DNA from: Phyllobates terribilis | Taxonomy: Eukaryota | Reading direction: 5' to 3' | Length of the DNA stretch: 64,000 nucleotides | NCBI RefSeq assembly: GCF_046119375.1 | Contig: NW_027362773.1 | Coordinates: 117,118,001-117,182,000 of the forward strand | Shown here: positions 1 through 64,000 of the stretch, piece after piece | Layout: each line of letters opens with the position of its first letter | Position numbering within the stretch: the first letter of the stretch is position 1 | Notes under the pieces: model-generated | The model's database searches: none | What the model was told of the DNA's origin: nothing | What the model saw: only the letters and a program-made list of their open reading frames with translations | Program-made: the position numbers and the translations under genes

Positions 1-373
1 TGCTATAGACTGCTCTTATGTATTGGCTGTTTCTATTTTTTTCTCTTTTGAACAATTGCATATATTGAGGTGACAAATCAATATAACCACGTGTCTAATA
101 TTTAATTACTGTTGGTATAATTTACAGATAAATACTGCTTGTGCGAACCCAAATCTCCCAACAAATAATAAAAAAAAAAAAGTTTCTCAAGTCTCTATTG
201 GGATCCAGTAATTCTTCATTCTGAGGAAGAAGAGGGTGAACATTAAAACCACTGAAATGGTGAAGAGATGTCAGTGGAGGACTTCGACTTTAGAAGATGA
301 GGAGAAAGGGTGGTCTTGCTGGGATTGGCAGAGAGGGTGTAGTACGGGGGTCTTCCATCATTAGCCGGATGGA

Positions 374-502
374 TCAGAGAAGGGCACAGAAGAATTTCTT
401 CTCTCTGAATGGGTTTTCAGATGTGGGCACCGGTGTGATCAGTGGATCCTCGCACGCGTGAGCGTCACAGAAAGCCATCAGGTCTGATGCTGCCTTTGAC
501 AC
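374..502 (-). CDS. GNG3: GNG3 last coding exon (VSKAAS...FFCALL*)
   Basis: Acceptor ttttttctatacag|GTG; 129 nt including TGA. Confidence 0.97.
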
Positions 503-1390
503 CTGTATAGAAAAAAGTTCGATGTGACGGCTCAGTTATCAGTTTAGTTTACAAACTTTTAGGATGAGCTGTGCATTTTACATTTTGCAATACAAAGGTT
601 GAAATCAAGTGCAAAATTCCAGTACAAATCTGCAACATATAAAGAATACATAAGATTATTACAGAAAACCCCATTAAAGGGGTTGTCCAGGACTTAAGAC
701 ATTGATGACCTAGATTTAGGAGTCCATCACCCAGCACCACCTTCGATCAGCTGTTGCAGGTCCTGTAGAGGCCATAAATAAACTGTGTATGGTGCCGGGT
801 TACCAGAGCACAAGATAGTGGCCATTTTTGGCTATTGCAGCCCTTAAAGGGAATAGTTCAGCAGGTTTTTGCTATGTAATCTTGACAGCAGCATCATCTA
901 CGTGCAGAGACCCTGATTCCAGCGATGTATCACTTTGATTATTGGGTGCAGCAGTTGTAATACAATCACAGTTTTCTCTGCTGCAGAGCTCAGAATGCTG
1001 AGCTTTGTATAACCCCGCCCACACCACTGGCAGCCAATCAGTGCTGGGGGCATGGTTGGACAAGGAGGCACAAGACACCTAGTCCTGTAGTGATAATCTC
1101 CTGCTAATAAAACACTGATTTTATTGAAATAACAGCAAAACACAGCCCAGTTAGTGACACATCGCTAGAATCAGAGCTCCATCCATCAGTTTGCTCTCAG
1201 ATTACATATGAAAACCTGCTGATTAGAATCCCTTTAACTGTTTTTAGTAGGGGGTCCGATTGTACCATGGTGCCTTCTGTCATTTACATACTTTAATGCG
1301 ACACATGGAGGCTTCAATCTTCAGCTGCTCGACTAGCTTCCTGGCCTGTCCAATGCTCAGTGTGCTATTCACAGGGGTGTCTCCTTTCAT
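374..1390 (-). CDS. GNG3: G protein gamma-3 subunit, join(complement(1292..1390),complement(374..502)), 75 aa
   Basis: Spliced translation [33 protein letters not shown]|[42 protein letters not shown] is near-identical to vertebrate GNG3. It ends in a CAAX box (CALL), has a GT-AG phase-0 intron, and lies divergent from BSCL2 as in other vertebrates. Confidence 0.97.
848..1233. mobile_element. T2/Kolobok-like MITE in the GNG3 coding intron
   Basis: Bounded by TTAA-AGGGA...TCCCT-TTAA with terminal inverted repeats; a partial related copy lies at ~41035-41205. Confidence 0.7.
1292..1390 (-). CDS. GNG3: GNG3 first coding exon (MKGDTP...CRIK)
   Basis: Acceptor tctctttctag|GAACC-ATG; donor AAA|gtatgt; 99 coding nt. 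Confidence 0.97.
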
Positions 1391-1929
1391 GGTTCCTAGA
1401 AAGAGAAAAATGTCCTATGAGTTGCAAAAAACAAGCCTCAAATTTCTGATTTATGATGAACTGCGAATTTACTCTGAATAGACCATAAACTATATATCCT
1501 ATTTAGATCTCATGCACATGTTGCAGAATAAAGAGGTTGTCCAGGAATGTGATATTGATGACCTATTCAATATCGGATTGGTGGGAGTCCGACAACCGGC
1601 ATCCCCACAGATCAACTTTTATTAGTTTTTTGACAGGCTGGATGTAAGTATTGGATGAAGCTGAACAGCACCGCTCCGTCCAATGTGTAGTGGCTAATGC
1701 TGAGAGCCACAAAATAGCTCCTCTTCTGATCTGCAGCGCTCAGAAGTGGCCACTACACATTGGACGGAAATGCGTTCTTCAGCTCTGTCCAATGGCTAAA
1801 TCTGGCCACGGCCGCAGCTAATAACAGCTGATCCATTGAGGTGCTGGGTATCTGACCCCCATCGATTTGATATTGATGAACTATCCAATAATATATGTCT
1901 GGATGACTCCTTTAAATTAATATTCAAAC

Positions 1930-2140
1930 TGTCTCTTCCAAGAGGAACAGGACTTGAACTCTATAGCGCCACCTATTGGAAGCAGCAATCCTACAAGTCA
2001 TTATTGACCCTTTAATGAGTCTTGCAATATGACTTAGGATAAAAGTCAAGCCAGAATCTCAATTTGTAGATATGGTGTTTCAGGGTGTTGCCCCTCCTCA
2101 GTGCATAGTATGAGAACTGATTTGGCTAGGTGAGAGGGTT
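1930..2140 (-). mobile_element. Fragment of hammerhead-bearing retrozyme/Penelope-like repeat (family Y)
   Basis: Aligns by eye with 21945-22507 and 29160-29650; contains a hammerhead motif at 2064-2106. Confidence 0.75.
2064..2106 (-). ncRNA. Type I hammerhead ribozyme motif, degenerate (family Y copy C)
   Basis: Minus strand reads ATGCA CTGAGGA GGGG CAACA CCCT GAAA CACCATA TC TACAA. The core is present but stems I and III carry mismatches. Confidence 0.65.
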
Positions 2141-3242
2141 TTTTTCAGCTTCAAAAAAAAAAAAACCCCGTATGAAGCTTTTTCCAATCCAGTCTTGGTT
2201 TGGGGTAACAAATACTGATGCAAAGTACTAACTATATTTGTAATCTGTGAATAGGGCCCTAAAGGGGAGGTCCAGTATAAATACATCTGATACAGACATG
2301 TGACTGATGCAGCCAATCACTGGCTGCAGTGGTGACTTGTTATTCTAATTGGCTGCAGTGCTCGCATGATGTCCCTGCTGGAAGAGAAGAGCAAAACTAT
2401 ATGGAGGATGAAAGGCAAGTACGGTATGTTTTTTTTTTAAACTTACAAATGCTTTAGCATTGCTAATAAGACCCCCCCCCCCCCCCAAAAAAAAAAAAAA
2501 ATTAGACAACCGCTTTCATTTCTGAGCCCTATAGACAATGCTCTTTAGAAAGTTTTAGGACATGTACCCTAAATGTTAGACCATTGAAGTAGCACACAGA
2601 AAACCTTGAAGTCACCTATATCCGCCTGTACACTGTGGCTGCATTCTGTATGTGAGCTTATTTACGCAAGGACATTATATATTGTTTTATACCATCCGCA
2701 CATAAATGCAGTAACTCTTTACGATTTAATGCTTTCTTGATCTGATTGCACAATGGACAAGTAAATGGGAATGAGAAGCACTTAAGATGCCGACATCCAT
2801 TAGCACAGGAGCCACCCGCTCAGCCCTGGTGTTAATCCATCTCTGCAAAAGATAATCCACCAGCAAAATTACCCTTGTCAGATCGATTTGTAGTAAAAGG
2901 GGCAATCAGTGTTTTAGCTAATTCTTTGAAACATCTTGGAGAGTGGCTAGTAGAATGTGGCCAGAAGCACAAGATCGTCCTGTACTGACTGTGGAGCATG
3001 TTGGTTACAGCGTCAGGCTCATCAGGAAGGGGAGCAATATCTCATGGGACTGTACTTGGGATTCAATACTGTTCATCCGATTGCTTTATTACACTGTTCT
3101 ACAGATTTTCTGAAATTCTCAGGTTCAGTTATGAAATGAGCCATTTCTTAATGATTTTGACCTTCTGAATTCAAATCTGACAATGAAAATGTTTAGTTGG
3201 CTCCTGTTTGTGATATCAGAGTTCTCCTTTGACTGCTACGTA

Positions 3243-4695
3243 CATTGATGAGCAAAAGGGTAACAGTGTTTTGATCTTGTGACTCCATATCTTACCATCC
3301 ACTACTGCTTAGAACCTGAGACTACCATCATTTTACAGACAATCATCTTGGCTATCTCATACATAAATTTGACTTGCAGCTATTTAGCACATGATTAGTT
3401 ATGCAGATTCTTCTCATGTCACTGCATTGTTACGGTTTTGCCCCTAAAAATCTAAATTTTTTGATTATTTTGTAAATCCACCTTTGGCTTTCTACATTGC
3501 CTGAATCCTTCTGGGCCACTCTCGATGAGACTCAAGCAAGTCTCCACTGAAATCTGATCCCAGGTTTCTTCTACACGTTCCTATAGTTGGTGCAAACTGG
3601 TCAACTCACTTGGGTATGTATACAGTTTTTTATTAAACTTTACCCACAAGTGTTCAATTGGGTTGAGGTCTGGGGGCCAATCCAGCACCTCTACTTCATT
3701 GTCATTGAACAATTTCTTCACCAATCTCGACGTATGCTTCGGGTCCTTGTCCTGCTAGAACACTGTCTTCCCTTTCATACCCATAGTACTCGAGTGTACG
3801 AAGTAACTCGTCTTGTAGGATACTCACATATAGCTCAGCATTGCGACCACCATCGTTCCTGATCAAGTATCCAACGCCTTTGCCTGTGAAGCAACCCTAT
3901 ATCATCAGGCTTCCTCCACCGAACTTGACAGTTCCTTCAATTTCTCGATCCGTTAGCCTTTTTTTTTTTTTTTTTTTTCCTCCAGACCAATTTGCTCCCA
4001 TCAGAGCCTAGTCTATTGACTTTCGTCTCTTCGCTCCAAATCACCCATTTCCTATCTTCTACTGTTCACTTTAAATACTTTTTTGCAAACTCAAGCCGAC
4101 ACTTCTTATGATGATATTGAAGTCGAGGCTTCTTCACCTTTTTCGGGCCACCATTCCAGACTTGAGCCAACTTGTTGACTCCAATATATTGACTGGACAT
4201 CCACCACTTGGCTTTAGAATGGATGGATGGACGTCATTTCGTATTCTTCTAACTTTTATGGCGCTCACATGATGCAGGTTGGCAATTTTTTGGGTCAAGA
4301 GACAGCTATCGATGAGCTGGATGATGCTGTTTCATTTTTCTTAGGAAATCTTCATGTATGCTACTTGATTCGAACCAGTGACCTTCCGCTTGGGAACCAA
4401 CCTAATAACACACGGAGGTATTAAGGAATGTGGGAATAGGTTGTATTTTCTAGTATTCAGGAAGAAAACTATATTTCCTCCACCATAGGCAACACAGTAA
4501 CAATGCAGTGACATGACAAGAATCTGCATAACTAATCATATGCTGAATAGCTGCAAGTCACATTTATGTATGAGATAGCCAAGATAATTGCCTATAAAAC
4601 GATGGTAGTCTCACGTGCTTAGCAGTAGTAAAGGGTGAGATATGGAGCCTCAAAGTCAAAAGTTCACAACATTGTTACCCTTTTGCTTGTCAGTG
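3243..4695 (-). mobile_element. Tc1/mariner transposon, degenerate
   Basis: TA flanks and ~190-bp imperfect TIRs (3243-3433 and 4497-4695). Minus-strand remnants read QDKDPKHTS and EVLDW-PPDLNPIEHLW. Confidence 0.9.
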
Positions 4696-4840
4696 TATAA
4701 TTAATGCATAACCGTTTCAGTACTTTGAAACATTACTATTTTTGCAAATATAAAGATGCAGAATAATTTGTTATGTCAATTTTCTGATATTTATTCAGAG
4801 GAAACTTAGCAACAATTAAAATAACTAAAACATGTCTTAA

Positions 4841-6948
4841 CACTATGGTGAATTATAAACAGTTACAGAAATTGAATTACAAAATTTGGTCCTCATTCAG
4901 TGACAACTCTTTTTTGCTTTTCTCTTGTACGCCTGCATCGGATCATCTCTTACAAATGTCCAACAGTAATCTGTAGCATTGATGGATTCCATTTTCCTTG
5001 GTATCTTTTCTCCATAACCGCAATATATTGGTGAAACCTCTCACCGTGCTCGTCGGTCACTTCTCCGCAGTTTGGTGGAGAGGAAGTCTACATGAGAATG
5101 TAAGAAATGAATCTTTAAGGACATATAGCCAAGATCCTTATGTTTTGAGAAGATTTTCCACCAATTTTTCATAGTTATCTGCTCTTGAGTTTCCGCAAAA
5201 AATTAGTTACCACTATTGTGAATGCTACCCATGCAGACTTTTCCTTGCCCTACAACAAATGGAGAAACTCATCATCTTGAAGAAGCTTATGAATCTGAGG
5301 TCCAATAAAGACTCCTTCCTTTTATCTTTGCTTCACTCAACCTTGGAAATTTATTGAGATACTTGAATACTTTTGCATTTTTATCCATTGCCTTTAGAAA
5401 GTTCTTCATGAGTCCCAACTTCATATGCAATGGTGGTAACAAAATCTCATGGGTTAACAAGTCCTGGATACAGGACATTTTTAATACCCGGCTGAAGTGA
5501 GTGTCGGAGAGGCCAGTCTTTTTTATTGTAGTGATGTTCTCCTGCACGACTATCTCCTCTCACAGAAAGCAGTAGGACTTTGTGTATCCACTCTGGAAAC
5601 CAAATAAGAAGGCAACCACCTTTAAGTCACCACAGAGGGGCCACAAATGTTGGTCATAGTTCAGGCACCGGTTTCATGTTTTCATGGGTTTCTTTCATGT
5701 GGATGGCATAACCAACTGGAATTGAAGGTAGAGCATTGCCATTATGCAGCGAGACTTGTTTTGGACGTATTGTTGAAGATCCTCCATTCCTCTGGATTTT
5801 GACTTATCTTCAGAGCTTCCATTAAACTGTTGATGTTGTTGCATGCCACAAGATCACCTTGCCTGAAGAATTATTGGACAAGATCTTAATCATATGTTGC
5901 AGAACAAAGAAATCCTAATATCGCCCGCTAGAAGATTCCACTTCTTTAGCCTGGACCATAAGAGCTCAGCCTTACTCTTGGGCAGATCTAAATCTCTAAC
6001 AAGATCCTTCAGTTCACTTTGTGTTATAAGGTGTGGTTCAGTTGAGGTTGATGACGGAAAGTCTGGGTCGTGAATGGAAGTTGCTTCATGACACCAAGCG
6101 CCCTCTTCTTCCTCACTTGACTCGACTGAAAATGTTTCTGGTGCTTTTGGAACCGGCAGTTCTTCTGTATGTGGTACTGGGCGTATTGCAGATGGGATGT
6201 TGGGATAATGTAACGTCCACTTCTTCTTCCTTGAAACTCCTTTCCTAATGGGGGGCACCATGCAGAAATAACAATTGGTAGTGTGATCGGTTGGTTCTGT
6301 CCAAATCATTGGGACTGCAAAAGGCATAGACTGCCTCTTCCCATGCAACCACTGGGTAAGATGTGATGCACATGTATTGCAGCATATGCGTGGAGCCCAA
6401 CTCTTGTCCTGATCTCCTATTCTGCAGCCAAAATACAGGTTGTAGGCTTTCCTTATCATGGTAGTCAAGTTTCGCTTTTGTGACGCAAAAGTGACTTCTC
6501 CGCATATGTAGCAAAAACTATCCGCTTTGTTAATGCAAGAATGAGACATCTGAAAAAATATAGATACATGTCAATATGCTAAGAAATCCTAAAACTATAT
6601 ACCTTACACAGAGCGCATTTATAAAAGTAGGTGATGTAACTGTAATTAGGATTGCGTCATCGGAGCTGAGTTGGCGTTTTTTGATTGGTCACCCTAAGAT
6701 GATAGAATACTGAAGGTGCAATAGTCTAAATAGATGATGTAATAGACTAGCTACTAACAATGATGAAATAATAAAAACTCAATTTTTCTATAAGCCTGCA
6801 TGAAAGGTGCCATAAGTAATTACAACTTCATCTGGAGCTTGATATTAGAACCAATCAGCAAATTTAAACATCATATTCGTTTTCAGCACCGCAAAATTTG
6901 TTGAGTTCAACTGTTTCAGCTCTGAACCAATTTGGCTGTAGAACAGTG
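4841..6948 (-). mobile_element. Chapaev3-like (CMC) DNA transposon, frameshifted transposase
   Basis: CAC...GTG termini with a 3-bp TAA duplication (4838-4840, 6949-6951). ORF 5890..6549 has a Cys-rich N-terminus (CYICG...GDQDKSWAPRICCNTC...CYFC); ORF 5287..5547 has LPPLHMKLGLMKNF; downstream remnants read MSLKIHFLHSHVD and KRYQGKWNPSML. The family assignment rests on recalled motifs. Confidence 0.8.
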
Positions 6949-7406
6949 TAAGCAAGAATATCGATCTGATTCATCAAAGCTTTTATACCAGAAAATTGAT
7001 GTCGAAGCTTTGAAAAGTCGCAATTTTTTTGTGCAATTCGGAGTTGCATAAAATTTAGTAATTTTTTTCAAATTTCACGCCAGTTTGAAACTGCTCCGCC
7101 AAAATTGGCAGAGCTGGGAAGGAGCCAGGGTGTGGCCAGGACCGCTCGTACAATTTCTTAAAAAAAACAAACTTTTGTACCCCAGAAATGCTATTCCAGT
7201 CCCACACTGGAGTAGCATTTCTGGCACGACGCACGCCACTCAGAAGATGTGTCAAATTTATCATGTACTGTGCTCCCCTCAATTAATTTGGCACACAATA
7301 CTCCAGGGAGCTCTTCATTAAGACTGATGTGGTGCTACACCATTGTTAATGAATAGTCTCCTACATATGTTTTCATGGATCAAGAAGGTTATTGAATTTT
7401 GATTGT

Positions 7407-7440
<34 letters not shown>

Positions 7441-8004
7441 TAATAGTAAAATATTTTACTGCTAATTAATAAAAAAAAAAAAAACATTTAAAATGACTGC
7501 TTACTAGTGAATCTAAAATGATCAAATCCCTAAAAGTGTAATAATTCCACAGTGAGAAATTCTAAAAGGCATTGTTACAGGGGTTGGTCCATAAACCTAT
7601 CCAGGGGGTAAATCCATGATCGCAGAGGGTCACATGTCTCCCGTTTGAATGATCACACATGCCCATTACCGCTCTATTCAATGCCTATAAGACCGATTTA
7701 GGCAGATGAATGCATGAAGCCTATACATTTGACATAGCAAGAGGTGTTTTAAGTGATTGTAAAAAAAAAAAAAAAAGTGTGAACAGCATTTTTAAGAGTA
7801 GTTAAATCCAGTGCGATGCGACAAAACATTGGATCACACTCTAACCAATATTATTCTGTGTGTCCACGCACATGTCCGTTTTTTCTCCATGGAAAAAATT
7901 ACAGCATGCCTGAGTTGGATCTGATTATTAGATTTCTCTCGGCCATGCAAGTCAATGGGAGCTTAGGACCCCTATTTAAGTGCTCGGGGAGCCCCAAGCA
8001 ATTA

Positions 8005-8921
8005 CAGTGGCTTGCAAAAGTATTCACCCCATTTGGCTTTTTACCTATTTGTTACATTACAACCTGTGTGTAAATATCTTTGTAATCCGCTTTGTGGGTG
8101 ATGCATCAACACGACATAGTCTAAGTTGGTGAAGTGAGAAAAATACAGGCATAAATTAAATTTATGGGATCAAATAACTAAAAATGGCATGTGCATATAT
8201 ATTCTCCCTTTTTGCTATGAAGCCCCAAAAAATGTCTGGTGCAAGCAATTACCTTCATAAGTCACATGCTTAGTTATAGGACGTCCACCTGTGTGCAAAC
8301 TAAGTGTCACATGTCTGTCACTATATACACGTTACCTTTTCTGAAAGGCCACAGAGGCTGCAACACCATGAAGCAAGAGGCACCACTTACCAAACAACAC
8401 CATGAAGACCAAGGAGATCTCCAAAAAGTCGGGGACAAAGTTGTAGTACACGTCGGGGTTAGGTTATAAAAAAAAAAAAAAAAAAAAAAATCTCAATCTC
8501 TGATGATCCCCGGAGCACCATCAAATCCATTATCAAATGGAAAGAACATGGTACCACAACAAACCTGCCAAGAGAAGGCGCCCACCAAAACTCTCACCCC
8601 TGGCAAGGAGGGCATTAATCAGAGAGGCAGCACAGAGACCAAAGGTAACCCTGAAGGAGCTGCAGAGACTGGAGTATCTGTCCATACGACAAAAGGAGGC
8701 TCTACAAAGTACTGACTTTAAGCGGTGAATACATATGCACATGCCAATTTTTAATTATTTGATCCCATAAATTTAATTTATGCCTATATTTTTCTCAATT
8801 CACTTCACCAACTTAGACTCTTTAGTGCTGATGCATCACACACAAATCGGATTACAAAAATATTTAAACACAGGTTTTAATGTGACAAAATAGGTAAAAA
8901 GCCAAGGGGGGTGAATACTTT
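8005..8921 (+). mobile_element. Internally deleted Tc1 element
   Basis: TA-CAGTGGCTTGCAAAAGTATTCACC start and ~200-bp TIRs. HTH-region remnant RRPPKLSPLARRALIREAAQRPKVTLKEL is fused to the 3' end. The outer ~11 bp of the right TIR is missing. Confidence 0.85.
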
Positions 8922-8924
8922 CCT

Positions 8925-10060
8925 CCACTCAGTATGGTCACCCACCTCAGTAGGATACCCCACACAGTATCATGGTCCCCACAGCCCCTACACAGTATGA
9001 TGGCCCCTCTTTATGATGCTCCCACAGCCCCCCATTCAGTATGATGGATCCCAATGCCTGCCTTCCACACAGTATGGTGGCCCCAATGCCAGCTCCCCCA
9101 CTCACATATGATGGCCCCCAATCACGTATGATGGCCCCCAATGCCAGCCCCCCACTCAGAATGATGGCCCCAATGCCAGCCCCCCACTCAGTATGATGGC
9201 CCCAATGGCAGCCCCACACTCAGTACGATGGCCCCAATGCCAGCCCCACACTCAGTATGATGGCCCCAATGCCAGTCCCACACTCAGTATGATGGCCCCA
9301 ATGCCAGCCCCACACTCAGTATGATGGCCCCATTGCCAGCCACCCACTCAGTACGATGGCCCCAATGCCAGCCCCACACTCAATACGATGGCCCCAGTGC
9401 CAGCCCCACACTCAGTACGATGGCCCCAGTGCCAGCCCCACACTCAGTACGATGGCCCCAGTGCCAGCCCCACACTCAGTATGATGGCCCCAATGCCAGC
9501 CCCCCACTCAGTACGATGGCCTCAATGCCAGCCCCCCACTCAGTACGATGGCCCCAATGCCAACTCCCCACTCAGTACGATGGCCCCAATGCCAACTCCC
9601 CACTCAGTACGATGGCCCCAATGCCAACTCCCCACTCAGTACGATGGCCCCAATGCCAGCTCCCCACTCAGTACGATGGCCCCAATGCCAGCCCCCCACT
9701 CAGTACGATGGCCCCAATGCCAACTCCCCACTCAGTACGATGGCCCCAATGCCAGCCCCACACTCAGTACAATGGCCCCAATGCCAGCCCCACACTCAGT
9801 ACAATGGCCCCAATGCCAGCCCCACACTCAGTACAATGGCCCCAATGCCAACTCCCCACTCAGTATGATGGCCCCAATGCCAGCCCCACACTCAATACGA
9901 TGGCCCTAATGCCAGCCCCACACTCAGTACAATGGCCCCAATGCCAACTCCCCACTCAGTATGATGGCCCCAATGCCAGCCCCACACTCAATACGATGGC
10001 CCTAATGCGAAACTCCCTCCCCCCCACTCAGTATGTGGGTCCCCACAGTCACCCACTCAG
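8925..10060. repeat. 32-bp minisatellite (ATGATGGCCCCAATGCCAGCCCCACACTCAGT)n, ~30 copies with degenerate edges
   Basis: Unit read directly; the 32-aa periodicity of ORF 9321..10124 equals three units. Confidence 0.95.
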
Positions 10061-10675
10061 TACTGTCATTAAAAAAAATAAAATTAACACTACTCATTTC
10101 TGCTTAATAAATCTCCCGGTTTAAAAAAGTTGTCTCAATGTCATAAATTGTTAAAATGTCAAAGTGTTTGTTGAAACAAGCAACTTTGCACTTTACCTCT
10201 AATTAAAAATCCTCTCTGTTCTCCAGAAGGGAGGGATCTTTTATGCTATTGTGCACTGCCCGCTGCCAAGCCACCTCTGTGGGGAACGATCTACTTGCAA
10301 GCATTGCTCTGAAGCTGGCTGGATATCTGATTCTGCCCAGTTTCAATACCGCTGAAATCCTTCAATGTTGTAGAGGCAAAGCTGACTCTGCTTGCAACAT
10401 GGAACAGCAGTTTGGGTCAGCAGCTCAAGTATTCCACTGACCCAAACTGTCAGTCATCAGGATTGGACTGCCTCTCAAGAGGCTGAGGAGCGGTGCGCTC
10501 ATAAAGCATATTGAGTCAAAAAAGTCAAAAGGCAATGTTCATAAGTAACCACTGGCCCTTTCATTCTTTCAATTAGTGAGTGCCCTACTTTTGGACTCCT
10601 AGTGTTGTTTTGAACAAAGAGGTGATGGGCAGCATCACAAAAAATGAGTATAGCAATAGATCACCATCACTTATA

Positions 10676-10869
10676 GGCCACGTTCACACATTCAGTATTT
10701 GGTCAGTATTTTACATCAGTATTTGTAAGCTAAAACCAGGAGTGGGTGATAAATACAGAAGTGGTGACGTGTTTCTATAATACTTTTCCTCTGATTGTTC
10801 CACTCCTAATTTTGGCTTACAAATATTGATGTAAAATATTGATCAAATACTTAACGTGTGAATGGGGCC
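10676..10869. mobile_element. Palindromic PIF/Harbinger-like MITE (family Z)
   Basis: GGCCACGTTCACAC...GTGTGAATGGGGCC termini with long inverted arms. Other copies or fragments at 17914-18347, ~45070-45178 and ~58020-58135. Confidence 0.7.
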
Positions 10870-12175
10870 ATAGTTTGTAAACAGGACATGGGATCAGAGG
10901 TTTGGAAATCAATTCTGTAAGTGTATTATAATTAGTATTACATTACTTGTTTCATCCTCAAATTCCCAATTTAAAAACCTTACTTATACTTGTGTGTTGT
11001 GTATTAAGCATAGAAAAGCAGGAGCAGCACCAGGGTAAGGTGGGCACAGAGCCTCCCTGGCCAAAAACCAATCCATCCAGATAAAAAGTACATGAAAGTT
11101 GGGTAAATATTTGGATCTATATATTTTTACACCAAATTACATTTACATAAAAAAAAAAGTTAAACCATGGCTATATCCACAATGTCGATTCAAAGGCAAA
11201 GCTGAAACCGCTGTCTTTGTAATGTACAAAGTATATTTATTTTTGCATGACTATTAATAGGATTCATGGATTTTTTTTTGTTTTATACTTTCATACAAAT
11301 AAACATGAAGGGACCAAATTGCGAATACAACAATTGTGGTTTCATTGCTTTCATTGTACAAATCATACTCCTTTCTCGGATTCAGCCATATTTGGCTGGT
11401 AACGTCTGGGTAACGTGTTTACCAAAATAAATCATTACAAAAAAACTCTTACACAATCATGTTTAATTTCTGGATTTCCATCGGACTCTCAAATTTTAAT
11501 ATTTTTTCCATCTGTATCTTTATAATCTAAAACAGATCCCTCTGGAGGAAGAAGGAAAACCTTGTCCAAAGCTAAGATCTTCCTTATTTTTCCTGTTGTG
11601 AACCAATCCCATTTTTGGTGACAATAAGAACCATAGCTGATGGGGAAATTAGCTCTTGCTCTTCCATGTTACATTCTGTATATTGCTCGGATGCCTCTTT
11701 TCAATCCTATACATCCTGCCTTTGTTTTAGGCCATTGCTTGCTTTTATATAGAAGGCATTTATTAAATAATGTAGTGTAAAGAAAAAAAGGGGCATCTAC
11801 ACATCTATATATACACTTCCCACTCACTGTATAGTACAGATGATGGTGGAGAGGGCAAATTGTTTCTTTGTATATTTATGGTTTTATCTGCTACACAATT
11901 GTATCGATATGACTGGAAATACTGTGATACAATAAGGATACATGCTGCCAGTGATACTAACTATTATACAATATTTATGGTTCTGTATACATTGATAGAT
12001 GGGATTCTATAATTCCATATTTTATGGCGAGTGTCTTATTAAGGTGGGGCATTAGGGGATGCACATAAAATAAGAGAAGGTAGATTCTAAGGGGGGAGGG
12101 GGGTCAGCAGGGCTGGTCACATATATGGCATTTAGTTACCATTATCATGTAAAGGTTGCTGGAATTGGTACCTAC

Positions 12176-12380
12176 CTGTTCTGTTTTGGTGATGGAGAGA
12201 TACAGGATGCTGAGAAAAAGCTCCTTCACTGCAGCTACACCAAACACTCACACCCTGCAACAAAGAGAAATGGGGGAGGAGAGACTGGAGGAAGGAGGAG
12301 GATGGTGAGAAGTGGCTGAATGATTGAATATGCTCACACAGCTAGGCTGGGGATTCAGAGACAGAGGACAGTGGAAATAG
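12176..12380 (-). other. GNG3: Putative non-coding 5' exon of GNG3
   Basis: Non-repetitive segment ending in a strong minus-strand donor AACAG|gtaggt at 12176/12175. The GNG3 coding exon has an acceptor only 5 nt before its ATG, so an upstream exon must exist. The 5' boundary is a guess. Confidence 0.5.
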
Positions 12381-12819
12381 GAAGGCGGGGGAGAACTAGG
12401 GAGTGAATCCTATGTAATGGTGCATCCAGGTCGGCTAATGTATCACCCATGAGAACTGACCACATATGTTCTGCAAGTTACTGTAAAACACCCTATATAC
12501 ATTTTTTCCTACCATTGATTGCATTATTCTAATCCACAATCCCATTATCAGATTTGGATTAGATAAGATCATAAAGCACAGCTGTAATTTACGGAAGGCT
12601 TCATGAATGATCCGATAGTGACTTCACTGAAAATGGTTTGTTACGCCATGAAGAAATAAATTCAATTTTTAATTTGTTAACCAGTTTATTGCCATTATGC
12701 TTTGTCCCCCAGTGGTGGCTCTGTAACAACAGTGCTATCATTTAGTGTTACCCATAGATTCAGCTTTCTTAATGCACAATTTGATCATGTTCTTGTCATT
12801 ACCAGTTCCTCCAATTAAA

Positions 12820-12837
12820 TATATATGTGTGTATATG

Positions 12838-12871
<34 letters not shown>

Positions 12872-12882
12872 TATATATATTA
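12820..12882. repeat. Compound (TA)n/(GA)n microsatellite
   Basis: Seen directly. Confidence 0.9.
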
Positions 12883-12884
12883 TA

Positions 12885-14127
<1,243 letters not shown>

Positions 14128-14348
14128 TAAAAATTGATAGTTTTTAATGACTATAGATCTCTTCTTTACTCTTGATCTAGATCATTTCAACAGAGTATGT
14201 GATTGCCATATACTAAACTAGTTGTATCATTAAGCAGAATTGTGAGATACTTGCTAAGAATTTTATAGGTCATTCACATGTCCGATTTTTATGTATCAGT
14301 GCTATCTGTGTTTTTTAAGGATAGCACTTGTGCCTGTGATAGTCTATA

Positions 14349-14680
14349 GGGCCATTCACATGTACATGATTTTTCGCAGATCGGGAGATCCACGGAAAAT
14401 CGTGGAGACATGTCCGATTTTTTCTGAGACTCGGACCAAAAATCGGCACTGCAAGTCAATGGGTCCGTGAAAAAAATCAGACCACGCTCGGATAACATCA
14501 TTGACTGTCAAAAAGGAAAAGGTGGAGAAACTTAAATTTTTTTTTTTTTAATGTATCCACATACGAGAAAAACGGATGACACTCTGATCTGAGAGACCAC
14601 ACTCTGATCAAAGTCTGATCGGAATAATCGGTCCATCTTTCTCGTACGTGAGAAAAATGGACGTTTGAATGAGACCTAAA
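14349..14680. mobile_element. Harbinger-like MITE
   Basis: GGGCCATTCACATG...TTTGAATGAGACC termini; typical CAAGTCAATGGG interior. Confidence 0.55.
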
Positions 14681-14753
14681 AGTCACTATTTTTGTGAAAC
14701 CATATATGCAATAACCGACTTCAGAAAAATAGCAATGTCCAGTATGGTTTATA

Positions 14754-15227
14754 CACACATGGTAAAAATTGTTGGTGCCCCTCGTTTAGTGAAAGAAAAA
14801 CCCACAATAGTCACAGAAATAACTTGAATCTGACAAAAGTAATAATAAATTAAAAATCTATGAAAATGAACAAATGAAAGTCAGACATTGCTTTTCTGCT
14901 ACCACGGAGTTTAAAAAAAATTAAGCTCATGAAATAGGCCTGGACAGAAATGATGGTTCTTCTTAACTTAATATTTTGTTGAACAACCTTTTGAGGCAAT
15001 CACTGCAATCAAACGATTCCTGTAACTGTCAATGAGACTTCTGCACCTCTCGACAAGTATTTTGGCCCACTCCTCATGAGCAAACTGTTCCAGTTGTCTT
15101 GTGTTTGATGGTTGCCTTTTCCAGACGGCATGTTTCAGCTCTTTCCAAAGATGCTCAATAGGATTTAGGTCAGGGCTTATAGAAGCCACTTCAGAATAGT
15201 CCAATGTTTTCCTCTTAGCCATCTTTG
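14754..15227 (-). mobile_element. Tc1 element, 3' part (same family as 12885-13989), inverted
   Basis: ORF 14968..15222 reads [15 protein letters not shown]...IASKGCSTKY. Its TIR at 14754 is a direct repeat of the TIR at 12885. Confidence 0.9.
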
Positions 15228-15570
15228 ACAGTATGTACTGACACCCAACTTCAGCTCTGATAATTAATTACCACACAGTTAAATGAAAAAGGAAAATAAT
15301 CCCATAGGCAACATATACTAAACATGTATAGAATGCAAAGGTATTTCAGGCATGGGTATACAAACCCTACATAAAATTTCTGAGACGTATAGCATGCATG
15401 TAACTGTAAAGTAGACAAGAAGCCAAGGATATTTGGGAGGAAAAGTTACCTAATAAGAAGAGATGTATTAGAGCAGGAGGTGTGAGTGATGTCCCCTCTC
15501 ACCCCGACGCGCATTTCGCCACTAGCTTCTTCCGGGGGCATATCAGGGTGAGGGGTAACCGCCTTTTTAA
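15228..15570 (-). mobile_element. Penelope-like terminal-repeat remnant with a dead hammerhead
   Basis: Contains CCCC CGGAAGA A GC TAGTG GC GAAA TGCGCG TC GGGG on the minus strand (15502-15538); boundaries approximate. Confidence 0.5.
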
Positions 15571-15802
15571 GTGTAGTGGCCATCAATCGTGATGCCCTTA
15601 CTCCAGCAATGCATATGGTGATCCCAGGCTTGTGTGCAGCTTCTCAACCAGAAAACCCATCTCATGAAGCTCCTGCCGGACAGTTCACCTGCTGATGTCA
15701 CTTCTAACTCTGCTCTACCCTGCTCTGTGAGTTGGAAACAGTGATTTCTAGTCCTTTTTTCTACAGAATTTTGTTTTTGTGCAGCAAATCTGCTGTGTAT
15801 AA

Positions 15803-16935
15803 CCCCTTCATGACCTTTGACGTATAGGTACCTCATAGTTCATGGCCCTGCCTTTGATGTGGGCTGCGCATCTTTGCCCGCACATGACAGCTGATTTTAT
15901 CAGCTGTCATGTGCCTTTAACAGTCGCGGTTGATCGGAGCTCCACTCACGCCTGTTAACCAGTTAAATCCCACTGTCAATCTCTGACAGCGGGATTTAAC
16001 ATGCGCCAGCCAGAAGAGCGTCACAAATCCCACCCATCACGTGATCGCAGGGCGCCAATGAATTGTTATAACAAGCAGGGGCCTGCAGAAGACCCCTGTG
16101 CCTATCATTGTGAATCTCCTATGAACACTGCCTCGTGGCCGGCGTTCATAGATCATGATTTTTGCTGTACATAGCAGTGCTGATATGTATAGCACAGGTG
16201 ATTGGACGATCGCAGCTTCAAGTCTCCTAAGTAGACTATTGCAGACAGAAAAAAGTAAAAAAAAAAAAAACACAAAAGTTTAAATCACTACCTTTTGTCC
16301 CATTGAAAATAAAACAATAATTAAAAAAACAACAACACATATTTGGTATCGCTGTGTTCAGAAAGGTCAGGTCTATCAAAATATAAAAAGAATTAATCCG
16401 ATCGGTTAACGACGTAACGAAGAAAAAAGTGGAAACGCTAGAATTATGTTTTTCTTGTCCGCAGCAACATTGCAATAAAATGCAATAATGGGCGCTCAAA
16501 ACATCACATCTGCCCCAAAATGGTATCAATAAAAACATCAGCTCGGGGCACAAAAAAATAAGTCATGACCCAGCCCCAGATCATGAAAAATGAAAACGCT
16601 CCGGAAAATACAGAATTTTTCTTCACCACTAATAAAAATAAACTATACATGTTTGGTTTCTATGAACTCGTAATGACCTGGAGAATCATAATGTCAGGTC
16701 AGTTTTAGCATTTAGTGAACATGGTAAACATACAATCCAAAAAATTGTAGAATTGCACTTTTTTTGCAATTTCACTTGGAATTTTTTTTTTCCCATTTTC
16801 CAGTACACAATATGGTAAAACCAATGGCGTTGTTCAAAAATACAACTTGTCCCGCAAAAGCAACAAGATTTATACGGCCATATTGATGGAAAAATAAAAA
16901 AGTTATGGCTCTTGGAAGAAGGGGAGGAAAAAAAG
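15803..16935. mobile_element. piggyBac-like non-autonomous element, truncated
   Basis: Starts ATAA-CCCCTTC; interior resembles the element starting at 60619; right end not found. Confidence 0.5.
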
Positions 16936-17049
16936 CAGAGCAAATTGGATCTTACAATAGCAGCAAAGTGCAGTGCGTGTTTCAAATCAGCAACATGTCA
17001 ATTTCTCTTCTGGGTACGTTGAGTTTTATGTGCGGATGTTCCCCATATA

Positions 17050-17826
17050 CCTTATTTTTCAGACCATAAGATGCACTTTTTTGCCCCCAAATTTGGGAGG
17101 AAAATGGGGGGTGCGTCTTATGGTCCGAACGTTACTCTACCGGTGGTGGTGGAGCTGGGATCGCAGGGTCCTTCGGCGGCGGCAGAGGTGAGATGCGGCT
17201 GGAGCTGGGGCCTGTACCTGTGCTGGAGTGGCTGGTGTCGGGCGGTGAAGTAGAGGTGCCGGGCCTGTGCTGTGAGCGCCGTCCGGTGGAACAGTGCGTG
17301 CGGCATCCAGTGGCTGCGGCCATCTTTCTGAGGTCGTGATCTACAGGAAAAATGGCCGGCGCATGTGCCTACTGGGAGCTCCGGCGGCCATTTTCCTGTA
17401 GATCACAGCCTCAGGAAGATGGCCGCGGCCTACGGAAGCTGCACACACTGCTCTGCCGCACCGCCGGACGACGCTCACAGCCCAGCACAGGCCCCAGCCA
17501 GACACCGGCCCTGCAGCATCTCACCTCTTCTGCTGATTCTGCCAGGTTCCTGAGGCAGGGAACGGAGGGACCTGCGATCCTGCTCCACCACCACTGCAAC
17601 TCACAGCTCCTGGAGTACCAGTTTCATGTATCCAGGGTCAGCAGTATTCCTCCATTCGTACCGGGCTGGTTTACTGAAGGACCCTGCCTTCTGTGACCTC
17701 CCTCCACCACCCCCCAAGTAAGATACCTATTCAGACTATAAGACGGACCCCATCTTATAAAAAATATTTTTTTTCCTATTTTTCACCCCAAAATTTGGGG
17801 TGCGTCTTATAGTCCAAAAAATACGG
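17050..17826. mobile_element. pogo/Tigger-like MITE
   Basis: TA flanks; TIRs CC(G/T)TATTTTT..GAC(C/T)ATAAGA(T/C)GCAC; same family as 46205-47099 in the opposite orientation. Confidence 0.75.
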
Positions 17827-17952
17827 TACTTACATTAACTGCGAAAAATCCGCCAAAAAGAACATAATGGTCATCATGGGAACTTGCCTCAGCACCGAAA
17901 ATTAACATAGCAAGGCCATATTCACACAGTGAGTATTTGGTCAGTGTTTTAC

Positions 17953-18200
17953 TTTTTTTTTTAATTTATATTACTCACTTATATAGCGCCATTAATTCCC
18001 CAGCGCTTTACAGACATCATTACTGTCCCCATTGGGACTCACAATGTACAGTAGATGGTGGGACGAAACCGGAGAACACCCACGCAAACATGGGGAGAAC
18101 ATACAAACTCCTTGCAGATGTTGTCCTTGGTGGGATAGGAACCCAGGACCTCAGCGCTGCAAGGCGGCAGTGCTAACCACTGAGCCACCGTGCTGCCCTC
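17953..18200 (-). mobile_element. tRNA-derived SINE inserted into a family-Z MITE (17914-18347)
   Basis: Minus strand has A box GGTGGCTCAGTGGTTAGC, a B-box-like GGTTCCTATCC and an A-rich tail; homologous to 27764-28015. Confidence 0.85.
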
Positions 18201-18859
18201 GGTATTTGTAAGCCAAAACCAGGAGTGGGTGATAAATACAGAAGTGGTGACGTGTTTCTATTATATTTTTCCTCTGATTGTTCCACTCCTGGTTTTGGCT
18301 TACAAATACTGATGTAAAATACTGACCAAACACTGAACGCGTGAACATTATTAAGGGTATGTGCACATGTCAAGTATTTTTCAGCACCAAGAAAAGCCAG
18401 TGCTAGCAGGAACAATGCTGCACACAATACGCACGGTTTTGATGTATTTTTACAGTTCTTTTTTTCACATTTATTTGAAAGAATTGACATGCTGCAGATT
18501 AAAAAAAACTCATTGCTGGTTAAAATCTGCAAGGAAAAATAAGCAGTTCATGCATGGCATAAGATTATAGAAATAGCAGACATTTTGCTGGAGCGTTTCT
18601 TTCTCCTTGTAAAATGAGAGGAAAATAACTTGGCAAAAATGCAGCATGTGAACAAGACTTTCAAGGGACAGTCAATTTGCGGTTTTTATTCTTTTTACTT
18701 GTAATTTGTGCATAGAAATGCAGAGCACTAAGCTGGAGGAACTACAATAAACTAGTCTGCTGCTGAGCCTCCATCATTGTGACAGATGCCGAGAGCACAC
18801 CGGACTCCATCTGTCCCGGCCGCCGCACAGCCGCTAAGTGTCACCGCCCCCAACATCAC

Positions 18860-19000
18860 ACAATGGCCAATCACTTCCTTCCTTTCATTGTGGCAGCGGG
18901 GCGAGGCTGTAGAGACACGCGCAGTGATTGGCTGCCAGAATTTAGCGTTGCGATTGGTCGAGTTGTAGCGTGTGGGCGGGGCTGGATGCAGCCAGGAAGT
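18860..19000. promoter_or_regulatory. CpG-rich BSCL2 promoter, possibly bidirectional
   Basis: CCAAT 18867-18871; ATTGG 18927-18931 and 18953-18957; GC box GGGCGGGGC 18974-18982; ETS cores CACTTCC 18872-18878 and GGAAGT 18995-19000; no TATA box. Confidence 0.7.
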
Positions 19001-19066
19001 GTTGTGCAGTTAGTGCGTGCTGGGCGTGCAGCGGTGCAGGTTGTGCGGCTCAGGTGTCACCGGCCG
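19000..19066 (+). other. BSCL2: Putative non-coding exon 1 of BSCL2
   Basis: Follows the promoter and ends at donor CCG|gtatgt (19066/19067); the start site is approximate. Confidence 0.6.
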
Positions 19067-21995
19067 GTATGTAACCTAGTCATTGTACGGACAGGAAGGA
19101 ACCGATGTGTAGAGATGTATGTGACTGAGTCTGAACAGCTGCCGGCACAGAGTAATGTCATCCTCATGGAGGGGTCTGTTCTCCAGGGTTAAACAGTCCC
19201 CCATCAAAAAGGGTTAAAATCCGCATGTTAGCCATGACCATTTTTCAAATTCTTGTGACCTACCCTTAGGCTTGTTCACACACTGCGTTTTTGTTATGGA
19301 AAAAAGTGTTTTACAGATGCAGCAAAGTGAATCAGATTTCTAAAATCTGCACTTGCTCATTGTTTTTTTTTTTTTCATTGCAAATTTGAACCTTCAATTA
19401 TTTCAGCGTTTTTCACCCATTGTAATGAGTGGAGGGGAAAAATGCAATTTAAAAAGCATAAAAAAATACTTATTTTACAGTTTTTCTTGCCAATGTTCTG
19501 TTTTTTTGCTGCAGAAAAATCTTCAGATCCTCAATGTGTGCACATAACTTAAAGCTGCTTTCATAAGATGGTTCTTCGGGTCAGTATTTGGGGGCCGAAA
19601 GCAGAAATGGAATCGAGAGAGGGAAAAGGAATAATGGAGAGATTTGACTGTTCCATCTTTTGGAAACATTAGTTTTGGTTTATAAAATACTGATGCAAAA
19701 ATACTGCACAAAAGTGGATTCAAGCACAACATAATTTTATACAATATATAAATCCGGCATAAAATCTGCACTTAAAAAAAAAAAAAAACAATAATTCAGG
19801 TTTAGGCTATGTTCACACATAACGTTTTTTGCTGTGTTTTTTTTTTTTTTTATGCAGATTTTCAGCTGCATTTTACAGTACCAGCAAAGTCTATGAGACT
19901 GCGTTTTTGCAAAATGCTGCATGTCACTTCTTTCAGCTTTTTGTTTTTCACCCATTGAAAGCAATGAGTAAGTGGAAAAATACAGCAAAAAAAACGCAGG
20001 TATCAGGTTTTGGTGCCAAAACCTGTGGCAGTGAAGTTATTTTTTTTATGCACTAAACTTTATCAGCATGCATAAGAGACACATTTACACTGACAAAAAC
20101 ACATCAAAACCTGCTTTTTTGAGGTTGCTTTTTTTAATGCCAAGAGAGCAGGTTTTGCCTGCAGAAATGCAATGTGATCATAGCCTTAGATGCAGAATTT
20201 TTTTTTCCTTCTTTTGCAATGGGTGCAATCTTTGCAGTAGATCTGTTCATAGTGTAAAATGCTGAATGTGCGTCCACTCAAAATAATATCCTGACAATAA
20301 TCTCTCATGTGTGTAAGTGCTGCCATTGATCTCAACCACCCATAGCGTGCAGTTACTGCATCTCTCTGCTGCTTATCGGTTCACACTTGGACCAATGTTA
20401 TCCAATGGGGCAGTGCAGATGAACAATTTTTTTCACTGACCAATTTGGCGTGTGAAAAACAATCGCACCATTTTCCTCCCGAGTCTTGGATGAGACTCGC
20501 CCGTTCAAATCTACAGGTGCGAGAAAAAAATTGTATTCCATATGGAGACACAGTATAGCATATGATTGCAATTCATAGAAAGCTATAAATGATAGTTGCT
20601 GCCGTAAAAAATGAATAAAAATCTGATTTTATGTGGATGACGAGAAGAAAAATTGTCACACTTTTCTGGATGAACCTAGCTGTAGACTGAGATAAACCTG
20701 TATACTGAGCCGGGTGGGGAGACAGCTGCTGCCCGTATGCCCATTGCCAGTGTGTACCCATTGGACTGCGCTCTCTGTGAGGCATGATCATACCCTGCCA
20801 GTTCTACATAAGTATAGTAGAGGATTTGCACATTAATTCAACTCATTATGAAGATTAAGGGCCCGACTTATAATTTGTGTTGTTTTTTTTCACTTTTCTT
20901 TTTGATGATTGTATGCCAAATTCTTCAAAATGGCGCACACAATTCATGGATTTTACGCAAAGCCTAAAATTGTATATTTTTTTCTGCCTTTAACTTTTTT
21001 TTGTTGCTACTTTTTAGTGCAAAGAGTCACACATTTTGCAAAATGCCTCAAATAATGCAATTGGTGCACATAAAATCACTCCAGGGAGGGGACTAGAGTA
21101 AAGTTGTGACAAATTTTGCAACTTTTTTTTTTTTTAAAGTTGCATTTCATGAATTTGTGTCAAACATCTGTAAAAGCCGCAGTGACGTAAATATGAGAAA
21201 ACCTAACTAAACCACAAAAGACGACTGAAAAAAAAAGCCCAAATCGTTCTGGAAATTTGTCGCAAATCACAAAGTCGGTGATTTAGAGGTATTCACGCCA
21301 AAAAATGCAATGATGAATCTAGGCCTAATTCTACACATAAAGTGTAAAATGATTTTTAGCTGTGAACCTGGGGCCATATGGGTAATATTTCCCCTTTTCG
21401 AGAGTGACAAGCCAAGTGAGTGAGGAGACTTTTAAGCCATGCATTCTCCTCTGGGAAATTAAACATGCAAATTGCTTCTTCAGAGAGGAAGACTACTAGA
21501 ACTCTAGCGCATGCGCAGAACATAGCACATGCGCAGTAAAGCTGGCAATCACACAGCCTCACTGCGCACACGCGGAAAACCGAGCGTCATCGCGCATGCG
21601 CAATGAGGCTGCGTGATTACCAGCTTCGCTATGCATGCGCAGTGAACATAGTGTGTGCACAGTGAAGCTGGTAATCACACAGCCTCACTGCGCAGGTGCG
21701 GGACCAGTGGCCTGACACAGACAAATGCGCATGCGCCCCACAATAATAGCGCTTGCCAGGAGCAATATTCAAGTACGCGGGCGACGCCAGCAGTGACTGA
21801 ATGCTGCAGGTAGGACAAAGTGTATAAAAAAATCATTATAGCTGCACCAATTTTAATGAAAAAAGCTTGTTAGTGATGCACACTGCATCACTAACAATGC
21901 TATGGGGGCAGTGTAGAGGAAAGCTAGGACGTGACAGGTTCCCTTTAACGAGTCGTGCAATATGACTTGGGATAAAAGCCAAACCAGAATCTCAA

Positions 21996-22040
21996 TTTGC
22001 AGACATGGTGTTTCAGGGTGTTGCCCCTCATCAGGTCAAA
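21996..22040 (-). ncRNA. Type I hammerhead ribozyme motif (family Y copy B)
   Basis: TTTGAC CTGATGA GGGG CAACA CCCT GAAA CACCATG TC TGCAAA. The core and GUC site are intact; stem I has two mismatches next to the core. Confidence 0.75.
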
Positions 22041-22325
22041 GTATGAGATCTGAATTGGGTTCTAAAGGGAAATGTTTCTCCTTGTGGAGAGCAAGAAGCC
22101 AAGCCTGGCATGTCAGAGTGAGGAGACTTATAAGCCATGCATGCTCTAGTCCTCTTTCTCTCTGAAGAGACAATTTGCATATTTAATTTTGCAGAGAAGC
22201 ATGCATAGTGTATATAAGTTTCCTCACTGACTTGCCAGGCTTGGCTTGTCACTCTCCGCAAGGAGAAACATTACCCCTTAGACCCCAGTCCAGAGCCTCT
22301 TACCTAGCCAAAGCAGATCTCATAC

Positions 22326-22370
22326 TTTGCACTGACGAGAGGCAATAACCCAAAACACCGTGTCTGCAAA
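22326..22370 (+). ncRNA. Type I hammerhead ribozyme motif with G12A core mutation (family Y copy A)
   Basis: TTTGCA CTGACGA GAGG CAATA ACCC AAAA CACCGTG TC TGCAAA. Stem I is a perfect 6 bp; GAAA is changed to AAAA at 22352. Confidence 0.75.
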
Positions 22371-22993
22371 CTTAGATTCAGGTTTGGGTTTTATCCTACA
22401 TCATATTGCAAGGCTAGTTAAAAAGTTGATATTGACTTTTAGGATTACTGCTTCCAATAGATGGTGCTAGAGTTCTAGTCCTTTTCTCTGAAGAGACAAT
22501 TTGTATAGTTGTGAACCTAAACATTCATCAGTTGTGTTGCTTACTGGTGTCTTTCATTTTTTTTCTCCTCTGCACAGATTGGTGCTGCCGCCCTCCGACC
22601 AACACGACCTCCTTTCTTGCTCAGTCTTCCCCTTGTACGTTCTGTCCTCTTTCACCCAGTTCTGTTCTCCACGGATAACTCTGATTTCCACACTGAGCAG
22701 TAATGTGACCCACACAAAGGCAAACCTTTCCCACCCCGATGTCTCTGCCCTCCTCTATGCACCCATTTTGGTAAATAGCACACAGCACCCGTCTTACAAG
22801 CATCGTCTGTCTGCTGGACATATACACCGCCTGCTGCTTACACTGTGCAGATATATACAGCAGAGCCTGTCACGCTGCTGATACAAACACCTACTAATGG
22901 TCACATCTTTGGTTTGGACCCGCACACCATTTAACTCTTTATTAACCTCTGCCGTTCTCAGCCTTGTGTCGTGAGAACGCCATATACATCACT

Positions 22994-23205
22994 ATGTCCA
23001 ACGAAGTGTCACCATCTCTCCTTCAATGGGTGGAAGACATGTTTTTAATCCTGTTTCTGCGGACTCGGCGGCTGCTCCTGCAGACGGGGATTTTGTTGTG
23101 CATCCTCCTCCTGCTCCTCTGGGTGTCCATCTTCCTCTACGGCAGCTTTTACTACTCCTATATGCCGACTGTGAAGTATTCCTGTCCGGTGCACTATCAA
23201 TACAG
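22994..23205 (+). CDS. BSCL2: BSCL2 coding exon 1 (MSNEVS...VHYQY)
   Basis: Acceptor at 22961/22962; donor AG|gtacgt; 212 coding nt. Confidence 0.97.
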
Positions 23206-23273
23206 GTACGTAGGCATGTGTAACCTGCAGATGGCACAGTGCTTTTATGTATGTGTGTATATATGTATGTATA

Positions 23274-23323
<50 letters not shown>

Positions 23324-26300
23324 GTTATAAGGGGTAGGTATAGTATTACATATAGAAAATAATGTATACAAAGCAATATTTCCATCAGAGACTTTGTGCA
23401 AAGCCCCTCCTTGCTGATCAAGCGCGTGATGCCACATTATAAGTAACTGAGGACCATTACGTTCCAGTAATTCCCATCATATGACCACAAAGCAAAGCAC
23501 AAAATACATGAGAAAAGAGCCTACATTGTTTTTGCAGAGTTTGTGCTTTTCTTTATATTGATACTTGCAGAATATTTCTGAAATATTAGTTGTTGTTTTT
23601 TTAACTTTCTTGTTTCAGCTCCACATGTAACCCATCACCTGGAATCCTGTGCTCCTTTCCCACCGCTAATGTCTCACTTTTGAGGAATAACCGTGACCGG
23701 GTGAGCTTGTAAATAGGGTAACCTTCAAGACAGACCGAGGTCGGGGTCCACACAGCCATACAAAAAATTGANNNNNNNNNNNNNNNNNNNNNNNNNNNNN
23801 NNNNNNNNNNNNNNNNNNNNNNNNNNNNNNNNNNNNNNNNNNNNNNNNNNNNNNNNNNNNNNNNNNNNNNNNNNNNNNNNNNNNNNNNNNNNNNNNNNNN
23901 NNNNNNNNATTGCACTGTCTAAAATATGTATTTTTTTGCACACTAAGTATAAATAATTTTTTTTTTAGTCGTTAAAAAAATTTAAAATTGAGCTTTGTGT
24001 ATAAAATATATATATTTTTTTTTGTACACAAAAAAAATTCTACTTTGTATATAGAAAATATACATATTTTATACACAAAGCATTATTTTTTAACAATTTA
24101 AATCTAAAATATATATAATATAATTTTTTTTTTAATCTTAGAAATATATAGTGTGTGCGCTTCTTAAGGACTTAATCGTACTATCCCGAAGAATCGCGTT
24201 GCCTGGTTGTTCTAACTGCGCTTTTTTTTTCCCCCATCATGGGGAATTTTTTTTTTTCTTCCCCATCTTACAGTTTATTACTTGGGAAAACAAATGTTAT
24301 TCAAAAATACAACTCGCCTCGTAAAGAAAAAAGCCATCGTATGGCCATGTTGATAATGTATTTTTTTTCCCCCATTTTACTAACTATATGAAAATAAAAT
24401 CCCCAAATTTTGCAATTTTTGCACTGGCCACTAAGCCGAATACTAGACTTTGTATTTCCTGTTGAGTGCAGAAAACTTTTCAGCAGTCTCATTATCATCA
24501 CAGACAAGATTACAGTGACAGATATTGTACCACAGGATCCATAATGTTAAAGCTCTTTCTCCTCTTCTTTACTCAGAAAGGAGCAGTCCTATAGTCAATA
24601 ATTCAGTTTGTGTATTGCCGTTTATGGTCTCCCTGCTGTAAAGTATATCTCTAATTGCTGTTAACAGACGCTCATGTAAAAAAGGGCTGACTCCATAATC
24701 ATGTACTTAAAATTAAAAAAAATCTTAAAGAATATGCATCTCTGTTGGACTTTAATTGTTAAAATATACATTTAAAAGGGTGTTCCTATGCCAATATGTA
24801 GTAGGTGTAATAATATTAGCAAATCCCTTCAATTAGAAATGTAGTATAGTTTTTCTGATTCACTATGTCTCTTTGCTCATGTGCAGGCATTGCAGGACCT
24901 TGGGTATCCATGGTTACGACCACTAGCAACCAGCTGTCACTAGATCAGTGGTCGCAACCATGCATACCTAAGGTCCTGCAATGCCTGCACATGAGGAAAG
25001 AGACATAGCGAATCAGAAGAACTATACTACATTTCTAATTGAAGGTATTTGCTAATATTATTATTATACCTACTACATATTGGGATAGGATCTTGGAGAT
25101 GGGAATACCCGTTTAAGTAGTTAGGAAAAATAGAATATATATTTGTGAGAACTATGCAATCCGAATAGCTGCTTGTATCCTATATAGGAAAGTAATTTCT
25201 TCCTCTATGGATAGTAAGCAGATGTATTCCTCGCTCTTCTCTCCGCAGGTGCTGATGTATGGCCAGCCATATCGTATAGCTCTGGAGCTTCGGGTGCCAG
25301 AGTCCGCAATCAACCAAGACCTTGGGATGTTCATGGTTTCAATGTCCTGTTACACGCGAGGCGGGAAGGAGATTTCTTACACGGCTCGATCTGTGAGTTA
25401 CTGATGATATTCTCTTTCTTTCTCTTCACTTATTTTGTCTTGTTCTCCTTCTCACCATGTTGTCTTTCACCAGGCGATGCTGCACTACAAATCCCACCTC
25501 CTGAAAACATTAGAGACTCTGGCCTTATTCCCTCTGTTCATCTTGGGACTTTCTGAGCAGAAGCAAATTCTTGAAGTTGAGCTGCACTCTGAATATCGAG
25601 AAGATTCGGTTAGTATTAAAACCTTTTTTTTTTTGTCCATTGTAATCTTTATTTTAAAGTCTGTTGTTTTTTATTCTCACTATTTTGTAGTAATCTTCAT
25701 CTATATTAAAAAGTTTTCCCATAGAGGCATTTTTGTTCACCTATTAAAGGGAACCTGTCACCAGTTTTATACCTGATAAACCATGCCCATTCTACAACCC
25801 CTCTATGCCTTCATACACGTCCCCATGCATACCTCCGAAAAAGTGTTTCATTCATGTCCCATGCTGCATGCAAATTAAGCAGTCCGGTCCGAGGGGCTAA
25901 TTCTGATGACACTCAGTGCCGCCCCAGTCCCTTCAAACGCCGCCTCTTCTATCCTGACTGAAGTGTCCTACGTCATTCACATGGTGCTCGAAGTCTCGCG
26001 CCTGCACAATTGAATAAGAAACCGGCCCAGGCGCTCTTGGTTTGGCCCAGGCGCTCTTGGTTTGGCCCAGGCCTTTTCCCCCGTTCATCCGCTGTTCCAT
26101 GCAAACTTTGGTTGTGTATTGAGGAGGATCAGGGGTGACTTAAGACACCTGTTCTAGTGTTTAGCTCCCATCCTGTAGATAGGTGACAAATGTGGGAAGA
26201 CCCCTTTAACCCATCTGACTTTTACTCCTTCTCTCTGCATTATTATTCTACACTCCTATTTTCTTTTATCATTCCTATATATATTTTTTCCATTGTTTGT

Positions 26301-27181
26301 TCTACTCTCTTTGCAGTACGTCCCCACCACTGGGGCTGTGATACAAATAGAGAGTGTCCACCTACAAATATATAGTGCTGAGCTCCGGGTCCACGCACAT
26401 TTTACTGGTCTCAGGTGAGGTTATAGATTTGTGCCACTCTCATATTGCTCATGTCTCCCTGTGTAACCATTTTTTTATGTAGGAAAACTACATAGAAACT
26501 AAGAAACTGCCTTTGATGTAAATTTGCTGGAAAGAGATAAATTATATCTTTGCGCTTTGTTTTTTTTCCAAGAGGCATCGTTTTTTATTTAATGATGCCT
26601 TTCATCTTTCCATATATTGTATGCAAAAATGAAAGGTAAAATTCTAAGTGTGATGTAGTAAAAGCTTTGAGATCCTTCAGCATGCCCCTGACTTACATGG
26701 CAACATCATTGGCTCCCCACGATCTTGTTGCGGGGTGACCATAGGCATCTAAATGCACCCACCCTACAGGACCTAACCACTTGGTATTTGCAATTGACTG
26801 CACCATGTAAGGGGGATATGCAGCTGGCTCTAAATTCTCACAGGTCCTATCCATGTTCTGCACATCTGTTCAATGTGAGGTGAAAACCTATGCAGCAGCG
26901 CTGCTGATACCTGAGCTGTCAATTGCTCAACAGTGCACTAGGGAAATATATTGATATATTGGTTAAAATTCTATATATATTTCCATCCTTCTCTTATTGA
27001 AGTTGATAGATTCAGGCAGGCAAATACCTTAACCTCATCTCCTAAAGCCCTTTTTTATGCATAAGATGGTTGTCAAGGCCTCAAACTGAGAACCCTGGTG
27101 TAGAGAACGGAGTTCAGACCTACCCCTAAACTGGAGACTGCGGTAATTTTTAGACTGGTCTGAAGAAGGTAATAATTTTGT

Positions 27182-27213
<32 letters not shown>

Positions 27214-30200
27214 TTGTTTAGTTTCGTATTTATCACAGCAGAGTATGATTTTTTTTTTTTGCATTTTTTGTTTTATATGCGTTATAAATAACAAATTTTT
27301 TGCAATGTTGTTACATATTAGCATGTATCATCTCTTTTCTGTGCCCCTTATTTTTAGCCTTTCCAAGCTAACGTCTGTGATCTGTTTGCAGGTATATACT
27401 GTACAATTACCCAGTCGTGTCTGCCATCATTGGCATTGCCAGCAACTTTATCTTCTTGAGCGTCCTGGTGTTACTCAGCTATCTGCAGTTTGGAGCTGGA
27501 AGATTTCGTTTCAGGGTGAGCGAGGAAAGCGACGCACCAGGGATGCAGGTGATGGACGTTGCATGACTACATGAATGCTTTTTTTTTTGCTTTCTTTTCC
27601 TGTAGGCAGCCAACGTGGGCAGCACCGAAACGGGAAGGACTGAGACCCAAGAAGGAAGCGCTGCAGAGTCAGGTAAGGCCACGAGTTAGCACTGATTTAA
27701 CACAGCACCGCCTCATAGGTTCCCTTTGACTATCAGCTGATTCATGCTGCCCAATAATCAAGAGGGCAGCATGGTGGCTCAGTGGTTAGCACTGCAGCCT
27801 TGCAGCCCTGTGTTCAAATCCCACCAAGGACATCTGCAAGGCGTTTGTATGTTCTCCCCGTGTTTGCGTGGGTTTCCTCCGGGTTCTCCGGTTTCCTCCC
27901 ACACCCCAAAGACATACTGATAGGGAATCTAGATTGTGAGCCCCAATGGGGACAGTGATGATAATCAATGTAAAGCGCTGCGGAATTAATAGTGCTATGT
28001 AAGTGAGTAAAATAAGAGCCTGGAGCATTTCACGAAAAAATATAGTTATAGGATCCAATGTTCCAGGTTTTACGCCAGACCTATATTCCTTGTTAACCAT
28101 GCCCATGTTTGAAAAAGAACTAAAGTTTCAAACTTTGTACAGCATATAATTATTTTTCTCAAAACTGAGCCTCTCAAACACCACGGGGCACCGAACAGTG
28201 TGAGAAGCACAATTGTAAATTAATATTTGAGCACTAGATGGCAGGATCGCTCTATTTTCTTTTTGACTCCTAAAGTTCATTCTTCTGTGATATGGACTTT
28301 GATACCTGTCTAGGTCTAGAAATAAATCTTCCGGATTTTTGGTAGATTTTAGCTCCGTGACAGGAGTGCAAAGTTTGTATACAGCTCAGTAAAAAGTCCA
28401 GAAATGACTTTCTCCAGAGGGGGGGCCCTAATGGAAGATCTTGAGTTGCGGTACCCTGACGTATGTGTGCAAGGAGAAACCAAAATGATAGTCACATTTC
28501 TGGTGTAGGATCAAGTGAACCCTTTTGGACCTCTTAGCAAATTGTAAAAAAAACAAACATTTTCTTCAAAATTAAAAAATAAGTTGTTTTTTTTTTTTTT
28601 TTTTTCCCCACAACCACTTTTTAATGATTCATCTGAATCTCTTAATTCATTCTTTTACTCCTGGATGGCAAGCAAAGATGCATCTCTGCCTTTCTTACTG
28701 CACCATAGCTAGGCTGCTTGCTATTTGGTACAATATTGGGGTTATCCACCTATATAATATTGATCTATTAGAGATGAGCAAATCTTTTAAAATTCTAATT
28801 TGCCTGCTTATCTGGATTTTTAAAAAAAAAAAAAAAAAATTTGATTCACTGCAAATCATCAAAAGTATTGCTAATCCTCCAATTGCACAGGAAAGATGTG
28901 CTTGAGGTCTACTAGTCCTTCATCCAGCCCCTCTCAAGCTCCTTAATGCAGAAACACAGCCTCTGTCATGGCAGAAGTGACCTCAACATATGCAGTATCA
29001 GTCAAAAGTTTGGACACACCTGTTCATTGATTACCGCAATCTTCTGTAAAATGGTAGCTACCATTCCAAGCAATTTACACAAATTGAATGGAAAATTGTT
29101 CCAAACTTCCTAAAATTTCGCAATTGATTCTTTCATCTCAAATATCAGTGTTCTAAGGATGCAGATTGTCTCTTCAGAGAGGACTTGAACTCTGTAGCGC
29201 CACCTGTTGGAAACAGCAATCCCACAAGTCAATATCGACTCTTCAATGAGCCTTGCAATATGACTTAGAATAGGAGCCAAATCAGAATCTCAATTTGTAG
29301 ACACTGTGTTTCGGGGTATTGCCTCTCATCAGTGCAAAAGTATGAGAACTGATTTGGCTAAGTGAGAGGCTGAGACTGGGATCTAAGACGTAACGTTTCT
29401 CCTTGTGGAGAGTAACATTCTGATTTGGCTTTTATCCTAAGAATCATTAAAGGGTTGATATTGACTTCTAGGATTGCTACTTCCTGTAGGTTGCGCTATA
29501 GAGTTCTAGTTCTCTTCCTCTCTAAATATGCAAATTGTCTCTTCTATCTCCCAGAGCAGCATGCAAGGCATTTAAGTCTCCTCTCACTGGCATGCCAGAC
29601 CTGGCATGTCACTCTCCACAAGGAGAAACCTAACCCCTTAGATCCTAGTATTCAAAGGATAAATCCTCAATATTAAATCGATCAGGGTCTTACACCCTTC
29701 ACCCCCCGCTGATCACCTGTCAATAGCTCCCCTGGCGGCTAGATCTAACTGTTGAACAGAGCCGAACTGTCAAACGTGACACTAAGCATTGGGTTTTTGT
29801 TTGTGCCCTTGAAATTCGAACCAATGGAGGACTGGTTGTTATCATTGACATAACCATTATTTAAAATTGCTCAGATTGTTACAGATAATTGGTACATCCA
29901 TGACCAGGTGAAATTCACCCCCCCCGCCTTCCCCCATACACATTACTACAGAGCCTCTATGGAGCTGAGAACCTGTGCAAGATGCGTGCAGTATCCATGA
30001 GAGCTTACAGGGGTATTCCCATCTCCAAGATCCTATCCCAATATGTAATAAGTGTATTAATAATATTAGCAAATACCTCCAATTAGAAATGTAGTATAGT
30101 TATGATTCGCTATATCACTTACCCCATCTGCAGGGCATTGTAGTAGCTTGGGTATCCATGGTTACGACCACTCATGCCTAAGCTACTGCAATGCCCTGCA

Positions 30201-32527
30201 CATGGGGTAAGTGACATAGTGAATCATAACTATACTACATTTCTAATTGGAGGTATTTGCTATTATTATTATTACACCTACTACACATTGGGATAGGATC
30301 TTGGAGATGGGAATACACATTTAAAGACCAGAAAGGGTCAAAACGGAGCCCTGAGTCACATCTCCAGCATGTTGGGAATGGACCGCAATATTTTATGTAG
30401 CAGGATTAGTATATTCTACCATCTTTTACCTTTTAAGGATATAATAGGTTATATTACATCTGGTTTGTTATGATTCTACATACGATCATAGCAGCTGAAT
30501 TCGACTGCCTCTGAAATTATGATCAGATTTCAGTAGTAACATTTGGCTTATGGTGTCCGACTTCTGATGGAGGAGCGTATGACCTGTCCATCAGCTTCAC
30601 ATGGCAAAGCTGTTTTTCTTTTTGGAGGATGCTGATGGGCTGGTCTGGTCACTCGGTCCTCCATCGGCTGCTATTTTATGGAAAAACGTGTTGGTCATTT
30701 TGAGGAAAGCTGCGCTAATGAGAAAGTGAAAAACTGTGCAAAAAATAAAAAAAATTAAAAGTACCGAAGATTAGAAAAAAAAAACCCACAACTTTATGTT
30801 CTATAATGGAGGCACGGAAGAGCTAAATCTGCTCCAGTGATGGTAATGATAGAGGGGTACTCTTAGGAGATGACCATTGATATAAATGGTTGGTTGTGCA
30901 GACCACGGGTCGGGTCCTTTTTTAGCATTTGGGATTGTGAACGATTAAGGCCCCTTTGTTGTCTTTATGTCCTAATATGACAAGGGGTCTTCACAAGACA
31001 GCCTTTTTATGGTATACTTGTCAGTAGGATACATTTAGTAGAATTGACTTTTTGATGGGCCTTCCGGTAACGTTATGTGAATAAGTACATGCAATAGTCG
31101 TGATTGTGACTCCTGACCAAACCCTAAATGTTTCTTCTTCAAAGAGCGTGGTAAGGATCCAGACACTGAGACTCTTGGCCAAGGTGAAGGCACTAGAGCA
31201 GACCCTTCCTATGATGCTGGTACGTAAGATCCTTACCATCCATAATAACCTGTGCACAGAATGGTGGCAGCCGTATATATCAATGTATTAACTAAGAAAA
31301 AATTCACTGCTGACTCCAGAAATATCAAAACACAAATTGCAATCCGGCGATGTGATCTTCTGGACCCACCGGGTTTCCATGACAGCTGGGGGCCTCAAGA
31401 AGGCTCCTGCCCAGGGCTGCCTTATTGGTATAGGAGTCTACTGTTATATCGGTGGTCAAGCGTCCGTCCCATAGTGGGACTGAAAGAAAATGCAAAAAGA
31501 AAAGTTCTTAAAATGTATGTATATAACACGCTCTCACACACTTGCAGATCAGTTGGGGTCCGGGCACCAAGACTCCCCACAGACTGCACAGAGCGGTTTA
31601 CGGGCTCCTATAAGTCTATGCTTCCATGCACTCCTTCTCACAAAGTGGTAAGGCCCGTAGACTTACTATTGAGCACGTACACTTCTCTGGGTGTGTGCTG
31701 CGTACAACAGCTGTGTACTTCAGAGTGATGTTTTGTGCAATCAGAGGGGATCTTGGGACCAGCAGCTACTTGCAGCGTCTATAATAAATATAAAATACAT
31801 GTTTAATGACAATTACACTTTGTGCAAAAAAAGAGAAAAGAACTGGCACCATTCAGAACTCTCACAAAATGGTAGGATATCTGCACCCACCTTGCTATTT
31901 TTCGGAAACTCCTGATGCCTCACCGCGTGTAACACGTTCATAGAGTTTCAAAGAGAGAAGAAGGCGGCACCCACTGTTATGTAAAAAACTTGTTTATTTT
32001 GGACCCATTGTGCACGAAACGGCCGTCGTCCGTCTTTTGTGCCTGCATCCATGTTTTTAGGATTGTTAGATAAACAGGTTTTTTACGCGATAGACTGCTG
32101 CCTTGTTCTCTCTTTGGAACTCTGACAATTACACTTTAACAATAAAAACAAAAAAAAACTTTAAAAAAATGTTTTTGTATCAAACGATCAAATCAATCTA
32201 AGATGCTTTAAGATATTTCCTATAGTGTCCTGACCCTATCCTATAGCGTATAGGGTTTTCTTACCTAGAGTCTTCCACAATTTCTGTCAACCTTCTTTTA
32301 CTGTAATTGGAAAACTATTAGTTGCTGATTGTTGTTGACCAGTCCGGTCTCTTCTAGGTGTGCAACCTCGGACTGTAGGAATGACAGAAGACGACAGTGA
32401 GGACCAAGAGGATTTCGACATAAGTTTACCGGGGGACATGGACATCTCTGGTGCTGTTGGAACTCAGAATGAGCCTCAGACTGGGCTGATGCTGCGGCAG
32501 AGGCTGACTCAATGCAGCGCCCACTGA
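22994..32527 (+). CDS. BSCL2: Seipin, join(22994..23205,23619..23700,25249..25392,25474..25608,26317..26414,27392..27515,27606..27672,31145..31219,32358..32527), 1107 nt, 368 aa
   Basis: All introns are GT-AG with consistent phases. The protein has TM1 ([28 protein letters not shown]), the luminal domain ([27 protein letters not shown]), TM2 and the C-terminal [11 protein letters not shown]. Confidence 0.96.
23619..23700 (+). CDS. BSCL2: BSCL2 coding exon 2 ([27 protein letters not shown])
   Basis: tttcag|C...CGG|gtgagc; 82 nt. Confidence 0.96.
23772..23908. other. Assembly gap (137 N)
   Basis: Run of N in a BSCL2 intron. Confidence 1.
24776..25112. mobile_element. Near-perfect palindromic T2/Kolobok-like MITE
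   Basis: TTAA flanks; ~160-bp arms are reverse complements; second copy at 30009-30320. Confidence 0.85.
25249..25392 (+). CDS. BSCL2: BSCL2 coding exon 3 (VLMYGQPY...YTARS)
   Basis: ccgcag|GTG...TCT|gtgagt; 144 nt. Confidence 0.97.
25474..25608 (+). CDS. BSCL2: BSCL2 coding exon 4 (AMLHYKS...YREDS)
   Basis: caccag|GCG...TCG|gttagt; 135 nt. Confidence 0.97.
26317..26414 (+). CDS. BSCL2: BSCL2 coding exon 5 (YVPTTGA...HFTGL)
   Basis: ttgcag|TAC...AG|gtgagg; 98 nt. Confidence 0.97.
27392..27515 (+). CDS. BSCL2: BSCL2 coding exon 6 (YILYNYP...GRFRFR; TM2)
   Basis: ttgcag|G...AGG|gtgagc; 124 nt. Confidence 0.95.
27606..27672 (+). CDS. BSCL2: BSCL2 coding exon 7 (AANVGST...SAAES)
   Basis: ctgtag|GCA...G|gtaagg; 67 nt after a 90-nt intron. 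Confidence 0.88.
27764..28015 (+). mobile_element. tRNA-derived SINE
   Basis: A box TGGCTCAGTGG, B box GTTCAAATCC, conserved TGTATGTTCTCCCCGTGTTTGCGTGGGTTT core, A-rich tail. Confidence 0.88.
29160..29650. mobile_element. Family Y locus with divergent arms (29160-29415 minus; 29416-29650 plus)
   Basis: Both arms align with 21945-22507; hammerhead at 29294-29338. Confidence 0.8.
29294..29338 (-). ncRNA. Type I hammerhead ribozyme motif, best-preserved family Y copy (D)
   Basis: TTTGCA CTGATGA GAGG CAATA CCCC GAAA CACAGTG TC TACAAA. All core nucleotides and GUC are intact; one A.C mismatch in each of stems I and II. Confidence 0.8.
30009..30320. mobile_element. Palindromic T2/Kolobok-like MITE, second copy
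   Basis: GGGGTATTCCCATCTCCAAGATCC...GGATCTTGGAGATGGGAATAC termini. Confidence 0.85.
31145..31219 (+). CDS. BSCL2: BSCL2 coding exon 8 ([24 protein letters not shown])
   Basis: ttcttcaaag|AG...G|gtacgt; 75 nt, phase 1-1, keeps the frame; poorly conserved region. Confidence 0.75.
31943..32122. mobile_element. Small inverted Penelope-like remnant with the 3' half of a hammerhead
   Basis: Arms GAGTTTCAAAGAGAGAAGAAGGCGGCA... and ...CTGCCTTGTTCTCTCTTTGGAACTC; GAAACGGCCGTC at 32016-32027. Confidence 0.55.
32358..32527 (+). CDS. BSCL2: BSCL2 last coding exon (VQPRT...[11 protein letters not shown])
   Basis: ttctag|GT; acidic tail; the LRQR motif matches human LRQRPTCSSS. Confidence 0.92.
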
Positions 32528-34141
32528 TGACTCCGACCCTTGAGCTTTCTTGCCCCACATCCTTCCAGAGTGTCCGCAGATCCTGATAAGATGAGACTGT
32601 CTCATTCACTGTTGTCTAGTTACTACTTCCAGCATGTTCTGTTAGAGAGTTGTTACTCTGCCACAGCTTCCCACTTGCAACTTTCCAAGTATGGTCAACT
32701 ACAACCCTCAGCATGCCAAGCCCGCCACAGTGGAGTGAAGACCGCTGTTTAGGATTGTAGAACTAAACCACAACCTCTCTGTTCCCATTGGTCATGGAAG
32801 GTGAATTCTGCTCCTCTGATTTGCTCTGGTCGTTTCCTGATCGGTAGTTTGCACATAGTCACACAACGATTTCAGTTTTCTAGGTCAGTTTACACAATTT
32901 TTGTCAGATTTTGCCATGTTCCTCTTTCTTTTTGCTATAATTCCTATCGGGATCTCATACTTCTATCTTGTGCCAACACACGGAAGCTTGTGGTGTTTCG
33001 TGAACAGATGACTCGGCTGTCTTAAGATGTACAGACTAGTACACAGAACACATTCCACACAGACTTAAAGTAAGTCTCCTCCTTACCTGTATCACTTCAA
33101 CTTTTCTCGACTTGGCAGACTTACAGACACACCTTAATGATCTGGTATGTAATGATTTATTTCCGAATGTGCCCGGACATGATGACCTTGTAGCTGAGGA
33201 CGTTTCTAGTTTTTCTATCGTTACAGACTACACGTACTTATTCACAGAAATAGGATCATGTAGCAAACATAGGTCATTAGAATAGAACATAAGTCTGTGT
33301 CATGAGCTAAAGGGTGGACATGCTTATCCTTGAAGGCATCAATTTATCTCCTTGATAGAAGAATCTGCGCTTAAAAGGATTTGTCCCATAAACAACATAT
33401 GTCTCTTATCCCTGGGTGTCTGACTGCTGGACCCCTCAACGATCAGGAGAACGGGGGTCCCTTTGTCCCTTTGTGAATGATGTACCACTTCTCCATTGCC
33501 TCTACTTTAGACCGTTAAAGAAGCGGTGGTCGCACCTGCTCATTACATCTTTATTTAATAGAGGGGTTGTGTCTCCCTCATTTTGAGGTTCAGTAGGGTT
33601 CTTGGTGGAATCGTCCAGAAGTCTGTGTTGGGCACTTCCCAACTCTTCTCCAATAGATGATGTTGGTGGAGAGACTTTCGGCCTGCTGGACTTCAACGGC
33701 CAAACCATCTTATGGAAGATAAGTTGCAGCCGGAGAAGTCCGACAGCAGCCCTCTCATAGAGAACGCTTGGCCAAGCTGAGCACTCCTATATATGGGGGA
33801 CTCGAGTGATCGTTGTTGGCTGAACAATTGTTCAACTGATAACTGGGTATGGAGTATGGAACAGAATGACTGTTCAAACCAAGCTCAGGCACTCGGTGCC
33901 AGTCATTTAAATACACCTTCCCACCTACTTAGTTTCCATCTATCTCTGCTCTTCTCTGGCCCTATAAAGTCAGAACTGTCAATCAAAGAGGAGGGGGTGG
34001 AGATAGGAGGTGGATAAGTGTAGTTAAATGTTTGGCCCCACTGTGAAGCACCGAGCAGTGGGACTTGCTTTGAAAAGTCATTCTGTGCTGACAAAGTCTG
34101 AGTTACCTTCTGATTGAGAGGCAGATTGCCATAGTGGGACC

Positions 34142-34278
34142 CTCGCCCTGCACCTCTCTAATTACTTTTGCCCATTCTTCACTCCTCCATCTGGAGATAG
34201 AAGCGCCCTGCACCTCTCTAGTTACTCCTGCCCATTCTTCACTCCTCCATCTGGAGATAGAAGCGCCCTGCACCTCTT
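34142..34278. repeat. 60-bp tandem duplication, ~2.2 copies
   Basis: CGCCCTGCACCTCT recurs at 34145, 34205 and 34265. Confidence 0.9.
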
Positions 34279-35059
34279 TATTTAGAAAGTTTTCTGTAGG
34301 ACCTATTGGTGGTGTCACGTGTTTTCTATTGTATGGATTTTATTTTTCTAATTTTTTTTCCTAGTTTTGTTTTCCTCTATTACAGCAATAGTTAGTTTTT
34401 TAGGGGGAGATCAGTGTATATTTTGCAATAGATGAACGTCAGCTCTTGGGGCACAGCCAGGACCCATTTTAGGTGATAAGTGACTCCTGAATATTTATTT
34501 ATGGTCCATGGAGGCCAGCAATAGTTTTAGCGTAGGATCCACAGTCGATCTGCTTAATATTAACACAAACGTAGTAATATTTTTTAACTGTTCGCTCGCT
34601 GCGCCGTATCTACACTATGGGTTATAGCGCACGTAGAAGAAAAGGAGCATTCCAAACCGTCGTGCACCAACTGCACATCATTGTGTTACACAATTAGTCA
34701 TTGTTTATTTCTGAAGCCAAATAAAAATGAATTTCCAATACTGCGAGTGGTCATTAAATCTGCACAAATGTATGTGTGCAAGTTTTCTCCATATTGTTGT
34801 AGAACACATATCAAACCATGTCCTTTCTTTGTTCTTTTGTAGAATTTTCCCTATTGAATTCAATAAAAAAAAATTATTAACGGAATTACAACCAACTTTT
34901 TTTTTTTTCTTCACAATATGGAGATTTCTTTGGTGTCTTGAATCCTTGTCTTGCTTCACTGCACTAATCAATACAAAATCTATATGTTTTTGACTGGAGT
35001 GCTCCCTTGATTGCTTCAGTTTTTTGTTTTTTTTGCCACATTTTTTTTTCCTGCTTTCT

Positions 35060-35097
<38 letters not shown>

Positions 35098-35528
35098 AGG
35101 TCGTGGTCATATGTTTGCTGCCAGTTAATAAAAATATTAGCTTTACCTCTGCAAATATTCTTACAAGGTCCCTCATGCACGGGAATTTATTAACCTATTT
35201 ACAGCAAACTTCTGACACATCATTCACAGATCTCGACATGCTCTGAAGTTGCATAAAAATCTTATGACTTTTAGCAGTTTTTATTGCAAAATTTGACACC
35301 GTCGCATAGTTCTGACTTGGGTGCACAAACAGCTGGAAAGTTGCTCCAAAGGAATACCTACTTTTTTCATTCTCTAACATGTTGGCAAGAAAGGCCGTGC
35401 GGAGCACTTATGCAGTGTCGGACTGGGTTGGGAAAGGTCCGCCAGTAACATTAATTCTTGGGGCTCACTGTTCAGCTACATGCAAAAAAAAAACCTGACC
35501 CTGATAGACAAACTTACTTTTGCTTCTA

Positions 35529-37118
35529 CAGTAGTATTTAAAATAATAGCAGTCCAATATGTCTAACCAGAGTAATCACTGTTTTTGGTATAAATTATAT
35601 TTCCACATGTCAAACAATTTACAAGTTGGGGCAGTAGATTCCAAGAAAACCACCAGACTCTGCATTCATGATCTGCAGGTTTTTGAGTCTGTGTATTTGA
35701 ATAATTAATTGTAAGGGGGTTTGTTCAAAATAATAGCAGTGTGGAGTTCAATTAGAGAGGTCAATTATTCTGTGAAGTAACAGGTGTGAATCAGGTGGCC
35801 CTTATTTAAGGGTGAAGCCAGCACATGTTGTACATGCATTTCTCCTTGAAAGCCTGAGAATTGTGGGTCGTTTGAGACATTGTTCAGAAGAACCACGTAC
35901 GTTAATTAAAAAGTTGGAGAGGGTAAAACTTATAAAGAAGTGCAGACAATGATCAGCTGTTCAGCTAAAATGATCTCCAATGTTTTAAAATGGAAAACAA
36001 AACCAGAGAGACGTGGAAGAAAACTGAAGACTACCATTTGAATGGATCGAAGAATAGCCAGAATGGCAAAGGCTCAGCCAATGATCAGCTCCAGGATGAT
36101 CAAAGACAGTCTCAAGTTACCTGTGAGTACTGTGACAGTTAGAAGACTCCTGTGTGAAGCTAATCTCCTTAGCAAGAAGTCCCAGTAAAGTCCCACTGTT
36201 GGAAAAAAGGCATATACTGAAGGGGATACAATTTGCCAAAGAACACATCAACTGGCCTAAAGAAAAATGGAGAAACATTTTGTGAATTGATGAAAGTAAA
36301 ATTTTTCCTTTTGGGGCCAAGGGCCGCAGACAGTTCGTCAGACGACCCCCAAACTCTGCATTCAAGCCACAGTACACTCTGAATACAGTGGAGCATGGTG
36401 GTGCCAGCATCATGATACGGGCATGTTTCTCTTACTATGGTGTCGGACCTATTTACCGTATACCAGGGATCATGGACCAGTTTGCATATATTAAAATACT
36501 TGAAGAGGTCATGTTGCCTTACACTAAAGAGGATATGCCCTTGAAATGAGTGTTTCAACAAGACAACGACCCTAAACACACCAGTAAATTAGCAAAATTT
36601 TGATTCCAGTCCAAGAAAATTAAGGTTATGGAGTGGCCAGCCCAATCCCCGGACCTTAGTCCGATAGAACACTTGTGGGGTGACATCAAAAATGCCGTTT
36701 CTGAGGCAAATCCGACAAATGCCAAAAAATTGTGTGATGTAGTCAAAGCATCCTGGGCTGGAATAACAGTTGACAGGTGCCAGAAGTTGGTTGACTCTAG
36801 GCAACATAGATGTGAAGCAGTTCTAAAAAACTGCATATACAACTAAATATTAGGTTAGTGATTCACAGGAATGCTAAATCCTCAAAAAAAGTACATATTG
36901 TGAGTTTGTAAAGACAAATGCAGACCCTTATTTTTTAGAACAACCCAATGTTCATTTGTTATTTTCTGTAAAGTAGTTAAAAATTATATACATTTCTCCA
37001 TGTTTTGAATTAGAAAACCATGTGCAATGTTCCCAATGCAAAGAAATGAAAACTAGTATAAAGATCTTGTGCTTAACTCATGTTTTTGAACACACTGCTA
37101 TTATTTTGATCACTACTG
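35529..37118 (+). mobile_element. Full-length degenerate Tc1 element
   Basis: TIRs CAGTAGT(A/G)NN(T/C)AAAATAATAGCAGT; remnants QQDNDPKH and MEWPAQSPDLSPIEHLW. Confidence 0.92.
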
Positions 37119-37559
37119 CATGTAATTTAAGTTGGCTAGCTTGTTTAATGAATAGATACCCTTGATTCACAATTTTCAGAAAAAGGTAAGATCACTGCTC
37201 AGTAGCACTCCTTTCAGGGGCGGCCTACCGGAGTATTCTTCTGTTCCCCCATGGGCCAGTCCGAACCTGCGCACATGCCAAGAGGTATACGGGCTCATAG
37301 ACTTTTTATGAGCCCATGTAGTGTTCTGTATGTGCTCTCATGCAGCAGCAGGGCATTCCTACTTCTAGATCAGCACATGTGACAAGTGTGTTGATGGATC
37401 AGTGGGTTTCTTAGGACCTGGACCCCCCACCAATTTGCAGGGTATATCATATCTTGTTCAAAAATAGAAATAAGCCTAGTTACCTATTTAAGATGTGGTC
37501 TCTGTACAAATTTGACACATCTTACACCAGGGGCCCTACAGTGTTGTAAAGAAAAATGG

Positions 37560-38530
37560 CCCTTTTTTTTTTGATCACCATTGACCGCACCTCCGAGAGA
37601 AGATCCACCCTTCAAGGACATGAAACCTACAGGATAAAAGGAGGAGCCTCTCCAAACGCATCAGTGGTTTCCTGTTCTTGGAGAGGGAACCTACAATCTG
37701 GGGTCTGTGCAGGGCATAGATTGTCGTGGAATACTCACAAAGGCCCCAATACGGTCACCTTCTAGGGGTGATAGGTGCGCTGTCGCGGCCTGTCTAGTGG
37801 AGATCTGGGGTGCCACATTGTTTCCTCGGGGGAATGTAGTTGCTGAGCGGTGAGGCTGCATCATAAGTGCTTTTGTGAAGCTCGCTATCTGCCTGGATGA
37901 TCCAGGGACTGCGCAGGTTGAGTCTAATGACCATGGGCGCGCCTTGATGAGAAGAGCATACCGGAAGTGAGACAGCTCCCGAGTTACACCAGAAGGAGGT
38001 GGGCAATTTGAAAAAGACCACGTTGTGCTGATGTGATGCCGTACAGCGCCAAAGCGTGGTCGACCACGTTGCATGATCGTGCCTGGACTTCAGGATGGAC
38101 GAACCCACACCTTCCAGAGTGGATCATTCGGAAGATGTGATTCCTCCTCCTAATCCGGTAGGTTGAAGGCTTTTAAGGGGGTAAGTGACCTCTGTGAATG
38201 TGCCGCTTGTAGAAGGGGGCTTTATACTTCTGTCTCGTAGGGCAGGTCTAGGAAGTGTGTCGCTAAGAGAGTGTGCATTATGTAGGGTAAAACTACCAGG
38301 CGCATGGGAAAAGAGATTGTGTCAGTCCTGTATAGAAAAAAACATTTGTGAAGAATCTCCTTCGTTAACCTCGGACATTAAATCGAATAAGGGTGAAGTG
38401 AAAAATTCCCTTTAAAACCCTAATCCACCTAAAGCGTTTCGGGGAGATAAATCCAGGAGAGCCAAAGCCGTACCCTCGGATTCAGATGAGCATGTTCTAG
38501 GTCTTCCTATTGTCTGAGTTTTTCCATAAA
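37560..38530 (+). mobile_element. 5' fragment of a DIRS1-like retrotransposon (terminal repeat plus start of gag)
   Basis: ORF 38185..38415 contains ECALCRVKLPGAWEKRLCQSCIEK, a CxxC...CxxC finger like amphibian DIRS1 ORF1; T-rich start. Confidence 0.6.
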
Positions 38531-39412
38531 CTTCAGTTTAGGAACAGAATGGTTATTCTTTTAAAATGTCGAAAGTGTTTGACCAAAATCCTCCCCACCA
38601 CTACTACCCTTAAGAAAATTCTTGCAGCTAAGAACAAAAAACTGAATCTGTAAATGCACAAGCTCCAACCTGTTCTGCATGAGTTTTTGTTTTTTGGCCT
38701 ATACTTTAGTATATTTCCCTGGAAATGACACGGTGAAGTGCTGCAACCAGCTGGTTCTTGGGGAAAATTTATGTTGACGTATGATAGGATGTAGTTTCGA
38801 AATCCTGGCACAAGCGCAAATGCTCGACCTGGAACTCCACCTATCATCCTGGGACTTCACAAGGCACCGAATCTGCAAGAATCTAGATAGCATGAAATAT
38901 ATGTATTTGTACACACAGCACGACTACATTATTATACATTCAGGCAATGGGGTCTGTCATATCGGGAATCTGCTTCTTCTGTTATTTTTATTGTTTTTCC
39001 TCCTGTGATGGAGCAGAACAATGGAGATATCCAAGGCTGAAGTCAACAGAGCCTTTTGGCCTCGTTCACACTTGTGTATTTGTTCAGTAATTTGCATTTG
39101 ATTTCTAAACCAAGATCAGGTTTTCAAGCAAAAAAGTGAAGAATAAATGTTTCATTATATTTTTTTATGTTTTTAGATTCACTATTGGTTGAGGGAATGT
39201 TTACATCATGTGGCGCTGTTTCTGGAACATGCAAAAACACATATAAACTTTAAATGCAGTCTTGGCTGAAATATCACAGGATGAAACAGACTACCATTGC
39301 AAGGGTGTGCATTTCATACAGACTACATTCTTCCTGTGCCATAATTTTTGTAAACCTGCTTATTGCACCCTTCCCTTCTCCATAGGAGATAAGGGTTTAA
39401 AGGGAATGTGTT

Positions 39413-39670
39413 GTCTCTGTCTGAGCTCTCCACCCATCAGCCTATGGCAGTTTTAATCACAGCAGGATCCTATCAGCCCATGAGAGAAGTCACATTAGAC
39501 ATCAGCAAATAAGGTCACCTTGCCGTGGTTGCTGGGCACACATGAATTGGCCAATTTGTGTGCTAAGTATCTTCATTTTTTCCTGTTTTCTAGAGCAGTA
39601 ATGTAACTGTAATTTCATATATTTCATGTTTGCATGCTATAACGTCAGAGTGCAGATTTATTTGTTAGTT
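39413..39670 (+). repeat. Dispersed partial copy of the 381-bp repeat X
   Basis: CCATCAGCCTATGGC...TTTCTAGAGCAGTAATG...GAGTGCAGATTTATTTGTTAGTT matches 55784-56168. Confidence 0.85.
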
Positions 39671-40048
39671 GGATGTAGACATTAATATTTACAAAACTGC
39701 TCGTACCGGATCGGTGGCGGATGGTGGACCCCCACTTATCTGATATTGGTAACACATCCTAAGAGAACCCCTTTAACTCTTGATAATAGACTGTGTGATG
39801 AATGTGGACCTGCATGTAAACATCCTGAAAGCATTAACGCTGTCCTAAGGGGATGAACGGCGGAGCCACCACCCCGAGCATTCTATAGGATCACATTACT
39901 GTACGGCCCCATTAGAAGGCGGCATAGACCTGTTCTCTCTCTTGCTTCCCTGTCCCCTCTCCTGCCACGCTCATCCTGATCACCTTCCACTCACTCCCCA
40001 CTCCCACATACTCAGCCTGTGAATCAGGAATCGGATTCTGTTCAGGAG

Positions 40049-40083
40049 TGACATCACAGCTGGTGCTAATATAAAGGCACGTG
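40049..40083 (+). promoter_or_regulatory. Putative LRRN4CL core promoter
   Basis: TGACATCA 40049-40056, E-box CAGCTG 40057-40062, TATAAA 40070-40075, E-box CACGTG 40078-40083. Confidence 0.6.
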
Positions 40084-40099
40084 CAGGGTTTCTCCAGAA

Positions 40100-40162
40100 C
40101 ACACACCGCTGAAAAATCCCAGAAAGTAGATCCCGAAAAGCTGTGAACTGAACTGCAGAAAG
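40100..40162 (+). other. LRRN4CL: Putative non-coding exon 1 of LRRN4CL
   Basis: Starts ~25 nt after the TATA box and ends at a perfect donor AAG|gtaagt. The CDS ATG directly follows an acceptor, so an upstream exon is needed. Confidence 0.65.
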
Positions 40163-41217
40163 GTAAGTGAGACGGGTCACCCTGAAATCCCCATCACCCA
40201 TAAGACAATCTGAAGGAAGGGGTTGTTCTATTGTACTTATTAGCTCTCCTGCTAAAACTATAACTCCCAGCAGATTTTCACAGCCTGAGGCTAGGTATAG
40301 TAGTGTTGACACCCCAGGGTGTAGTTTGTGTTGGCATACTGATTGTGCGTGTGGCGTCTGGTTAGGCATCTCTCCAGCTATCATCAAACTACAACTCCCA
40401 ACATATTTTGATGACCTGAAGCTAGGGATTATAGATTCTGAGCACATTGAGAGCTGTAGTACAAGTCTTGGTATTCTTAACCCTCTCCGTTATAGACAAT
40501 CTATTACATCAGTGGCGTAACGTAAAGCTTGTGGACCCCCAACTATCCCAGGTCTTTAATAGTACTGTTCTCATATGGGCCATTTTGGCCCCCCCTCAAC
40601 CCACCAGGGATTTGGTGCGACTGCAACTCCTGCATTACACCCTGTATAGCCAGTAAAGCATGCAGGTTGCATTACTACTAGGTGAATGAAAATTGTGCTA
40701 CCATAAATCATGGTAATCTTTGTAATATTGCTATGTATCAGATGTAGCAGAGCTGAATTAAAGAGATTATCTGGTGAAACCAATTTCCAAGGAAAAGTGA
40801 TAACTTATTGATCGTTGTGATTCAGACTGTTTGGACCCGCACTTATCAGCTGAACAGGGAACTTTTATCCCCATTAAAATAAGCATATTTGACTGCCGCT
40901 CCATTCGTTCTCTACAGAGCTGCACTTTTTTTTTTTTTTTTTAGCAGCCCCATAGAGAATGAATGGAGCAGCAGTCAGACGTCCAACCCGCCTCTCCATT
41001 TTGCAGCGGGTATAAAAGTTACCCAATCCGATCTAAAGGAAATATGTCAGCAGGTTTTGTTATGCAATCTGAGAGCAGCACAATGTAGGGGCTGAGACTC
41101 TGATTCCAGCGATTTATCACTTGCTGGGCTGCTTGCTGTCCTTTTGATAAGATCACAGTTTTCTCTGCTGCAGATCTAGCAGAGCTCAGAATGCTGAGTC
41201 CTTTAAATATCTACTTC

Positions 41218-42615
41218 CAGTGAGAAATAAGTATTTGATCCCCTACAAACCATTATGAGTTCTGGTTGAGACCAGTTAGACGCTCCTAATCAACTCGTTA
41301 CCTGCATTAAAGACACCTGTCTTACATAGTCACCTGTATAAAAGACTCCTGTCCAGACTCAATTAATCAGTCAGACTCTAACCTCTACAACATGGGTAAG
41401 ACCAAAGTGCTTTCTAAGGATGTCAGGGACAAGATCATAGATCTGCACAAAGTTGGAATGGGCTACAAAACCATAAGTAAGACGCTGGGTGAGAAGGAGA
41501 CAACTGTTGGGGCAATAGTAAGAAATTGGAAGAAATACAAAATGACTGTCAATCAACATCTTTCTGGGGCAACATGCAAAATCTCACCTCGTGGGGTATC
41601 CTTGATCATGAAGAAGGTGAGAGATCGGCCTAAAACTAAACGGGGGGAACTTGTTAATGATCTCAAGGCAGCTGGGACCACAGTCACCAAGAAAACCATT
41701 GGTAACAGATTACACCTTAAAGGTTTAAAATCCTGCGGTGCCCACTAGGCCCCCCTGCTCAAGAAGGCACATGTGCAGGCCCGTCTGACGTTTGCCAATG
41801 AACACCTGGATGATTCTGTGAGTTATTGGGAGAAGGTGCTGTGGTCAGAGGAGACAAAAATTGAGCTCTTTGGCAGAAGGATGAGTACAACCCTAAGAAC
41901 ATCATCCCAACCCTGAAGCATGATGGGGGAAGCATTATACTTTGGGGGTGCTTTTCTGCAAAGGGGACATGATGACTGCACCTTACTGAAGGGAAGATGG
42001 ATGGGGTCATGTATCGCTAGATTTTGGCCAACAACCTCCTTCCCTCAGTAAGAGCATTGAAGATGGGTCGTGGCTGGGTCTTCCAGCAAGACAATGACAC
42101 AAAACATACAACCAAGGCAACAAAGGAGTGGCTCAAAAAGAAGCACATTAAGGTCATGGAGTGGCCTAGCCAGTCTCCAGACCTTAATCCCATAGAAAAC
42201 TTATGGAGGGAGGTGAAGCTCCGAGTTTCCAAGCGACAGCCTCAAAATCTGAATGATTTAGAGATGATCTGCAAGGAGGAGTGGACCAAAATTCCTCCTG
42301 ACATGTGCGCAACCCTCATCATCAACTACAAAAAACGTCTGACTGCTGTGCTTGCCAACAAGGGTTTTGCCACCAAGTATTAAGTGTAGTTTGCCAGAGG
42401 GATCAAATACTTAATTCTCACTGGAAAATGCTAATAAATGTATCTAATTTATACAATGTGATTTTCTTGATTTTTTTTTTTTGGGGGGGGGGGGGGGATA
42501 TTCTATCTCTCAATGTTAAAATTAACCTTCCCTTAAAATTATAGACTGTTCATGTCTTTGTCAGTGGGCAAACTTACAAAAACAGCAAGGGATCAAATAC
42601 TTATTTCCCCCACTG
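41218..42615 (+). mobile_element. Degenerate Tc1 element in the LRRN4CL intron; outer left TIR lost
   Basis: ORFs 41392..41748 ([16 protein letters not shown]) and 42024..42383 (QQDNDTKH...[11 protein letters not shown]...GFATKY); right end CACTG-TA. Confidence 0.92.
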
Positions 42616-43407
42616 TACATATGTTGTTTCCTTAAACAATAGAAAGGTAAAATCTAAAATAAGCTCCATTAGCCAGTGTGAGAATTGAAAGACTTTTAAT
42701 TTGACATGTTAAAAAAAAAAGAACATTGCAAAATTTATATTAAAAAAATACTCAAAAACTTGATTTAAACAATAAGTAATTTTCTAATGACACATTCCCT
42801 TTAAATGTGCATGCATAAAAGCCATGTAATACATTCTTTTTACAATGAGACACTCAGCTCTGCTACATCTGTATCTGCTTTTCTTGCAAGAAAATTTTTG
42901 TACATTTTTAAGTCGACAAAACAAGAAATGCCTGTGGTTTGTCCTGACATGTTACTGCACAATAAGAGCAAATAGGAAATTAGTGAAATAAGGTGACATA
43001 TCTGCAATACTGATAGGAACAGTGATCCTGTAACTGCAGGGTTGCCAACTTGATTTTTTATTTTTTTCTGGATAACGTGCCCAAGAGTAACGGACAGACA
43101 TTTTCTACTGACAAGTTACAGTCATTCTCCAGCTTAAAAAAAATCCATCAGCAGTTAATAAAATTTACAAGACCGAATCACATTTTATATGGGTTGTCCA
43201 TGTGGGACCTGATTTTTTTTTTTATCGCCCTCCTCACTGCACTTTTGCTCCGTTGCACTAGAATAGAAATGCGAGGCATAAAAATAATACCAATAATAAT
43301 AACTTTTTCTATTTTTTTTTCCTATTTCTTGCCACTCTCACTTTACCGATTCCCTTTATTATTTTCTTTTTTTTTTCCTCTGAATTTTTTTATTTTTCTG
43401 CCTCCAG

Positions 43408-44259
43408 ATGGCACCATCACCTTTCCTATTGCTTCTTCTGCCTTTCTTAGTTTTTACAACAGGCTCAGCCCAAGAAGACGGAAACTCCAACAACTCCACC
43501 CTTGCTCCAATCTCAGGCATAAACCAAACATCTGTCACCCTTCGTCCCACCCAGAAGGATCGAAGCACAAGGGACAGGATTGAGTTCATCGTAGGAGGAT
43601 CAGAGGAAGAATACGATTACGGAGATGAAGAGACAACAGTTGCTCCTACCTCACCTCTTACTAAACTTTCCTGCCAGTACGACGGGTGTAAGCATCTGGA
43701 GCCCACATGCGAGGAGATTCAATGGCATGCAGGTGGGAAATGTCTTTGCCCAGGAATTGATGGTCCAGAAATGATTCCCGATTCTCCCCCTGTTAGAGAA
43801 GTCCTGCTTGGTGAGACCCAAATGACCATAAACTGGTGTTCCCCTTCATCCACGGTACGTGGGTACAGAGTGCTGTATGGAAAGCAAGGGGGCTCACTGG
43901 AAAAGGGACCGGACCTCAACAGCTCTTTCCGATCATATACCATTGACCATCTTGATCCTGCTTATCCGTATACAGTGTGTGTGGTGGCATTTAATGAGGC
44001 AGGAGAAAGCCAAGCCCAGGAGGAAGACGACAGACCAGCCGGAAGTAGACCAGGTCCATGCAGGACTGTCCAAACCACCATGCAATCACTATATATAGGA
44101 ATTGGGATAGGGCTGGCAGCGCTCGCGGGATTGTCGATTATTTTGGGCTTCTGTCTTTGGACAAGAAAGAGAAACAGGACCAAGAGGGAAGCCAACCTGG
44201 AGGAAAGTGGAGTACCAAACTACACCTATCGGGCAGGGAGCGTAGGCAGTTACGAGTAG
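43408..44259 (+). CDS. LRRN4CL: LRRN4 C-terminal-like protein: signal peptide, Cys-rich motif, FN3 domain, single TM, short tail; 283 aa
   Basis: Intact ORF with CQYDGCKHLEPTC...CLCPG, FN3 (INWCSP...GYRVLY...YTVCVVAFNEAG) and TM (LYIGIGIGLAALAGLSIILGFCLW). It lies downstream of BSCL2 on the same strand, as in human. Confidence 0.9.
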   Translation: MAPSPFLLLLLPFLVFTTGSAQEDGNSNNSTLAPISGINQTSVTLRPTQKDRSTRDRIEFIVGGSEEEYDYGDEETTVAPTSPLTKLSCQYDGCKHLEPTCEEIQWHAGGKCLCPGIDGPEMIPDSPPVREVLLGETQMTINWCSPSSTVRGYRVLYGKQGGSLEKGPDLNSSFRSYTIDHLDPAYPYTVCVVAFNEAGESQAQEEDDRPAGSRPGPCRTVQTTMQSLYIGIGIGLAALAGLSIILGFCLWTRKRNRTKREANLEESGVPNYTYRAGSVGSYE

Positions 44260-44350
44260 TCCTAGAGTCTACCAGGAGAGCGCGAGGTTTCATATTGATG
44301 AATGTGACGATATGTGGCTGCAAGAAATGTAATGTTGTGATATTTATTGT

Positions 44351-44356
44351 AATAAA
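44351..44356 (+). terminator. Polyadenylation signal AATAAA (LRRN4CL)
   Basis: AATAAA 92 nt after the stop codon in an AT-rich context. Confidence 0.6.
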
Positions 44357-46204
44357 ATATATTTTTATATCATTCCATACCATTATCATATAATTACAAA
44401 AGAAGACTTTGACACTTCGGGTTTACTAAGGAGAACGCATCACATAGCGGAACTAGTCGTGTTCAGAAGACATAAGGGAAAAATGACTTGGATCTTTGGT
44501 TTAATGCTGACATGGGTGACTGATTGTAAATGGTCAAGACCACTAAGGCCACATGCATACGTTTAGTATTTGGTGAGTTTTTTACCTCCAGAATTTGTAA
44601 GCAGGAATAGACTGGGACAGAAATTTAGCCCTGCCATTTGAAAGCACACAGACCCATGCAGTCCCCATCCCCAAGCACCAGATGGAGATATATTACTAAT
44701 ATTACCCTACCTGGGGGAAATCAAGATTGTCCACCCAACAGCCCCTTATATACTATGATGGTCCCCTATAGCCCCCCAAAATTAAAACAAAAATCTTTAT
44801 ACTCACCCATTCCAGACACCTTGTCCTCCTCAGCATCTGTCTCCTCTTCTATCTATTCTCGCAGTGGACGCTGGTGGTGCGATGTGATGTCATTGCACAG
44901 CCGACGTCCCCTGCTTAGCAGGCCACGAACAGAGAGGAAGCCGGCGACCTGCCGGGATAAATGATTGATCTGGCGGCTTTGTACACCATCACAACTGTTA
45001 ACAGTATAGGCCAACGACCGGACAGGCCCTCCTGGCATTTGCCAGAATTGACAGATGGCCAGTCCGGTCCTGTTTGTAAGCCAAAACCACGAGTGGAACA
45101 ATCAGAAGAAAAGTATAATAGAAACACGTCACCACTTCTGTATTTATCACCCACTCCTGGTTTTGGCTTACAAATAACAAGTAACAGACCAGGTTCAGAT
45201 GAGCGTATGCCAAATTGTCCATTTTTCATCCAGAAAAAAAACCAGATGATTTTCCATCCGTGTGCCCCCTTCGTACAGCCGTATGGTTTTTATAGGAACA
45301 ATTTAATAATTTTAAAACTAAATTTGGCTTTTTGTTATATTAAAAATTGTAATGGATCCATGAAAATCACATGACATATGGATGGTAACCTGTACCTGAT
45401 CCGTTTTTTTACGCACTGATAATAGACGAGTCTGATCCGAAACAGAGATCAAAATAGTGTACTCTGCGATTTTATACACACAGATCATCGGTCCGTGTGT
45501 AATAATGTTCATGTGAACTACCACATTGACTTGCATCAGTCACTGTCCTGTCTGTATGATATCAGTTTGGCATACGGATGGCACACGGAAGTTTAATACG
45601 CTTGTCTGAATGAGCCCTAATGGGGATGTTGAGATGGAGAAGGCATCAAACAGCATGTCTCATGAGAGACATGCACTGATCTCCAGAACGGGACTCCCCT
45701 ATTCCGGCTGGCATCGGACCCCCAGTGAGTGGCAGAGCATATTCTACGGTAGAAAGGCTCCATATAGCTCACGTTATGCTTTAGGGCTTCAGAGAATCAC
45801 TGGATATCCATCACAAACAGGTCCCAACACTAAGGTCTTATGTACTTGATCGTGCTATCTGCTGCTGTGTACAGAGCCCGTTCAAGTGCACATGGTTCTG
45901 ATGGAATAGTGAAGGCTGCAGCTGATTGACTGCAGTGGTCACGTGACAAAAGAATGCCACATGACCGTCGGGAAAGATAGCACCAACGTTACTTGAATGG
46001 AGCCGCTTTCCAAGGTAAATGTTTTTTTTTTATTGTATGCAGGGCACTTTAACAGTTAAGAAGGGGTGGTCTTGTAGTGGACGATCTCTTAAATGCATCA
46101 CTACTTTAGCACAAGACAATAACTTAAATGTATATACACATATACATACATTATATGTACAGCGGGTGAAATAAGTATTGAACATGTCACCAATTTTCTA
46201 AGTA

Positions 46205-47099
46205 CTGTATTTTTTGGACTATAAGACGCACCGGATCATAAGACGCACACCAAATTTTGGGGTGGAAAATAGGAAAAAATTATTTTTTATAAGATGGGGG
46301 TCCGTCTTATAGTTTGAATAGGAATTTTACCTGAAGGGGGGGGGCGGTGGAGCTGGGGTCACAGGAGGCAGGGTCCTTCAGGAAGACTGCCGGAGTGGAG
46401 GCATACTGGTACCTGGGGGCCTGACACCTGGTGCCCTGGTGCTGGTGGCCTGGTGCCTCGTACCTGGGGTGCTTGTGGCCTGGGCCCTGGCGCAGGGGTG
46501 CTGGTGGCCTGGTGCCCTGGTGCTGGTGGCGGGTACCTGGGGTGCTGGGGGCCGGGGTTGCTGATGGTCTGGTACATGGGGTGCTGTTGGCCTGGTGCCC
46601 TGATGCTAGTGGCCAGGTGCCTGGTACCTGGGGTGCTGGTGCCCTTGTGCTAGTGGCCAGGTGCCTGGTACCTGGGGTGCTGTTGGCCTGGTACCTGGGC
46701 TGCTGTGGGCCTGGTGCCGGTGCCAGTGTCTTGCTGTGAGTGGAGTGGCAGAGCAGAGTGAGCGGCTTCCAGATTTACAGGAAAATGGTTGCCGGCACAG
46801 AAGAATGTATGCGCCGGCTCCGGCAGCCATTTTCCTGTAGATCACAGCTTCAGGAACATGGCTGTGGCCACCGGAAAGCCGCTCACTCTGCTCTGCCTCA
46901 CAGCCAGACACCGGCCTCGGTACCCGGCCAGGCCCGGCACCCAGCCAGATACTGGCCTGCCTGATCCTCTTCTTCTGCTACCGCCCTGCGATCCCGCTCC
47001 ACCACCACCGGTAAGTTGCATTCGGACCATAAGACGCATCCCCCATTTTCCTCCCAAATTTGGGGATAAAAAGTGCGTCTTATGGTCTGAAAAATACTG
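46205..47099. mobile_element. pogo/Tigger-like MITE inserted in the Tc1 TIR
   Basis: TA duplication (46203-46204, 47100-47101); removing it restores TTTTCTAAG-TA-AATATATTTC. Confidence 0.85.
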
Positions 47100-47924
47100 T
47101 AAATATATTTCTTAAGGTGCTATTGACATGAAATTCTCACCAGATGTCAATATCGACCCATCCAATCCACACAGGCAAAGAAATCATCCATAATGTCCAT
47201 AAATTATGTATAATAATGAGAAATGACTCAGGAAAAAAGTATTGAACATGCTTACTGCAATTTATTTAGTACTTTGTACAAAAGCCTTTGTTGGTAATGA
47301 GGCTTCAAGAGGCCTCCTGTATGGAGAAACTAGTCGCAGGCATTGCTCAGGTGTGATTTTGTCCCAGTCTTCCACACAAACACTCTTCCACATCCTGAAT
47401 GTTCCGTGGGCTCCTTCTAGGAACTCTGAGCTTTAGTTCCCTCCATAAATTTTCTATTGGATTCAGGTCAGGTGATCGGCTCGGCCATTCTAGCAGCTTT
47501 GCTTTCTTTCTCTGAAACCAAGTGAAAGTTTCCTTGTCTGTTTGTTTGGCATCATTGTCTTGCTGACATGTTCACTCTCATTTCATCTTCATCATCCTGG
47601 TAGATGGCAGCAGATATTTATCAAGAATGTCCATACATTTGGCCATTCATCCTTCCTTCAATTACATGAAGTTTGCCATATGCTAAAAAACAGCCCCACA
47701 ACCTGATGTTCCCACCTCCAAATTTCACTGTTGGTATGGTGTTTTTGAGGTGATATGCAGAACCTTTTGGCCTCCAAACATATTGTGTATTATGGCAAAC
47801 AAATAGTTAAATTTTGGTCTCATCTGACCAGACTATATTCTCTCAGTATTTCACAGACTTGTCTAAATGCTGTTGAGCAAACTGTAAATGTGCTTGAACA
47901 TGCATTTTGTTCAGCAATTGAGTC

Positions 47925-50270
47925 TTGCACGGTGAGCGTGCATACAGGCCATGGAGGTTGTATGATGAGCGTGCATACAGGCCATGGAGGTTGTGTGGTG
48001 AGCGTGCCTACAGGCCATGGAGGTTGTGTTGTGACCATGCATACAGGCCATGGAGGTTGTGTGATGAGAGTGCATACAGGCCATGGAGGTTATGTGATGA
48101 GCTTGTATACAGGCCATGGAGGTTGTGTTGTGACCATGCATACAGGCCATAGAGGTTGTGTGGTGAGCGTGCATACAGGCCATAGAGGTTGTGTGATGAG
48201 CGTGCATACAGGCCATGGAGGTTGTGTGGTGAGCATGCATACAGGCCATGGAGGTTGTGTGATGAGCGTGCATACAGGCCATGGAGGTTGTGTGGTGAGC
48301 ATGCATACAGGCCATGGAGGTTATGTGGTGAGCGTGCATACAGGCCATGGAGGTTGTGTGATGAGCGTGCATACAGGCCATGGAGGTTGTGTGATGAGCG
48401 TGCATACAGGCCATGGAGGTTATGTGGTGAGCGTGCATACAGGCCATGGAGGTTATGTGGTGAGCGTACATACAGGCAATGGAGGTTGTGTGATGAGCAT
48501 GCATACAGGCCATGGAGGTTGCGGGGTGAGCGTACATACAGGCAATGGAGGTTGTGTGATGAGCGTACATATAGGCAATGGAGGTTGTGTGGTGAGTGTG
48601 TATACAGGCCAAGGAGGTTGTGTGATGAGCGTGCATACAGGCCATGGAGGTTGTGTGGTGAGCATGCATACAGGCCATGGAGGTTGTGTGATGAGCGTGC
48701 ATACAGGCCATGGAGGTTGTGTGGTGAGCATGCATACAGGCCATGGAGGTTATGTGGTGAGCGTGCATACAGGCCATGGAGGTTGTGTGATGAGCGTGCA
48801 TACAGGCCATGGAGGTTGTGTGATGAGCGTGCATACAGGCCATGGAGGTTATGTGGTGAGCGTGCATACAGGCCATGGAGGTTATGTGGTGAGCGTACAT
48901 ACAGGCAATGGAGGTTGTGTGATGAGCATGCATACAGGCCATGGAGGTTGCGGGGTGAGCGTACATACAGGCAATGGAGGTTGTGTGATGAGCGTACATA
49001 TAGGCAATGGAGGTTGTGTGGTGAGTGTGTATACAGGCCAAGGAGGTTGTGTGATGAGCGTGCATACAGGCCATAGAGGTTGTGTGATGAGCGTGCATAC
49101 AGGCCATGGAGGTTGTGTGGTGAGCATGCATACAGGCCATGGAGGTTGTGTGATGAGCGTGCATACAGGCCATGGAGGTTGTGTGGTGAGCATGCATACA
49201 GGCCATGGAGGTTATGTGGTGAGCGTGCATACAGGCCATGGAGGTTGTGTGATGAGCGTGCATACAGGCCATGGAGGTTGTGTGATGAGCGTGCATACAG
49301 GCCATGGAGGTTATGTGGTGAGCGTGCATACAGGCCATGGAGGTTATGTGGTGAGCGTACATACAGGCAATGGAGGTTGTGTGATGAGCATGCATACAGG
49401 CCATGGAGGTTGCGGGGTGAGCGTACATACAGGCAATGGAGGTTGTGTGATGAGCGTACATATAGGCAATGGAGGTTGTGTGGTGAGTGTGTATACAGGC
49501 CAAGGAGGTTGTGTGATGAGCGTGCATACAGGCCATGGAGGTTGTGTGGTGAGTGTGTATACAGGCCAAGGAGGTTGTGTGATGAGCGTGCATACAGGCC
49601 ATGGAGGTTGTGTGGTGAGCATGCATACAGGCCATGGAGGTTGTGTGGTGAGCGTGCATACAGGCCATGGAGGTTGTGTGGTGAGTGTGTATACAGGCCA
49701 AGGAGGTTGTGTGATGAGCGTGCATACAGGCCATGGAGGTTGTGTGGTGAGTGTGTATACAGGCCATGGAGGTTGTGTGATGAGCTTGCATACAGGCCAT
49801 GGAGGTTGTGTGGTGAGCATGCATACAGGCCATGGAGGTTGTGTGGTGAGCGTGCATACAGGCCATGGAGGTTGTGTGGTGAGTGTGTATACAGGCCAAG
49901 GAGGTTGTGTGATGAGCGTGCATACAGGCCATGGAGGTTGTGTGATGAGCTAGCATACAGGCCATGAAGGTTGTGTGGTGAGCGTGCATACAGGCCATGG
50001 AGGTTGTGTGGTGAGCGTGTAAACAGGCCATGGAGGTTGTGGTGTGAGCGTGCAAACAGGCCATAGAGGTTGTGTGGTGAGCGTGCATACAGGCCATGGA
50101 GGTTGCGGGGTGAGCGTGCATACAGGCCATGGAGGTTGCGGGGTGAGCGTACATACAGGCCATGGAGGCTGCGGGGTGAGCGTACATACAGGCCATGGAG
50201 GTTGCGGGGTGAGCGTACATACAGGCCATGGAGGTTGCGGGGTGAGTGTGCATACAGGCCATGGAGGTTG
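47925..50270. repeat. 33-bp minisatellite (TTGTGTGGTGAGCGTGCATACAGGCCATGGAGG)n, ~71 copies
   Basis: Unit read directly; all ORFs across it show 11-aa periodicity. Confidence 0.97.
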
Positions 50271-50395
50271 AGTGCATTACTTATAGTTTTCTTTGAACAA
50301 TTGTACCTGCTGATTCCATGTCTCTCTGTAACTCTTGAGAGGTGGTCCTTGGCTCTTGGACCACTCTTCTGATAATTCATTTAACTCCTCTGTCT

Positions 50396-50812
50396 CAGGG
50401 ACAGTGTCAAAGGTCACCACTTTGACTCCTTCAGAGCAGGAATGAATGTGTCACATGGATTTACTGTATGTCATTCTACATCAACTAAGGAATGTGACCA
50501 TCAGACTTGTGGGGTCATCACAACACTGCACCAAACAATAAAACTTTCACAGTCCTTATCTATGAACTGCTAAAATATTTACAGCCAGAAATGTTTATCT
50601 CTCCCATAGTAATAGCTCTGCTTTTCATCACCTGTCTCATCTATTGCATTATTTCTGTGCCATATTGTGTATAAATATGTGACTCTTCAGATTTGGGGTT
50701 ATACTAGCCTGATGAAGAGGCCTGAGTAGTCTCGAAAGCTTGCAAAATGTTACCATCTTTCAGTTAGCCATTAAAAGGTATCAACCACTGAGGACTCTCA
50801 AATCGAAATATT
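50396..50812 (+). mobile_element. 3' end of a Penelope-like retroelement with a hammerhead
   Basis: FDSFRAGMNVSHGF (50421-50462) resembles the C-terminus of a PLE GIY-YIG endonuclease; ~15-bp flanking duplication (50381-50395 vs 50813-50827, 13/15 match). Confidence 0.7.
50705..50745 (+). ncRNA. Minimal type I hammerhead ribozyme motif
   Basis: TAGC CTGATGA A GAGGC CTGAGTA GTCTC GAAA GCT T GCAA: intact core, 5-bp stem II, palindromic AGCT stem III. Confidence 0.7.
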
Positions 50813-53800
50813 TTTACTCTTCTGTCTGAAATTTTGCGGGGAGCACCTGGTCATGGCCGGTTTATGGTGAAATGATGTTCCTTCCACTTCCGGATTATGG
50901 CCCCAACAGTGCTCACTGGAACCTTCAGTAGTTTAGATATTCTTCTGTAACCATTGTCATCAGTATGTTTTGCAACAATAAGGTTGTGAAGGTTTTAAGA
51001 CAGCTCACTGGTTTTACCCATCATGAGATGTTTCTTGCGTGGCACCTTGGTAATTAGACACCTTTTTATAGGCCATCAGGTGAACCAGCTGATATTATTT
51101 GTCACTAGGTGGCAGGATTGCTTTCTAGTCACTGCCAGATTTCAGCTGATGTCATGACTTTCAATTATATGTTCATTATTTCTATATTTTAGAGAGGAAT
51201 AGAAGAGAAAAATGGAAGTGAGGACATTGTACAGCACATAATCCAACTGAATCCACAGAAACCCACATCAAACATCTTGCGAAAAAGCAAAAAATAAAAG
51301 AGATTAAAATACGTTTCTTCTAATTTTTTTCAAGTATAAGTTTTTCATATTTTCAATCAGATACTTGAAGCTTATGTCTGGAAATGGCCTGATGAGTAAC
51401 GACATCAGCTTCGTAAAAAGAGTGTATCATCCGAAAATGACCTATAGTTTACAACAGATTTTTGTATTTAATGTACAGTATTTTTTTTAACATTTTTTGA
51501 CAATTGTTTTTTTTCATATAGCAATCTTTATTTAAAAAAATAAATAAATAATCTTGAAATTGGCCACTTTTGCAATTTTGGATTCAAACTTATGTAGACT
51601 TTTCAGCAGGCTCCTTATCATCAAAGGCAGGATTACACTGACAGGTAACACCGCTATACACAACTGATAACACAAGATCAACCAATCACAACAGGCAATG
51701 TCACAACTCACCTCTTCGCGCTCCCATCACAGTGATCTTTTCACACGCTCATTAGATGCTTCAATGCAAAAGATAGGGTCAGTCTGTACATTGTGGCTAA
51801 TGTACATGTGCATTTCATTAAATAACAGGAAGCTAGAATTTAAAAACCCCGAGCGGCCAAGGTGAAAATTGCAAGATTTATCATTTTTATTTTTAACAAA
51901 GATATTAATTAGGAATAAAAAAAAAATGCAAAAAATGTATAAAAAAATACATTCAAAACATAAATATATGGTGCAAGTTATCTTATATTTCAAGTCATTG
52001 AAACTCTGATCTTATGTTCCAGATTCTACCTTCTTACTGTGCCTCATTTTCAACTAGGGTTATAAATGAGCAAACTTATTTTCCATAAAGTAATAGCTTC
52101 CACATGTCTAATTGTTAGGAACTGCAGACAGCTTTCACCTCCTTCTTTTCTGGAATTATATGTATCAAATATATTCAAAATCTGCAATATTTCACAGCAA
52201 TATCCAATATTCGGGCAGGTGCAGACGAGCTTATTTTTTTGTCATGCAAGAAAACCAGATCAATAATGCTAATCACATTCTGATCAGAGTGTGATCTGAT
52301 TCACTAGAATGAGGAGAAGATGGAGAAAAAAGTTCCTCCATCTTCTCCATTGTGTCAGTCTGTGGAAACCGGACTGCACTCAAATGTCATCCGAGTGCAG
52401 TCTGATGATTTCCACATACTCATTGACTTGCACCGCCGAGTGCGATCCAAATATTAGATCAAACTTGAGCATGTTGCAATTTTTTTCCTCGGACAGCCTC
52501 TGTCTATCCTTTGTGGAGGAGACTATGTGGAGCATGATGTCCCCTCAGCGTGGACTGGAATTGATTCAGGGAAGAATGGAGCTTCCTTGCTCTCCCTTAA
52601 CTAGACAGGACTAAACTGGTTTGTACCAGCTCACAGGAAGTATGTGTACTGAGCTGGGAGGTTCCTCCCAGATATTTCTATGGCTGCTTGTTGTGAAATT
52701 AGTTACCTGACTTTCATATGCTCACATAGACCAGTAGAGGGCAGCAAAGTACAAATTACAATGCACATTTATGAATCCTCAGTGTACGCACATGTGATGT
52801 ATTACATCTCCTAACTCACAGACGCACACTGGAACAAATCCACTGCAGCACCACAACTGTTTCACTCAGCAGCAGTACACCGGGTGCTGGGATACCCCAG
52901 ATATGTGATGATTGCATCTGGTATTTCCACTTGTCTGAAAACTCTTAGATCCTGCATTTACTCAAAATAATGTCAGAGTTATTGGAAATGGAGGATGTAG
53001 TTGGCAGCAATTTCCTTCCTGAGCAATACTTGTGACACATAAATTGGCGGCTTATTGTGGTGCAATCTGAGAGAAATACTATATTTTTCTACTGTAATGA
53101 TTAAAAAAGTCCCCCCTAAATCAACGAGCCTCAATAAAGAGCTTGGAAGCCATATGTGGCCCATGAACCACTTCTGTGTAGCTGTTTCGCATATTCCCTC
53201 TTAATGGGACTTGTTCTGAGATCTTTGTGGTATCCCACAAAGTGGCCATCTCCGTGGGATAGCGGATGTATAGTGTGTTCCATGCAGATACTGTGATTTC
53301 TGTGTAAATTGTATGTTGTAACATATTGAGGATTGTTGACAGGCAGCGTTCAAAGGGTTAATCTTCCCTCTCAGGGGCTTGTTTACCTGACTGATTTCTG
53401 CTTGGTATGCAGAAGTTTCTGGAAAGAGCTGGAACAAGTTCCCCTGGCAGTCAGCCAATGACAGCAGCTGAAAAGAGACACATGGGAGCAAAATTAGTAG
53501 AGGAAGGTAGACTGCAAAAAGGAAATGTTGATCTACCCCTGACTGCTGGGTCTGAAAGGGACCGAAGAAAGAGGAAGGGAACTGACAGTCTTCAGATTGG
53601 TATACAAATATCAAAGACTGACCATCATTTCTAAACAGAGAATAGGTGTGAACAGGTACATACTAAGAATATCATCTCCATACACAATAACATACTGTAT
53701 AAAGCTGGACTCTGTAACGCTATAGCATGTAAACATGGAATATATGAAATTGGAATTGCATTACTGCTCTAGAAAATAGGAAAAAACAAAGATACTTAGC

Positions 53801-54141
53801 ACATAAATTGGACGATTCATGAGTGCCCAACAGGCACAGCAAGGCGACCTTCTTTGCTGGGAACCTAACCTAATGTGAATCCTCTTCTGGGCTAATAGCC
53901 TACATTTATATGAATAGGTAGGATCCTGCTGTGATTAAAACCGCCATAGGCTGATGGATAGAGTGCTCAATCAGAGAGCCCAAGTATACAAATATCAAAG
54001 TTTGTCGTGGCTGCTGGGCACACATGAATTTGCCAATTTATGCGCTAAGTATTTTCTAGAGCAGCAATGCAATTCCAATATGATATATTTCATGTTTGCA
54101 TGCTATAGCACTACAGAGTGCAACTTTATTTGTTAGTTATA

Positions 54142-55781
54142 CAGTTATATGAAAAAGTTTGGGCACCCCTATTAATCTTAAGTTTATTGTTTTATAAAAA
54201 TTTGTGTTTTTGCAACAGCTATTTCAGTTTGATATATGTAATAACTGTTGGACACATCAATGTTTCTGCCTTGAAATGAGTTTATTGTACTAACAGAAAA
54301 TGTGCAATCTGCATTCAAACAAAATTTGACAGGTGCATAAGTATGGGCACCTCACCAGAAAAGTGACATTAATATTTAGTAGATCCTCCTTTTGCAAAAA
54401 ATAACAGCCTCTAGTCGCTTCCTGTAGCTTTTAATGAGTTCCTGGATCCTGGATGAAGGTATTTTTGACCATTCCTCTTTACAAAACAATTCCAGTTCAG
54501 TTAAGTTTGATGGTCGCCGAGCATGGACAGCCCTCTTCAAATGATCCCACAGATGTTCAATGATATTCAGGTCTGGGGACTGGGATGGCCATTCCAGAAC
54601 ATTGTAATTGTTCCTCTGCATGAATGCCTGAGTAGATTTGGAGCTGTGTTTTGGATCATTGTCTTGCTGAAAGATCCATCCCCTGCGTAACTTCAACTTT
54701 ATCACTGATTCTTGAACATTATTGTCAAGAATCTGCTGATACTGAGTGGAATCCATGCGTCCCTCAACTTTAACAAGATTCCCGGTGCCGGCATTGGCCA
54801 CAAAGCCCCAAAGCATGATGGAACCTCCACCAAATTTTACTGTGGGTAGCAAGTGTTTTTCTTGGAATGCTGTGTTTTTTTGCCGCCATGCATAACGCCT
54901 TTTTGTATGACCAAACAACTCAATCTTGGTTTCATCAGTCCACAGGACCTTCTTCCAAAAAGAAATTGGCTTCTCCAAAAGTGATTTTGCATACCTCAGC
55001 CGACTCTGTTTGCAGAAACGGCTTCTTTCGCATCACTCTCCCATACAGCTTCTCCTTGTGCAAAGTGCGTTGTAGAGTTGACCGATGCACAGTGACACCA
55101 TCTGCAGCAAGTTGATGCTGCAGCTCTCTGGAGGTGGTCTGAGAATTGTCCTTGACTGATCTCACCATTCTTCTTCTCTGCCTTTCTGATGTTTTTCTTG
55201 GCCTGCCACTTCTGGCCTTAACAAGAACTGTCCCTGTGTTCTTCCATTTCCTTACTATGTTCCTCACAGTGGAAACTGACAGGTTAAATCTCTGAGACAG
55301 CTTTTTGTATCCTTCCCCTGAACAACTATGTTGAATAATCTTTGTTTTCAGATCATTTGACAGTTGTTTTGAGGAGCCCATGATGCCACTCTTCAGAGGA
55401 GATTCAAACAGGAGAACAACTTGCAAGTGGCCACTTTAAGTAGCTTTTCTCATGATTGCATACACCTGGCTATGAAGTTCAAAGCTCAATGAGGTTACAA
55501 AACCAAAAAAAAGTGCTTTAGTAAGTCAGTAAAAAGTAGGTAGGAGTATTTAAAACAAGAAAATGATAAGGGTGCCCATACTTATGCACCTGTCAAATTT
55601 TGTTTGAATGCAGATTGCACATTTTCTGTTAGTACAGTAAACCTCATTTCAAGGCAGAAACATTACTGTGTCCAACAGTTGTTACATATATCAAACTGAA
55701 ATAGCTGTTGCAAAAACACCAATTTTTATAAAACAATAAACTTAAGATTAATAGGGGTGCCCAAACTTTTTCATATAACTG
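54142..55781 (-). mobile_element. Young full-length Tc1 (DD34E) element with two frameshifts
   Basis: TA flanks and near-identical ~215-bp TIRs. ORFs 54935..55426 and 54376..54978 contain WTDETK, QQDNDPKH and SPDLNIIE, with 34 residues between the second D and the E. Confidence 0.96.
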
Positions 55782-56168
55782 TATATGGAGATGGCTACTC
55801 TTAGTAAGCACCTGTTCATACTTGTTCCCTGTTTGGAAATGACGGTCAGTCTTTGATATTTTTATAAACAGGCTCTCTGACTGAGCACTACCCCCATCAG
55901 CCTATGGCGGTTTTAATCACATCAGGATCCTATCTACCCATATAAATGTATGCTATCAGCCCTGGAGAGGAATCGCATTAGAATAGGTTCCCAGCAAAGA
56001 GGATCGCCTTGTTGTGGCTTCTGAGCATGCATAAATTGGCAAATTTATGAACTAAGTATCTTTGTTTTTTCCTATTTTCTAGAGCAGTAATGCAATTCCA
56101 ATTTCATATATTTTATGTTTGCATGCTATAGCGTTACAGAGTGCAACTTTATTTGTTAGTTATATATG

Positions 56169-57468
56169 TGTGGCACCCCTGAGGGTTCGACCGCCACAGG
56201 GATGCTGCACTTTTTTAATGGAGTGTAGTGTTCCTCCTCTGAGTTAAGAACAGCGTGATGGTCAGGACTCAACCTCCACATCCAACACCACATTTCTCCA
56301 CCAGAGGGGGCTAGAATGCACTAGCTGCTGCCCTCCTGGTTACAGGGAGACTGGGAAACCAAGAGCTAGGGGAACCAGTTAGTGGGTGAGGGTGGAGGAT
56401 TCACATTTTTGAGACACTGTAAATTTCATATTTAATAAAAAGCCATCTTGGTTCTTGGTCCTTGTTAATCAAGTGTTTTGGCGGTCAAGTACTGTGATCT
56501 CCCACCCTGACAGTGGATCCTGTGTGGGCCTGCAGAGGACGGAGACACAGCCCTCATACCTTAGCCTTGGGTCGAGGGGCAGGTTGTAGACCAGGAATGT
56601 CTCAACCCGGTCGAGGACCAGGACCAAGAAGGCCCGGAGCTTAGGAGTGTGGCTCCACAGCAAATGGATCCCGGGGAGGATGCAGACGGAGCGGTGTAGG
56701 CCACCTGTCCTCGCCACCTGATATATTCAGAGGGAGTCCGGCTGCAAGAGGGGTACCGGCCCCTGACACCCGACCTTGCTACTCCATGTCCTTGTTGGGA
56801 AAGCCCGGTAGGCCCTGAGGATCCCATCGGGTATCGGAAGGAGCGGAGCTGCCACCCGTGCCCTTTTTCTGAGAGGAGTTCAGAGGGAGACCCGGCCTAT
56901 CTACACACGCAGACGGGAAAGGATACGGTCTGTAGTTCAAGAACACTCTGGTGCGGGGGTCCTGATTGAACGCTGGACTTACTCAGAGGTTGTCGGACCC
57001 CCGTCCCTGGTGGCCGCAGGACTCCGCGGGGAGCAGGGAGTCGCCTTCCTTCTGCCATCTCTTATGTGAGTAAAGCCTTGGAAGTTCACCCCTATGGCCT
57101 TCGGACTCTTTATTCTGCGCTACACCGCACGACACGGCACCCGGTCTCCTCTACTACTACCCGCTCCATCCTGTCTCTACCTGCCCTGAGGCCCTGCTCC
57201 ACCTGTGAGGAGTAGTAACAACCATGGCTGCCCTAACACCAGGCCTCAGCGGACAGCAGCAGCGCTGGTGGCATTCACCAGGTGCCACAGGTGGCGTAGT
57301 CGTAACCAGCCACTCAACCCGGATAAGCCCACACCATCCTTTTAATGTGACGGCCCTGAGCACGGGTCGGGTCCGGGCCACGGCTGCACCCCATCTACAA
57401 CACAGGACCCGGCTCCGAGTCCCCCATCTCCCAGGGTAAACAAGGGACTTCCGAGAAGAGGCGTCACA
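56169..57468 (+). mobile_element. Solo LTR (Gypsy-like), 1300 bp
   Basis: TGTGGCACC...GGCGTCACA termini; 4-bp duplication TATG (56165-56168, 57469-57472). Confidence 0.88.
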
Positions 57469-58212
57469 TATGGAGATGGCTACTCTTATTATGCACCTTT
57501 TCACACCAGTTCCCTGTTTAGAAGTGACGGTCAGTCTTTGATATTCAGAAAAATCAATGATACATTTCTGTGTTTGAGGTCTAAGTAATTTTGGAATATT
57601 AGAAAATATTTTAGTTAGTGCACATTGGCTAAAGTACTTTGGTCCCTATTCTTTTATGAAAAGTATGTTGGATTTGACACAGACCGTTCCCTGCCTGAGT
57701 ATTTCTGCCTGCACAGACCTGTTTCTGTCTGTACATGCTGAACTCTGCCAGCCCCGGACCTTGGATTTGTATGATCACTATTCTGTGTATGGATTATTGT
57801 ATCTTTCTTTGTAAGAACCATCATTGATGCATTCACAGCTGCTACTGGATACTACTCTGCAGATGTGACCTGTGGATTTGCTGCCGTTTTCTGTGCAGAT
57901 TTTCCTCATAGTCTTTCAATAGTTGCTGAAAATCTGCAGGTAAGAAACACGCATGCATTTTAGTGCGTTTCCGTCGTGGAAACACTTCAAAAATGCAAAA
58001 GTGTACCAAAAAATAAAAATTCACGAGTGTTAAATGGCGAAGTGGTGATGTGTTTCTATTATACTTTTCCTCTGATTATCCTCTCCTGGTTTACAAATAC
58101 TGATGTAAAATACTGACCAAATACTGAACTTGTGAAAGTTTCTATCCTTTGGTTTAGCTTAACCAAGTCCACTGGTGATATAAAAGATCCACACTTCTAT
58201 TCTGGGTATATT

Positions 58213-58648
58213 TGTTATGATCTGCAACATGTACTAAGGAAAGATAGGGGAAAGCTGTCCCTACAGTAAGACTAAGCTGAATCCCTACGATGTAGCGGGC
58301 TGCCTGTTCCTAGCGAACAGACCCGCCTTAGTCCTCGGCTAGTCTGAGCGAAGACCTATAGCATAAGGGGAGGGGTCCCTAAAAAGAACTAAGGACTGGA
58401 ACAAAAATGGGACATCTCCTAAACAGAGAAGTTGTTGCAGAACACAAAAAGACTGACAGACAAAAAGGTACTAGAGGTCCCAGAAGGATCAAGCGAACTG
58501 ACAGAGATAGGCACTGAAGCACCTGGCTAGAAAAACAGTCAAACACTGAAGTCCAGCAAAGCCATAAGGGCGGAGCCGGAAAATAAAGGCAGATGGTCAC
58601 GTGACTGCAAAACACAAGAAGGAAAAAACAAACAGGAGGGTTCTAACA
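58213..58648. mobile_element. Solo LTR, 436 bp
   Basis: TGTTATGA...TTCTAACA termini; 5-bp duplication ATATT. Confidence 0.85.
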
Positions 58649-59000
58649 ATATTCACACATAGCAGTTAACATGCTTTTTAAAACTGCATTGAGACCACTT
58701 CTGGAAAAAGGTAGACTTTTTTTGGCGCAGTTTCAAAAGACAGTAATTGGGCACGTGATTATTTCATTTGTTTTATCTGTAAAAAAAATGTGCTCCCGAC
58801 TGTAAAACTGAACATCTTTTTTTAGTGTTTTGGTCAAACTACCACATGGGGTTAAATAAACCTGTAAATTAATCCAAAAAAAGGATTGAACTTTAAAATG
58901 TATATTAAAAAAAGGTTGTCATCCCTGAAATGTGTTGTTTTTTTTTTCTTCTGGAAACTGCTCAGCATGCTGTAAAAATATAAAAAGAAAGCATACTAAT

Positions 59001-59633
59001 TGTCACGGGTTTACTGCGACAGAGAAGGGCCAGAAGACTGCGGTGTCTGGGTTCACGTACTCCTGCACTGATTAGAAGCACTTCACCATCATATTAAACA
59101 GTGCAAGTGTTAATTCTGTTCAGTTGAGAGTCTCTGAGCTTTCCTGGTATGATTATCTCAGCTGTTCAGTGTTGGCCACTCCCCTCTGCAATATGTACTG
59201 CCTCTGGCAATCAGGGATTAGTTTATACTACCTGGTTCTGGAGTTGGAGGTGTTGGTTGTTGGAGATGGCGGTTGGAGAGTTGTTCAGAAGACTGTTGCT
59301 TGGTGATTTATCTGTGTCCACATCTTCATCCCTATTTGGTTTCTCCTTCCTTAATACCCCGGTGTTCCACTCTGTTATTTGGGGAGTGTATTTTGTATGA
59401 TTGGTATTTTCATTTATCCCTGTCCATCTTCCCTTGTTTGTCTGGTTAGTGTATTCTTATATACATCTACTCCACATATAAGGGTTGATGTAGGAGCACA
59501 GCAAGGAACATGGCCCCGGCGTCTTCACCATTAGAAGTAATCCGGGGTGCAGTGATAGACTAGGGTGCCTACTAGCTTGAGGGATAGGGAAAGAGCCCCT
59601 AGCCCCAGGATATTCTGCAACAGTGCTGTGACA
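59001..59633. mobile_element. Solo LTR, 633 bp
   Basis: TGTCAC...GTGACA termini; imperfect duplication CTAAT/CTCAC. Confidence 0.7.
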
Positions 59634-62092
59634 CTCACCTTACTGATTCCCCTCTGCTCCTCTTTTAATGCTGCCAACTGTCTCACTACTTCCTTTTCCT
59701 ATTAGATGGCATGTGACCACTGCAGCCAATCTCTGGTCTTATTAGTGATCATCGCGTCAACACTGGGTTGAATGATTGACTGCCTTAGTCACATGTTTAT
59801 ACCGTCAGAGACTGGTGAGGAATCTGAACAGTGTGTTTTTTTCCATAAAATAACAGACCATCATACAAAAAAAATTCAACATCAATTTTTATTTTTAAAA
59901 CCTGAAATTATTCCTAAAATAATTCTGTTATTTCCACTTTTATGAAAGTCCTCACATGTTTGACTGATCTACTGTTAATAGTAAGATCCTCCAGCAGAAA
60001 TACTGTATAATTTCAGTAAGTAATGGATTGTTGTCAGCAGTAATCTCTTTCCTGAGCGAAGCTGCTGGCAGTGACACATATGTTGTATGCTCATGATGAT
60101 ATAAAAAGGCCTTGATATTTCTCTACAAATTTTTGCATAATTATTGTCTGATAATACTGCCATGTGACATAAAAATGAAGATATAATAAAATAAGTTGTC
60201 AAGTGATGTAATACTAATGACGAGACTTCAGCCCAATAGGGAATCCGAAGTTACTGCTACTTAGAAGTCTGTAGACTGAGACCCCGATTCACCTAGCACT
60301 TTTTCTCTAGAATTCTATTTTAAAACTGCTTGAAATCTCCTAATTTTTTTTGCACAACTTTAAATGCTTTTACAACAGTCCTGGCTGCCTCCAAATTTTT
60401 TATAGAAGTGAGCGGAGCTCAGGCGGACAGGGTGTGTCCAAACGTGCCCCACGAAATCATCATCATTTCTGCCACAAAGTGGAGTGAATTATTACAAAGG
60501 CGTACCTCAAACCCAAGGCGATGGCAAACAGCTTTTGAAAGATGCGCAAAAATTATCAAGATATGCATGTCTCTTAATAAATTTGGCGCACATTACTCCA
60601 ACGATCTCCTTTCATTAACCCCTTTACCCCCGAAGGTGGTTTGCACGTTAATGACTCCAGGCCAATTTTTACAATTCTGACCACAGTCACTTTATGAGGT
60701 AATAACTCTGGATCACTTCAACGGATCCCCCTGATTCTGAGAGTGTTTTTTCATGACATATTGTACTTCAAGATAGTGGTAAAATTTCTTCGATATCACT
60801 TGCGTTACTTTATGAAAAAAAACGGAAATTTGGCAAAAAAATGTGAGCATTTTGCAATTTTCAAACTTTGAATTTTCATGCCCTTAAATCAGAGCGATAT
60901 GTCACATAAAATAGTTAATAAATAACATTTCCCACATGTCTACTTTAGATCAACACAAGTTTGGAACCAAAATTTTTTTTGTTAGGAAGTTATAAGGGTT
61001 AAAAGTTGACCAGCGATTTCTCATTTTTCCAACAAAATTTACAAAAACATTTTTTTAGGGACCACATCACATTTGAAGTCACTTTGAGGGGCCTTTATGA
61101 CAGAAAATACCTAAAAGTGACACCCTTCTAAAAACAGCACCCCTCAAGGTGCTCAAAATCACATTCAAGAAGTTTATTAACCCTTCAGGTGCTTCACAGG
61201 AATTTTTGGAATGTGGAAGAAAACAATGAACATTTAACTTTTTTTCACAAAAATGTTACTTTAGAACCAAATGTTTTTATTTTTTCAAGGATAACAGGAA
61301 AAAATGGACCACAAAATTTGTTGTGCAATTTCTTCTGAGCACGCCGAAATTATGTGGGGGAAAACCGCTGTTTGGGCGCACGGCAGGGCATCGGAAGGGA
61401 AGGAGTGCCATTTGACTTTTTGAATGTAAAATTTGCTTGATTAATTAGCGGATGCCATGTCGAGTTTGGGGAGCCCCTGATGTCCCTAAACAGTGGAAAC
61501 TCCCCACAAATGACACCATTTTGGAAACTAGACCCCTCAGAAAACTTATCTAGATGTGTGGTGAGCACCTTGAACCCTCAGGTGCTTCACAGAAGTTTAT
61601 AACGTAAAGTCGTGAAAATAAAAAAATCTAACTTTTTCCACAAAAATGATCTTTTAGCCCCAATTTTTTAATTTTCACAAGGGTAAAAGGATAAAATGGA
61701 CCCCAAAAACTGTTGTGCAATTTCTCCTCAATACGTCGATACTCCATATGAGGGGAAAATACAGTGTTTGGGCGCATGGCAGTGTTCAGAAGGGAAGGAG
61801 CACTGTGTGACTTTTTGAACTCAAAATTGGCTGGAATCGAGAGCGGACGCCATGTCGGTTGTTAGACACCCCCCAAAAAAGTGGCAATTGCCCGTGCATG
61901 GCAGGCAACCCCCGCATGTTTTTTTGGGCTGTATATATATGGGGCAGAAACTCGAGCATGTCACTCGAGCACCCATGATATTCGGTGCATACCCGAGCAC
62001 CCGATGCAAACTCATGTTGCGAGCACTTGCGCTCAACACTAGTCGCCATATCGACATCATTTTTTTTCTTTACTTTTGAAAAAATCCCATCC

Positions 62093-62195
62093 CCAACACA
62101 ACCCTAACCCCAACCCTAACCCCAGCCCTAACTGCAACCCTAACTGCAATCCTAACTGCAATCCTAACAGAACTCTAATCCTAACCATAACTCTA
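62093..62195. repeat. Degenerate CCCTAA-containing short tandem repeat
   Basis: AACCCTAACCCC / AACCCTAACTGC ~12-bp units. Confidence 0.8.
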
Positions 62196-62442
62196 TTCAT
62201 AGAGTTTATTTGTTATGCCGTTCCTCATGCGGTATAAGTGATTAGACGACTTTATTCTTCGGAACTGTGAGATTACAGCGATACCAGATTCATATCGGGT
62301 TTTTATGTTTGGCAGCTGTCACACACTAAAACGCTTTTTTTTTGCAAAGACTAGTTTTTGCAATAATTTTTCCATATTTTGGCCGAGAGAGTCATGTAAG
62401 GGCTTGTTTTTCGTGGGACAAGTTGTCGTTTTTATTGGTACC

Positions 62443-63308
62443 TGTGAAGACACGGGGTCTTCCGTGGGCATTATACTACTCAGACAACACAAAGTGAGTG
62501 TAAAACAGTGTGGCAATACTTTATTGATCCCCAAAGCGTACAATAAACAGAACAGTCCCAGCAAGTACCCAGGATGGTGCAAATTACTGAGTCCTCACCC
62601 TTCCGCTGGCCAGCCGGGAATAGAGTAGCTGCGATTTCGGGGCTTCCAGGGCTGACTACCCCCACCAGTGGCACCCCGCTTTTGGGGGGCCCCCAAAGAG
62701 AGGCGGTAACGACAAGCTTAGGAAACTAGCCGAGAGCAGTGAGGTCTGGGGCTAGGTGACCTGTTTGTCCCAAGCTGGATTCTTCAAGACATGTTTGAGG
62801 GTCCAGCAATGGACAATGGAGCCAATCTATATTCCTCCAGCTGGGGCCGAAGTCCCCTAAGCTGACATGCTGTAGAATGACACCGAATAAGGGCAGAGCC
62901 CCCCTTCTTATAGATCACAATTGTCCTTGCAACCGTCATTCACAGGTCAAGGGTCAGGAATGAAGGTGGGTGGAGCTCATAACTCATTGTTTGAGCATTT
63001 AATCAACTTGCATAGGTTGTCCTCCATTGCTCGGCAAATCAACAACTCCCTGGGCCGGTATAATACGTAATCAACATATTATGAAATAGTATTGTTCCAT
63101 GACCCTGTCTTGCAAAATTTGCAGACAATAAGTTGCAGTACATTTTAACTCAAGTATCAACATTCAGAATTATTCAAACAATAGTCTGTGTTAATCAACC
63201 AAAGAAGAACACAGGTTTAAAAAAGTCAACATAAAAATAAAGGTATATTGCTTTTGACCATCAGAAAGTATGTCTGGCATAATTAAGAAGAAAAGCTGTG
63301 CTGTCACA
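62443..63308. mobile_element. Solo LTR, 866 bp
   Basis: TGTGAAGAC...CTGTCACA termini; 5-bp duplication GTACC (62438-62442, 63309-63313). Confidence 0.85.
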
Positions 63309-64000
63309 GTACCATTTTCGGGCACGTGACATTTTTTGATCGCTTTCTATTCCGATTTTTGGGAGGCAGAATAAACAAAAACCAACAATTCAGGAATTGT
63401 TTTTTTTGGTTATGCCATTCCGCGTGTGGTAAAATTGATAAGGCAGCTTTATTCTTCTGGTCAGTATGTTTACAGTGATACTACATTTATATAGTTTTTT
63501 ATGTTTTGATGCTTTTACACAATAAAAACTATTTTATAGAAAAAAATATTTTTTTTGCATCGCTTTATTCTGAGAGCTATAACTTTTTTATTTTTCGGCT
63601 CATAGAGCTGCATGGAGGGTTGTTTTTTCCGGGACAAGATGACGTTTTTAGCGGTACCATTTTTATTTACATTCGTCTTTTTGATCGCGTTTTATTCCAT
63701 TTTTTGTTTGGCAGTATGATAAAGCATTCATTTTTTTTTGTTTTTGTTTTACTATTTTCACTAAAGGGGTTAACTAGTGGGACAGTTTTATAGGTCAGGT
63801 TGTTCCGGACGTGGCAATACCAAATATGTGTACTTTTTTTGTTTGTTTTTTTTCATAACAATATTTATTTATGGGTATAGTATCTTTTTATTTTTTTTTT
63901 TATTTTTTTTTTAATTGTTTGTAAAATATTTTACTTTTTTTTTCACTTTTTTTTCACTTTCTGACACTTTTACACTTTGTCCCACTATGGGACTTTAATT

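What the first reader, a model, noticed from the sequence alone, without database searches (positions are those of the whole stretch)
21945..22507. Retrozyme-like system: ~326-nt hammerhead-bearing monomers, in tandem and as divergent inverted arms, inside seipin intron 1
Seen: a non-coding unit with a 326-bp period. Each unit carries a type I hammerhead; the four-copy consensus is TTTGCA CUGAYGA GGGG-CAAYA-CCCC GAAA CACCGUG UC^UGCAAA. Stem III has a 1-nt loop and so cannot fold alone, but two copies can pair (ACAC-C-GUGU, 8 bp around one mismatch). Established: newt satellite 2, non-LTR retrozymes and Penelope terminal repeats use such dimer-dependent hammerheads, and tandem transcripts are processed to monomeric or circular RNAs. 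Inference: this is a non-autonomous family, probably mobilised by Penelope reverse transcriptase, that may produce ~326-nt circular RNAs. I cannot tell whether it is already catalogued.
Basis: partly seen in the sequence, partly recalled or inferred. Interest (0 to 1): 0.85.

Follow-up and report, generated by a model that had tools for sequence, protein, structure and literature searches.

The report
Decayed hammerhead retrozyme insertions in frog
These are old, broken copies of a short jumping RNA element that carries a self-cutting ribozyme, a kind already known from amphibians, and their ends show the marks left by the Penelope retrotransposon machinery thought to move such elements.

Summary
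The feature is real. A non-coding unit of about 330 nt (326–331) with one canonical type I hammerhead occurs at three loci in a dendrobatid frog's seipin region. All four hammerheads carry structure-breaking mutations, none is compensatory, and no locus has two hammerheads on one strand, so these copies cannot make monomers or circles.

21370–22505 is a single insertion bounded by a 13-bp target-site duplication (TSD), and 29161–29646 is a second with a 14-bp one. Both are head-to-head arms with variable 5' ends and the same two outer ends, about 107 nt apart in the unit. That matches the insertion pattern described for Penelope-like elements (PLEs): inverted copy, TSD and tail.

The class is known: non-LTR retrozymes were reported in 7 of 7 amphibian genomes sampled (mean 316 bp) and proposed to be non-autonomous PLE derivatives. 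This is a new member of that kind. Its added value is structural evidence, from only two loci, for PLE mobilisation from a multimeric or circular RNA. Whether Dfam or Repbase list the family could not be checked.

The parts
21357..21369 (.). Left copy of 13-bp target-site duplication, locus 1
   Evidence: 12/13 identical to 22506-22518; 1 of 6000 random end pairs score as high
21370..21508 (-). Fragment C: outer part of the inverted arm (unit positions ~314 to 134-136; u1 = 22153)
21509..21944 (.). Later insertion that interrupts the inverted arm. Palindromic inside, with a TTAA-flanked terminal repeat at the right end (Kolobok/T2-MITE-like; name recalled). The left end and ~43 nt of the unit are missing.
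   Evidence: the 18-nt end is identical at 25744; no other match in the window
21945..22146 (-). Fragment B: inner part of the inverted arm (u46-270, 23-nt deletion)
21985..22050 (-). Hammerhead B (C3 22034, C17 22002); the two proximal stem I pairs are broken
22147..22505 (+). Arm A: 1.1 units with ~30-nt terminal redundancy; 3' end at u27-29
22316..22381 (+). Hammerhead A (C3 22332, C17 22364); core G12 mutated to A, 2 of 4 stem II pairs broken
22173..22180 (+). Octamer motif in the unit, next to the first shared end; possible snRNA-type promoter element (lead only)
   Evidence: 3 of 5 exact octamers in the window lie in this family; not more conserved than average, 38/45
22506..22518 (.). 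Right copy of the 13-bp TSD, locus 1; 59 nt upstream of the inferred seipin splice acceptor
29147..29160 (.). TSD copy, locus 2 (14 bp)
   Evidence: 12/14 identical to 29647-29660; 19 of 6000 random pairs score as high
29161..29416 (-). Arm E (u95 to u26-28) with hammerhead E (C3 29332; one stem I and one stem II pair broken); in a later seipin intron
29417..29646 (+). Arm F (u~223 to u134-137), inverted relative to E; has a 12-nt deletion and a ~22-nt internal inversion; no hammerhead core
29647..29660 (.). Second TSD copy, locus 2
1914..2137 (-). Fragment D (u144 to ~u36) with hammerhead D (stems I and III broken). No TSD found; its 3' end abuts a TTAA-flanked palindromic repeat.

Best explanation
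These are dead genomic copies of a non-autonomous ~330-nt hammerhead element (a non-LTR retrozyme) inserted by the endonuclease/reverse transcriptase of a Penelope-like element. SHOWN: a cyclic non-coding unit; a type I hammerhead at consensus level; two insertions with 13-14-bp TSDs; head-to-head arms with variable 5' ends; and two shared outer ends about 141 and 250 nt downstream of the cleavage site. INFERRED: source arrays elsewhere in the genome were transcribed into multimers, cleaved by dimer-assisted hammerheads and perhaps ligated into circles. A PLE protein nicked both DNA strands 13-14 nt apart. Each nick primed reverse transcription at one of two preferred internal start sites on an uncleaved multimer or a circle. 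The two 5'-truncated cDNAs were joined head-to-head and repair produced the TSD. The copies then decayed (7.5-14% from the majority), and a DNA-transposon fragment interrupted locus 1.
For: The cyclic order is closed independently by arm A, by B+C and by E+F. The longest stop-free stretch is 70 aa. TSDs: 1/6000 and 19/6000 under the null. Both complete loci share both ends within about 2 nt; rough chance 4.5e-4. Each of the four outer junctions has a 2-3-nt overlap between TSD and element (read by eye). Four of five arms (A, B+C, D, E) run through the cleavage site and two exceed one unit, which a cleaved linear monomer cannot template. Literature on PLE insertions: an adjacent inverted 5'-truncated copy and a tail (PMC8557442), 8-10-bp TSDs and mostly head-to-head inversion (PMC3846280), nicking and extension of both strands from two internal start sites (PMC11167929). 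A separate PLE-type minimal hammerhead at 50709 suggests PLEs occur in this genome.
Against: Only two complete loci. The spacing between ends (~107 nt) is about three times the 30-40-bp PLE tail. The TSDs are longer than the rotifer PLE examples. No partner PLE or shared terminal repeat was found in the window. There is no compensatory change among four hammerheads, the Rfam score is below threshold, and no full dimer or array is present here. Locus D has no TSD. The TSD anchors were set within 3 nt of the BLAST ends after the repeats had been seen by eye. The unmasked nulls were weaker (65/4000 and 88/4000) until tandem arrays and the gap were excluded.
Confidence: 0.78

Rival explanations
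1. The fragments are only 5'-truncated ends (pLTR plus tail) of an autonomous Penelope-like element, with no independent short family.
For: The insertion anatomy is that of PLEs. 24 of 57 Xenopus retrozyme families matched Repbase TEs, 21 of those 22 TEs being PLEs.
Against: Sequence past the second end runs straight back into the hammerhead in arms A, B and E. The unit closes on itself with no ORF. The hammerhead is canonical, not the minimal PLE type.
Confidence: 0.07
2. A satellite-type repeat was dispersed at DNA level (extrachromosomal circles or break repair), and the inversions came from fold-back repair.
For: Greater-than-unit permuted copies are also what DNA circles give. F has a micro-inversion and a deletion. 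The inner junctions have 1-2-nt microhomology (read by eye).
Against: It does not explain identical strand-specific outer ends at two loci or 13-14-bp TSDs.
Confidence: 0.06
3. The same retrozyme was mobilised by another LINE (L1, L2 or CR1 type) through twin priming rather than by a PLE.
For: Twin priming gives 5'-5' inversions and 7-20-bp TSDs (recalled). The literature leaves LINEs open as partners.
Against: There is no poly(A) or simple-repeat 3' tail, and the inverted arm's outer end is fixed rather than variable.
Confidence: 0.06
4. The locus itself is functional: it cleaves or regulates seipin pre-mRNA, or produces circular RNA.
For: It lies 59 nt from the inferred acceptor and forms a ~480-nt hairpin in the sense strand. 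Domesticated intronic hammerheads exist in amniotes.
Against: The sense hammerhead has lost G12 and two stem II pairs, is sequestered in the hairpin, and has no same-strand partner. Its divergence matches that of the other copies.
Confidence: 0.03

Closest known systems
Metazoan non-LTR retrozymes (Cervera and de la Pena 2020, PMC7229834; Li, Clavereau and Pollet, bioRxiv 10.64898/2026.07.22.740005)
   Same: Non-coding repeat of 150-450 bp with one type I hammerhead per unit, TSD longer than 4 bp, dispersed monomer-type copies. Amphibian mean 316 bp; about 42-44% of Xenopus copies are intronic.
   Different: No two-hammerhead tandem in this window. In the parts read and by term search, neither paper describes head-to-head insertions or fixed two-site ends. 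Dendrobatids are not named in the preprint's main text; its supplements were closed.
Newt satellite 2 and axolotl Rtz_331 / Rtz_353
   Same: Unit of about 330 nt, weak palindromic helix III, dimer-favoured cleavage, amphibian host.
   Different: Helix III here allows 3 bp plus a triloop, against 1 or 2 bp plus a tetraloop in axolotl. The copies here are dispersed and decayed. Sequence homology was not testable.
Endonuclease-positive Penelope-like elements (Penelope/Poseidon, Neptune) and their pLTR/tail
   Same: Hammerhead in the repeat, partial tandem, adjacent inverted 5'-truncated copy, TSD, two alternative ends downstream of the cleavage site.
   Different: No ORF, canonical rather than minimal hammerhead, end spacing ~107 nt rather than 30-40.
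Xenopus tropicalis canonical repeat hammerhead (Fig. S1 of PMC4209133) and Rfam RF00163
   Same: 6-bp helix I with an internal bulge, 4-bp helix II, short helix III. The text-extracted figure suggests a near-identical helix I with one compensatory pair (tentative; garbled layout).
   Different: Helix II and helix III sequences appear to differ. The RF00163 score is 20.2, below its threshold of 34.

Membership tests
Non-LTR retrozyme | Type I hammerhead in each unit | tested here: met
   Core, 6-bp stem I, 4-bp stem II and short stem III at consensus level; RF00163 weak hit; each individual copy is mutated
Non-LTR retrozyme | Short (150-450 bp) non-coding unit | tested here: met
   326-331 nt; longest stop-free stretch 70 aa
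Non-LTR retrozyme | Head-to-tail tandem with at least two complete hammerheads (Li et al.'s 'active' criterion) | tested here: inconclusive
   0 of 3 loci in the window meet it (at most 1.1-1.3 units); the cyclic order implies a multimeric or circular source; the genome was not available
Non-LTR retrozyme | TSD, when present, longer than 4 bp | tested here: met
   13 and 14 bp at 2 of 3 loci
Non-LTR retrozyme | No LTR, PBS or PPT | not tested
   No LTR-type layout seen in the fragment map; PBS and PPT were not searched
Non-LTR retrozyme | Self-cleavage and accumulation of linear and circular monomer RNA | not testable with these tools
   Majority unit folds as a circle at -90.2 kcal/mol, z -2.3, which is only suggestive
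PLE-type insertion | Adjacent inverted 5'-truncated copy, head-to-head | tested here: met
   2 of 3 loci
PLE-type insertion | Optional 30-40-bp tail at one end (two RT start sites) | tested here: inconclusive
   Two fixed ends at both complete loci, but about 107 nt apart
Autonomous PLE | RT plus GIY-YIG ORF between pLTRs | tested here: not met
   The unit closes on itself without an ORF. 17 ORFs or exon pieces were scanned in Pfam (most from the 65 listed) with no RT hit
Autonomous PLE | Minimal hammerhead (long helix II, no helix III) | tested here: not met
   Canonical architecture, compared
PLE derivative | Homology to the pLTR of a co-resident autonomous PLE | not testable with these tools
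   No repeat library or eukaryotic genome available; no similarity to the 50.7-kb fragment
Newt satellite 2 | Helix III of one base pair plus palindromic tetraloop | tested here: not met
   3 bp plus triloop, or 4 bp plus 1 nt, compared
Newt satellite 2 | Internal snRNA-type promoter | tested here: inconclusive
   Octamer present; a proximal sequence element could not be verified; promoter type from a passage in PMC2220036, octamer detail recalled

The most novel reading that the evidence does not exclude
This frog family preserves a mechanistic record of retrozyme retrotransposition. A PLE protein primes both nicked strands at two fixed internal sites about 107 nt apart on a circular RNA and copies through the ligated cleavage junction for more than one turn. 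The unit may also carry its own octamer-containing snRNA-type promoter, contrary to the statement that metazoan retrozymes lack promoters. If this holds genome-wide, it would be direct structural evidence for PLE mobilisation of retrozymes and would name the start sites for an in vitro test.
Probability: 0.3. Interest if true: 0.62.

Novelty: new member of a known kind. Interest (0 to 1): 0.37.

Why it matters
Which enzyme moves animal retrozymes, and whether the template is a circle, is stated as open in both main papers; their evidence is co-occurrence and pLTR homology. Insertions with TSDs, head-to-head arms and two fixed ends give a direct signature that can be counted across a genome. 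The family is also abundant here (1,411 of 64,000 bp at three loci), and such inverted insertions put long dsRNA hairpins into introns. The locus itself is almost certainly inert as a ribozyme.

Tried and rejected
- Whole-window Rfam scan: no hammerhead; only sub-threshold miRNA and sRNA hits to hairpins and a TA repeat.
- Core-pattern count: not above chance.
- Covariation: none; four decayed copies have little power either way.
- More copies with a custom model: none; the 59051-59118 hit (E 0.052) lacks the core.
- Subfamily structure: 5 sites group A+E against B+D and 3 group A+B against D+E, out of 117 columns; inconclusive.
- Partner PLE: none among 17 ORFs or exon pieces scanned, which gave Tc1-type transposases, seipin and an FN3 protein. 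The 50.7-kb fragment has no similarity to the family.
- TSD for locus D: not found.
- MITE reading of the whole element: rejected because the two ends are not inverted repeats of each other and the inner junctions differ between loci.
- Dimer formation between the two arms: rejected because they lie on opposite strands.
- Promoter idea: the octamer is not preferentially conserved. A hairpin box at u~100-117 ties for the most conserved window (85/90) but was picked after the fact.
- Literature: motif search found 0 papers; the satellite 2 promoter search found 0; the 1994 paper is not held.
- Not checked: Dfam, Repbase and genome-wide copy number (no tool). The bacterial genome scan was not used as irrelevant.
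- Supplements not seen, which may list this family: PMC7229834 and the 2026 preprint.

Full report
CONTEXT. The first seipin coding exon (ATG 22994) matches Pfam Seipin and is 100% identical to the named Phyllobates terribilis seipin, with other dendrobatids next. Coding exons run to 32524. A donor at 19067, after CCAAT/GC-box-like motifs, and an acceptor at 22577 suggest the finding lies in a first, 5'-UTR intron. That is inferred from motifs only.

THE UNIT. Self-comparison gives six fragments at three loci. I use unit coordinates with u1 = 22153. A (+, 22147-22505) covers 1.1 units. B (-, 22146-21945) is followed by an unrelated insert and then C (-, 21508-21370), together about 1.3 units. 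D is 2137-1914 (-). E (-, 29416-29161) sits back to back with F (+, 29417-29646). The period is 326 or 329 nt in A depending on the anchor, and 331 by majority. The cyclic order is closed independently by A, by B+C and by E+F. Copies are 75-88% identical pairwise and 7.5-14% from the majority for the main fragments, and the longest stop-free stretch is 70 aa.

THE HAMMERHEAD. Four copies exist (they match the model by construction, and no fifth was found). The consensus is a canonical type I motif: 6-bp proximal stem I, a bulge, a long distal helix, 4-bp stem II and a palindromic stem III. Every copy is damaged. A lost G12 and two stem II pairs; B lost the two proximal stem I pairs; D has breaks in stems I and III; E has one break each in stems I and II. 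Several changes are CpG decay, and 0 of 19 pairs covary. Rfam found nothing in the whole window and RF00163 at 20.2 bits, below its threshold of 34, locally. Monomeric stem III (3 bp plus triloop) is 0.4 kcal/mol worse than open, while the two-copy helix gives -7.4: dimer-favoured, but not sterically impossible alone. At this locus the two hammerheads are on opposite strands, and a sense transcript folds into one hairpin (-275 kcal/mol, z -24.7), so no dimer or monomer can arise here.

INSERTION ANATOMY. Locus 1 is bounded by 21357-21369 and 22506-22518 (12/13 identical), and locus 2 by 29147-29160 and 29647-29660 (12/14). Random end pairs reached these scores in 1 and 19 of 6000 trials after tandem arrays and the gap were masked; unmasked, 65 and 88 of 4000. 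The anchors were placed within 3 nt of the BLAST ends after I had seen the repeats. In both loci one arm ends at u27-28 and the inverted arm at u134-136, about 141 and 250 nt past the cleavage site, while the inner 5' ends vary (rough chance 4.5e-4). Each outer junction has a 2-3-nt overlap between TSD and element, read by eye. D has no detectable TSD, and its end is obscured by another repeat.

MECHANISM. PLE insertions are described as partial tandems with an adjacent inverted 5'-truncated copy and an optional 30-40-bp tail (PMC8557442, passages), with 8-10-bp TSDs and mostly head-to-head inversion (PMC3846280, passages). The anole PLE protein nicks and extends both strands from two internal RNA start sites that define the tail, and uses unprocessed RNA (PMC11167929, parts 1-2 of 4). 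I infer the same process acting in trans on this ORF-less unit. Four of five arms cross the cleavage site and two exceed one unit, so the template was an uncleaved multimer or a circle; these data cannot tell which. Against the model: only two loci, end spacing of ~107 nt, no partner PLE found, and no array seen. A separate minimal-type hammerhead at 50709-50737 looks like a PLE terminal fragment (my reading against the min-HHR description) and is unrelated in sequence.

WHAT IS KNOWN. Non-LTR retrozymes are 150-450-bp tandem repeats with type I hammerheads, expressed as circles in coral, mussel and axolotl (331 and 353 nt, dimer-dependent), with PLEs proposed as partners (PMC7229834, parts 2-4 of 6; supplement unreadable). 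The 2026 preprint (parts 1-3 of 5; supplements closed) finds them in 7 of 7 amphibians, mean 316 bp, often as dispersed monomers and about 42-44% intronic in Xenopus. It argues that they are non-autonomous PLE derivatives; only 1 of 9 tested dimers cleaved. Also seen: PMC4209133 (parts 1-2 of 4, and part 1 of 3 of supplement file 2); passages of PMC3088659 (its 11 readable supplements searched), PMC6155905, PMC7761336, PMC2220036, PMC12822217 and PMC11722881. The 1994 newt promoter paper was seen only as a citation. Ten searches and term searches in the two main papers showed no description of this family or of inverted, two-end insertions for retrozymes. The library is partial, and Dfam and Repbase were not available.

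VERDICT. A real, decayed, new member of a known kind. It works like a PLE-mobilised retrozyme (0.78). Membership is met for unit, ribozyme and TSD, and unresolved for tandem arrays and RNA products. Interest 0.37; the most novel reading (0.3 probable) would deserve about 0.6.

Noticed in passing
window 50700-50810 (+): A second, unrelated hammerhead-like motif with a long helix II and no helix III, as in PLE terminal repeats; single copy in the window.
   Followed up: partly
window 21509-21944: Palindromic insert with one TTAA-flanked terminal repeat whose 18-nt end recurs at 25744; 11 ends of similar type were counted in the window.
   Followed up: partly
window 29518-29539: A ~22-nt in-place micro-inversion inside arm F, containing the octamer.
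   Followed up: partly
window 22253-22270 (+) and homologues: Small hairpin with an ACAA loop about 20 nt before the second shared end; ties for the most conserved window of the unit (85/90). Possible protein-binding or priming element.
   Followed up: partly
window 1292-1390 (-): First coding exon of a G-protein gamma subunit, divergent from seipin; fragment D lies just upstream, probably intronic.
   Followed up: partly
window 43384-44259 (+): Single-exon FN3 membrane protein ORF; resembles LRRN4CL, a seipin neighbour in mammals (recalled).
   Followed up: partly
window 47931-50274 and 9114-10008: Minisatellites: 33 bp x 71 with open frames of 734-790 codons, and 32 bp x 28.
   Followed up: no
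window 13154-14130, 41311-42383, 53699-56152: Three Tc1/mariner-type transposase remnants; the last has ~300-nt terminal inverted repeats.
   Followed up: partly
window 5890-6570 (-): 226-aa Cys/His-rich ORF with no Pfam match; looks transposon-derived.
   Followed up: partly
window 24808-25063 and 30005-30324: Related near-perfect palindromes with 117- and 158-nt arms in seipin introns, MITE-like.
   Followed up: no
window 23772-23908: Assembly gap of 137 N in a seipin intron.
   Followed up: no
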